Source: Podarcis bocagei (lineage: Eukaryota). Taken from it: 64,000 bases of DNA. Of this stretch, positions 1 through 64,000 are shown piece by piece. The position numbers and the translations under genes are program-made. Under the pieces are notes generated by a model. It worked only from the letters and a program-made list of their open reading frames with translations, was not told where the DNA came from and did no database searches. The stretch is from NCBI GenBank assembly GCA_964188305.1, contig OZ076889.1; one strand, given 5' to 3'. The stretch's first letter is position 1. The number at the start of each line of letters is the position of its first letter.

Positions 1-580
1 CTTTGGATGTTTGTAGAGTGCCCGGCATAAGGAGCCAAGCTGGCTCATCAGACTAATGAGCTGGCAGGGATCCTTGTAGCATCGTGGGTGGGTGTTGTGG
101 GGAGAGTCTTCCAGGATATTTGTATCCTGCCTCCCACTTAATGAGCATGCAAGTTGCTGGGTGTGGTAGGAAGGTAAAGATTGCCAGATCGAGGCACTAG
201 GCTGGCATGCAAAGCTGTAAAGAAGAGCTGGGGAGCTTGACAGCTCTCACACAGAGAGAGAATAATAAACACATGAGCCCCGCAATATTGCACTGGGACT
301 GAAGGAGCTCAGATGTGCTTGGTAAAGAATGTTGGCATGGCTTGCAGAGTGCCTGGAAGCACTGAACTCATTAGGTTACGTTACATGATAGTTGGAGGGG
401 AAGGCTGGGTGGGGCTGGGTGGCTGAGAGGGAAGAAAAACAAAAGAAGCTCTTAGTTCAGAACTTACAGGGTTCTCCAAATTCTAGTGAGGAACAGACAA
501 TACTTCCTGATGATTCTTGAGGGTATTAGGGTGTGGAGATTTTGGAGGCTAGTGTTAATGGCACTGTCTTGGCAACAGCT

Positions 581-970
581 TGTTGTTGTTTAGTCGTTTA
601 GTCGTGTCCGACTCTTCGTGACCCCATGGACCAGAGCACGCCAGGCACTTCTGTCCTCCACTGCCTCCCGCAGTTTGATCAAACTCATGCTAGTAGCTTC
701 AAGAACACCATCCAACCATCTCATTCTCTGTCGTCCCCTTCTCCTTGTGCCCTCCATCTTTCCCAACATCAGGGTCTTTTCCAGGGAGTCTTCTCTTCTC
801 ATGAGGTGGCCAAAGTATTGGAGCCTCAGCTTCACGATCTGTCCTTCCAGTGAGCGCTCAGGGCTGATTTCCTTCAGAATGGAGAGGTTTGATCTTCTTG
901 CAGTCCATGGGACTCTCAAGAGTCTCCTCCAGCACCATAATTCAAAAGCATCAATTCTTCGGCGATCAGC
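581..970 (-). mobile_element. BovB/RTE LINE 3' fragment
   Basis: ORF 590-919(-) RVPWTARRSNLSILKEISPERSLEGQIVKLRLQYFGHLMRREDSLEKTLMLGK...VHGVTKSRTRLND is the typical RTE/BovB C-terminus. It is followed by a (CAA)n tail (tgttgttgtt at 581-590) and is 5' truncated. Confidence 0.92.
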
Positions 971-3199
971 CTACTACAGCAGCATAGTCCTATTGGCAGA
1001 GGTTATAGTTCCCTGGAGGAAAACGTGTTTTGCATGCAGAATGCCCCAGGTTCAATAATTAGCATTTCCAACTGAAAAGATACCAAGTGGAGAAAAAGAA
1101 GAACCTTGGACTGCCACTGCTAAGATAGACAGTGCTGTCTATTGTGAGTTCTTCCCAAGGCCTACCTGTGTAGTTGCAAGAACAGCCATTCTGAAGTGTA
1201 ACATACAAACAAGTGGCATTTATTTGCTTGTCTCAGCTCAAAAATGTTCAGAGAGGGTGATGTTCCATCAGCCCTGCCATAGTTTACCCAAGTTAAAGTT
1301 CAATCCTATTTATTAAAGAAAAGGATACAGAGATGAAATAAAAAGAAAGATGCATTTGTATTAAATATATGTAACTATGACAAGTTCATCGTTCAAATTT
1401 CCTGGGCCTCTCACCACTGTTAACATGTAGCATGTCTGCCAAACCATATTCTCATTTAATGAGCTCCTTCTCTCCTAGAATGAAGAAGGCTCGGTTCATT
1501 TCACAGTTACCTGGAAATGTATCCCAAAAGCATTCTATAGTACAGCTGGAAAGAGAAACTTTGGGAGGAAGGAGTCACAAATTGAACTGAACTGGTGGGG
1601 TGGGGGAGGGGGGCGGCGGCAGACAGACAGACCAAGACAGAGAACATTTGAATGGTCCATGCCAGGTAGGAAGGTGACAGTGCACTAGCAGACACAGGTT
1701 GGATAACAGTCTCCTAAACATATGGACATTTTGGGAAACCCTAAGCAAGTTAATACCTTGCTATAGCCGATGAGTTACATTTTATGTATGCTTTGTTTTT
1801 ATTTATTTTGCATATTTTGATTACTGGTGTAGTGCTGGGAATGAAGAGCCCAAATCTCTGGTGTTAGGCACATCTATACCCTACCAAATTCCATGGGTCT
1901 GATTATGCACCGCCTTATCCAAGTGATAGCCCAAAGTTCTTATTAATACAGAGCTTGCTTCACGGAGAGGCAACTGCCACTTGCTGGGTTCTGTTCTACT
2001 CCAGCATGCCTAGATGTGTGACTTCTGTGTGCCGCTTCTGTGGGCAGCATTGGCATCACCCTATCATACCTTCAGCAGCCTGAATTTCCCTTGCATCTCC
2101 ACTTCATTTCCAAGTTGCCTAACCAAGCACCAACATGGTGACAGCCACATTTTACATTTCTGGCTATATAACCCTGCTGAGAGGCGGGTCCTGTGAAGCC
2201 ACATTTAGTGGAAACATTCAGTTAACACTGTCCTGGGGCCTCAGCAGATGTGCTTATAAACTTGCCACCTGACCATTTATATGCCAAATTGAGAGAAGAG
2301 TGGAGAGGCATCAGGAAATGGAAGGACCTTCGCCTTTGCTTTTGCAGTACCCTAGACTTGAAAGGAATCTTAAAAACGAGATTATTTTTTTTAATTCTAG
2401 AGAGCTGCAGATTGGAAGGAGGCCCAAACTTCCTTGTTTGTTGCATTTCACCAGTTGGGCTCAGGCTCCCTGATGGTTTTGGTTACCCTAAGTAACACCA
2501 TATTCTAGCTTAAAACATGGCGGGCAGGACTAGTAAGTGGCCTATGATGAACCAGAGTGCCACAGAAAATGGGTCAGGGTGGCGAGCTCTGTGGAAGGGA
2601 CAGATGGGCCACCACCCTATCTTGCATGTCAAAAACTCACAACCACAGAAAACATTAATTTTGGAATACCAACTAAATGCTCCTTTTTTTTGATGTGGCA
2701 ACCCAACTCCTCCTGTTCGGTGTACCTTTGTAAGAGTGGGGCCTAGATTTCTGCGTGCCTGGACCCTGCGTACCTGGGAGCCCTGCTGCTAAGTTCAAAA
2801 GTGAGAAAAAGGAGGGGGCTATTTAGAAGGGAGGGAGATGCATTCTGTATGCAGTCAAACCCGTTCCCTTGTTGCATCTTCACATGCTCCAGAGCCCACG
2901 ACTGAAAACGTGTGTGTCCCATGGAGCTGAGCCCACAACGTTTAATATATGCGATTCTATTTATTTTATTTGCAATATGGTGTGTACAGTTGACATTATG
3001 GGAAAATATCATGGCGACGAACAGCATAAAATCAACAATAACATAAGATTCACAAAACAAGTACGAAATACATCACAGATCGGCAGAGGAGGTCAATACA
3101 TCGCCGGTTCACCCCTCAGGTGAGCATCATCACCACTGGGTGATGAGATTCATGCCTTGGCTGGAGTGCGTGTGTGATGAATGGGTACTCCCCACCCCA

Positions 3200-4450
3200 C
3201 CCCCTAGGATCTTCTCCTCTGATCGGGACTGAGAGCCGGCGAGGAACCTGTGATCTCCACCAATCCCGAAGACGCTTTCTCCGCGTTCCCTAATCTCCCA
3301 CGTGACTTCTTGGAGAGCAGCCCCCCGTCCTGTTGCACTAAACGGGGCTGACGAGGGCGGCGGCGGCGGCGGAGACAGCGGCCCGGGGAGCGGGCTGGAT
3401 GGGAATGGCTGGCCGGAGCTGGCAGGGGCGGCGCTGAGCGCGCAGGAGGCGGAGCTGCCGGCGCGCCCAAGCAGGCCTGATCCGCTCCCCGGTGTGGGCG
3501 CCGCTCATCGTCCTGACTGGGCTCCGCTGTGCTGCCCGGGATGGGGCGCAGGAGCCGCTGTTGCAGCTGGCCGGGCAGCCGCCCGCTCTGAGGCCGGGCC
3601 GGGCTGGGCTGGGGCCGGGGGAGCCGCCGCGCCGTCCCCTGAGCCGCCCGGCCCGGGCGCCGAGAGACAGCGGCACCACGAGCGCACGGCGCGGCCGGGA
3701 ACGAGCAGGCGGTGAGCTGGAGCGAGCGGGGCCGAGCCGGGGAGGGAGTCCGCTGCTCGGGCGCGGGGAGCCCAGAGGGGCTGCACCCATCGCGGGAGGG
3801 CGGGCGGGTGGGCGAAGAGAGAGACCCTGCCTTTGCGGCCGCCCGCCTCCTTTTGTTGTGGAGAAGGGGCTGGGTGTGTTCCCAGCAGGTCTTCCTCACA
3901 CGGCTCCTCTCGGCGCCTCCATCACCTGCACCCACCTCCGGGGTTCAGGGGCGCATCCCCAGGCGGGGCGCTTCCTCCGGCACCTCAGCCATGTTTCGTC
4001 TGATCACCCACTCCTGGGCAAACTGGGCATTGTGTGGACCGATGGGCTTGGACATAGGTGTGTCGAGAGGCGCGGATGGATGCTCTCGCGTGTACCAGTT
4101 CTCGGTGGTGTGCAGCGTAGATGCGTGTCTCTAGATAACAGCTGTGCACGGATGTCTGTTTACAAGCAGGTGCGTGGGCGAGAGTAAAGGTGTGCCTCTG
4201 GCTGGCTGTCTGCGCGTATCTCTAGGATGCTGGCACTTGAGCCCCTCCCCCAGCCAGCCTCGCTCCCCCTCCCCCAAGATGGCTCCTGCACAATCCCCAA
4301 GGCGCTTCTTCGAGCAGAGAAAGGCTGGGGCTGTGTCTGGGCCGCCTGGGAATTGGGGAGGGGGGCGCTCTGGCACCTGCTGCACAAGCTTGTTCTCAGC
4401 CCCTCCGCCTCTGGGCCGGCTCACTTTTGAGGTTCTTCTACCCGTTTGAG
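3200..4450 (+). promoter_or_regulatory. B4GALT2: CpG island / B4GALT2 promoter and non-coding first exon (donor G|GTGAGC at 3711/3712)
   Basis: Very GC- and CpG-rich stretch with CCAAT (~3260), CACGTGAC (3299-3306) and a GGC run. A strong donor lies at 3712, and an acceptor at 11243/11244 precedes the start codon. Confidence 0.75.
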
Positions 4451-7400
4451 GTTCCTGACAAGACGGGGGATTTCCTGTTCCAGGCAGGGGGATCCGTGGA
4501 GAAACAATGTAGCCTTTCTCTTAGGAAAAGGGAAGGGGCAGCTGCTTTTAGGAACGAGGGGCCTCACAGCCAAGGCAGCCCAGGCGGAAAATAATGGAGC
4601 TTGTATATGTTTACCAGGCTGTGTGCTCTGTGTGGAACAGAATGGCCTTGTTGCTGTCTTTTGGATCAGTTTTGCAAAAAAGAAGACGAGAGGAATAAAC
4701 ACACACACAACAGCAACCCTTGGCTGGCATCCACTTACCTTTCCCAGAGCTTCCCCATGGGCTTCTCTTCAGCCAACTGGTTTTGTGGCCCCTTGGGAGC
4801 CATATGGGACTAGGGGCTAGCACTATACAGTATATAGCCTAGAAATGTGTGTGCCTGGGAAGCAGGGGGCTCTGTGCTGCCTGTGCCTTCCTGCAGGCAC
4901 CATTTACGAATGTTTCACTTTCCTGTTTTCACAGATAGGTAGATAGGTAACTTTCCAAAACAGGTAACTGTTAGGGATGCTTATGCCAAGTCAGGTCAGC
5001 AAGGAACATTAATGACCCGAGACTATGTTTTCTGACTCCAGTTAAAACCTGGGTATTTTTTAATGCCCACAAATTGTATAAACATTGGTGTCTGCTCTCT
5101 GGTGATCATCAGGCAGAAGACAAGACTGAATTTCCAGATAAATTATTCACAGCCAAGGAGCAGCCCAGCTGCAGTCTGGCTCCATTAGTGGATTGTTAAC
5201 ATTGCAAAAGCCCATCTCTCCAGCTTTGCTAACTTGTATTTTGCACAGCTTGCCTGTACTCTGTTTGTACAATGGGATATCCAGCTACATACTTAATCGA
5301 GGGGAAAGGAATGGAGAGACTCCTGTGAGGGAAAACACAGGCAGACCTGGGATGCCATCTCATTTAAGAGGCTGCTGTAGATAATATCCTAGGAATAAGA
5401 TGGTGGCTAATGGGCTCCTGCGATGTGTACTAGCTTCACAAATAGTCTTTCTTGCCCCAGAGATGAGCTGTCTCTGATACACGGGCCAAGTTGCCACTTA
5501 AGCAGTTTCTGACTTCTGCCTCTGTTTCTCATCCTCTTGTGTGAGAGGAGGCCTGGGGTTTTCTTGAATGCAGTGGATGTAGGTTGGCAAAGGAAGTATC
5601 TGAGGATGAACTCGGGGACCAGCAAAGCTCCTGGGAGGAGATAATTATATTCCTTTGGCACCCACTCCACTAGCCAGAGTGCAGCAAAGCCATAATTTTG
5701 AAGGAATTACATGATGGACTACAACTTTACCAGGCCCAGCTAGCATGTGCCATCTAGGGCGGTTTGGGAGTTATAGTTCAAAACTTTGGAGGGTGCTATG
5801 TTGACAAGGGCTGCTTTAGGACAAGAGACATCTGGTTGACAGGTAAAACATAGTGGTTCTAGGATGCCAATGTGTATCCACATATTCTGTTTTGAGATAT
5901 TTTGTTCCTTAAGAGGAGCCATCTTATTGTGAACAAGGATGTGTCTGGACTGGTTTTCTTAATCTTCAGGTTCCCAGTGGCAAACTTTGGATCCCCAAAT
6001 TTCAGTGGCACCCTGTGTGATGCTAAACTTTGGTGCCCCCCTCTCATGCCCCATTCTACATCACTGTTGTGGTGCCCCCCTGTGGTGCCAGTGCCTAGTG
6101 CGGCCAAACTGGCTGCGCTACCTTAAAACTACCTCTGAGGTTCCCCACACCCTTCCATTTAAGCAAGGCCTTGTTATCTTCACCACGAATAGAGCAAACT
6201 CTGGTGAGGTTATTCATCCAGCAGACTCAGCAAGGCACTGGGATGCTGTCCTGGCACACGTTCTGAGAAATGGCTACTTTTGAGATTCCAGCTCTGCAAT
6301 GTGGTTGGAGTAGAGCAAGTGCACCCGGCCCATTGCGAACCGTTAGGAAGCTACATGGCCCTGAGACTAGTGTGATGTGCTCTGCAGCCCGCTTCTGCTT
6401 GGAGCATGACCCATATACAGCAGTGGTGCTGGTGTCAGTTGGTTTGGCAAGGAAGCTGCAAATTTGTACGGGGCTTCATTCATTCCCTGAACCATCAGAA
6501 TGCCCCTGGCTATGTTGTCTTCTGCTCTTGAGCTCTCCTTAGTGTATGCTTTGTTGGGTGTGCCGTAGTGGCAGGTGAGATGTGTGAATCTCTGGAATGG
6601 GAATTGTTGCTTCAGCTCAGATGTTTATATTGTTCCTCTCATTGCACTTTCCTCACTGTGTCCTGGAGCAAGTAAGTAGGGTGTTTGGGACATGCAAGGT
6701 TAAAATTAAATGCGAGTGCCTTATAAATCCTTTTTCCACTCTGCTGCATTCACAATAAACATACTCAGGGGCATTACTAGGACCTTAAAATACTCAGGGC
6801 ACATGCCCATGATATATATTTGCATATGTTAATTTCCGTTCATGTGTAGGTGTAAATTTAGGCTCCCTTTCAAAGGGAAAGCTAGCCTGCAAGCAAAATG
6901 GTTTTGGGGAAAAAAAGAGGGGGGGGCAAGAGATCTAGGACCTAGTGCAAAAGATCCAGGACTCAAGACTTCTGTTCTATCCCCCATATAATGTCCCAGC
7001 ATGTATTTCAGAAGTTGTGAAAATCTGTGGTTTGTGTGCCAGGGTGAACACTGTCGTTTTAGTTCAACTCTTTTCAACCCCTAGCTCACAGCTGATATAA
7101 AAACTCCCTGCACATAGAAATGTGGGTGTTTGGGAGAAATCCATGCTTTCCCTGACATTTACATTACTTTGTGGGTGCATTTTTCCCCATGGGAAAGCAT
7201 TCAACCTCGCTCCCAACCTTCAGGTTAGATGATAGATCTTTAGGAAGAGTGTTACAATTTGGTTGTGTGATCTAGACCTGGATGAAGTGAAGATTCCTAT
7301 CCGTTAGGGTTGCATCCAAAGCAGCATCAACAGAGTCCTGCTGGCAACAGTGGCACTTCTGTTTCTTCTCCTACCCCTGGTGTTCCCCCAAAATCTTCTC

Positions 7401-7707
7401 CAGAGAGTTCCCCAATCCTCCAGAGCTGATTTTGAGAGTGTATGTGGAGCTGAATGGGAGAGGAGGCTCCATTCCATTAGCACAAGGTCTTTTGTACCAG
7501 TGGAACAGGAGCATTGGACACTGCCCACAGTCATTGTGAATTTGGAGGCAGAAGGAAGTAGTGATGATCAACTGATTGTTGTAAAATGAATACAGGAGTG
7601 TTTTCTTGTGCATACATATTTTGGAAAGAGTGACTACTCCCACACCCACCACCAAAATTTTATAATCTCAGGGTCATGGTCAAGGGTTCAGGCCTCATGT
7701 TAGGTGA

Positions 7708-7785
7708 AAGATTCCATTGCAGGTGGTTGGACTAGAATAGATGATCCTCGTGGTCCCTTCCAGCTCTACAATTCTATGATTCTGC
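7708..7785 (+). mobile_element. CR1 LINE 3' end fragment
   Basis: ggttggactaga...gatgatcctcgtggtcccttccagctctacaattctatgattct is the CR1 3' terminus with the ATTCTATG-type tail. Confidence 0.7.
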
Positions 7786-8201
7786 TATTCACTGCCTCCC
7801 CATGTAAGGAGAGAGTTATTGGCTTCTTCCCTTTTTGTGAGGGTCATAGAACTCTATAGTGCAGTAGTAAGGCAGAAAGTCTGCTGTTTCAGTCACAAAG
7901 GATGAAAGAGATTTTATGGGATTAAGGTATGTGGGTGAATGTACTGAATATGCAGCTGTCTGACGTGCTAAATGCTTTGTGATTAGCCCAGCATTTGCCT
8001 GAATGAAACAGCTTATTATAACTTTCCTCTGTATTAAGCTGAGAGCCAGATGCTTTGTCCTGGTGCCTGAAGTAGTTACTTGAAAACTTCTATTTCCTTC
8101 CATCAGTGGCAGTGAGTGCAGTGAAATGTTTGACTTTGGCATAAGGTAAGACTCCAAATAAATAAATCTATTGTTATAGAGACTTTATTCTTCTTCTAAC
8201 A

Positions 8202-8336
8202 CAGGGATGCAGAACCCCTGGCCCTCCAGATGTTTCTGAACTACCCATCAGCCCCAGCACAGAAATGGACAGTGGACAGGGATGATGGGTGTTGTATTTC
8301 AGCAACATCAGGAGGGCCAAAAGTTATCCACCCCTG
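8202..8336. mobile_element. Short hAT-type MITE
   Basis: CAGGG...CCCTG termini with an 8-bp TSD ttctaaca (8194-8201 and 8337-8344). Internal sequence is related to the copies at 17549 and 45255. Confidence 0.75.
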
Positions 8337-9800
8337 TTCTAACAAAACCTACTTACACACAGTCCCATGTTCAGTACTTCCTAACATTTCAAACAGCTAG
8401 AATGAATTAAAGGAGCAGGGTTATTATTATTTTTAAGCTGATATTTCATGCACGGTAACTTGAGATGATGATGATGATTATATATTTATACTCTGCACTT
8501 TTCCCTCACAGGGATTGTGAAGGTCTAGGTGGGGAAACAAAAATATTTGGAGGGGATACCCAGTTCCACACCAAAAAGCCTTACCCTGCCCCCTAAGGTG
8601 AAAAAATAGGCTTATGAAACATTTTCTTTTGGAACGGTGGATAGAGTTTTACTCCCCAAAATGATTTCTAAAAACTTCATAATAGGAAGACTTTTATGTA
8701 AGACTTTGTACAGTACAAGATCCTTACAATATTATTCCTGTACACTTAGAATAAGCAGGTCACGAGTTGCACACTGAAAGCACAATTCTCAAATGCAAAA
8801 GCAAGTTGCATTGCTACCTCTGTGAGGCACTGCAATTGACATGTGAAAGATTCAGTTACTTTGCTTGTGGGCTTCCTCTTGTTGGCACAGTTGTTGGGTT
8901 TGTTTCCGTGCTCTTGCCTGGGCCTCAAAGGACTGTGGGTGTGAGTGGAGAAAGTAGAGGTTTTAGAAGTCTCTGATAAATATGATGACAGATATTAAGA
9001 AGCAGAAACTGATGGCAATAGCTCTGAAAATGAGACTGATTAAATTCCATGTAGTATCCATTGAGTCTTGGTCACCCTCTTTCCCCCTCTCAGTTCTTTT
9101 TATGGAATTGAGTGCTTTATGTCTGCTTGACACTTTGGAGGTCTGGAGGTGACAATAATATTCTTTGTCTTGCTATAATGTTGATGATTTATTCTCTCTG
9201 TATAGTGTTTTGCCTGCTCCTCATAAACTGGCAGAACCAAAGAGATGCTAGGTTCTTTACAGCCTTCTTGACCATTTGGCCCACTATTGGTCTCTTCTGC
9301 TGAACACGTTGGAGCCTGTCTTTGCATGCAGGGAAAGTCCTTAACTTACTGAGGATTTGAGATCCATTGGCCACCCTTACCTGGTTTAGCCAGCCAGTTG
9401 AAGCCATTTCCTGGAGTGTGCCACTGTCACATTCTGACAACCTATAGGAGCCACAGGTGAGAGCTGAGTGCAGGGTGGGAACCAAACATGGACAAACTTT
9501 CCCAGAAAGAGCATTACGAGTCTGCTGCCAGAGGTACTCCTCCTCTCCTACCACCCCTCAATCTGCATAGTGCATTTCAAAAGTATTGCAAATGTTTCAG
9601 GGTCCCCAGAAATGTCTATTTTGAGGTAGTGGTGGAAAAAAACCTGGGTTTTTTAATCATGGCTTCAATATTTCCAGAAAATTTACTTCTCTAATTAGAC
9701 TTCAGACTCCTTGGGAATCCTAAGGTTACTTCTCTAGTTAGACTTTAGTCTCATTGGGAATCCTAAGAGTGCCATCCTAAACATTCCTATTCAGAAGTAA

Positions 9801-10160
9801 AGGTAAAGGTACCCCTGACCGTTAGGTCCAATTGCGAACGACTCTGGGGGTACAGCCCTCATCTCACTCTATAGGCCGAGGGAGCCAGCGTTTGTCTGCA
9901 GACAGCTTCCAGGTCATGTGGCCAGTATGACTAAGCCACTTCTGGCAAAACCAAAGCAGCGTAAAGAAAGTCATTTACCTTTCTGTCGGAGCGGTACCTA
10001 TTTATCTGCTTGCACTTTGATGTGCTTTCGAACTGCTAGGTGGGCAGGAGCTGGGACCGAACAATGGGAGCTCACCCCGTTGTGGGGATTTGAACTGCCG
10101 ACCTTCCGATCGGCAAGCGCTAGGCTCAGTGGTTTAGACCACAGCGCCACCCGCATCCCT
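9801..10160 (-). mobile_element. Sauria SINE
   Basis: tRNA-like head, BovB-like tail and (ACCTTT)n end, with a 14-bp TSD ctattcagaagtaa (9787-9800 and 10161-10174). Confidence 0.9.
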
Positions 10161-11310
10161 CTATTCAGAAGTAAGTCCTATTAAACACAGTGGGGCTTAC
10201 TCCCAGATAAGTGGGGCTAGGAGTACAGCCCTGCTCTGCATTCTGTTCTTTCTGCCTGCTTTCTGCTATTATCCTACAAATTCGTTGTCATAGATGAGGG
10301 GGGATCCTGCTGATAAGGATAAGGTCAGATACTCTTCACATGTGTGCAATTGTGCCTTAGATCCAGCTTGCCTTTTTTTATCCACACACAAAAAAGGGAC
10401 TCCAGCATGGGACAGCAGATTTCAAAGTGAAAATGGAACAGCCCCTCTTAAATAAAGCTCCTGTTGAGAATTGTTCCCTTCCAAATGCTGTGGAACTGGT
10501 GCCTTTTTCTGATAAGAGGTATGATGATGGGTGATTGATCTGTGTTATCTGTCATGTCTGTGTGTGCAGGCTGTAGATCTTTGAGGAAGCAAAGGATAAT
10601 TGAATACAGAAAAGAGGGCATGGGTGGGGTGCTGGTCTGGTGTGGTAAAGGTCTAGTTCCAGAGCTGGTATCTGAATTGTTGTTGGAGAGATAAGACAGG
10701 CCCTGATCCCTGGAAAGGGATGCAGTGCCTAACTTGGATCATTCACCTCTTGATTCCTGTGTCTGCCCTCCCCAAAGCTCAAGGGACACCTGCCCTTCTT
10801 TCATTTCTGATGTTAAGGGCAGAAGGATATCAGTGCTGGCAAGTGGGAAGCCCTCTCCTTCCTTCTTAATAACCCCTTGTTGAGTGCCAGCCCTTCATCT
10901 CTTTTGTTTTGGTTTCTTTGGCTGGGCTGCTTCTTGCCCATTTGCCAACATTTCTTTATAGGGGGAGATAGAATGTCAGGAGAGTTATTAGATTGAAAAA
11001 GCTCATCTACTTAGACTGGAATCAATGCCATAGTGTAAGCATGCATAGTCATTCTGCAGGTTGTGGGTGATGGTAGTGATAGGATGGCCACCCTTTCCCC
11101 ATGAAACATGCCCAAAATTTGTGGGGAAGACAGAAGGGGTAATACTTGCTTGCCTTTAACACACTGTGCTCTAATGAGAGTGATTGGTGGGTGCTGCTGG
11201 TAGGGAAGGTGTATTTGCTGACCCCTCCATCTTTCCCAAACAGGCTTGGTGCCTGGGCCAGAGCCCCCTACACTGTGCCCCCCTGATGCTGGCTGGCCTG
11301 TGCCCAGAAG

Positions 11311-11620
11311 ATGAGCAGATTGCTGGTGGGAGTGACCCTGGAGAGGATCTGCAAAGCTGTGCTGCTCTTATGTTTACTGCACTTCCTCATCATCATGATC
11401 CTCTACTTTGATGTCTACGCCCAGCGCCTGGACTTTTTCAGCCGCTTCAATATGCGCAACTCCTCCCGCACTCTGCCCTACGTCAACGTCTCTCGGCCTA
11501 ACGGGACCGCTGGGCCTCTGGGCCCTGAGCTCCTGGCCCCGAGTGTGAAGTCCGTCAGTATGAACAGCACTGTCACCGAGAAGCCCTTACCACCTTGCCC
11601 AGAGATGCCTCCTGGCCTAG
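11311..11620 (+). CDS. B4GALT2: Beta-1,4-galactosyltransferase 2, coding exon 1
   Basis: MSRLLVGVTLERICKAVLLLCLLHFLIIMILYFDVYAQRLDFFSRF...PCPEMPPGL; donor gtaag at 11621. Confidence 0.96.
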
Positions 11621-12653
11621 GTAAGATTACAGATGAGCTCTGTCTGCCTCATGCCGTGTCCTACAGAAGGCCCTTTAGTGGGGAAACTGTATTGCAGTTA
11701 TTGGGTTTATTTGTGCCCTGCTTGCCACCTGCTGTTTCCCTGTCAATGCAAATATGTCAAGTGGCTTTGGCTCCTGATAATAGGAACTAGAAGATCTAGG
11801 AATCTGCAGAACAGGCATGGTATTGCAAATCATAGGCTCCAATAGCCTCCACCATTGGAGCCAATCCTGCAGTGGAAAAGCAGTTGGGAATATGTGAACA
11901 GTATTTGTTGAAAGCTGGCAAACTGAATAGTGTTCTTAGTATATTTACAGTGATCAGATAGCGGACTTATTATTTCCTTTTTTGCCATGGCAACTCCTTG
12001 TCTCTTTCCCAGCCCCACTGTACCTAGCTGGTGCCTTTCTGCAAGTGGGCTACAAGTAATTGGGGAAAGGGCTCAGCTTCTGCACAGACATGGCTTAGTA
12101 GGGGCTACAAGGGTTAGCTCCTTCTTATGCTGATCTCTTCGAATGAATGCATGAAGTAGACCAGCTTTCACTCACCTGATGCCCTCCAGATGTATTGGAC
12201 TATAACATGGCTGCTGAAACTTGTAGCGCAAAAACATCAGGAGAGCACATGGTTGGTGAAGACCAAAGTAGACCATCTCCTCACCCTAGGGGGTAAAACA
12301 TTTAAGGCATGGGGAACTTAATACCCTTATTCCTGACAGGTGGATAAAGAGTTGAAGCACAAGTTTTGGTATTGATATTTAACTGGGGCTAAAACTTTTA
12401 TTAAACAATGCAATCTGCAATGAGCAACAACCTTTCCTGTTAACTCTGAATCACTTAGCTGGGTATTCGAGTTAACTCTGCTTTGACTGTTTGCTGTCTC
12501 TATGCTTGATACATGTTTCGGTTTTTAGGTTTCTTTGCTGATTTTTTTCTGGGCAGTGCCCCGCCAACTTGGCTAGTGAAAGGGACATGAGCTGTTTGTG
12601 TAAGTCAAGAGGCCGTGGCTGATGCATAGATAATGGAGTCCTTTCTCCTGCAG

Positions 12654-12889
12654 TGGGCCGGCTCCTTATCGAGTTCAGCACTCCCATGAGCATGGAGCGG
12701 GTGCAACGGGAAAACCCAGATGTGCGGGAGGGCGGCAAGTATTCTCCCCCAGACTGTGTGCCTCGCCAGAAGGTGGCCATCCTCATTCCGTTCCGGCACC
12801 GGGAGCACCACCTCAAGTACTGGCTGCACTACCTGCACCCGATTCTACGGCGCCAGAAGGTGTCTTACAGCATCTATATAATTAACCAG
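12654..12889 (+). CDS. B4GALT2: B4GALT2 coding exon 2
   Basis: VGRLLIEF...KVAILIPFRHREHHLKYWLHYLHPILRRQKVSYSIYIINQ; AG/GT bounded, 236 nt. Confidence 0.96.
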
Positions 12890-13440
12890 GTGTGTATAAA
12901 ATGATAATGTGGGGGCAGTGGTGCAGTTGGGTCATTGAGCATTCTGGACTGAATGGTCTCATGGATATCCCCTTCAGATGGTAATGTGCATTACTTCAAA
13001 ATATGGTGTTCCAGCCCTGCTGTCCTCCAAAGCAGAAGGAGTAGGGCCTGGATATCTGACCCAAAGTTCTGTCCTAATGGCACCACTGATGTGGAAGAGA
13101 GCAAGATGGTTGGATTTAGAACATAGTGCCATCCGGTTCCCTTGAGAGGAACCTGATTAGGGAAAGTGGTATGTTAGTTTTCATTAATATATGCCTCTCT
13201 GTTCTGATTGGAAGCAAAGGCTTCCTGCTTTGTGGGGGAAGCAGAGTGTGGGCCTTACAATGCACCATGAACTTTGCACCCATGGTAAGTGTGGAATGTG
13301 ATGTAGATGCTTCTCACTTGCTTCTCGTTTAAAAAAATCAGGCCTGCTCTCTGACATGACGATAAACCCGAAATACAGTTGATGGGACTTTGCAAGATCT
13401 ATAAAGGGAGATAGAGCAGTTCACAATGAAATCTAACAAG

Positions 13441-13686
13441 AGCCAGTGTGGTGTAGTGGTTAAGAGCGGTAGACTCGTAATCTGGGGAACCGGGTTCGCG
13501 TCTCCGCTCCTCCACATGCAGCTGCTGGGTGACCTTGGGCCAGTCACACTTCTCTGAAGTCTCTCAGCCCCACTCACCTCACACAGTGTTTGTTGTGGGG
13601 GAGGAAGTGAAAGGAGATTGTTAGCTGATTTGAGACTCCTTCGGGTAGTGATAAAGCGGGATATCAAATCCAAACTCCTCCTCCTC
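13441..13686 (+). mobile_element. tRNA-derived SINE (Squam3-like)
   Basis: A/B-box head (gtggtgtagtggttaagagc...gggttcgcgtctcc), the ggtgaccttgggccagtcac core and a (CTC)n tail, flanked by short caagag repeats. Confidence 0.8.
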
Positions 13687-13778
13687 AAGAGAGAGGGCAG
13701 CCAGCTGCATCAGGTAAGAAAGAGTAAGAGGGTCATGGCAGTTGATGTGACTCCGCCCTTCATTATCTTTCCATACAG

Positions 13779-13969
13779 TTTGGTGAAGACACCTTTAACC
13801 GAGCTAAGCTGTTGAATGTGGGCTTCCTAGAAGCCCTTCGAGATGATGAGAGCTATGACTGCTTCATCTTCAGCGACGTTGACCTGGTGCCCATGGATGA
13901 CCGGAATCTCTATCGCTGTTATGACCAACCCCGGCACTTTGCTGTTGCCATGGATAAGTTTGGCTTCCG
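13779..13969 (+). CDS. B4GALT2: B4GALT2 coding exon 3 (DxD motif)
   Basis: FGEDTFNRAKLLNVGFLEALRDDESYDCFIFSDVDLVPMDDRNLYRCYDQPRHFAVAMDKFGFR; 191 nt. Confidence 0.96.
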
Positions 13970-15618
13970 GTGAGTTTGTGCACTTTGATCTTTTTTGAGA
14001 TGCCAGTGGCCCCTTGAAATTGTTCAGAGTGTCAGAGGCAAAATGGAATGAGGAATATATGACTTTATTGCACACATATGTGCTCTCTTTCTGTGTTGGC
14101 TTGGACCTTGTGGGGACCTGCAAGCTGTGAAATGTGTTTCTTATCTAGATTGCAGTACAGGAACCTCTCCCATTCTTAAGACTACCATGTCACATTTCTT
14201 CATAATTTGCAGGGTTTTTGTACTTAAAAGTGGGGATATACAACAGCTTTGGATGAATCCCCAGCCAAAGCAGGGTGCTTTGCAGGGATTCTGGGATGGT
14301 CCGAGACAAAGTGGAACCTCTTCAGGGATCCAGAGACAAAGTGGGGATTTCCCAAAGTGCCTCATGGCACCGTGACAACTCTGACAATTGTCTGCTGAAA
14401 GCAAAACTAATGTAGCTAACTTTAGTGTATAAGGAAAGCAGAAGGGGTGTGGAATGGCTGAAGTAGAAAAGTAGAACAAATGCCAGGGTAATGGGGGGGG
14501 GGAAATTCTGCTGTGACTGACAGGTCAAGCTTGTAACCAGAGGGAATGAGTTCACCTGGAGTCTTCAACCCCAGTGCTTTGTGGGGAGGAAAGGAAATCC
14601 CTTTTAGTTCTGTCCCCTGAACCCCAAGATCAACTTTAAAAGTCCCTTGTTCACAAAAATTGAACCAATTTGTCTGCCATTGGCAAGTTTCATACCTAGG
14701 GAAACTTCTTGCATGTCTGCTTTCCGAACAATTGCCCTCAAAAGACATGGGAAGTTTAAGTGGACACTTTTTACCCATCCCCAAACTGTGAAGGCTGTCC
14801 TTGTGGGAAAACCAATGAAGCTATCGTTCAGAAATTTGACAGGATTCATCTTTCTTGGAGACTCTGATGCCTGCAAATTTCATCCAATAGTGGGGGAGGG
14901 GGAAAAGTTTCCTTAGAAAAATAACCATCAAATTTCAAAGGTACCTGACAGAAAAAATCCCCACCCTGGAATTATTTGGCTGGCTGAATCTGCTGTGGAG
15001 CGGCTAATGTGCCTGCAAATTTTATCCACTGTAAAAAGGGGAAAAGGTATAGCTTAAAAAACAACAACAATCCAATAGTGAACGAGGGGAAATGAAATCT
15101 TGTTTTTCCCCAACTCAGAAGCACTTGGGACTTAGGCATGTTGTTTTCTGAAGTACTGACTCAAGGGCCAAACTGAATCTTCTGTTTGGTGCACACCCCT
15201 AATTTAAACTTTGCTGCCTCTTATATGACTAGATGAAATGCTCCAGGGAAGTCCTTGTGATACTACATTATGGAATGGGCGCTTGCAAAACCTATATGAA
15301 GGTGATGTAAACAAGCAGACAGGATCCCTACGTGAATGTTCTGTGTTGTCTATATTCTTACCTGCCAAACATGGCAAAAGGAGATGGAGGAGGTACAGTG
15401 TGTATAAAATGGAATCCTGCATTCCCGCTAAGGAGAAGGGAAATGGGAAGGATTTAGGAGAGACCTGATGCAGTGGGAGCAATGGGTTGCCATCACATGG
15501 CTGATTTGGAAACTGGGATTTAGACTGTGTCAGGTGTAGCTTGGACCACCCAGGTTCTGTGCTCCTGAACCCATTCGTGGCTTGACTGATTCCCATCTCT
15601 CCTGCTTGTCCTCTGCAG

Positions 15619-15741
15619 GCTGCCATACTCTGGCTACTTCGGAGGTGTCTCTGGCCTGAGCAAGACACAGTTTCTGAAGATCAATGGCTTCCCTAACGAG
15701 TACTGGGGCTGGGGTGGGGAAGATGACGACATCTTTAACCG
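15619..15741 (+). CDS. B4GALT2: B4GALT2 coding exon 4
   Basis: LPYSGYFGGVSGLSKTQFLKINGFPNEYWGWGGEDDDIFNR; 123 nt. Confidence 0.96.
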
Positions 15742-16150
15742 GTGCGTGAGAGGCTGGGCCAAGCCTAGCCAGAACTTGTTCTCTGCAAGTTGGTTGTAGT
15801 AGCCATGTAGTCTGTTTTTCCATGTGGTGTCTCCTGGGAATGTGCTGAGTGGCAGGGAACAGCATTCTCTTCTGGGGTGGGGTAGCTGTGCAAATGCCAG
15901 GTGGCAATATGCAACACCTGCCTTTTCTATAACAATGCTCCCAAATCTGAGAGAGGATGACATAGGCAGGTAGGTATTCCACAGCACATAACAATCAGGG
16001 CCAAATAGCAGGCCTGGGGAGCCAATACTCTGAAAGCCAGAAGGGGTTGGGGGTGCTGAGGACTGGAGGGTGAGGACTAACTCCTGCTTTATTTAGAGTT
16101 TGCCCCCGACCTGTCTGCTGATCTTTGAGCTGCACTTTTTCTTTGCACAG

Positions 16151-16255
16151 GATCTCGCTTAATGGCATGAAAGTGTCACGTCCTGATGCCCGCATTGGGC
16201 GCTACCGCATGATCAAGCACGAGCGTGACCGACACAATGAGCCCAATCCCCAGCG
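16151..16255 (+). CDS. B4GALT2: B4GALT2 coding exon 5
   Basis: ISLNGMKVSRPDARIGRYRMIKHERDRHNEPNPQR; 105 nt. Confidence 0.96.
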
Positions 16256-16441
16256 GTGAGAAAGACAATGTGCTTGCTAGCTCCCTACCTAGTCCATTGC
16301 AAGCTACATAAGGAGATGGAAAGCTCCCACAAAATTTCTGCACCATTTTCCAGGGCACATAATGGCTTTCCATCCTGATTTCCAATGGAAAATAATCTTC
16401 CAGAAGCCTCTTCCCTTTTATAGCATACTACTCTACACCTC

Positions 16442-16778
16442 GAGGGTTAAACCACAGAGCCTAGGACTTGCTGATCAGAAGGTTGGCGGTTCAAATCCCC
16501 GCGACGGGGTGAGCTCCCGTTGCTCGGTCCCTGCTCCTGCCAACCTAGCAGTTCGAAAGCACGTCAAAGTGCAAGTAGATGAATAGGTACCACTCCGGCG
16601 GGAAGGTAAACGGCGTTTCCGTGCACTGCTCTGGTTCGCCAGAAGCGACTTAGTCATGCTGGCCACATGACCCGGAAGCTGTACACTGGCTCCCTCGGCC
16701 AATAAAGCGAATGAGCGCCGCAACCCCAGCGTCAGCCACGACTGGACCTAATGGTCAGGGGTCCCTTTACCTTACCTT
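16442..16778 (+). mobile_element. Sauria SINE
   Basis: Same family as the 9801 and 26449 copies, with a 13-bp TSD tactctacacctc (16429-16441 and 16779-16791). Confidence 0.9.
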
Positions 16779-17548
16779 TACTCTACACCTCATGAGGAGA
16801 GAGGGGCCACATTTGTTTGCCTCCCTGTAGAATGACCATGAGACAGACCAAGATAGCCTACAAGTCCTTAGCCTTCCCCCAGAGAGTGTTTTCTATTACT
16901 GCGTGTGCGTTCCTCTCTTTCTGACCTACCCCCCGTTTTAATTCCACTCTCTGCCTCTTACTTCTAAGAGACACAGACATGAATCAGAGTCCCAACCATG
17001 CACCAGGTGTGTTTGGTTAAATCTATGTTCTGCTAGTTTTAGGCAAGGAAAGAGAAAGAGACTCCTGTCCTGTGCCCTACCATTTATTGTCTGGAACCAG
17101 AGAAAAGCCACAGCTGGCATGGTTTCAGGGCAATACACTAAACTGTATTTCATGAGACTCTGACATTCCACTTGAGAAGGTTGTGTGGTGGTAGTAATCA
17201 CCTATCATGAGAACTAAATGCAGTCACCATCCATGGCCCTCCAGGATCCTATGACGCCATCACACTTTGCAACCTTGCTATATCATTTGACAGGGACTGT
17301 TGTTTTACAGCTGAGCTCTGGGTGGAGAAGCTCACTCTGTTACTTGGGACTTTCAACCTGGAAGGGCTGTGCATGGTGACTGTCCGTTCATGTGTTCAGA
17401 AGACACAATTTCATTTTGGAAGTCCCACAGTGCTTTGTATGCTGGAAATCTGACATAAGAAATTGCTTTATTGTGCGTGGATAATGTCATGTAAGGCTCT
17501 ACCCAAAATCCTTCCAAGTGGCCTGAGCTGTCATTAGACTCTCTATTC

Positions 17549-17685
17549 CAGGCTTCCTCAAACTCAGCCCTACAGATGTTTTTGGCCTACAACTCCCATG
17601 ATCCCTAGCTAGCAGGACCAGTGGTCAGGGATGATGGGAATTGTAGTCTCGAAAACATCTGGAGGGCCAAGGTTGAGGAAGCCTG
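17549..17685. mobile_element. Short hAT-type MITE
   Basis: TIR caggcttcctcaa / ttgaggaagcctg with an 8-bp TSD ctctattc. Confidence 0.85.
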
Positions 17686-17787
17686 CTCTATTCCATTCAT
17701 CAAGGAATGGCTTGTAGGTTTAACTTGAATTAACCTAACTGCCTACTTTCATGTGTAAGATGAGTTTTTCTCTGGTTCTCCTGGCAG

Positions 17788-17938
17788 GTTCACCAAAATC
17801 CAGAATACCAAGGTGACCATGAAACGCGATGGCATTGGCTCGCTTCAGTACCGCCTGGTGGAGGTGGTTCGTCGTCCCATGTACACCAATGTAACCGTGG
17901 AGATTGGCCGCCCACCACCACGCCCCCCTCGGGGCTGA
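17788..17938 (+). CDS. B4GALT2: B4GALT2 last coding exon
   Basis: FTKIQNTKVTMKRDGIGSLQYRLVEVVRRPMYTNVTVEIGRPPPRPPRG*; TGA at 17936-17938. Confidence 0.96.
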
Positions 17939-19316
17939 CTCTTTGCTGCCTGGCTCTGCCCATGGCCCCATGCATGAGGAGCTGTGCGGATCCCAGCCCT
18001 GACTGGTTCAGAGGACTGTGTCCTGGCTTGGAGGAGCTGTCTGCCTCCTTTGTGGGGATGCGGGAAAGGCCAAGACTACACCTTCGCCTTGCCCCAGCCT
18101 TTGGCTGAAGCCCATCTCCTGATCACTAGTCAGTTCTCCACAGTGCCCTTCACAGGTTGGGGAGGAAGTGTGAGTGTGTCATGGTGCCTGGCGCAGCGCT
18201 TAGGGGTCCTGGGCACAGCCAAGCCCCACTCCTGGCTGGAAGGCACTGAGAGCAGAGAAACCTTGTGCAGGTTCTTGAACCTCCCTATCCTCTCCCAGAA
18301 CTTTTCACAGAGCGGCATCCCTTAAGGATCCCGGAAGTACAGTACAGGTAGTTGTTTTCCTTTCCTCTCAGTGTGCAAGAGTGCCGTTTGAGCCTTCCTT
18401 CCAGGGGGTGGCCTGGCCTTACGACAAATGCCAGCTCGCAAGGTGTCCAGGTGGTTCACTCGTGCCCAGCTGAGAAGCTCTTCCAAAGGAGAAGCTCTCA
18501 TGGGCCTGGCCACTGCCCACCTCCATTCATGGCTTGGTGCTGTCCCCCTGCTGGGCCCTGGGTGTCACTTCTGGCTCCAGTAACACAGGGGCGTTTTATA
18601 CAAAACCCTCATTAGAATACTTGAGTGCTTCCTGGGTTAGTGTGACAGGTAGCCTGTCTGTCAAGGGACAACAGGTCATTCTTTCTAGCAGTGTTTGCTC
18701 TTCTGTCTGTGAATGGGGAATATTGGTTGGGCAGTGTGTGCTTCACTTCTCAGCAAGGATGGAATCAAAATGGCATGGTTCGGCCTACTCTCTGGTGTGG
18801 GCTGGCTTCTCTTTTTTACAGGCACCGATGGGCCTATGGCCATGGCTACAGAACAGAGGAAGGTGAAGTTGGCTTCTTGCTGCCTGTCCCCTACCTCTCA
18901 CCTCCAACCCACTTACCCCATACCAACCCTCACTCACTCACCAATCAACCTTCCCGCCATCTGCCAGGCAACCTGCCGTTGACCACTCATCGTGCCCTCT
19001 TTGTCAAGCTACCATCTGCCGCCACCTGAGGCCAGGCCCCTGGGTCCGACCGTCTGCTCATGACACATGGTGGCCGTGTGCCTAATTCCTGGAGCTAGGA
19101 AGCTGCTGGTGTCCCTCATCTCTGGTTATGGTGCCTGGCAGGTAGAATCTCCTGCGCCGGTCCACTTTGGGATGGCAGCTGGGCCAGGCTTGAAGCCAGG
19201 CACGAGTGTGTTGTGCAGCCCAGGTGTTGGTGACTTTTGTACATTTGAATGTTTTGATCCCTTTTCAAGCCTATGGTGAATGCAGCACTGGTCACTACGA
19301 TCAGACTTTTGTATTC

Positions 19317-19322
19317 AATAAA
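19317..19322 (+). terminator. B4GALT2: Probable B4GALT2 poly(A) signal AATAAA
   Basis: First AATAAA I found downstream of the stop (~1.4 kb), preceded by ttttgta motifs. Confidence 0.7.
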
Positions 19323-19573
19323 GTTTCAAAACTTGGGAGACTCCTTGCCTATGGGATTCAGGTGGGGTCTGTGGATAGAGGTAACACTGCAGGTTTATGC
19401 AATCTATCTTGGCAAGGTACAAAATTAAGAATTAAATTCGTTTCCAAATGAATGGCACCTCATTGTGCTTCCCCAACAAGTTTGTTTAAAGCAGGGACTG
19501 GGTTTTCTGGCCCAGGAAACTCTGGGCGTAGTTACTCAGCCCAGAAGACAAGAGAACTCTTCTACAAGGTTCT

Positions 19574-19579
19574 TTTATT
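19574..19579 (-). terminator. Probable poly(A) signal of the Brorin-family gene
   Basis: tttatt on + (AATAAA on -), about 475 nt after the stop at 20054. Confidence 0.6.
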
Positions 19580-20053
19580 GATGCTCACACACAGAGAAAA
19601 ACTGTTAAATAGTAGCAAAAGATACTATGTTTAGTTGAAGTTGAAGCTGGAGTGGGAATGTGGTGGCGGTTGAGGGGTGATTCCCTAAATCATATGGGGA
19701 ACCTCTGGCTCTCGAGATGTGGCTAAATTATTCCTAACCATTAGCCATGCTGGCTACAGCTGATGGGAGCTGGGAGTCCAACTATATCTGAATGGCCACA
19801 GGTTGCCCACCCATCCTAAATAAAACGGGCTTTCTCATATGAGCTACTCCCCTGCGTAATAACTCTAGACATTGTCAAGGGAAAGGGGGTAGATCTGGAA
19901 AGGGGGCTGCGACTGGCAATTGCTTATGTGTATGGTTGAAGGAGTTGGGCCAGGGCTGGGTGTAAGGGCACACTAGGGATTGTCTGGATAAGCAGAAGCC
20001 TTGCAGGTGCTGAAGAATGGCTGGCCCAGGAATTGTTTGGTGTTTGGAGCAGC

Positions 20054-20238
20054 TCAGGTGTGATGTGCACCTGTAGCCCGGCATCCCCGTAGCCGCTCAC
20101 ATTTAGCTAAGCGGTTTCCTTCCCAGTAACCGGCATCCTGGCCATCATGACAGCGGCAACGGGTGCAGGGCCCCACCCATATGCTCTCCCCAGCAGGAAT
20201 TACGTGTCGCTGGCTCCCATCCACGTAGCAGTTGGGCC
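20054..20238 (-). CDS. Brorin-family VWC protein, exon 3
   Basis: GPNCYVDGSQRHVIPAGESIWVGPCTRCRCHDGQDAGYWEGNRLAKCERLRGCRATGAHHT*; acceptor ctctccacag. Confidence 0.9.
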
Positions 20239-20767
20239 CTGTGGAGAGACATGTCCATGCATTAGAGTTTGCCATTGTTTGCAGAAGTCTCATCATGACT
20301 CTTAGAAGCAGAAAGGGCAAGCAGTTTAAGAGTACATGTGTAGGTGGGGGCAACCCAGCCAGATGGGCAGGGTATAAATAATAAAATTATAATTATTATT
20401 ACTCCTTGTACCCCTATCCTCTACCGGGAGCTCACCTCATGCAGAGGTTCTGTGCTAGAGGCTGCTTTTATACCAGGAGGACATTTTTCATTTTGGGGGG
20501 ACCCCTCTTCTAACACTAGGGCTAAACACCTGCCAAATCCTTCAAGATGAGGTGGGGGCTACCAGGTGTGTCCCCATCATTTCTAAGTAGGAGGCTTCCT
20601 GTTCAGTTAAGCAAGCTTGTGTCTGGTCAGCTTGGCTCAATTCCTCTCACTTCCCTGCTCCATTAGGACAGGGGCCCTGAACAGCAAGGGAGACAAAGTT
20701 CTCTCCCCCTTCTGGACAGCTTGAAGTGGAACATTTGTCCCTTGCTGTGAAGGTGTGTCTTTCTCAC

Positions 20768-20897
20768 CATCCTCACAGGTGGGGCAGCAGTGGCCCTTCT
20801 TGTAGACTGGATTGACGCAGGGCGGAGGGGCGCAGTCTGCCACTAGGCAACGAGCGATGCCATCTAGGTCACAGGTACACTGCTCACACTCTGAGGG
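20768..20897 (-). CDS. Brorin-family VWC protein, exon 2
   Basis: PSECEQCTCDLDGIARCLVADCAPPPCVNPVYKKGHCCPTCED; acceptor tctctcacag, donor gtgaga; 130 nt. Confidence 0.92.
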
Positions 20898-22580
20898 CTG
20901 TGAGAGACAAATATTGGTCAATAGAGCAAGTAGCTTTATGTGGACAGCACACAGTTATGATGATGATGATGCAGCTCTAGAACTATTTTGCATCAGTGGT
21001 GCAGAAGCTTATTCTTTTCTGAGAATTGCATTCCCTTGGGAATCTGTTCAGAATTCCATGCCAGTGGTGTGCTGGTCCAGAGTCAAAGTGGGTAGGGCAC
21101 CTCCTCTGCTACCCTGTTTCCCTCCCCCTTTTCCTCCTAATAAAATTAGGCTGAGAGAAATAGGTTACCCATCCATCCCACACCACCATGTTGCAGAATT
21201 GATTGGATTTTGCAGTTCCAGAATGAATTAGTCATGTCTTCTGTCTGTAACTTGCAAAAAGAGATGTGCGTATGCAAGCAGGTGGGAAACTCATGCCTCA
21301 GATACTTAATTGGATGAGGCTCCTGGCTGCATCTTTGCTTACCTGTATCTGTGCTTTAAGTATCAGGGGAAGGAGTGATCACAAAAGAAATATAAGGCCC
21401 ATCATCTCCCTTTTTTTGTAATGTGTGAAGAAGCATTCCAAACTGAATGCATAGCTATGGCAGTACTGGGATTATACCATCAGATGGCACTATCAACTAA
21501 GAATTGATAGATAATGAGGGAGAAAAAGCTTCTGTCCCAATCTCCCTTGACTTTGTGTATCTTGTCAGCTCTGGCCAACTCAAGATTACTCTCAAATAAT
21601 CATGCGGCTGGTCACTGGGGAAACTGACTGGTCATAAGAAAATGTTGAATAGAGAAAACTCTGAGTGAGTGAGAGATTGTCCCCAGTAGCGCAGAACCTT
21701 CAGGGATCCCAATATGCTAAAAAGGCCCATGAATGTGTTTTGGAACCCATTACCCAATCAAGCTCCTCCTTAAAATATCCAGCAAAGGAGACTGAAGTCA
21801 TTTTCAGCACCTCACCTCTCATTCACCTTCTCACTTGCAAAACATGAGGCTAATTCTAGCCAAGCCACATGCTTTTGTTCTCTGCCCTAAGGGGAAAGTT
21901 CTAATATTCTACCTTCTGTCAAATTCCCTCCCTCCTGAACTAATAGGTTGGTTGTCTGATTTCACACCTTCAGGGTGGGTGATGATAAAGACTGGTCTCC
22001 ACTGAAGTTCAAGTGGTTGCAGATAAAAACATTGGTCACTTGCTCTAGATCACTCGTCACAATACTTTAAAATAACAAAGCTGGAAGATGACATCAACAT
22101 TTAACACCAAAAATCATATCTTAATGATATAATTGTCCATGATCATCTTTATAACTCCAGGGAAGGAGATTGCACAACTTCACTGGCAAGTTGATATCTT
22201 GTTCGTACTACAAACCTACAGTACAAAGGAAAGTCTTTACCCTTCCTAATTTCAGAACTTTTCTCTCTCTAGATCTATAGCACTTGTCTTGCTTGTAAGC
22301 AAATGCAAGATAACCTAGTTCCAGGAAGTGTTGGGAAGCAGCCCTATATTACTGTATCTACAACCCAGATGTTATGGACCTAGAGCAAAATCTGGCCATC
22401 CCTAGTAAAGAACTGAGAAGCTTTGGCTGAGCAAAGTATTTTAGGGCAAGTTAGGCCCCAGCTGAATGGTTCTGGATAATCAAAAGCTTGCTTGCTATTT
22501 TATGAAATTTTGGTTGGCCATAATAAAGTTATTATTTGGGGGGGAAATATGGCTCAATATGGCTTTGCAGAAAGCATTTA

Positions 22581-23346
22581 CCGTATTTTTCGCTCTATAG
22601 GACGCACTTTCCCCCTTCAAATATGAAGGGGAAATGTGTGTGCGTACTATGGAGCGAAGATGCCATAGCCCCGCGACCCTCTCCCGGCTGGTAGGAGCCT
22701 CTTTAGCCGCGCGCCACCTCTCCAGCCGGGAGAGCGCGCGCGGGGCTAAAGAAGCCCTCCGTGACCCTCTCCCGGCTGGAGAGGCGACGCGCTGCTATGG
22801 CAGGAGCCTCTTTAGCCACGCGTCACCTCTCCAGCCGGGAAAGTGCGCGTGGGGCTAAAGAAGCCCCGCTTACCCTCTCCCGGCTGGAGAGGTGACACGC
22901 GGCTATGGCAGGAGCCCCTTTAGCTGCGCGCCACCTCTCCAGCTGGGAGAGCGCGTGCAGGGCTAAAGAAGCCATAGAAGCTTTCCACTGCTCCCCGACC
23001 TGCTCTTTGGGGCTGGTGGTGGGCTTCCCCCTGCCAGCCCCAAAGAGCAGGTCGAAAGGAACCTGAAGCCTGGAGAGCGAGAGGGGTCGGTGGGCACCGA
23101 CCCCTCTCGCTCTCCAGGCTTCCAAGGTAGCCGCCTGAAGGCGACTGAACGCACCTTAAACGGCACCTTGTTTTAGAGGGGGGAAACAAGAGGGGGAAAA
23201 TTCTCCCCCTCGCTGCACAGCGCCTCCTGCTGCTTCGCTGAAGGGGTGCTGGGCAGAGAGGGGGAGATTTTTTTTTTCTTGTTCTCCCCCCTCTAAAACA
23301 AGGTGCGTCCTATTGTCCAGTGCGTCCTATGGTGTGAAAAGTACGG
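22581..23346. mobile_element. Non-autonomous Tc1/mariner-superfamily (Tc2-like) element with GC-rich palindromic interior
   Basis: TA-flanked TIR CCGTATTTTTCGCTCTATAGGACGCAC; highly similar to 48515-49826. Confidence 0.85.
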
Positions 23347-24275
23347 TACTTTCTGTGTACCTTTCAACAGAATTTTGTGTTTGGGTAAATGGGACAGCCA
23401 AGAGATAAGTCATCACACAATAATTTGATGTTTAGGTAACGGACAATTCACCTAGGAAGAACCCCACTGCCCATTCTTTGACTATATGTAGCAACTGGTC
23501 CTTTCTTCATCAATACACTTATTTTTTGCAAACACTCAATTCATGCTATCCAAAGAGGCATGGAGCCCAGGAATGGAGGGCTTTGATCTTCCACCTGCAG
23601 CCTCAGGGCTAGAATTTGACTCCCTTCGGCTAGTGCAGGCTTAGTGCCAAAAATACTCCTTTCCCCACCCACCCTCAATTGTCCAAGTCAGCCATGCTAG
23701 AGATTGTTTGGTCTGACTCAAGTCCTAAAATAAACTACACACATTTTTGGCAGCAACAGACAATAGCCAGAAGCAAGGTGCTGAACTGGTCAATGTCAGG
23801 CCTAAGAAATGGATGAAAATGCAATTCAGTTAGTCAAAGGATGCTCAGCTAGGTACTACAGCCAATAAAATTGCCTTCTGAATTATCAAAAAGCTTTGGT
23901 TTTATGGGACCATCTTAAGAGCACCTCCAGCTTCACAGAGCACTTTTGATTTGGTGCTTCTCACCCACTTTGGAAAAGTTTTGTTTGTATTTTCTTTTGC
24001 TTCAGCCAGTAATGAACAAACCATAAAGAGATAGCCATTCCTGCTTCCAGTCTCTTACTCTCCTGCCTAGGCCTCCCTTTCAGAACAAGATTTAAGAAAC
24101 AGAATTGACCGCTTGCGATTCTTAGACAGTGCCTTTTTCAAGAGCATTCGCTTTTTCTCCTGCTTTTGAATATCCTCACTTTGCCCATCCATCACCTATC
24201 CATCCCTGCCCACCTGGCTCTAGATTCCTTCTCATGCCATCCCCACTTTGCCTAATTCTCCTGTAAATGCCTTAC

Positions 24276-24626
24276 CTGGAAATGCTGCCCCAGCTCATAC
24301 ACTTGTCCACGGTGCTCACAGCCAACCCTTTCGCAGCGTGGGCAGCAGTCGCTGGGGTAGTGGCTGACGTGAATGCAGGCAGGTGGCAGAGCAGTGCAGT
24401 CCGTGCGGGCGCAGGCGGGCCCCTCCGCTGTGCACTCGCACTGGGTGCAGTGGTCACTGTCCAGGAAATACCACTCCCCAACGTAGTACAGGCTCCCGTT
24501 GGCATCACACGTGGTCACTGGCCCTGCCAGTCCTGGGATGGGCACCAGAGTCAGCAGCAGCAGCGCTAAGCTCAGCTGTGCCAACGGAAAGGGCATCGCT
24601 GAACTCAAGGGACAGATGCCTGGCAT
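24276..24626 (-). CDS. Brorin-family VWC protein, exon 1 (signal peptide + VWC1)
   Basis: MPGICPLSSAMPFPLAQLSLALLLLTLVPIPGLAGPVTTCDANGSLYYVGEWYFLDSDHCTQCECTAEGPACARTDC...CCPRCERVGCEHRGQVYELGQHFQ; donor gtaag. An alternative start ATG lies at 24596. Confidence 0.9.
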
Positions 24627-24629
24627 GGG

Positions 24630-25570
24630 AGTTGGCGAGAGGGAGGAGCAGAGCAGCAGCAGCAGTAGGGAAGCGAAGCGGAGGAGAGCTGGCGGGGAAA
24701 GTGGGCATCCAGTCCGCCCCAACGCCGCTCGCGGGGTCCCACCGGGAGGTTGCCTGCTGAAGCTGCGGCTAAGAACCGCCCTGGCGTGCCTCGGCCTTTG
24801 TGCAGCCGCCGCCCGGCCCGGCCCGCCCCTTCTTGCAACCCGAGCCCGCCCAGGGGCACAGCACCCCCTCCCCAACGGAGCGGGCGGGACCGGGGCGGTG
24901 GGAGGGAGCTGGCCCCCTATCTGCACCTCAGGAAAAGCCTGCTAAGACAAGTCCACTGTGCTCCCTCTCCAGACCCCTCGAACACTCATCCGGGCAGCGA
25001 AAGTTGCGTCTCCCCAGTTCCCAGTCTCCGCGGCCTCCAAAACACGCGCGGCGCTGGATCTCTCCCTCTCCCTCCCCCCCCATCTTAATCCTAGGAACAT
25101 TAATAGGCAAAGAAAGAAGTTTCTCAATATTGTACTGTTGCCAAAGCGTAAAGCCAGTGGGACCCCTCCTGGATGAAAACTGGCCGACGTGTGGCTTCTC
25201 TTTACCTCCGATTGCTTGGGTGCAAGCGCGGGCGCGCCAAGAGCTTCAACGCGCACGCTTCCTTCCCCCGGGACGCCCGTCTCCACGCTCGACCGACATC
25301 CTGTCTGCCTCGTGGGCACGGCTCCTTTAAGAGGCGAGGCTTCAGAGGAACGCGGCGGGGCGTTACCATGGAGACGGCGAGTTTATATTCCAGAGAGTTA
25401 GAGGGTGGAGGGGGCTCGGATAGGGCAAGACGCCTGGCCCTCCGCCCCTCCGCCCGGTGTCGCAGGTGAGGGCTACCGCAGAGTTATGTCCGTGAGTCCG
25501 TAGGGAGTGAGGAAGTGTGGGGAGAGTAAAAGGTCTGGGGCGGAAGTGGGCTCGGTGGGCCGAGACGTAG
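24630..25570. promoter_or_regulatory. CpG island / bidirectional promoter of the VWC gene (-) and CCDC24 (+)
   Basis: CpG-rich with GC boxes, GGAAGTG (ETS-type) sites and an X-box at 25362-25375. Candidate CCDC24 non-coding exon-1 donor CAG|GTGAGG at 25465/25466. Confidence 0.75.
25362..25375. promoter_or_regulatory. RFX X-box
   Basis: GTTACCATGGAGAC has one perfect GTTRCC half-site, an AT spacer and a variant half-site, matching the RFX palindrome. Confidence 0.7.
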
Positions 25571-26448
25571 GTGAGTTAAGCACTGGGGAGCAACTATGGG
25601 GAGGGATAATGGGCAATAGGTTACATTTGGGGCTATAAACAACTACCTGACATTCAGAAGACAAACTTCAGGGAAGTTTTTAATGTGTGACATTTTAATA
25701 TTTTTTTAATCTTTGTTGGAAGCCGTCCAGAGTGGCTGGGGAAACCCAGCCTGATGGGCGGGGTACAAATAAATAATAATAATGATTGATAATAATTACG
25801 ATTAACGGGAATTAGTGTGACTCTCGAAGTTAATGTGAGGGGATGAGTTTGGTATATGGGGAGCAAGAAAAATTATATGCTCTTATTGTCTGGTGACCCA
25901 CGTGGTAGAAAGGTGAGTGCAAGTAACAGGATTTGTAGACAGTAGTGCAACTCAGGGGAAAAGTACAGAGCACCACAAAAATGGGGTGCCTCAAATGTCC
26001 ATCTAGAGAGTGTCAGGTGATAGAGTCAGGAACAAACGACCTGTGGCAGCACCTGGGCTGGCATGGGCATGTTGTGGTCTATTGGCGCTGATGGTAGTCA
26101 CAGCGGCATCCTTATTTTCTACAACAGTTTTAGTCAGAGGGTGGTTAACCAGGCATGTACATGGCACTCGATTCTATTTTTTACTTTTACTTTCATCCTT
26201 GGTGCTCCCCCCCCCCATAAATGTGTTTAACATCAGGGCAGCAGAAGCAAATTCCATTGTATTCCTGTAATGCTAGTGCTATGACTTAAGTGAGTTTAGA
26301 ATGTGAAACTGTACATGCTCAGAGTATTTCACAACCATTTATCTATTGTGCTAATGTATCAGGAATGTAGGAGCAGTTATAAAACATGGGAATGGCTTAC
26401 CTTACAACTGACAACTGACAAATGTAATATGTGTGGCTGTCTAATGGG

Positions 26449-26821
26449 TAAAAGGTAAAGGGACTCCTGACCATTAGGTCCAGTCGTGACCGACTCTGGG
26501 GTTGCGGCGCTCATCTCGCTTTATTGGCCGAGGGAGCCGACGTACAGCTGGTCATGTGGCCAGCACGACTAAGCCGCTTCTGGCGAACCAGAGCAGCACA
26601 CAGAAGCGGTATTTACCTTCCCGCCGGAGCGGTACCTATTCATCTACTTGCACTTTGACGTGCTTTCGAACTGCTAGGTTGGCAGGAGCAGGGACCGAGC
26701 AATGGGAGCTCACCCTGTTGCGGGGATTCAAACCGCCGACCTTCTGATCGGCGAGTCCTAGGCTCTGTGTGATCGGCAAGCCCTAGGCTCTGTGGTTTAA
26801 CCCACAGCGCCACCCACGTCC
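26449..26821 (-). mobile_element. Sauria SINE
   Basis: Same family; TSD ctaatggg (26441-26448 and 26822-26829); internal ~25-bp tandem duplication near 26746-26795. Confidence 0.9.
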
Positions 26822-27193
26822 CTAATGGGAGAGGGGTGTAAAACCATGGATGTGGCCAGGATTTTAGTTGGGGAGGGACAAAGCTATTGAGCTTTTCTTG
26901 GGAAATCATGGGTAAAAATACCTCATAAATAGGACATTGCGGGGGGCCAGGTTTCTGTTGGGGGGCAGAACCTCAGATAATTGAATACTTTCAATGCTTT
27001 TCAATAATATTTGTGAATCTTGGGAGGGCAGCAGCCCATGTGTAAAACCATTAAGTTCAGTGTCTAAAATTACCTAGGTGCACCATTGCATGTGGCACCG
27101 AATAGTTGTGATGTGGAGCTTCTACTCACTGTCTCATTGGCACAATCTTTTTTTCCTTTAAAGCCCATTATCGTGGAGTCGGATACAGCACCC

Positions 27194-27349
27194 ATGTTGC
27201 CCTTGCCTGGTGCATCTGGGGAATCCTTGCAGTCCGTACCATCACTCTGGACAATGGTAGAGGAACAATTAGCACCCAGTGAGAGGCTTGAGGCGAAAGC
27301 TATCTTGGGTCATGGCCTTGTGGAACGGAGCTTGGAACTTCATGCTGAG
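27194..27349 (+). CDS. CCDC24: CCDC24 coding exon 1
   Basis: [52 protein letters not shown]; acceptor at 27163/27164 upstream, donor gttaag. Confidence 0.88.
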
Positions 27350-29099
27350 GTTAAGTACCGAAATACTGGATCTCCTATTCAAAATGATTCACAAAAGAGC
27401 AGAACAAACAAACAAACCAATCACCCCTCTTACTACACAATTTAGAAGTGGCTGGTGACAAAGGGATATCTGAATAAAGCATAAAATCTAGGTCTCATCA
27501 GCTAAAGAGGCAGCACTAAATTTGTAAGGGGATTTGACTGATGAAAGGGCCCGCCTTTCATGTCTATAGATTGAGTGGAGTGGACTGAGTGCTAAAATTG
27601 AGCGGCGCTAAGGGAGGGCTTATAAATTGTATTAAGCCCCCTTCCACTGAGCACTGGCCACTAGTTTTGGCATACATGCATTTTCATATAGAGTAGCATT
27701 CATGTGTGTATGGAAAAAACCTCTGGTTTGCCACTTACATCTGCTTTGAGTGCCGTTTAATTTCAGTGAAAAGAAAGCACATCTGAGAAGGCAAGTCAAG
27801 GAGGGGACAAAATATTGCAACCATCCCCTCCCTGTTTGACAAGGTCCCCATTTGCCAGCTCCCAGCTCAGCTGGTTCCTAATGCTTGGCCAGAGCCCCTA
27901 ATCCATGCTATTCCAGGCCCTTTGTTCTCCTCCAGCCATTCATGCCCTTTCTTTATTCAGCATGGTCCTGACTGCAGCTGAGAAGAACAGTAAACATCCC
28001 AGAGGCTTTTCACATGGTAATTGCCTTACCTCCTCCTGAAACCAGAAGAGCAAGCACAACACACCCTGACAAGATGGCACCTTTCTCTATCACTTCTTCA
28101 TGTTAGAGCTTTGCTTGAGATCCAGCCCCCCCCCATTGTGGCCAGTAACCCCCTCCCCAGCCTTTATGAGGTCTTTCACCTGGCTGTCTATTACATCTTC
28201 ATCACAAGCCTGATAAATGTGGCCTAGGTACTGCCTGTCTCCCTGCTGTGTTCTTGTATGTGTCTCTGCTCCCCTCCCCAATTGGATATCTGAGAGGCCG
28301 CCCAGGGAAGCAGCTGTACCATAACGTTCCTCTTGTGGATGTGTGGGGCCAGAAAGGGATTTCTGGCGCTCGCTTGCCTTACAAATATCCTGCAGATATT
28401 TTTGCGGCATGACCTTGACTTTCCTCATGGGGGGAGGGAGAGAATGATTGTGGGTGGGCTGTCTGCAGCTTTGCACCTTTTATGGAGTGTGCAGACGGCA
28501 ACAATGCAGTGCCCTCTTGCCAGCTACATTGGAATGACAGTGTTCTGGCTGGTGTTCTTATCTTCTGCAGGCAACTTTGCCCACTTTCTGCAAAAGGGTT
28601 TTTTTTTAATCCTAAAAACTTCACTCTTAATTCTAAAATACTCTTCACATAAACTAATAGCCTCATAGTCTGTTCCAAGTCTTACGGCGGATGCAACGTT
28701 TTACTGAATTCAGTGTTCTCTCACACACATTTATCACATTTGAAGCATCTTTTATTTCCTTGATGCGTGACATACTTCTGAAAAGTTGTCAGTTCCCTTT
28801 ATGAAATGTAATTGTCTACCATCAGGTGAGTAACTAAACCATGGCTAGGTATTGATTTTCTTTTCTTGCAGGCAGGCACCTGGCTTGATTTCCAGGTGTG
28901 CAGAATAGCAATACTGGGAATGGGAGTGCAACTTGTATTTTTAGGTTGTGTCAGTGCTTCATCATTTGGGGAGGTGGAGGGTGGGGGAAAGATTACTTTG
29001 AGAAAGTTTCTGCAGTTTGTTCCAATGTGCACATGTGTGAATTTCTGCATGTGTTAATGCACTGTCCCTAATGCAGTCCAACCCCTTCCCTATTTACAG

Positions 29100-29284
29100 G
29101 TGCGGACACTGTTGGAATTCCATCAGGAGTTGCAGTCAGGCCGCCTTGGAGTGGAGCAAAGCCCACTGCAAGCGGATGACAGCTGGGCCTTGCTGGCAGC
29201 TCCCCCCAACCTCAAGGAGCTGGTGAGGGAGGAGATCCGCCTTCTTCTAATTGGCCTACAGCAGAAGGCATCGCAGGAGGGCAG
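29100..29284 (+). CDS. CCDC24: CCDC24 coding exon 2
   Basis: VRTLLEFHQELQS...LLAAPPNLKELVREEIRLLLIGLQQKASQEGR; 185 nt. Confidence 0.9.
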
Positions 29285-30887
29285 GTACTGGAGATTGGAA
29301 GAGAAGGGACTTGAGAGAATTAAGGGCTGAGTTAAGGGGGAGCAGGTAGTAGGGATAGAAGAAAAGCAAGCAGACTATATTAAGACCTGAAGCCTATTTG
29401 ATATAAGAATGAGCCCATTAGTTTCCAACTGATGTGCCTGGTGGTATTTATGTGTGCGGAATGGGTGAGTTTTACATCATCTTTTGGCCAAAGCAGTCTA
29501 GATTGAGGAAGCCATAACTATTTGTTACGAGAGGCTTAGAGTTTCATGGGACAAATCAGTTAGGAGGCTAGACAATAACTTGATTGTCTCTCTTAACAAG
29601 AACAGGATGGGGGAAACCTCTGATTCCACTCAGATATAAATAAGTCCAGTGCCACCTAGCGACTAAACTATATATTTACACTATTGACACAGGATTCTTT
29701 CTCCCTTTGCTTTTTAAGGGTGACTGTTCCAGAAATGCTTATTAGGAAATATCAGCCCCAATGCAATTTAATTGGCAGTTCCAGTATAGTTTCAACATGA
29801 TTGCCACTCAGATGGCCAATGTCCAGCAAAAATAACCTGTACCAAACACATGTTTGCACCGTACACCTCCATCTGTAACTTGCGCTCCCCATTCAAGTGC
29901 AGCTTGTCAGTTTGTGTGTCTCTCTAGTTTTTTTTATCTGTAGAATTAATTCTAGCCTTACATTCCCATTCTTTGGGTCTCAATCATATAGCCTTTGTCA
30001 TTTCCACATAGCTTCCTTACATCATGCAGGAATCACATTGCTGAGCGCCTCTATCAAGAATGCCAGTCCTGCTAGTGCATTTGTTTTTTATGGTGTGTTC
30101 AGTCCATAGCCTGAGGCTGGGATTATGTCTCACCTCCAAGTTCAAAGTGAGCATTCATCCGAGTGAGCACTGGGATCAGCACCTGCTGGAACCCTTGCCT
30201 GAGGATTTGCTCCCTGCCTTAGCCCTGTGTAACCAATGAATAGCTCAGTGAAGGCACGGATTAGAACAGGCTGGCTAGTAAGGGATAAGCTCTCAAACTC
30301 CTCATGCTGGAGTTGTTTGTACCATGTTGCCCTATCGGAGAATCCCTTCACACCCTTCAAACCTTTCTACTATCTTTCAGTCACAACCTGAAATTCTGCA
30401 TTTGTTACTTACTTTCAAATAGCTCCCCTCTTGTTGAATTGACATGAGCACAGGTCATGGCTCCCTGTGTGCTGCCTAGAACTGGGTCCAATGAATGGCC
30501 TGAGGGCTGCATGTAGCCCATAAGGCCTGTTTTGTTGGCCCTGGGCAACATTTGACACCCTCCCGAGCCCTCATGCTGCCTTCCCAAAGCCAGATAAGCA
30601 AGGCACTAGGATTGGCGAAGGAGGTGTAAAGGATCTGGCAGGGTCCTAGAGTCCTCCTGTCTCCTGCCCAAAGCCTAATTGCTGCTTCCCTGGAGTGCTC
30701 TAGGACTCTCCTAAAGCCTGTTGTCTACTTAGCTGGCTTTGGGAAGGCAGGGCAAGGACTGGGGGGTGGCATCAAATTTTTGCCTCAGTCTCCCCACTGC
30801 ACAATACAGTATGTGTTCTCTTGGTTCTGTGTCAAACTACTTTTGTGGTCTACTTGGTATGGAAAATTGGACCTCACTGGGCTCTTT

Positions 30888-31862
30888 TTTTATATAAATT
30901 TTTTTATTGGTTTTACAAAATTTTTATAAACAATACAAACAAATAAAAAGACAAACAAACATGTATAATTTCATAACCTTTTTTTTCATATCCCTCACTT
31001 CTCGGACTCCCCCAAACCTCCCCTTTCTACATCCCAATTTCCAAAATTATTTCAGCAAATCCTAACCAATTTTATCAAATATATTTCTTCTTATTCTTTT
31101 CTTTTACTTAATCTTTTGTCGCTGTAATCTCCTTTTCTTTCTCAAACCCTCGACATTTTAGCATTCATCAATTTTATAATAGTTCTTAAGATAAATTTTA
31201 AATTTCTTCCAATCTTCTTCCGCCGTCTCTTTCCCCTGATCACGGATTCTGCCAGTCATTTCGGCCAATGTCATATAGTCCATCACCTTCATCTGCCACT
31301 CTTCCAGGGTGGGTAGGTCTTGTGTCTTCCAATACTTTGCCATAAGTATTCTTGCTGCTGTCGTAACATACATAAAAAAAATTCTGTCTTTCTTTGATAC
31401 CAATTGGCCGACAATGCCCAGGAGAAAGGCCTCTGGTTTCTTAGGGAAGGTACATCTAAGTACCTTTTTCATTTCATTATATATCATCTCCCAGAAAGCC
31501 TTAATCTTTGGGCACGTCCACCAAAGGTGATAGAAAGTACCTTCAGTTTCTTTACACTTCCAGCACTTATTGTCGGGCAAATGATAGATTTTTGCAAGCT
31601 TGACTGGGGTCATGTACCACCTGTAAATCATTTTCATAATATTTTCCTTACATGCCGTAAATTTTATCCCGGTGTTCCACAACCATTCCCAGTCAGCAAA
31701 CATAATGTTATGACCAATGTCCTGTGCCCACTTAATCATAGCTGATTTAACTGTTTCATCTTGTGTATTCCATTTCAGCAACAAGTTATACATTCTTGAC
31801 AAATTCTTAGTATTGGGTTCTAACAGTTCAGTTTCTAATTTTGATTTCTCCACCTGGAAGCC
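30888..31862 (-). mobile_element. 5'-truncated L1-clade LINE (ORF2 C-terminus, 3'UTR, poly(A))
   Basis: ORF 31158-31853(-) has the CWKC...H..W.C zinc-knuckle motif and an A-rich tail. TSD acctcactgggctcttt (30871-30887 and 31863-31879). Confidence 0.92.
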
Positions 31863-32025
31863 ACCTCACTGGGCTCTTTAGTCCAGCTTGTTTTCCCTTT
31901 TAGGCTTCTATTCATTCCAGCTACTGGGTGGTTTTGTGACCCAGCACTGCCACCAACTGGTCTTCTCTTGTCCTTGTCCTGGAGATGAACAATTACCTTA
32001 TGGGTGTACATTTTCTGCTTCACAG

Positions 32026-32133
32026 GAACCAAGATTGTGCCATCGCTAAATACAGCCCTCATGTGGTCACCTTTGCACTGAAGGCAAATGCTGGCAATAG
32101 TCAGTCTTCATCTGGGAGCAGTGCCCTAATCAG
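32026..32133 (+). CDS. CCDC24: CCDC24 coding exon 3
   Basis: NQDCAIAKYSPHVVTFALKANAGNSQSSSGSSALIR; 108 nt, phase 2-2. Confidence 0.88.
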
Positions 32134-32759
32134 GTAAGACTGAAGGAAGCTGCAGCCTCCACACAATGAACTTCTGGGCTGTGACTTGTTCTTACCCGGA
32201 ACACCATGAACTGTATCACCACAGGAGGTCTCAGAATCCAGGACTGATTTTGTCTGTAGGAAGCCTAACACCACAGAGTGCCATATGCCATAACTTAGCA
32301 ACCTAGCAGCGATTGGTTCTTTTTGCATCTATGGGCAGTTTGGGACTGATCACTATTATCTCATTTGATCCTCATACACGTTCCAGGACTGGGGACTTGC
32401 AATGAGTTGGCCTCCGTGCTGGTTTCAGTCCCATTGTGGCATTAAGCTAGAAATGTGTTTGTATTATTTATATAGATATGCAAATTATGCATATGTAGAA
32501 TTAGCAGTGGTGTGCCCACTTAAATTATAAGTCTCCATTTTGGATAGAACCTTAATGTTAAGTCAGAGAGGCTGTGAAATTACAGACTCAGCCAGCAAAG
32601 ATGGGGCAATATCAATGGGGTGGGGTGGGGAGACTCACTGAGCAAGCAGAAATCTTTGTGCAGGGCTTCCACTAACAGAGATGTAGGTGAATCCCACCCC
32701 TAGTATGTTTTCCTTTTATATCTAGTTGAAGAAACCAAGAGCAGGTTGGTATGCGGAGG

Positions 32760-33720
32760 TACAGTCTCTCAAACATCTTGGTGAGGTTCCTGGGCATATC
32801 AGCTCCAGTTTCTGTGGTGTTAAGTACCACCTGTAGGTGAGTTTCAGAGTGAGTTCCCTTCTTTTGGCTGATATGGACTTAAAGGGAGGTATAGACCACA
32901 TTCTAGTCCATTGGGTGGGGTTAATTTCATAGCCTATATCATGCGCCCATTGTTCTTTGATTGCATCAGTGTTGTGGGGATTTACTTTAGTTTGTTTTGG
33001 AGAAATGGGTGTGCTGTTGTGGGGATGTTTTCGATGGTGTCCCCATGAATTTTTGTTCCTCTGCAGTTATGGTTGGCATGGCCAGCCCTGTTAGAAATCT
33101 TCTGATTTCCTGTTCAGGTGGGTTGCGGGAGGTGTATAGGTTGGCACAAAATTCTGAGGTTATTTCTTTGGTGGTGGATGTTAGCACTACCGTCTTTTAT
33201 AGTGACACAGTGTATACTTGTTTTGAGTGATCCCCCCCTCCCCCGCATCTGTTTGCTAATAGTCTGGAGTTCTTCCCTCCATATTCGTAAAAGCATTGTT
33301 TAGAGTATAGGATGTTAATCATTGTTTTATTGATTTCTGGAGAGTCAATTGCCCTTCTTTTTTGTTCTATGAATTTAAGGAGGTTTTTTTGGCTCCTGTT
33401 TGTTTGTAGTGTGATGGCAAGGTTGAAATGTCTTGTTCTAATTTACCAATTTTTGAGGAAGTTTGTTTTTTAAGGGATGTCCTCTCCTTTATGTAAGCTC
33501 CTCTGATGACCACTTTCATTGTGTCCCAGAGAAGGGGGGTTGCAACGTCGTCCACTTCGTTGTCCTTAAAGTAGTTTTGGAGAGTTTTCAAGAGACTCTC
33601 TAGGTAGTTCGTTTGTGGTTAGGATGGGGCTGAAGGATCATGATTGGGTAGTTTATGCTTCCTCTCCTATTATGAGGGTTGCTTCTACTGGGGCAGGTCT
33701 GTGATTTTAATGTTCTGTGT
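32760..33720 (-). mobile_element. Degenerate L1-clade LINE ORF2 fragments
   Basis: Frameshifted pieces LQNYFKDNEVDDVATPLLWDTMKVVIRG and EITSEFCANLYTS resemble the EN-RT linker, joined to a more C-terminal piece. Boundaries approximate. Confidence 0.7.
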
Positions 33721-33983
33721 CTGAGTCCTAAGAAGCATGCTAGTTCAGTTTGATGAATCCCTGTCCTGTGACAGCCATACAGAGAGGATGGGAGTACAAC
33801 TCATTGAAAGAGACTCGGGGTCCTGGAAAGAAAATGACTGACATCCCCAACCAAATTCTGTTACCTGATCCTTGTGCCAGTGTCCCATTCAAGCTTTGTT
33901 TAGTGCAGGAATGCCCAGTTGCAGGCATCAAGCCCGTCTGGTCACAGGAAAATGCAAGTCTCACCCAATTTCTGTTTCCTTAG

Positions 33984-34070
33984 GCCATTATTCTCCAGAA
34001 CCGCTAATCTGGAATCCTTCTGTAATAAACTGAATATTGCCCATATCAGTGAGGTAGCCTCTCAACTTCG
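33984..34070 (+). CDS. CCDC24: CCDC24 coding exon 4
   Basis: PLFSRTANLESFCNKLNIAHISEVASQLR; 87 nt; donor gtaagt. Confidence 0.85.
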
Positions 34071-35044
34071 GTAAGTTTTTGCTCTATTAGGTTTTTTATT
34101 TGCACAAATATTGTAAGAGGGAAGAAGGCACAAGAGGGTTACAGGTATCCGTTGCAGGTGTCTGGAAGGCAGATATAACAGAAGGCCTTGTGTCTGAGAA
34201 CAGTAAACTCACTGCAGAGACAGAAGGGAAGCTGGGGATGGCATTGTGTGAAAATGTGTGCAGATGGACCCAAGCAGCTTGTATTCTACCTTCTAACTCT
34301 CCCCATCAGCTGTCTCCCAGTCTGGCCTGTACCACAATCATGAAGACAAGGAGGGGCAAGAGTCTCTTTCCAAACTTCCTCTGGGTACAGATATAATTTC
34401 TATGGCACATTTTGCTCTGTGTAATTGCAAGGAGTGAAGTAGATCAAACAACAGTTGTGGCAGAACTTAGTGGGAAAGGCATAGCATAAAAATGTGGGAA
34501 CCGCAAGAGAAGGTCAAGAAGCAACACAGGAGTGTGGTGTCTAAGCCATACATAGTCTTGGCTCCCAGTGCAGTCTCCAGTGGGGAACACACAAAGGGCT
34601 TTGTAAAGATTCTTCCATCTTGTGCCACTGGGCATCCTGCATATTCCAGGCAGTATGTATAGTTATTGAAGGGAGCTTGCTAAAGTCCACCCCCAGAAAT
34701 GCCAGAAAGTGTTCACCAGCCAGGAACTCTGAACAAGGAGAGCAGCAGAGTACAAAACAAGGTTTAGAAACACTGTCGGCATTAGAGATACTTGTGCCTA
34801 GTTACGAACTACTTCAAAGTAGTGTGGCTTTCTCTTCTCATCCCTAGCAACATGAACTGCCACTGCAAGCAGATGGTGGCTATCCTCACATCTAACTTTC
34901 ATTTGAATTGCCAGCCCCTACATTGGGAACGTAAACAAAAAGTGAGGAAGGTGTGGAGACACCAAGTCTGCAGTGCTGGCAATTGCTTTCTGTCCCAAAT
35001 GTGTCACCTCCTTTGGGTCTCACTGGCTGTACTATTTTTCCTAG

Positions 35045-35099
35045 AACCTTGCTAGAAGATGAGTGCTGTGATCTGGAAAGATACATCCCCTATTTACAG
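35045..35099 (+). CDS. CCDC24: CCDC24 coding exon 5
   Basis: TLLEDECCDLERYIPYLQ; 55 nt; donor gtaagg. Confidence 0.88.
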
Positions 35100-36402
35100 G
35101 TAAGGAATAAACCCTTCGCATCTCAAGGAGGGTCTCTAGAGTTCCTCATATTTCTCCCATGCACTTCCAAGGATCTGCTTCAAGTTTTGGCCAATAGGTC
35201 TGTGAGACTGGTTTTTGTTGCAGCTTAGGTGGAGCTTCTGTGGCAACATTTCCTCAGCCCTTCTAGACTATTGTGTAAGAACAGAGGCAAGGCGCTGTGG
35301 GATCTGACCAAAGCCCCATCTAGTCTAGCACCCTGTTCTCACAGATGCTTATAGTAAATTTGCATGCAGGATATCCCCACAGCAAGTCATCTGAGTTGGC
35401 ACTCATCCCTATATCTCATGGGGGCAAATTCCATAGTTACTTTTGTTTGTCCTGAATGTTGCAACCATCTTCTGCATTGGATGGACCCAAGTTCTAGTAT
35501 TACCGCTCTCATGTCTTCCCTCCTGCCCATGTACATAGGAGCTTGGTCTCAGAGATGTATCGACAAAACTGTTCCCATGGCTATGGCAGCCTGGGTTAGA
35601 ACAGAGTGTGGGCAGGCCTTGGGACAGAACTCTTGAGTTCATCAAGAGAGGAGTGACAAGGGTGTTTGGCTTCTATACCAGTTCTACAACTGCCCAAATA
35701 GCTAGCTTTTTTGTCTCCTTCCCAAATCTGGGGGACAGGGAGGGGCTGAGGAAAGATGTGAGTGGCAGGAAAACTGTTATGATGATTTGGATGTGAAAAC
35801 ACTATCACATTGGGCTGCAGGACTGCTGCAAGAGTACTTCCTGTCACCAGTGTCTGATGATGATGATGATTTATTTAAAAACACACCTTTGCAGCAGTAC
35901 ACCCATAGTGCTGAGAGCTGCCAAGTTATGAAATCACAGTGACTTGTGACTGCGGAATCAGGGTCAAAAGCTGGAATGATCATCTAATCCCAATGATAAT
36001 CTACTCCAGCCTCCGGCAATGTAGGCTATTCACTGCTAGAGCATCCCTGAGAAGTGGCCATTTAGCCTCTGCTTAATAGGCTCTCATTTGTTAGAGGTTT
36101 TTAAGTCAGCCAACTAAGTTTCTAAGTCAGCAACCTGACAGACTATTTTCCAGAAGAATATGAAACGAGCGTCATCAGCTGAAGGGACTGGATACGCTGG
36201 TGCCTATCCATTAGCTTTCTGCAGTGACTGGGGCAACTAGAAGGCTAGGAGGAAAAGTAAGGTATTTAATACGGGAAGACTTTCCAACACGAGGAAAACC
36301 TTTGAGCAGAGACATGTACATCTTTAAGAGAAATGGTATAGTTGAAGAAGCAGCTTCTTTCTTCTGTGTTGTGTTTCCTATAACATTTTTCATGTTCCAC
36401 AG

Positions 36403-36472
36403 TGCCAACTGGAGGAGGCGCATCACCATGCTACAGAGCTGCTAGAGGCAACACATGAGCCCACCATGGCTG
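36403..36472 (+). CDS. CCDC24: CCDC24 coding exon 6
   Basis: CQLEEAHHHATELLEATHEPTMA; 70 nt. Confidence 0.85.
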
Positions 36473-36681
36473 GTATGCAGAACCCGAGTTTCGGATAAGG
36501 CCATGCTGGGAATTGGGGAAGGGATGCAGCATCATGGTACCTATAGCCATCATCTTTAGGCAGGTGTTGCCAAGGAGTGGCATTTGCAATGGGGCATGGT
36601 CTCTTTGTGAGTGCCAGACCCAATGCTCTTCAAGATTGTTGCTTCCCCCAATCCCCATGAAATAGGGTCTTATCTCCACAG

Positions 36682-36802
36682 AATTACAAGAGGAGAAGCG
36701 CGCCATGGAACGGGATTTGCAGCTAAGCCAGCCTAAACCAGGCACCAGTCCTTCCCTGATATCGAAACATCTTGGGAGTAGCAGCTACCAGCCGCAATTC
36801 AG
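36682..36802 (+). CDS. CCDC24: CCDC24 coding exon 7
   Basis: ELQEEKRAMERDLQLSQPKPGTSPSLISKHLGSSSYQPQFS; 121 nt; donor gtgagc. Confidence 0.87.
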
Positions 36803-37182
36803 GTGAGCCTGCAGGCACCAAAGCTATGATACCATGAAGCTGCATAATATTATAACTGAGGGGTAGCTGTCAAACTGGCACCTGCAGCAGAGAGGTGTTT
36901 AGGGTTGGTTTATTATTCTATGGCAGGGGTCACCAACGCGGTGCCCTCCAAGTGGGGCTGTTGGCAGTCTAACATCTAGAGGGGGCATCTTGCTGGCACT
37001 TTGTGCTGTATGGTCTCTAGCATACCTGCCATATTTTAAGTAAAAATTCTGGAGTTTGTTCTGTGTAGGACCCATTAGTTCTGCTGTAGAGACTAAGGCT
37101 CTTCTGTCCTTGATGCTTTACATGGAAAGATGCTTGGGCAACACCTCCTGCTTCTTGGTAACCCCTTCCTTTCCTTTCACAG

Positions 37183-37552
37183 TGACTTAAGAGGCTCGGC
37201 AAAAGGACCAAGCTTTGGAGAGATCAGTCCTGCTTTTTCACCAACTCTCAGAGACCAGACTTCTACTTTATGCCATCAGGCACTACCCCGGCGGGGCCAC
37301 TCAGCACGAGGGTCCTATGGATGGCTGCAGCGAGATGTTGAGGAACCCAACCAAGCCAGGAAGGACATTGATGTTCTGTTGCCCAGACCTGTGCTGGCAG
37401 TGCCTCTGAAAGGGGGCAGGATTGCTTCAGCCTGCGGGCTGGCAGTAGCAGGGTTGGACCATGTCTTCCACCCCACGCCTCCTACAGAGCCATGCCCAGT
37501 GCCCCGCTTCTGCCCTCGCACTCGGCTGCTGCGATGCAAAGGACCCAGCTAG
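37183..37552 (+). CDS. CCDC24: CCDC24 last coding exon
   Basis: Polypyrimidine acceptor; phase-compatible ORF DLRGSAKGPSFGE...PTPPTEPCPVPRFCPRTRLLRCKGPS*. Confidence 0.78.
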
Positions 37553-40096
37553 GGAATGGAGAGCTGCCGCCTTCCCTTAAGTACCTCATTTCCTACTCCC
37601 CATGCTGCAGGGTCTTCAAGGGACCCAGCCCTGCAGCATCCTGTGCCTCAAGAGTTTCTGCTGTTGCCTTTTGCTCATCCTTGTGAACAGGGTCAATGGG
37701 ATTCCAGGGAAAGCGAAAAGGCAAAGAAATGCATACACACAACCTCCCCCAACCCATGAATGCAGATAAACTACTTGCAAGTGGGACCCATGCCAGTGAG
37801 ATGCTTCTTCTCCTTCTTGTCCACAACACAGAACAGTGGGCCTTGTGGCAGTGAGGCTGTGAACCCAACCCACACCTTCCCCATTCCTCCACGCACACCA
37901 AAGAACTGTACCACCCAAGGTTCAGGAATATAAATTTCATTAAAATCTATCAGACTTTAAAAATCTACAACTGGAAGAGTCACAGTATGGGAGACGTGTC
38001 ACAATTATTGCTATGAACAATGAGGCGGCAATGCTAGCTGCCGCCTTCGACACAGGAGGAAAGGACAGACACGGAACCATGCATTAAATAGTGCAGCCTC
38101 GGCGGAGAGGAGGGAAGGTCTGGGGGCTGGCGGCTTAGGGCAAAAGTACCATCATGGCATGAAGCCATCTGTCCCCCCTCTCCCTCTTAACTGCTCACGA
38201 TGCAGACGTTTGGCACTTGAACGCTGGCTGCTATGCCCATGCCACCGGCTGGAACAGGTACCACGTGGGTAGGAGCCAGGTGTGCCCTTGCTGTTGGCAC
38301 CATGGCTACACCGCAGCAATCGTGCACGGCTGGGAGCTGAGGGGCGCCCCCCCCGACATGCACTGTTTGGCATTGGTTAAGTGAATTGGCATCAGGGTAC
38401 AAGACAGGATTGTGGCTGCCGGGGTCTCCTGTCTCCTCCACCCAGGCATTTCTAGGGGGTAAAGTGCAGGCAGCAACACTGACATGGAAACACGGGACGG
38501 TGAGGCCGAAAGACGGAACCATTAGTACCTCCTACCCATCTGAGGCAGCACAGGCCCTGCTTTGTGTTAGGGAGAAAAGCCTTGGAGTTGGAGACGGGGC
38601 TGGTGCCGATGGCCAACTTCTCCAAAGCTTCACCATGAAGCTAGCAGCTTCTGCCCCCACTACTAGTGGAGAAGTGGGCCACATGGAACCCAGGCCTGGC
38701 CAGGATAGCCTTTAGGGAAGCTTGTGCTTTTGCTCTGTGTGTGTGTGTCTTTCCCACCTGCAATAGTGTGGGCAGGACTTGGCACATCATCTGCTCTTAG
38801 CACCATGGTTGGCTCTGTCCCTTTCCCTGTGGGATAGGGCAGAGCTAGGTCCCAATGGTCTCTTGCCTTTGTGGAGACCCCATTCAAATTAATTTATTCC
38901 TCTTAGGGGAAGAGTGTAGAAAAGTGCTTCAGAATAACAGGCTTGGGGGAGCATCCGGAAGATGCTGTCTAGACCAAGAATGCACACCTGGGCAAAATCT
39001 GTCCAGTGGGCTGCATGTGCTGCCCAGAGTCTGTGGCGCTGCCCGAGATGTCTATCATGGTAATACGGTGCATCCAGCCTCTCAGCTGTCGCTTTTTCTA
39101 TTTGTGAGAGATGCTGTTTGCTTATGTTTCACTCTGCAGGTGTGCGATTCTGGATGGTGTGCAAATAAGGCTCAATATTAAGATCAGAAGGGAGACAAGT
39201 GCATATTTTTGTTCATGGAGTTGTGATCCTCCCATGCTCTTGCAACCCAATTAAGGAGAGCTCTCCTGCCCCCTACCCACCCACCCCAGTCATTAACCTG
39301 CCAAATTCAATACATAGTTTCTAGCAGGAACGTTTCTTATCATGGGAGGCCATGGCGAGAAGTGCAAATTGTTAAGTGCTGGGGAAGCTAGCTTTCCTTC
39401 CCTAGGTGGGGAAGCTGGGAAGGTCTGTGCAGTGGTGGGGGGGGGGGAGAGGTGCAGTCTTAAGTGCATCTCTGGAAAAGCCCTCGCAGGGGCAGCAGCC
39501 TAGCCGAAGGCTGCCTAGCCTGTGGCCAAACGATGCCTAGAATGTCAGGATTAACATTTACAATTACAACCAACCCTCTTGCCCTCCCCCTCCCCCCACC
39601 CCAATCCCCCATTTGCTTATCTGTGGGGCCAGTCCCCAGGGCCCTGATCCAGGGCAGTATGGGGCATACCACCCCCAATAGATACCAGACCCCCTGGGCC
39701 CAGGTGCAGCTGCCAGAATCCACCCCCAAAGGGGTTGCTGAGCCAGCGAGGCTCCAACCGACCCTCCTCCTGGTGCCTTTTCCCAAGGCACCCCCAACGG
39801 TTCAGCCAGTGCACACCCTCCCCACCCCTGACCCTGGTCCTGGTTGCGAATTGGGGCCATCCGAACGTGACTGTAAACATGAGGGTTACAAGATGGCACG
39901 GGGGCACTAATGAGGTGGGTGGGGTTGGAACTCACAGCCCCTCCCCCAGAGTCCGGCGCAGCCCGGGAGCCAGGGCTCCCCCACCCAGTGGGGGGACGCT
40001 GTCATATATCTGAGCAGAGTAGGGTTTGGAGAACCAGGGCAGGTGGGAGAGGGGAGGTGCAAGGAGGGCTCCCTGCCCTGCCTCCCAGGCTCATGT

Positions 40097-40315
40097 TCAG
40101 ATCTTGGAGTCCTGGCTGTGGGTAGAGCCGTTGGTTCCCACGGTGATGGCAACAGCCACGCCAGCCTCGTCGCTCTTGGGCTTCTCGGGGTTCAGCAGCT
40201 GCACCTCCAGCTGGGACTCCGTGGAGGAGCTGAGTACTGGCGCATAGCGGCCTTTCCGGTGCTCCATAAGGGCTGGGCCCCACTCGCGGCTGGGACGGGT
40301 AGCGTTTTTCAAACG
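40097..40315 (-). CDS. SLC6A9: GlyT1 last exon
   Basis: [26 protein letters not shown]...[10 protein letters not shown]. Confidence 0.95.
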
Positions 40316-40422
40316 CTGCAGGGAGACAGGAGGCAAGGGAGCGGGTTAGTGGTTTCAAAGCCCTTGGCCATTGGGATCCAAGGCAGGGGGCGCTCGGCTA
40401 GCCTGCTCACGGACAGCCTCAC

Positions 40423-40593
40423 CTGCATCAGCGAGTCCCCTTCTGAGCGCAACACGCAGAACACGGCATAGATAGGGATGCAGATGACTGACGAGAGCGC
40501 CATAAGGAAACCGATGGAGATGGCCCAGGTGGGGTACACATAGGTATTGTAGGAGATCGGTCGGTACTGGATCACTGTGAACACGAGGATGAA
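40423..40593 (-). CDS. SLC6A9: GlyT1 exon (171 nt)
   Basis: [57 protein letters not shown]. Confidence 0.96.
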
Positions 40594-40943
40594 CTGGGGA
40601 GAGAGGGGAAAGAAGACTGAGTGATACAAAGCCCAAGAGGAGCAAGGGGGGGTGGCATCATGCAACTGCCCTAATTCCACACCCTCCTGTCCTCCTTCAT
40701 ACTGGTTACGCTTATGCCCAATGTTACACTCACTGCATCTTTGGGAACCCCTCTTGCCTTTGCATATGTGGTTCTTCCTCATTGGTATTTCCCTTGTCTC
40801 CTTCCTTGGCACTGTTCTCTCCTGTACTGGTGTGCTACCTAACATCTCCCTCCTCCCCCAACTCATATGCGAGTGGCTGTTCACAGTCCTCTCCCTCCCA
40901 TTCTAGCCCCCTCTCACTGGGAGTGTTCTCGTCACACACTCAC

Positions 40944-41044
40944 AAATATGATAACAGGAGAGATGAATCTCCAGCAGATTTGGAAGAAGATGGGTGGTGG
41001 GAAGCCCAGCATCATCTCAATGTCCTTGAAGTAGTTCCGGTGCC
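40944..41044 (-). CDS. SLC6A9: GlyT1 exon (101 nt)
   Basis: [34 protein letters not shown]. Confidence 0.96.
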
Positions 41045-42418
41045 CTGTGTAGAGCAGAGGCAAAGGGTGGTCAGAGGAGTGGCATAAACCAGAGATGTTG
41101 TAACTGGGCACTAGGCCCAGCTGCAGGTTTCCATGGGCCCTGTTGTATGTAGTAGGGTGTCTGTGGGACTCCACATTGTAGATTGTGCACTCTCTCCCAG
41201 CGTGATGGGTCTCTCTTCCCACCCCACATCATGATTCCACAGATTTTCCCTGCTTTGACAGGAAGCAGAGCACCAGATAGTCAGAGTTTGCCCCAGAGGT
41301 TCCAACTGCTTCATGGGAAAGGACCTGGATGAGACAACGGAGCTGAACCCTTGCACACAGCCAGTTCCAGGGTTGTGTTTCTTTTGTGGGGTGGGGTGGG
41401 GTGGGGTGGGAACTGGGCCCTCTAGTGGGTCAACTTCCACAGACAGCTAGGAGACACCTTTGTACTTTCCCACAATGCCCTTGGGTGCCTGATGTAGCTC
41501 TAGGGCACTGTGGGAAATGCAAAGACTTTCCCAACTGGATAAATAGCTGTTTACAAGAGTGTCCACTCCTTAGGGTTTTAATTGTATTTATTGTTATTGT
41601 GTTTTTAATTGCTTTTAATTATTTTATGTGTACATTGCCTTAAGACCAGTGGTTTAAGAAGGTGATCAATAAATTGTGGTGATGGGAGTGGTGGTGGTGA
41701 TGATATATTGCTGCCTGCAGTCCCAGCTGAAAGGCATAGAGGATCCAGAGCAGCCATCAGCATTGGTGGGCCAAGAAATAATACTGAGGCCTCAGCAGTT
41801 GTCCAAGATTCCAGATGCTGACACCAGGCCTGCTCTTGCACAGTTTATTTTCCTAGCAACAAGCATTTCTCTCACAGGCGAATGGGAGATCAGCCCAGCA
41901 TCTTGGACCACAGCAAGTGCCTCACCAAACTGACCATTGGTACAAGCCTTGTTGGACATGTTATCTTCAACAGAATCCATATCGCCCTGCCTGAGTGACG
42001 TTACTCCTATATGGATTTGGGGACTAGGGAAAACATTGCCATCATCGTTAGTCTGGAGAAACTAATCTATGGTGAAGGTTTCACAAGCCAAAAATGAGCA
42101 GAGAGTTTGCTGATTTCCCTTCCCAGGGGTACCACAATCCCTTTTTCTTGTTGAATATAATTTTTTCAATTTCCCTAACAATTCTAGGGTTCCTATCTGT
42201 CAGCCACACTGCAGACAGAAGGAAGATGTCTTGGTAGTCTTGACTACCAATGAAAGGTTTTGTTGGACTGTGGAATACCCTGCCCAATTCTGATTGAGAA
42301 TGCCAATTGCTGCCCAACTTATTCCTGACATAGCTTCTAAAAAGGACAAAGTGCAAACGGCCCATATCTTGACTGGCTATCCCAGAAGAAGCTTTCAGGC
42401 AACTCTCAGGATACTTAC

Positions 42419-42518
42419 CATAGATGTACATGATAGAGACACACATGATGCATGAAATAACGACAAGTGAAAAGCTTGCTGCATAGTTGTCCATTAACAA
42501 CAGCCAATAGATGCCAGC
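42419..42518 (-). CDS. SLC6A9: GlyT1 exon (100 nt)
   Basis: [33 protein letters not shown]. Confidence 0.96.
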
Positions 42519-42625
42519 CTGGAGAATGGAGGGAAGGAAAGCTGTCAGTATGGGCAAGACCTATTGCCTTCGGCTCAGTAAGGGCTGATTTCCCTAAGAA
42601 TGTCCCCTCTCCCTGTGCCCCATAC

Positions 42626-42760
42626 CTGTGTAGTGAGTGGAACCCCTAGAAGAAAGCCCACTACAGCCACACCTAGAGTCACAAAGGTTTTCCGGCGGAT
42701 GATCCACTCATTTCCTATTTCATCCACAATGGCTGTGACCAGAGTCTCCAAGAGGCAGAA
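42626..42760 (-). CDS. SLC6A9: GlyT1 exon (135 nt)
   Basis: [45 protein letters not shown]. Confidence 0.96.
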
Positions 42761-43538
42761 CTAAGGAGAGAATTGACCAAGGAGAAACAGGACATGAGGA
42801 ATGTTGAGATGGCTCCAACCTCTCCATCCACCCCCTTTAGCAACAGGGCCTGCTGCCTTCCTCCTCCACCTGAACCACTTCTAATACACTTTCAGGGTGA
42901 GGATCTGGACTGTTTGAGATGTGGCCCACAGCATGTGATCAAAGATGCTTTCTTTGCTCTTTGGGACAACATGGGCACAAATAACATTTTATATAACACC
43001 ATTCTTCTCTGTTCTTATTTTATCTGTAAGCCACATTGAGTCCCTGTCAGGGTAAAAGCTGTGATATAAATAAATACATGATGATAATAATAAGGGTTTT
43101 TTTTTAAAAAAAAGTAACTTTTTTTGTCTATAATAGGGATAGCCAAAGAGATGCCTTTCAGTTGTTAGATTACAATTCTTACCATTGTTGACCATTGGCC
43201 ATGTCACATGGGGCAGATAGGAAATTTGTAGTCCAAAACATCTAGATGCAACCAGCTTGGCTACCTATCCCTAGTCCCTAAGCATGTGACCCAGCTGGTC
43301 CTTGCTCTACCCAGTCTGGAAAAAGGAGAATTCATTTCTGATGCAGTGCCCTGGGTGATTTCTGTCAGACCCTCCATCACCCAGTTCTGCAATGCCTCAG
43401 ACACCAGTGCCCACTCTCACAAACCCAGCCCTCCGTTACTAAAGCACTCAAGTTCCCCAATTGCAAGTGTGTTCTACACAGGTGCCTATACCCTCTCTCC
43501 CACCCCACAATATCTGATGGGTCGATTTCCATGATTAC

Positions 43539-43776
43539 CTGTGTTCCCAGCCCCAGCAGGATGAGCATGAAGAAGAAGAGAACAGACCAAAGGGGCGAGA
43601 TAGGAAGTAGTGTCAGTGCCTCTGGATATGCCACGAAGGCCAAGCCAGGACCATGGTCAGCCACCTTGGAAACATCCACACCTAGATGATTGGCCATGAA
43701 GCCAAGGATGGAGAAGATGACGAAACCTGCATAGACACTTGTGGCGCAGTTGGTGATGCTGATGATGATGCTGTCT
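43539..43776 (-). CDS. SLC6A9: GlyT1 exon (238 nt)
   Basis: [28 protein letters not shown]...[38 protein letters not shown]. Confidence 0.96.
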
Positions 43777-44514
43777 CTGTTGGAAGTGGGAGGACATGTC
43801 ACATTATGAGATACCAGGGAAAGGGTCAAAGAATGAGCCTTGGAGGTGGAGAGAAGGAGAGATTATTTCAGCCAAGAAAAAATCACTGAATGAAGGAGGA
43901 AAAGGTCAAGCGAATGGTTTCAAGGTATCTCATGTACTTCGCATTCTCTAAAGCTAAGCACTTCTAACTCTCAACAATATCACCAGAGACCCTTTGTAGA
44001 GCCCCAAGTAAGCAGCTCAGATTTTTGGAGGAACAAAAAAGCGTAAGACACAAAATTGAAATTTTAAAAGGAGTAGGCGAAATCACCTCTTACTTCCCTT
44101 AACAAAGTATGGCTGACATATGTAAGAGGTAACTAGTCCACCATGTTTAATTCTGAACACATGCCCTATATTAGGGGTAGCTAATCTGTGGCCCTTGGAG
44201 TACATCATCCCTGACCATTAGCCATGCTGGCTGGGGCTGATGGAAGCTGGTGGTCAACAACGTCTGGTTAGCCACCTTGCCCTATATGTTTTGTTAAGGC
44301 TCTGGTGAAGAAATCAAGTCCCTAGACTTCATAGTTTCATGGAACAACTTGAAAATGGGCAGCATCTAAAATTGAGCACCTGAAAATGGAATGGGTAGTA
44401 GCCATAGATCCACTGTGGTTCCTGCATCTCCCTATAGACACCTTCCAGAGACAAGAACTATGCCACGCCAACAAATAGTTTCAATATGCTTTCTGGATGG
44501 CTTAATGAATCTTA

Positions 44515-44619
<105 letters not shown>

Positions 44620-44696
44620 CTACCAAAGACAAGGAAAGGGCATTACCAGCACATCGCCTTGCCTAGTTTACACAAGCCCCCAAACTCCTATGGTAA

Positions 44697-44740
44697 GGAG
44701 GGGAGGGGAGGGGAGGGAAGGGGAGGGGAGGGGAGGGGAA
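44697..44740 (+). repeat. (GGGGA/GGGA)n purine tract
   Basis: ggaggggaggggaggggagggaaggggaggggaggggaggggaa, intronic. Confidence 0.85.
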
Positions 44741-44820
44741 GAGGTGGTGTGATCATGAAATCCCAGAGATGATGTCCCGGGGGCAACAGCTTAAGCCTAT
44801 CAGGCATTCCACACAAGTAC

Positions 44821-44955
44821 CTTTGCATCAAGAATTTTGTCCCACTGCGGTGTCAGATAGTACATGATCCCAGTAACGGCTCCTTCAAGAGTTATCCCCC
44901 GCACAAATAAGATTGTCAGCACCACGTACGGGAAGGTTGCCGTGAAATACACAAC
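44821..44955 (-). CDS. SLC6A9: GlyT1 exon (135 nt)
   Basis: [45 protein letters not shown]. Confidence 0.96.
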
Positions 44956-45254
44956 CTGGGAGTCAAAAGGAAAGTTGGATGAGAACATTAGTTGGATGAG
45001 AACATGGCATCCTGTCCAGTGTTCTGTTGTCACTGCGGCCACTCAGGTGCTTGTGGGAAACCTTCAACAGGACCAGAGCACAGGAGCACGCTATCTGCCT
45101 ATGGTTTCCAGCAACTGGACAAAGATGTCTTCTTCCCCTGAAAACTTAGTTTCATCACTGTGTCAGTCATAACGGGCTTGCAACTGAACTTTTACTCCCT
45201 CTTAAGGAAAACTTGCCACTGTTGCTACTGCTATTGTTGAACGTTTCTTTAGTA

Positions 45255-45390
45255 CAACGTTTCTCAAACTTGCATCTCCAGCTGTTGTTGAACTACAGTT
45301 CCCATGATCTCAGACCACTGGTCCTGTTAGCTAGGGATGGTGGGATTTGTAGGCCAACAGCAGCTGGAGACCCAAGTCTGAGGAACACTG
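45255..45390. mobile_element. Short hAT-type MITE
   Basis: Related to the 17549 copy; 8-bp TSD ctttagta (45247-45254 and 45391-45398). Confidence 0.8.
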
Positions 45391-45717
45391 CTTTAGTACC
45401 AACAGTCTGTTAGGCAGCATGATTTTTCTGCCTATATCATGAATCTGTGTCCCCTGGTTAGTCAATGTCTAAGCACTGGGCACACAGCTCAGCCTCTTCC
45501 TAAGGATCTGGAAGGGCAGTTCTGGTTAGCCACCTTGCCCTATATGTTTTGTTAAGGCTCTTCTGAAGTAAGTTTCTCACAAGCAACTCGTTAGGCCTGG
45601 ATAAGAGAGGAGGGGTAGAATGTTTGCAGGCATTGGGTAGGCCATGTTGGAGGCCCAGAGAGGTCATTGTGCTTTGGGTTTCCATGGAGAAGTTAGAAGA
45701 GAAGGAACACTACTTGC

Positions 45718-45850
45718 TTTTCCTGAGGACTTGACACCCTTGATGAGGCAGAGGAAGACGACGACCCAAGAGACGCCCAGGCAACCCAGAAGAGGGAGCC
45801 GTACTTCGCCCAGGTTCCCAATGTCATCCGACAGCTTCAGCACATACCGC
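45718..45850 (-). CDS. SLC6A9: GlyT1 exon (133 nt) with GC donor
   Basis: [44 protein letters not shown] followed by gcaagt. Confidence 0.93.
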
Positions 45851-46837
45851 CTGGGATAGAAGACAGCAGCACAAACCAGAGTTCATATGTGCTCCAGAAA
45901 ACACACCCCAACCAATCTGTACCCACCCAACCTGCCCCCACCCAAAGGTCCAACCCCAGACATTAGGGCCGCTGAGATTGCCAGGAGTGACAGCCTATTA
46001 TGTTAAATGCTGGCATAATGGCCTTGTGACATTAGCTGCTTTGATCAAACAGTTGAAAATGGGAGATAGGAACCTGTGCATAAGTAAGCAAGCAAGCGAG
46101 TGAATGCACACAATTTAGCACTAGCCTCAAGGTTTTGGTTATTTCTAGACCACTTGCATCATGAGACTTACAAAAAGAAAAAAAATATCACAAGCATCTC
46201 TCAGATTCCTATGGGAACAGTCCATTTATAACCCTCCTCACAATATAAGAAACATTTCAGGGCCCGACTGGAGCTGAGGTCAATCAGAAGATGAATATAA
46301 AAACAATCCTCAACATATATTCTGTTCCAATCTTGTAATTCAAGAGGCACAATACACAGGATGGTTTTGAACTTTTAAAGTGAAAATCCTGCAGGCTCAT
46401 ATTCACACCTACTATCTCCATCCCTTGGCTCAGCAATAAAGAGCCTGCCTTCTAATTATCCAGATGTGCTTGTCTCTGGCTGCAAATCCTTAGACACTCT
46501 CCCATGATTTATGACAAACAAGAGGTTTCCCCACATTCATTCTGATGACCCATGAAACTTTCAGGACAGCTGCATTCAAAACTTCTGTGCTTGGTCCCTA
46601 TTTGGGGCAACATCTCTCCAATATCCAGCCTCCCTTAGAGACACCCAGGGTTTTGGTAACATCCTTAACACCTTAGGGAAGGTAAAAATAATTCCATGAT
46701 CTCCATCTGCCATATTTGAACCAAGATGTGTCCATGGTGGTCAGCTTGTCCTCTTGTGAAGCAGGCCCTCAGTTCCCGACTGACAAGCTGATTCCCTCTT
46801 CATCCCACACCCATTTGCCCCTCTCCATCATCATCAC

Positions 46838-47093
46838 CTCCAGTATTCCTCACTGGGGCTCGTGCGCTTGGCCGTCTGGTTAAAGAGTTGTGTGAAGTTG
46901 AGCGATGACCCAGCTGAGCCATTGGTAACGTCCAACACACCAGCGCAATCAGGTGTGTTCCAGTAGTTGCCGCAGTACGTCCAGGGTAGCACCCGTGTCA
47001 TTGATGAGAAGAAATAATAGAAGGCGATGCAGATCACAACGTTGTAGTAGATTCCAATGTAGCTGGACACAACCATCATACCATACCCAACAC
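46838..47093 (-). CDS. SLC6A9: GlyT1 exon (256 nt; TM3 + EL2)
   Basis: [50 protein letters not shown]...TSPSEEYWR. Confidence 0.96.
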
Positions 47094-47743
47094 CTGGAGG
47101 GAAAGCAAAGCGTGAGCACAGGTTGCAAGGGGGAGAGCTCTAAGGCATCTAGGGATGGGAGTTTGCAGCTAGTATGGACACACATACACTGAGGCTGTGG
47201 ATATATGGCACAGGCAGACAAACTGCAGCACAATTTGAGCCTGGTTATGCAATTTGTTTATTTATTATTTAATGTACTAAGATCTCAGCTTTCTGCCTAG
47301 TCAGCACTCAGGCCTGCATGCCTGCCCACCCCTTTTGCACATTATGCTGCTGCCTGCCCTCCCTGGTTCACTAACAGCAAAGGCATAACTGCAACAAGGC
47401 ACGTGGGATGCAGGTGGAGGGAGCAGACTGGCTGCACAGATGCTGCACCACGCCCTGCATGGTCTCCTGCACTTACAACAGGTGAGACTCAGCATGATGA
47501 AAAGGAAGTGATATTAATTACATGTGCAGTATTACATGTTCTGAATTTTGCTTTTGAACTAATTCTGCCCAGAGATGCCAAAGGTCCACTGCCCCAAAAT
47601 ACCGATGATCTGTTTGTCTTTAAATTGATTTTGCTCCTAGCAACTCCAGTTGAAATACAAATACTGTACGGATTTGGTTGCCAGTCCTTCAATCAGGCCT
47701 TTTACCAACAAAGTAAAGCTGTTGTACAGGAGCCTGCATTTCA

Positions 47744-48031
<288 letters not shown>

Positions 48032-48514
48032 TCAGGGGTAGAGCACATGCTTTGTAGGCAAAAAGGTCCATCTCCAGCATCTCAAGATGAAAAAGCTCAA
48101 GATGGGGTGTAATATTCATTTGTTGTACTTACATCCCACTTTTTCCTCGTTTACACCCCCCCCCCCTGGTGAGGTAGGTTAGGCTCAGAGGCAGTGATTG
48201 GCCTAAGGTCACTCAGGGAGCTTCATGGTCAAATGGTGATTTGAGCCCTGGTTTCCCCCATGTCCTAGTCTGAGGCCCTGAACCACTACATCACACCGAG
48301 GAAAGACCTCTTCTACCTGGCACACTGGGCTAGATGGACAAATAGTAAAAGGCAATTTCCTGTGCTTCAAGCCAGTGGAAAAGGAGCTTCAAAACCCTTA
48401 AGAAATGCAGCGATTTCCCCCAAGTGTCATATTCTGGGTGGGGAGAAAGCTGCCCAGTGTGTGGCATGGAATCCCAGTCCTCTCCTGCAGGAGGAGCCCT
48501 ATACTCACCAGATA

Positions 48515-49826
48515 CCGTATTTTTCGCTCTATAGGACGCACTTTTTCCCCTTCAAAAATGAAGGGGAAATGTGTGTGCGTCCTATGGAGCGAAGAAGCCA
48601 TAGCCCCGTGACCCTCTCCCGGCTGGAGAGGTGGCGCGCGGCTATGGCAGGAGCCTCTTTAGCCGCACACCACTTCTCCAGCTGGGAGAGGGTCGCGGGG
48701 GGCTTCTTTAGCTAAACAAGCCCCCCAGACCCTCTCCCAGCTGGAGAGGTGACGCGCGACTATGGCAGGAGCCTCTTTAGCAGCGCACCACCTCTCCAGC
48801 CGGTAGAGCGCGCGCGCGGCTAAAGAAGCTCCTGCTGTAGTCGCGCGTCACCTCTCCAGCTGGGAGAGGGTCGCAGGGGGCTGCTTTAGCCGCGCGCGCG
48901 CTCTCCCGGCTGGAGAGGTGACGCGCGACTATGGCAGAAGTCTCTTTAGCCGCGCACCACCTCTCCAGCCGGGAGAAGGCGCGCGCGGCTAAAGAGGCTC
49001 CTGCTGTAGTCACGCGTCACCTCTCCAGCTGGGAGAGGGTCGCCGGGGGCTGCCTTAGCCGCGCGCGCGCTCTCCCAGCTGGAGAGGTGACGCGCGACTA
49101 TGGCAGAAGTCTCTTTAGCCGCGCACCACCTCTCCAGCCGGGAGAAGGCGCGCGCGGCTAAAAAGGCTCCTGCTGTAGTCGCACGTCACCTCTCCAGCTG
49201 GGAGAGGGTCGCCGGGGGCTGCTTTAGCCGCGCGCGCGCGCTCTCCCAGCTGGAGAGGTGACGCGCGACTATGGCAGAAGTCTCTTTAGCCGCGCACCAC
49301 CTCTCCAGCCGGGAGAGCGCGCGCGCGGCTAAAGAGGCTCCTGCGGTAGTCGCGCGTCACCTCTCCAGCTGGGAGAGGGTCGCGGGGGGGCTGCTTTAGC
49401 CGCACGCGCGCTCTCCCAGCTGGAGAGGTGACGCGCGACTATGGCAGGAGCCTCTCTGCTGCGCGCCTTTCCCCGCTCCCCGACCTGCTCTTTGGGGCTG
49501 GTGGTGGGCTTCCTCCTGCCAGCCCCAAAGAGCAGGTCGAAAGGAACCTAAAGCCTGGAGAGCGAGAGGGGTCGGTGGGCGCCGACCCCTTTCGCTCTCC
49601 AGGCTTCCAAGGCGCCTGAAGGCGACTGAACGCACCTTAAACGGCACCTTGTTTTAGAGGGAGAAAACAAGAGGGGGGAAATTCTCCCCCTCTCTGCGCA
49701 GCGCCTCCTGCCGCTTCACTGAAGGGGTGCTGGGCAGAGAGGGGGAGAATTTTTTTCCTTGTTTTCCCCCCTCTAAAACAAGGTGCGTCCTATTGTCCGG
49801 TGCGTCCTATAGAGCGAAAAATACGG
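48515..49826. mobile_element. Non-autonomous Tc2-like element with internal ~170-bp palindromic tandem array
   Basis: TA TSD; perfect TIR CCGTATTTTTCGCTCTATAGGACGCAC; repeat units start at 48732, 48901, 49070, 49241 and 49411. Confidence 0.9.
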
Positions 49827-50115
49827 TATATGAAGCTCCTAGGATACACCTTCATCTGTGGGGACAAAGTTGCATCCCGGAACTAGCAGGACTCAGCACT
49901 GCAATTCCCACCACACACAAACACACACACCAGTGCTATGCCAGAGCACTGGGTTTAGTACTGGCTGGGGGCAGGGAATCAGTCCTACCCTGCTATTTGC
50001 AACACTGCACACGCTCTAGCCCCAGACAGTGTCAGGGCCAGGACTGTCAGCAAATGCAATGCAGAGTGGGTCCTATCTCTCATGTGCTGCATGCACCCTT
50101 CCGGCCAATACTCAC

Positions 50116-50272
50116 CTCCTCCATTGCGATAGCAGAGGTAAGGGAAGCGCCATACATTGCCAAGCCCAACAGCATAGCCAACGCTTGTGAGAATAAACTC
50201 AATCTGGTTGCCCCAGTTGCCACGCTTGAGGTTCTCGTCTCGCTTAGCCGTCTCGCCAGGCACAGCACCATT
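50116..50272 (-). CDS. SLC6A9: GlyT1 first common coding exon (157 nt)
   Basis: [52 protein letters not shown]; phase-0 acceptor. Confidence 0.96.
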
Positions 50273-50452
50273 CTGCCAGAAGAGGACAGTCAGTTATTGC
50301 AGGTAGGGGAATGGCAAGAGGGTGGGAGGAGGTAAGTTATCCTGTTCCATCCTTCTGGGTCTCCCCTACTGTTGGTCCTGTAAGGTCTTCCCACAAAAAG
50401 AGGGGCTTTAGAAAGGGCAACAGGCAGATAACAAAACAAGTCATATGGATGG

Positions 50453-50454
<2 letters not shown>

Positions 50455-50500
<46 letters not shown>
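50455..50500. repeat. (AC)n microsatellite, ~23 units
   Basis: Uninterrupted AC run. Confidence 0.97.
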
Positions 50501-50504
<4 letters not shown>

Positions 50505-51042
50505 CTGCAACTTTGGATGCTTGCGCTGCTGGTGGTTTAAAGTCACTCCCCTTCCCCAGCTGGAGGCAAAGCAGGCAGGGGGCGGAGAGTTTGATTATGC
50601 TAAGGGGGCTGCTACCCCCTGCCTGCCCAGATGAATAGTCCTGGGTCAGGCTGTAGGGAAGCTGGCAGCTGCAGCCCATACAAAGCAGGCATAAGAGGAG
50701 TCAGCACAAAGGAGCCTCTGTGCCTGTTCCCTCTGCCTGCCTACTGATGGAGCACAAGAGGCCACAGGAAAGGCAAGCAGATCCCTTTACTCACTGGCAG
50801 GGAAGCTAAGCCCATCAGGGCATCAGAAAAGCCCTGCTGGACCACACCAAGCCCCACCTAACCCAGTATACTGCTTCCATCAGTGGCTAGCACAATTGCT
50901 TTGGGAAGCCCACAAGCCGGGAGGGGGGCTTCATGAAGATACTTGTTGTTTTGTCCCTGGCACCTGATATTTACAGATTTATCTGAATGATTTATGTTAT
51001 TACTTCATGAATGAACTCTCCATGTGGAGGTTTCATTTAAGC

Positions 51043-51682
51043 CAGAGGTTTTCAACCTTCTTGAGTCCATGGCTCCCTTGACCAACTACGTTCTTTCTGC
51101 GGCACCCCTGTGGGGCTCAGGAGCCCAGTTATGTCACCTTGCTTGCAGAGCTGGCAGCCTCACACCCTTTCTCGAACACCCCCCCCCTTGTGGAGTGTTC
51201 CCTCAGCCTCCTCTCAGCTTCCCTCTCCTTGGGAGTCCTCCAGGCAGCACCTTACATTGGGAGGCAGCAGCAGGTGCCACTGGGCCTGCATGGCAGAAAG
51301 GCTTCCCTTCAGCACAGGGCACTCAGATCCCAGTGCAGCACCTGCCTGCCCGCCCGGCCTCCCAATTGTCTGTCCATTCCCAACAGCAAGGGCTGGCGGA
51401 CTGGCTGGCTGGGCTCCCTCATCCACTTGCTTGCTTACTCCGAGGCTGCCTCAGCTCCTAGCAACCAACACCTCCTGGCCAGCCCCACAGGCACCAGTTG
51501 CCTGGGGAGCTTGTAGCCAGGGCTTCAACAAACAGCTATGCAAGCCTTTGGGAGGTAGATATGGGAGGGCATCAGAGGAGGGAGGGAAGGAAAGAGGGAC
51601 AGAGGCCAGTGTTGCCCGCAGCACCCCTGACCATCATTCAAGGCACCCCTGGGTGCCACGGCACACTGGTTAGAAACCACTG
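51043..51682. mobile_element. hAT non-autonomous DNA transposon
   Basis: Termini cagaggttttcaacc / ggttagaaaccactg with an 8-bp TSD atttaagc (51035-51042 and 51683-51690). Confidence 0.85.
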
Positions 51683-51863
51683 ATTTAAGCCATTGAGCTG
51701 ATTTAAGAAACCACTGATTTAAGCCATTAAGCTGTTGAGACTTTGCATCCTGTAATTATTTATCGCCCTTTACAAAGCCCTATAAGCCAGTGACCATAAC
51801 TGTATCCTGTGACAGGGAATGCCCAATGTTAACTATGTTTTGTGTGAAGAAGGAACAGTAATA

Positions 51864-52105
51864 CAGTGGTACCTCTGGTTAAGAACTTAATTCGTTCCGG
51901 AGGTCTGTTCTTAACCTGAAACTGTTCTTAACCTGAGGTACCACTTTAGCTAATGGGGCCTTCTGCTGCCACCACACCGCCGCCACACAATTTCTGTTCT
52001 CAACCTGAAGCAAAGTTCTTAACCCGAGGTACTATTTCTGGTTTAGCAAAGTCTGTAACTTGAAGCTTCTGTAACCTGAAGCGTCTGTAACCTGAGGTAC
52101 CACTG
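51864..52105. mobile_element. Tigger/pogo-like MITE
   Basis: TA-flanked TIR CAGTGGTACCTC...GAGGTACCACTG with internal ttaacctga repeats. Confidence 0.87.
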
Positions 52106-55100
52106 TATACCTGCGCTTGTTCCTGGCAATCTCAGGAGGAAAACTGGATCCTCTCTTTGGCTCTTGGTAGCAAATTCAGAATATGCCCATTAAGCGTAGA
52201 GTCTATGGATGTTTACATGGCATCACTAAATTGCCTTTTTATAGATGTTAACTCCCTTCTGTACTCACAATAAAAGTGGGGAAATGACTATATCTGACCT
52301 TTCAGCACATAAGTGAGAGCTGTTCTATTAAGAACATATAATGGTACACGGACTACAGGCAACTCCCCTTTTGCATGGGGATTGAGTTCCGGGTCATTGC
52401 GCATGTCAGCAGTCACACGTAGGCCCGTTCCACCCCTGCCCCCATCTGGGGCCAAAAACAACATGTGCACCAGCAAATTTGGGTTGCACAGTTATAACTT
52501 GCGTGACAAGCCAGCTTCTTCCCTGTAAGACTGGAAACTGGTGGGGAGAATGCACTAGAGAGTGAAGGGCGGGTAAAGAAACACTTGCAATGTCATCTAA
52601 TCTCCCCAAAAACAATTCCAAACCAATGGTCATTAAATAGCCAATGTTATCTCTCTGCAAACAAATCAGGGCGAATGCTTAGTAAACAGGTCATCTGGAA
52701 GGAAGTGCCCACGGTGTGTCTATCTGTGACAGCTCAGGAAGGCTGTTATTGGCTGTAGTAAAAGGACATCGCCAGGAGAGGGAGCCTCAGTCCTCCTTAA
52801 TCATACCTAGTCCTTTAAGGTCTGTCAGAGAAAATAAATGGTACTAAACAATCTTGGCCCATCACCCTAGAGTTCCCCTTCCGAATGCGTCCATTGCTAG
52901 CCCAAGCCTTAGACATGCCCCCAATTTCTCTATCCCCTAAGGGGCAGGGGGAGGAACAGAGGCTACTTGCCGCAGCGTTGACAGAGCCAAGGTCTGAGCT
53001 ACCTTTGGAACAGTACGACTTCCATGTGGCTGGAAGCACTCAGCCCCACACAGAAGAAGCCCAAGCACTGCACAGGACAGGATGCTGTCATCAAGCGTAG
53101 CCGCTTTCCGCAGGACAAAAATGGAGCTTTTGTGCATCTAGCTCCATCCTGGCACCACCAGTTCCCTGTACTGCCCAAGGATAACAATGGCAGCCTTCAG
53201 ATCAAAGGAACGGGAGATGTGCTGTGTCAACAACAAAGCCTGGCTTCTCTTCCCTTAGAGCGGATGGGGCACATCTGGTCATGCTCTGGAGCAATATTTC
53301 TCTGGCGGCTACTGCCTGTACTTTGCCCCCTCCTCCTACTGAGAGATGGGACATCACCTGAAGATGCTTCTGGGTTCAGTTCTCCTGCATGAGATTTAAG
53401 TGATCGTTAGTTCGCTTGCCTACCTACTTGAGGGGTAAATCAGAATTTGAAGTAAGTTGGGTCAGCAATTTGCAAAGACTCTCCTCTGTCAACTGCCACT
53501 TGTAAAATTATTAACATCTTATTAAGAAAATTTCAGTTACAGAGAAAATAAAGTGATAAAAGAGAAGGCAGAGAGAGAAGCACAAATAAAAAAGCAAAAA
53601 AATTAAAACATAAGAAAAGACATAGGATACACTAAATATAATCAGTTACACTACCATACATTATTATATAGATATATCAGTACTATTATTGTCCAAATAC
53701 ATATATGATTATTAATAATCTACTATGTTCTGTATAATCTCATTCCAAATGTCAATATATTTCACCTATTATTCATAAGCCATGTCAGAGCTGTTTCTTT
53801 CCAGTTGAAGGAGTGATCTGTCAATAAGCAAGGATTGGGAGCAAGGCATTGCAGCTGGCGCATCCTAGAATCCCTTGGTTATACGGATGGATGATCAGCC
53901 CTGTGCTAGCAGCTTTTGCATCTTGACTGTTTAAATCAGGGGCAGGGAAACTTGTGGCCCTCCAGACACTGCAGGGCCGAAATTCCCACCATCCTCAACC
54001 AGGGATGCTGGGGTTTGTAGTTCAGCCACAGGTTTCCCCAACCCTGGGTTTAAACCTCCCCAACCAAATGCTGCTGCTTCTCATGAGGGCCTAAAGCATT
54101 TCCTTTTATCTTCTGAGAAACTCACATTGGCTCCTGTGGTTTGCACCTCACACCCTGCCAATGACCCCTTCAGTTGCTGGTGTGTTAGGAAGAGGGTACT
54201 GCACTTGAGTGCTTATGAGATAGCTCAGCTTTACTACAGGAAGGGAGAAAAGAGGGTATTGTAAAGAAAAAGTGGGTGCCCTAGGAAAGAAGCACTTGGC
54301 CTCTGTGGGCCCTCCTGTTCATGGCTGGCCCCTGCCCCATGTTCCAGGATGCTTTGCTGGGGAGGATGTTGCTCCCTGAGCCCCACTACTTCTCAGGAGC
54401 TCCGAGATGAACAGGCTGCCAGCAGGAGCATTTCGCAGGAGCCTCTCCTTTGCTCTCCCCCTGGTGCACGCAGCACACTCCACGTAGGCGCACGTGGCTG
54501 CCCGCTGATCGCAAACAATTGCTGTGAGCACTCAGCAAATGGAAGCCGTCGTTTCAGCTTTGCCTCCTGCCACTGGGGTGGGAGGGGGCTGGCAGCCGGC
54601 GAGTTGTGCACCTAACCGTGTCATTCAATTAGAGCCAGCAGCCGCTCTGGCACAGAGCTGCCAAGGAGCCATCTGCTGCGCTAACTGGGGGGACTGGCAG
54701 GGTACGGGGGAGCCACGCCTGCTAGAAGTGACCTCTGCTGTGAGCCCTGGCCATGGAAGCCGGAGTGGGGATTGTGGCATCATGGGGACTCGGCAGCAAC
54801 CTAAAGGATCACCTCCCAGGATCTCCATGTTCTGCAGGGGACAGGGAGACCCTGCACACAACCCTCCAAAGAAAAGACTGCACACACAATACTTTTATAG
54901 CACGCACACCCCAAAAGAATCCTGGGAGCTGTAGTTTGTTAAGGGTACTGTGAAGTGTAGCTCAATGAAGGGCAAACTACACTTCCCATTATCCTTAGGG
55001 GGGTGTTTTAAAAGTATGGTATGTACATGGCCAAAGGTATACATTTGCCAGTGGCAAGCAGGGAGTAATACCACATCCTAATATCCTTATCCCAATCTTT

Positions 55101-56641
55101 CTCTGTATTCTTCACATCCACCCTTGACACAAGGGAGGCTTGAAGTCATTTCCCCACGATAAGTGGAGTCTTGGAGGGGCAAATGCAAAGAGGGAAAGTC
55201 AGCAAACACTCTGCACACACAGAATGCACCCCAACCACAGTTGCAAGACAAGGGAGTCAGGCCAAGAGACAATCCTACATCATGGCAACGTTTGACCCAG
55301 CGGTTCCAAGGGCTGCTCTTATGGGGGACGTTTGTGTTTTAGGGGCAGAGAATCTGGCACTTTTGAAGAGCTGTGGCAGAATATGACCTTTAACAGATGT
55401 TGCCTCTCCTCCACCAATTCTGAAATGAGAAACAGAATATGAACAGCGCCCCAGAGCGTTCCAAGACTAGCAGTGAGATACATGTATCTATGAATATTTG
55501 TCCCAAGGTTTCTCTGCATGCTTGTTTACAGAAATGTATGTAACTGTTACATATCTGCACATATACATGTGTATACATGCATCTAGGTATGTGCAAATAA
55601 CCTTGCAGGGTTTGCTTACAGAGGGATAAGGTTGATGGCCTGAGCATTGCCAGCAACTTTCCCTTGGTGCCTTTTGGCTGAAGGCTAAACCAGCCCTGCC
55701 ACAAGGGGTCTTTAATATGGGTGGCTACTCTTAACCAAACAGCCTTCTCCCTCCAGATACAGTCAAGCTGTTACTGCATAAATGCAGCTTCTGGAGGGGC
55801 AGTCTGTTAATCTGTTGCAGCAAAACCAACAAAGTGCCTTGTGGCATCTTAAAGACTGAACCAATTTATTACGACACTAAGTATTATCCTCATTTGGTAC
55901 TGTAAATACACCACACACTCACACTGTGCATAGCAAAAAGAAGAAGAAAAAGGACAACCAGTGGAGCGGAATGGCAATAAAATGCAAAAAGTACACGCAA
56001 ATACTGAATTGAACTTAAATGGGGATGGGAAGAGCAGCAGCATTCACAACAGCAGTAACTAGTAAAAATACAACCATCCTAGCATTGGTAATTAGCAAAC
56101 TATACTGGAACAGGAACCACTGTGCCTATTTATGCCCAAACGGATACAAGAAAACTTCTTAATAAGTTCTGATTCAGTCCTTTCAGCTGCTGACATCTTT
56201 CTTTAACATTTTCATGTTGAAGAGAAGCAGCTTCCAGGACAGCAGTGGAGTGTGTCAGAAGAATTAAATGTTCGCTCAGTGGATTCTGATAAAAAGGCAG
56301 GTATCTCACCATATCAGACCTGGGCTAACAGCTCCAGCCCACTTGGATGATGGTGTATGTGTAATTTTATCTCAAAGAGTCCCCACAAAGACAATCTGAG
56401 GATTTTGGAGTAATAACAGGTTATTCCACTCCTGGCTCTAGTGGCAAGTTTCCTATTGAGGTTCTGGGTCTGTACCCACCTGAAGGAAGCTTCTTTCTTT
56501 GGCTTTGTAAGATGTGTGACACAATGGACAGCAGAGGCTCCTCAGTGCTTTTCCACTTAGACCAATAGGCCTTTCACCAGGGCACAGCAGGGAATCTGGG
56601 GCAGAGAGAGGAAGTGCTAGCACCCCCTCCCTTTCTCTCAC

Positions 56642-56779
56642 CCGCGGAAGCAGGGAGTCCAGATGCTGTAAATCAAGCAACGAGTGCGTTCCCAGCTCCC
56701 CTCCCGCTCTGCCCCCCATTCCTTCTGCATTGATCGAGTCCTTGCCGGGCGCTTGCGGCCATTCATGTTCCCTGAGCAT
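56642..56779 (-). CDS. SLC6A9: Candidate alternative first coding exon of SLC6A9
   Basis: ATG after an in-frame stop, 46 codons (MLREHEWPQAPGKDSINAEGMGGRAGGELGTHSLLDLQHLDSLLPR), phase-0 donor CGG|GTGAGA matching the phase-0 acceptor at 50272, in a local CpG-rich patch. No homology recognised. Confidence 0.4.
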
Positions 56780-58349
56780 GGGCTCGGGACGAGATGTTCA
56801 GGCGGCAGCCACATGTGACCGCGTGGCACGTTTGCTGGCGCGGTTAATGGGGTTGCCAGCCTGGCTACACAGCACTTTGCAAGGAATTGGATACACAGCC
56901 TGGTAGCCTTCCCCATAAGGAGTCATAACGGTGCAGTAGCTGTTGCAGCAAAAACAGTGAGAATATTGCGGCATCTCAAAGACCTGTGGAGTAGAGTCCA
57001 CTTTATCAGATGCATGAAGCGTTATCCTGCATTTGCTGTGGTGGTGAGGGTCTCTCTCTGAGTGCATGTATGTTTATCAGCTGTGCCTGCATGCCACAAT
57101 AATGCTGTTGGAAGCGGAGTTCTGATTTGTTACCATGCAATAAACCAAAAATGTAAAGCCAAGAATAAAAGTTGACTACTGTTCACAACTGCCCAGAAAT
57201 AAATATACCACGAATACGTTGTTTGTTTTACACTAAAATTTTGTCAAATCGCTACACAAATTGGTGTGTATGGCCAACACACAAATCCTCTCACTAATAA
57301 TTAGTAAACTAATTAACAATGTGGTAAGATGAGCTACTGTTGCTCGATTCAGGCACAGGTGAGAGAACTGAACTTTTCATAAATTACAGTTCAGTAGTTT
57401 CACGCTGGAAGTCTCCCTCTGAAGTTCCTTTGCTCAAGAAGGTCAGTAACAGTAATCTAGGTGGTTGAAGTGTTCTCCCCCCAACCCAGTGGTTTCTGAA
57501 TAGGGTGGCAGTTTATGATGTTCTAGTACTGTAACATGAAGCTCCAGAGTATCACACAACACAACTGCCTCTATCCTTTATATTCTACTTGTGCCAGCTT
57601 GACATTAAAGAATGACTCTACACCATTACGTTGTGAAGAAAAATGGTCATAGCTCGTCCTACCAGTTCAGCTGTCCTAGCTGGTACACAGTTTTTCATGG
57701 CCAAAGGAGCAGCATCTCAAGAGTAAGGGCAGCACTATAGTTAGCTGCAGGTCAGATCCTCCATGGCTGACTTCTTAAAGCATGCTGCTCACTCTGAGTA
57801 GCCTAATCCAACTTGAATTGCAAAGCGAGCGCTAATGAGGCTTCTGTTCTGCTTAATTAATGGGAGCTCAGTTCACTCTGGCCACGTGGTGGTCTGTTGG
57901 GCAGAGAACTCCCAACAGGAACGCAAAGAGAAGGCTGGAGTGAAACTCATGGAAGTAGCCCGTTGACTTGGGCAACTCCCAGCATACACTGCTGCTTCTT
58001 AGCATGTTAGGATCAAGCCACTCTTTGCAAACTTTGGACCAGTTCATTTCACCTCCCTGAGGAGGAAATGCAGGGAATCGGTCCTCCACTGCTTCTGTTA
58101 CTACTTCTTAGGGGGAGGTGAGTACCGAGGCTAATCCTCCGTTACCATTGCCTTTCTGTCAGCTACTGGAAGAAACTACAAACCCTGCCATTTTGGGGCA
58201 GGCAAGACAAGCAGTGGCTATAGCAGGGCAGGAATGGGCCACACATTCCCTTATTAGAGGAAGACATGTGAATTAGCTCCCACAGTGGGTCAGAAATTAA
58301 ATCAGTTGACTTTTCATGAAGGAAAACTGTCTTGGCAAGAAACGAGGTA

Positions 58350-58609
58350 CCGTATTTTTCGCTCTATAAGACGCACCAGACCACAAGACGCACCTAGTTT
58401 TTGGAGGAGGAAAACAAGAAAAAAAAATATTCTGAATCTCAGAAGCCAGAACAGCAAGAGGGATTGCTGTGCAGTGAAAGCAACAATCCCTCTTGCTGTT
58501 CTGGCTTCTGGGATAGCTGTGCAGCCTGCATTCGCTCCATAAGACGCACACACATTTCACCTTACTTTTTAGGAGGGAAAAAGTGAGTCTTATAGAGCAA
58601 AAAATACGG
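58350..58609. mobile_element. Tc2-like MITE (260 bp) with internal hairpin
   Basis: TA-flanked CCGTATTTTT..CTCTATAAGAC TIRs; internal inverted repeat cagaagccagaacagcaagagggattg / caatccctcttgctgttctggcttctg. Confidence 0.85.
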
Positions 58610-61600
58610 TATTTGGCGGGTCTGGCCAAATCATGTATTGGTGGCAGCAATTTTACCTGTCACATACAGACAGAATGTTTCACTGTTTGGGAAGATTTAT
58701 AATGATATCCTCCAAGAACAAGGGCTGATTTAAATCAGTGCTTTAAATAAAGTTTCCAGCTTTCCAATTCATGTATTTACTCAGCAAGTATATACTGTAT
58801 ACTAAACAGATGAAAGTCAATGAAATTCTATATATTTTATACTAAATTCTGCCTCAGCTTTATACTACTACCTAGGAGCATATATGGTCATGCAGCTTTC
58901 AATGGTGAAGTTAATTATTCTGTTTGGCATTCTTTCTATACATATGTGTAAAGTCACTTACTTGAATACTTTTATACAGAACTTTCCAGAAACAAGGGCT
59001 GGTAGTTACTGTATAGAAGAGCACTGTTTCTCCATGGTTATTTTAATTTGTTTTTTAACATTATTTTGTTTTTCCCCATTTTGCCAGCAGGACTCCCCTG
59101 TAACAGGCTCTCATCACATTGCCAGGGCATGCAGCAATACAGCCTGCTCACGCATTCCCATCCAAGGCCTGCCAAGCCTCCTCAGGAAGCATCCAGCAGC
59201 TCATTCATCCTCCAGACCCAAGGGCATAAGAACCTCCTGGGGGGGGGGGAGAATAGGAGAACCATGTATGGGACCCTGGGGAAGAATGGAGGGAAAGTCC
59301 CACACACCTTTCTATACTTGTGGAAGAGGATTCCATTTGGATCAGACATAAGAAAGTGATTCGTAAATTAAAAAATAGCAGCAACAACAACAACCCTGGT
59401 CCAACAAACCAAAGAATAAGCTATGAGAACACAGACTCCTGCCTCTTCCCTTTTCTCTTCCTTAATTCAACATTTCCTTGTTTCCTGAAAGAGTTTCCAA
59501 CAATATATGAACTAGGAAATGATCATTTGAGTGATCCCTGTCAAGCAGGATAACAAACCATGGACTGCTATCCTGGTTTGTAGGGATCATTCAAACCACA
59601 GTTTCTTAGTTTGGACATCATGGTTCAGATGCCACCAGTTTAATAACTTAAGTAGTACTGAATTAAAGTCCATAAGTGGGATAAAAATGAAAAGTCTAAA
59701 ACAAGCTGGTAGGCAGACACACGCACACTTTCATTTTCAGTTTATGATTCCAAGCTTCTGTTCTGACTTTGTACTTGGCAGTTCTAGAGTGGTATCTGTC
59801 TTAGCCTATTGCAGCAACAACAAAAGGGTCTTGTGGCATCTTAAAGGACAACAAATTAGTAAAGAAAATTATGGCATAAACGTTTGTGGACTACTGTTGA
59901 TTTCATCAAGTACATAAAGTTGCAGGTATATCTTCACATGGTTATTTGGGGGGGGGGTTGAAGAATTGCAAATGCTGATGCCAGAGGTAGTAATAAATTC
60001 TGTAATTAACAGTGGCAATTTACAAAACAGTTGTTGCTGATAATACAGAAACCTTGACATTTGTAAGCTAGGCAGCACGCAGAGTGTGATAAACAAATAA
60101 ACAATGTCCCAAATTTCCAATTCAGTCAACAAATTATAGCACTGAACCTCTTGATGAATTCCGTGGTTTTACACTGCAATTTCTCTTTAAAGCTCTGTGA
60201 TGTCCTTGGTTTCAGTATGCATGCACAGGTGTCTCCTGTACTGACATGGTGCAGCTATTTCATCACACTATATTGGTGCAAGATGCTTTTGTGCAGGTAT
60301 AAATGTATCACAAAGTTCACCTTACGTGCCAGACAATCATGATGAAAGCTACCAAGTTCTTGGTCTGCTGTGGAAGCACAGGTTTCTACCAAATTCTCCC
60401 TCTGGCAGAATTGTGAGCCCTCCTTAAATGCTGTTTGTTAATCCTGGATTTCCTCCCCACACATAGGCAGTGCACCAGGAGTGGGGGCAAACAGTCACCA
60501 TTCTCCGGACATTTAGCTTGCCTCTCTCTCCCATTACTGAAATGTTGTGGTTACTTGAGGGGGAAAATGCATTTTTAAATGTTCACCTCCCCAGGAAGGC
60601 TCTTTATCCCTGGTGCGCTCCTGAATATAGATTCTTCCTGGTGCTGCCACTATCCCCATATGAGTGTGGTACTATACCTTTCCTCACTATTTCTGACTAT
60701 TGCGGAAATACCAATGCCTCAATGTACAAAAGCAAATGCTGCAAATGTTTTCATATTCAGCTGGAGCCCTGTTGGAACTGATCCTGAGCTAAAGTTTGAG
60801 GTGGCAGAACTAGGGAAGCCATTTACCCTGAATCCCCATGGATGCCATTAACCTGCTTCTTCCTCTAACAAAGCACAAAAGGGGAAAGTACCACAAACTT
60901 CACTTTTTACTTACAATGCTGGTGAATTCAAGAAAAAGTGTGTGCGCGTCTATATTCACATACATGCATTATTTTGCATCCTCCTACCTGCACCCATCAA
61001 GTAAGGACTCATTCACACTTCCACATGCCCTGCTGCTTGCCCTCGGGGAAACCCAATCTTTACTGCTGAATTGGAGCAAACATCAGTTGGGTTTTGTCCA
61101 GATTGACATTTGCTCTGATTTAGCACTAAACAGCAGGCTTTCAGGAAGTTGTGGGGCATAGGCAAAACCACTCAGACCCATGTTTTCCAGGCATGGGACA
61201 AGCGGATGTGCGGAAGTGTAGACGAGCCCTCAGTTGCATAGCAAATGTGGGAGAAATACATACTGAATTTGACCCGAGTGATGACACAGATCAGAGAGTC
61301 ACCCATGGTTTCTCCTAGAGACACAGCAGGATTTCATAGGCATGAGAAGGGGAAGGAAGTTCTTATACCACCTCATGCTCATCCATCAGGACTCCCTGGC
61401 AAGAGCTACCTTTCTTATGCTAATTCACCTGTTGGCTCAACTGGTGGGCCTCATGGCTGAGCTTGTAAGGCCACTGGGCTGCTTCCAGAAGGAGGCTTCA
61501 ATCAGGCAACAGGATTTATGCTAGAGAAGCTCCTGTCAGCTGCACAGCCCCTTCCGGCAAGTGGTTCCCAAGGGACATGCTGCCCTTGCGGTGGTGAAGG

Positions 61601-62511
61601 AAGAGAAGCAGGTCTGGGCTAGAAGCCAGGTGGCAAGGAAGGCTTAGCTAGGAGCCAAGGGAAATCCCTCTTTTGATCCCAGCTCACTCACTGCTTGAGT
61701 CAACTGGAGCCTCACCTGACCCCCACTCATTACCCCACAAAGCCTCCAACTCTGGGGCAGTGCAGGCAAGAAGACAACTAGCTGCTCAGCTTATATCAAC
61801 AACAAGAAGCCTAAAGCATGCTGGAGTCAAACTGTTCACAACATGATGCCCTCAGTACCAAAGGGAACAGGGAAGATCATTTTGGAGTGCCAGTGGGTAG
61901 AGACTGGGCACAGAATGTTCATCCTAGGCTAGGAGCTGCACAACACATGTATTTCCAAATATTCTAGTGGAAGTCAGGAGGAAAAGAGAAAGCAGCAGAT
62001 ATTACCAGAAAAGCTTTTCCCAATTCCCCCAGCCTTGCTGGTCCAAGGGCTCCCATGGTCACCTTCACATACTGCACCTTTATTGCATTGAATCAGTGTT
62101 GTACTCAATATACAATGGGCCAGAGGGGAGATGACCTTTCTCAACTTATTGAGGGTTCTATGCTTCAGTCTGAAGCCCAAACATTTTAGTAAAAGTCACA
62201 TGGGACACCCAGCAGAGGTGCTGCTACCCGGGTGTGTTCTGAAGGCACAGGAGGTCACCACTTGGCTGATGCTAAACAGGTTTGTGGCTGGATTGCCTGA
62301 GAACTACATGCATGCCTCCTTGGATCCCATGGTAGAAGAAAGGAGGAATATAAATGTAATAAAATAAAATAACATAATAGATGCTATGCACACAATATGT
62401 GAAAGTATATTTAATTGGAGGGAGATGCCTGAATCAGGAGATGTTGAAAGAGTGGATTATTATGGCAGTGAGAAGTTAACATTAAAAATAGTGAATCCAA
62501 GCATCAAATTA

Positions 62512-62680
62512 CCGTATTTTTTGCACCATAACACTCACTTTTTTCCTCCTAAAAAGTAAGGGGAAATGTCTGTGCGTGTTATAGAGGGAATGCCTATGGG
62601 TGGCATGCCTACGGATTTTCCTCCTCTAAAAACTACGTGCGTGTTATGGTCGGGTGCGTGTTATAGAGCGAAAAATACGG
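62512..62680. mobile_element. Tc2-like MITE (169 bp)
   Basis: TA-flanked CCGTATTTTT...AAAAATACGG termini; subterminal aaggggaaatgt.tgtgcgt shared with the larger copies. Confidence 0.83.
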
Positions 62681-64000
62681 TAAATATTATTCAGTGTTTG
62701 ATGGACAGGGCTGATATTTTCTTTTCTTTTCTTTTCTTTTTTGTTTTCTTTGCCTTCTTTTGCTACAACCTTTAGACTGCATTCACTATCATTCTATAGA
62801 TTTTCTCCTTCTCGAACACATATCAAGTATGAGCACTGGGGGGGGGCTTCTCATTTCATTTGCCCCCAAATTAGAATCCTTTTGGCATAGTGAGCAGCAC
62901 TTCCAAAATGGTGCTAGGCAATAAATTGTGGGGATGGAAGAGACAAGCTGCTTTTCTAGGTGGGATGTTTTTTCCAACTCATCCTTCTCTGGAATTGCTT
63001 TAGGGTGGTGGCACTTTGGAAAAAAGATTATATAGATCAGCCTTCCTCAGCCTGCTATCCTCCAGATGTGTGGGACTATAACTCCCATAAGCCTCAGCCA
63101 GAATGGCCCATGGTCAGGAGAGTGGGCATTATTGTCTACTAACATCCAGAGGGCCACAGATTTGGGAAGGTTGTCCTAGATGGATGACTAAAAAACAAAA
63201 CAAAAAACTTGCTTGCCATGTGCATCCTTGGTGCCATCTTGGAGGCACTTTCCCACCTGCCAGTTCAGGGGCTAGAGCTCTTAAAGTTAGGGTCCAGGGG
63301 CAGCATATTTTGGAGAAAATCTGCCACCCCTAAATTGCTCTTCAAATTCACTCCCTGTGATGAGGCTTTCAGCTTGCCTCAAGATTGATTCTTGTCACTC
63401 TGGTGCTTCTCTGTAAGCTTACCTCTACACTATTCTATATATTTCCTCCATAAGTTATTTGCTTATATTACCACCCTCTTAATTCAAAATACTGTATGAT
63501 TTAATGGATGTTGAACTAAAGGGAGCCTGTTGAATGGACAGAGGCAGCAAATCAAAGGCTTGTGTCAAAAGTAGCACTGTCCAGCATGCCAAGAATAGCC
63601 AAAACAGGTAGAAAAGAATAAGGAACTGAGGTTGTGCATCCAAAAATAAGAGTTATGCCATCACAAGTTCTGTATACACACACAGCTCTACAAGATGACA
63701 TTGAATTGCATTTGGCCCAGCGCAATTCAAACATAGTTTTGAGCTGGGAGCAGGATGAATTCATTATGCAACCCATGACCCCAAAGCAGCTACAGAACCA
63801 CCTGTGTGATCTGTAGCAAGTTCATCAAATCAGAAATCTCACTTTGGGTAAACCTTTGAAAGGAAATGTTGCTCCACACTGCAAAAGAAGTCACCAATTG
63901 TGATGTCCCTCCCTCCCTTCATGTACTGATGAGCAAACTTCTTTTAATCACGGAAATTATTTGTCTGCTTCACTGACTATAACAACGGTTTGGACTCCAT

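Follow-up and report, generated by a model that had tools for sequence, protein, structure and literature searches.

A squamate gene of the Brorin/Brorin-like family between CCDC24 and a B4GALT gene is the orthologue of fish zgc:113531

Extracellular BMP antagonists are well catalogued, almost entirely from mouse and human. One of them, Brorin (VWC2; mouse Q8C8N3), is a proven secreted BMP antagonist that inhibits BMP signaling in vitro and in zebrafish (PMC5407822), and it is the source of the mechanism proposed here for a lizard protein. The two share the core architecture and two coding introns, but Brorin is about 325 aa long, has a long N-terminal region, is linked to IKZF1 (PMC5407822), carries VWC2L-type derived indels, and is only 35 to 36% identical to the lizard protein. 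Brorin-like, or VWC2L (human B2RUY7, zebrafish B0UZC8), is closer in form: it is secreted, has about 220 aa, consists of two von Willebrand factor C (VWC) modules followed by a 6-Cys C-terminal module, matches the same three Pfam models, and was the best Swiss-Prot fold match in a comparison that used a predicted structure. However, it is 32 to 37% identical, belongs to a separate clade, lies at another locus, and is present alongside the lizard-type gene in squamates. It further differs in having CxCxC in its first VWC module, where a loop is 2 residues shorter, and in carrying a DYRGKGC motif as well as an acidic N-terminal segment. A fish-only paralogue (si:dkey-283b1.7 type, here D-type) occurs in teleosts, bichir, and stingray, and none was seen in tetrapods. 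Its architecture and intron positions and phases are those of the lizard gene, but it is Brorin's sister in the tree, has the derived CxCxC, and is located beside an RPL23-like gene. Finally, the VWC fold is common to the chordin-family proteins, for example Crossveinless-2/BMPER VWC1 with BMP-2 (PDB 3bk3), collagen IIA (5nir), and CCN3 (5nb8).

The window analyzed was a stretch of 64,000 nt from Podarcis bocagei (contig OZ076889.1). Our best explanation of the locus, which as a whole we hold with good confidence, is that it contains a three-exon gene, intact and transcribed, whose product is a secreted, Cys-rich protein of 221 aa from the Brorin/Brorin-like family, that the position of this gene with CCDC24 on one side and a B4GALT gene on the other goes back to the bony-vertebrate ancestor or earlier, and that its clade branched before VWC2, VWC2L, the fish-only paralogue, and all the cyclostome members sampled had separated from one another. 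The neighbors, both on the plus strand, were those named in an earlier sequence-only reading. The convergent one is a beta-1,4-galactosyltransferase gene (11287..18023; taken to be B4GALT2) with Pfam Glyco_transf_7N/7C matches on exons at 12623-12901, 13746-13970, and 15590-15796, tblastx collinearity with loci L001 and L002, and a transcript end that, according to an RNA contig, seems to be near 19361. The divergent one is CCDC24 (the part seen spans 27068..32134), which was recognized by a Pfam CCDC24 match (4.6e-11 on 29058-29327) and by tblastx collinearity with CCDC24 of L001. The order CCDC24 / gene / B4GALT was identical in the window, agamid, boa, and pike, and in the turtle locus the B4GALT side only was seen. 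This shared order means that the gene is ancient. A CpG-rich region (24400..25600; GC 0.58 to 0.69, CpG observed/expected about 0.6 to 1.0) does exist, but rather than being the gene's own island, as had been claimed, it sits between the gene and CCDC24 and is probably a divergent, bidirectional promoter island shared by both.

As predicted from the sequence, three minus-strand exons joined at GT-AG introns gave an open spliced frame of 666 nt (221 aa plus TGA) with no internal stop. The coding part of exon 1 (24276..24626, 351 nt) has its start codon at 24626, with another ATG in frame at codon 11, ends in phase 0, and is covered by RNA contigs; it encodes the signal peptide, the NGS sequon, the entire first VWC module, and the beginning of the second. 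It is preceded by a probable 5′ UTR (24627..24903, upper end uncertain) with a single out-of-frame ATG 82 nt before the start. RNA contig X1 (651 nt) stops near 24903, and contig X5 (1,411 nt) extends beyond this point and may merge with the divergent neighbor. Intron 1 (20898..24275, 3,378 nt) contains a high-copy repeat at about 22578-23350, with tandem 108-nt units at 22689-22973. Exon 2 (20768..20897, 130 nt) encodes the remainder of the second VWC module and ends in phase 1, and after intron 2 (20239..20767, 529 nt) the coding part of exon 3 (20054..20238, 185 nt) encodes the 6-Cys module and ends with the stop TGA at 20056-20054. Both introns have polypyrimidine tracts. The 3′ UTR (19560..20053) carries the expected poly(A) signal, an AATAAA at 19579-19574, and the RNA contigs stop just past it, near 19560 (in window coordinates, those of three runs begin at 19560 or 19591). 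The three-exon structure was common to four other species (agamid, turtle, pike, and boa orthologues). Exon 2 was likewise 130 nt in these and in the fish D-type paralogue, where the intron positions and phases (phase 0 after ...F(Q/K), phase 1 before GPNC) were also identical. A retrocopy was rejected because the introns are conserved.

The protein matched the Pfam models VWC2L_1st on exon 1 (1.8e-14, 53.8 bits), VWC2L_2nd on exon 2 (1.4e-9, 38.5 bits), and VWC2L_C on exon 3 (6.8e-17, 61.6 bits), in this order and each above its gathering score (cut-off 27). The modules described earlier were all present. Of the 27 Cys residues, one precedes the signal-peptide core; the other 26 belong to the mature part and follow a 10+10+6 pattern. 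In 21 orthologues all 26 mature Cys were invariant or nearly so and the NGS sequon (residues 43-45) was at least 90% conserved. By inspection of the sequence, the signal peptide has a hydrophobic, leucine-rich core ahead of ...GLAG|P, and a helix was found at 16-27 in the structure model of the Phrynocephalus orthologue, a model of moderate confidence (pLDDT 70). The mature protein begins 4 residues before Cys1. It lacks the acidic N-terminal segment, as had been observed, and differs in this way from both Brorin and VWC2L; in Crossveinless-2, too, VWC1 starts a few residues past the signal-peptide cleavage site. The C-terminal module contains a conserved DAGYWEGNR loop and, separately, a 3-residue insert following GPNCY. 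The insert that had been claimed in this module is large when compared with tetrapod VWC2L, but the loop is only about 2 residues longer than in Brorin and most family members.

By fold, the closest reviewed proteins in Swiss-Prot to the Phrynocephalus model were VWC2L and Brorin (32 to 37% identity), and single-domain PDB matches to the model spanned the modules. The chordin-family VWC domains differ in that the orthologue had no sequence match among all PDB chains at E ≤ 0.01 and the TM-scores were low. This is because the domains of the model are loosely arranged.

On the proposed mechanism, the signal peptide would be cleaved and the protein secreted, the two tandem VWC modules would bind extracellular ligands of the BMP type, and BMP signaling would be modulated, most probably antagonized, as has been demonstrated for Brorin and Brorin-like. 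For the window protein itself, we infer BMP binding and antagonism by homology only, at 32 to 37% identity, and by analogy an AMPA-receptor-related function may also be considered. An alternative is that the protein is not mainly a BMP antagonist and instead enhances BMP signaling, joins a synaptic receptor complex, or binds another receptor. Some VWC proteins, Crossveinless-2 among them, are able to promote as well as oppose BMP signaling (cited in PMC5407822), and CD36 was bound by VWC2L tetramers in a receptor screen (PMC9578707). Moreover, the clade departs from Brorin and VWC2L in three ways: the acidic N-terminal segment is missing, the first VWC module is of the canonical form, and a C-terminal loop is conserved in a version peculiar to the clade. 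No observation made here argues directly against such a role. Nonetheless, the prior from two characterized paralogues and the chordin family favors BMP binding, and we consider such an alternative role rather unlikely, though worth keeping in mind.

Protein searches, which used exon 1 with its stop-free upstream extension as the query and orthologues as proxy queries elsewhere, found orthologues of 60 to 94% identity in squamates, turtles, amphibians, lungfish, teleosts, gar, and sharks; shark and lizard proteins were 60 to 70% identical. The fish protein zgc:113531 is an orthologue with no difference in kind, and so are the LOC genes labeled "VWC2L-like" in reptiles, amphibians, and sharks. 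The window protein forms one clade with the fish proteins (99/97 support), and the pike has the same flanking genes. The window gene is the squamate orthologue of a vertebrate gene that has no proper name and goes by zgc:113531 in fishes. Orthologues span sharks to squamates, and the reading as a squamate-specific duplicate was rejected. The sequence-only reading had called the gene an ancient paralogue kept in squamates; its antiquity held up, but its range is far wider and includes turtles, amphibians, lungfish, and ray-finned and cartilaginous fishes.

In the tree, this clade stood apart from VWC2 and VWC2L and was the sister of a clade (98/96) of all other vertebrate members, including the cyclostome ones. 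Approximately unbiased (AU) tests rejected pairing with VWC2L (p 0.017), VWC2 (p 0.038), and the fish-only fourth clade (p 0.017), although these p-values are modest and the placement of the root hinges on invertebrate branches that are very long (84/28 support for the root split). The claim of a third paralogue that is neither VWC2 nor VWC2L was thus borne out in its second half, but gnathostomes have four family clades, one of them the fish-only D-type, instead of three. The clade probably split off before the VWC2/VWC2L duplication. The first VWC module carries two indels that split the groups without exception, with spacing (2,9) in 83 proteins and (1,7) in 161. Like Ciona and molluscs, the window clade is in the undeleted state, and its first VWC module retains the canonical CxxCxC of invertebrate relatives. 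The family history is clarified in this way: there are four gnathostome clades, and the window clade has the ancestral module form.

A different history would make this clade a fast-evolving sister of VWC2, VWC2L, and D-type that arose in the two rounds of genome duplication (2R) and was pulled to the base by long-branch effects. Long stem branches (1.22 and 1.67) and a weakly supported root split (84/28) speak for this, the searches found no member of the clade in cyclostomes or invertebrates, and four gnathostome clades is the number expected from 2R. Against this, all three cyclostome pairs carry both derived deletions, as do VWC2, VWC2L, and D-type, whereas the undeleted state of the window clade is common to Ciona and molluscs. 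In addition, the D-type gene adjoins an RPL23-like gene, and the neighborhood of the window gene differs. Human RPL23 is on 17q12 near IKZF3, so that the D-type gene would fill a third IKZF-linked position. On balance, we regard an origin in 2R as unlikely. Beyond an early-branching clade, it is possible that this is a pre-2R lineage with an ancestral first module, its own non-redundant role as an extracellular modulator, and independent losses in cyclostomes, mammals, and archosaurs, a combined proposal that we make tentatively and hold at a little short of even.

That the window gene is instead a squamate VWC2L or VWC2 orthologue, relocated or fast evolving, is very improbable, and this reading was rejected. 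The domain architecture and length are indeed alike (221 versus 222 aa for VWC2L), but several observations speak against it. First, a true VWC2L exists in Anolis, Pantherophis, Sphaerodactylus, and Varanus, with a core 96 to 100% identical to bird VWC2L; the window gene is therefore not a displaced orthologue. Second, besides the separate clade and the AU results for both pairings, the two fixed indels distinguish the groups. Third, the protein is without the CxCxC first module and DYRGKGC motif of VWC2L and, compared to VWC2, has a short mature part before Cys1. Finally, the CCDC24 and B4GALT synteny is common to a teleost, whereas for Brorin the linked gene is ikzf1 (PMC5407822).

A loss in mammals had also been proposed. 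Two protein-database searches (word index) found no orthologue in mammals, birds, or crocodilians. The gene thus appears to have been lost in all three groups, a wider loss than had been stated, which is judged from absence in protein databases and not from the genomic interval. It had further been described as probably uncharacterized, and the literature library searched gave no paper on the gene, on zgc:113531, or on si:dkey-283b1.7. However, databases already carry it under the automatic names "VWC2L-like" (LOC genes) and zgc:113531, so apparently only its characterization is missing. The protein is a secreted, strongly conserved member of the family, and its seeming absence from mammals and birds is why it escaped study. 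Lineage-specific loss of ancient paralogues in mammals is common. For this reason, and because the gene was already annotated automatically, the finding is solid rather than startling. The gene is available in zebrafish and Xenopus-type models, and a knockout is feasible at once.

Contigs from four RNA runs, each of a different study, contained both predicted junctions (24276/20897 and 20768/20238); the runs are from close relatives (95 to 99% alike to the window), and the data are assembler contigs. The joints skipped 3,378 nt (CT..AC) and 529 nt (cut +1) in all four runs, and exon depth was far above intron depth. The ratio dN/dS among squamates was 0.12 to 0.17, at a dS of about 0.76. This is well under 1, and the gene is under purifying selection. 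A pseudogene was rejected. The gene seems to be gone from whole lineages (mammals and birds), and the first VWC module of the turtle copy is divergent and compositionally odd, with a relaxed or GC-biased look. However, given an intact frame with every Cys kept, the low dN/dS, and properly spliced transcripts that end at the polyadenylation site in four RNA runs with word depths up to 1,351, it is hardly credible that the frame is decaying or goes unexpressed.

Joining the three minus-strand exons (coding part of exon 1, 24626-24276; exon 2, 20897-20768, 130 nt; coding part of exon 3, 20238-20054, ending in TGA) gave 666 nt with no internal stop, encoding 221 amino acids plus TGA, and both introns start with GT and end with AG preceded by a pyrimidine-rich tract; the uninterrupted 221-aa frame and the GT-AG introns are as the sequence-only reading had them. 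Of the 27 cysteines in the protein, one is residue 5, ahead of the signal-peptide hydrophobic core, and the remaining 26 form three groups of 10, 10, and 6. This pattern and three Pfam matches to the exon translations, each above its curated cut-off (VWC2L_1st, 1.8e-14; VWC2L_2nd, 1.4e-9; VWC2L_C, 6.8e-17), bear out the two 10-Cys modules and the 6-Cys C-terminal module proposed earlier. By every feature that could be tested, the gene, here called Z together with its orthologues, belongs to the Brorin/VWC2L family; it is the orthologue of neither VWC2 (Brorin) nor VWC2L. Exon 1 has two in-frame start codons (24596-24626; codons 1 and 11). Snake orthologues use the site matching the second, and either codon could therefore be the true start in this species; the mature protein is the same whichever is used.

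Assembler contigs from four RNA runs (four studies, two organisms), 95 to 99% like the window, were aligned to 19300-24900. The joint from 20897 to 24276 (skipping 3378 nt; CT..AC on the plus strand, GT..AG on the minus) and that from 20237/8 to 20767/8 (skipping 529 nt) were present in all four runs, so that both expected junctions, 24276/20897 and 20768/20238, were found. Depth was much greater over exons than over introns, as in run X5 (1351 versus ~19). Contigs of three runs started at 19560 or 19591, in agreement with the predicted poly(A) signal (AATAAA, 19579-19574, minus strand). The contigs, which stem from close relatives, thus show that a spliced Z mRNA exists rather than where it is made. 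Within intron 1, a high-copy repeat (22578-23350) contains inverted segments and, at 22689-22973, tandem units of 108 nt. RNA-run contigs were stacked here at word depths of 1000 to 5000, with many loose ends and unusual joints, the picture that a transcribed interspersed repeat with copies elsewhere in the genome would give.

The protein is under strong constraint. Pairwise dN/dS, computed from coding sequences recovered from four loci, was 0.12 to 0.17 among three squamates (dS, ~0.76) and lower still against pike. An alignment of 21 orthologues showed little or no variation at any mature cysteine, at the NGS sequon, or in the DAGYWEGNR loop. Of 11 listed differences between the RNA-run transcripts and the coding sequence of the window, 7 were synonymous. 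All four recovered orthologues have three exons with an exon 2 of 130 nt.

Exon 1, used as query in a word-indexed protein search, retrieved 65 relatives (58 to 94% identity) from geckos, agamids, boas, colubrids, elapids, one turtle, frogs, caecilians, lungfish, many teleosts (some labelled zgc:113531), gar, sharks, and rays. Because the first module of the turtle protein is divergent and archosaur copies might escape the exon 1 query, exons 2-3 of the turtle protein served as a second query, which returned the same taxa plus further turtles and sturgeons. Thus, the gene described earlier as kept in squamates is indeed there, but also in turtles, amphibians, lungfish, teleosts, gar, sharks, rays, and sturgeons. 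No mammalian, avian, or crocodilian orthologue came up in either protein search, and from these protein databases we infer that Z was lost in these groups. The Emys orbicularis orthologue (L002:10001-10315, P0064) retains every cysteine, but its first VWC module is strongly divergent and rich in Arg, Ala, Pro, and Gly, the NGS sequon is gone, and the amino-acid composition is odd. GC-biased or relaxed evolution may lie behind this in the one sampled lineage nearest archosaurs. In two Z entries, P0010 (362 aa) and P0070 (354 aa), a long unrelated stretch is inserted precisely where exon 1 meets exon 2; one of the insertions resembles part of a transposase. Gene models that wrongly read through intronic repeats are the probable cause.

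When 1.84 billion cluster representatives were searched exhaustively with HMMER, 556 proteins matched at E <= 0.001. Short relatives outside Z were only 37 to 45% identical and, by cluster look-up, were Brorin, VWC2L, the fish D-type (si:dkey-283b1.7 type), lamprey/hagfish proteins, and Ciona and mollusc "brorin-like" proteins. A further search seeded with bird VWC2L found VWC2L of mammals, birds, turtles, fishes, and sharks, amphibian Brorin, and squamate VWC2L (Anolis, Pantherophis, Sphaerodactylus, and Varanus), which means that squamates possess both VWC2L and Z. In a maximum-likelihood tree of 46 proteins (LG+C20+F+G4), the window protein fell inside a 15-member clade Z (support, 99/97), the separate clade anticipated from sequence. 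Its sister was a 98/96 clade holding VWC2L, Brorin with D-type as its sister, and three pairs of lamprey and hagfish proteins. Very long branches led to Ciona and two molluscs, which fell outside Z and its sister clade; the root is weak, with a split support of only 84/28. AU tests rejected pairing of Z with VWC2L (p 0.017), VWC2 (p 0.038), or D-type (p 0.017).

Two indels in the first VWC module give a division of the family that does not depend on the tree. Z, Ciona, and molluscs have the canonical CxxCxC with 9 residues ahead of the CC pair, whereas CxCxC with 7 is the form in every VWC2, VWC2L, D-type, and cyclostome protein. Among all retrieved proteins of <=420 aa bearing this module, the (2,9) spacing was found in 60 Z proteins and 23 unclassified fragments or others and the (1,7) spacing in 148 plus 13 proteins, with none crossing groups. 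Z and D-type share identical intron positions and phases, which rules out a retrocopy and makes them true duplicates of one ancestral gene. Clade Z may be older than the two rounds of vertebrate genome duplication; if so, it was lost independently in cyclostomes, mammals, and archosaurs.

The surroundings of Z are also conserved. The window has galactosyltransferase (B4GALT) exons at 12623-15796 and a CCDC24 match at 29058-29327 (both plus strand, Pfam), and tblastx showed it to be collinear with the loci of the agamid Phrynocephalus and the turtle Emys. The order CCDC24 (minus), Z (plus), Glyco_transf_7N/7C galactosyltransferase (minus) was found in Phrynocephalus, the boa Candoia, and the pike Esox; in Emys, the galactosyltransferase adjoins Z on the same side, and no CCDC24 gene was called inside the 10-kb flank. 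An RNA contig end at 19361 on the B4GALT side and the Z contig starts at 19560 suggest that the convergent 3' ends are only ~200 nt apart. Conservation with the agamid locus includes blocks at 18079-19394, which probably belong to 3' UTRs. Around exon 1 and upstream of it (~24400-25600), GC reaches 0.69 and CpG o/e 0.99. This GC- and CpG-rich stretch, noted from sequence as a CpG island, is read as common to both genes rather than Z's own, because CCDC24 starts divergently just past it.

Paralogue neighbourhoods differ. Brorin is linked to ikzf1 (PMC5407822). The Chanos D-type gene lies between an HMG-box gene and a Ribosomal_L14 (RPL23-like) gene. Human RPL23 is at 17q12, near IKZF3. If this is right, VWC2, VWC2L, and D-type occupy IKZF-linked paralogous regions and Z does not. 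D-type members (P0108, P0231, P0232, P0133, P0234, and Chanos chanos L005:10001-12356) came from teleosts, bichir, and stingray and from no tetrapod; they are a fourth gnathostome Brorin-family clade, for which no paper was found.

Z is the orthologue of a gene already in databases under automatic names, and no paper on it was found among ~8.4 million texts searched. The suggestion that it is probably uncharacterised thus holds, for a listed member of a known family. An AlphaFold model of the Phrynocephalus orthologue (mean pLDDT, 70; 80 to 91 across the first module) best matched VWC2L and Brorin among reviewed proteins (E ~1e-13, 32 to 37% identity), followed by kielin/chordin-like protein, VWCE, chordin, NELL, and BMPER. 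Solved-structure matches were VWC-containing chains, including NEL, CCN3 vWC, collagen IIA vWC, and the Crossveinless-2 VWC1-BMP-2 complex; global TM-scores were low because the modules are loosely arranged. The product is shown to be tandem VWC modules behind a signal peptide. By likeness to Brorin, it would be secreted and would bind BMP-type ligands. Brorin blocks BMP2- and BMP6-driven Smad phosphorylation in vitro and dorsalises zebrafish embryos (PMC5407822), and by this analogy the chance that Z is specifically a BMP antagonist seems slightly better than even. Alternatively, it may have a pro-BMP role, as is possible for Crossveinless-2, or bind partners other than BMPs, as VWC2L bound CD36 in a screen (PMC9578707). 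The clade has peculiarities that could change partner specificity: the acidic N-terminal segment is missing, the canonical first module begins 4 residues past the predicted cleavage site, 3 residues are inserted after GPNCY, and the C-terminal loop is conserved in a form of its own.
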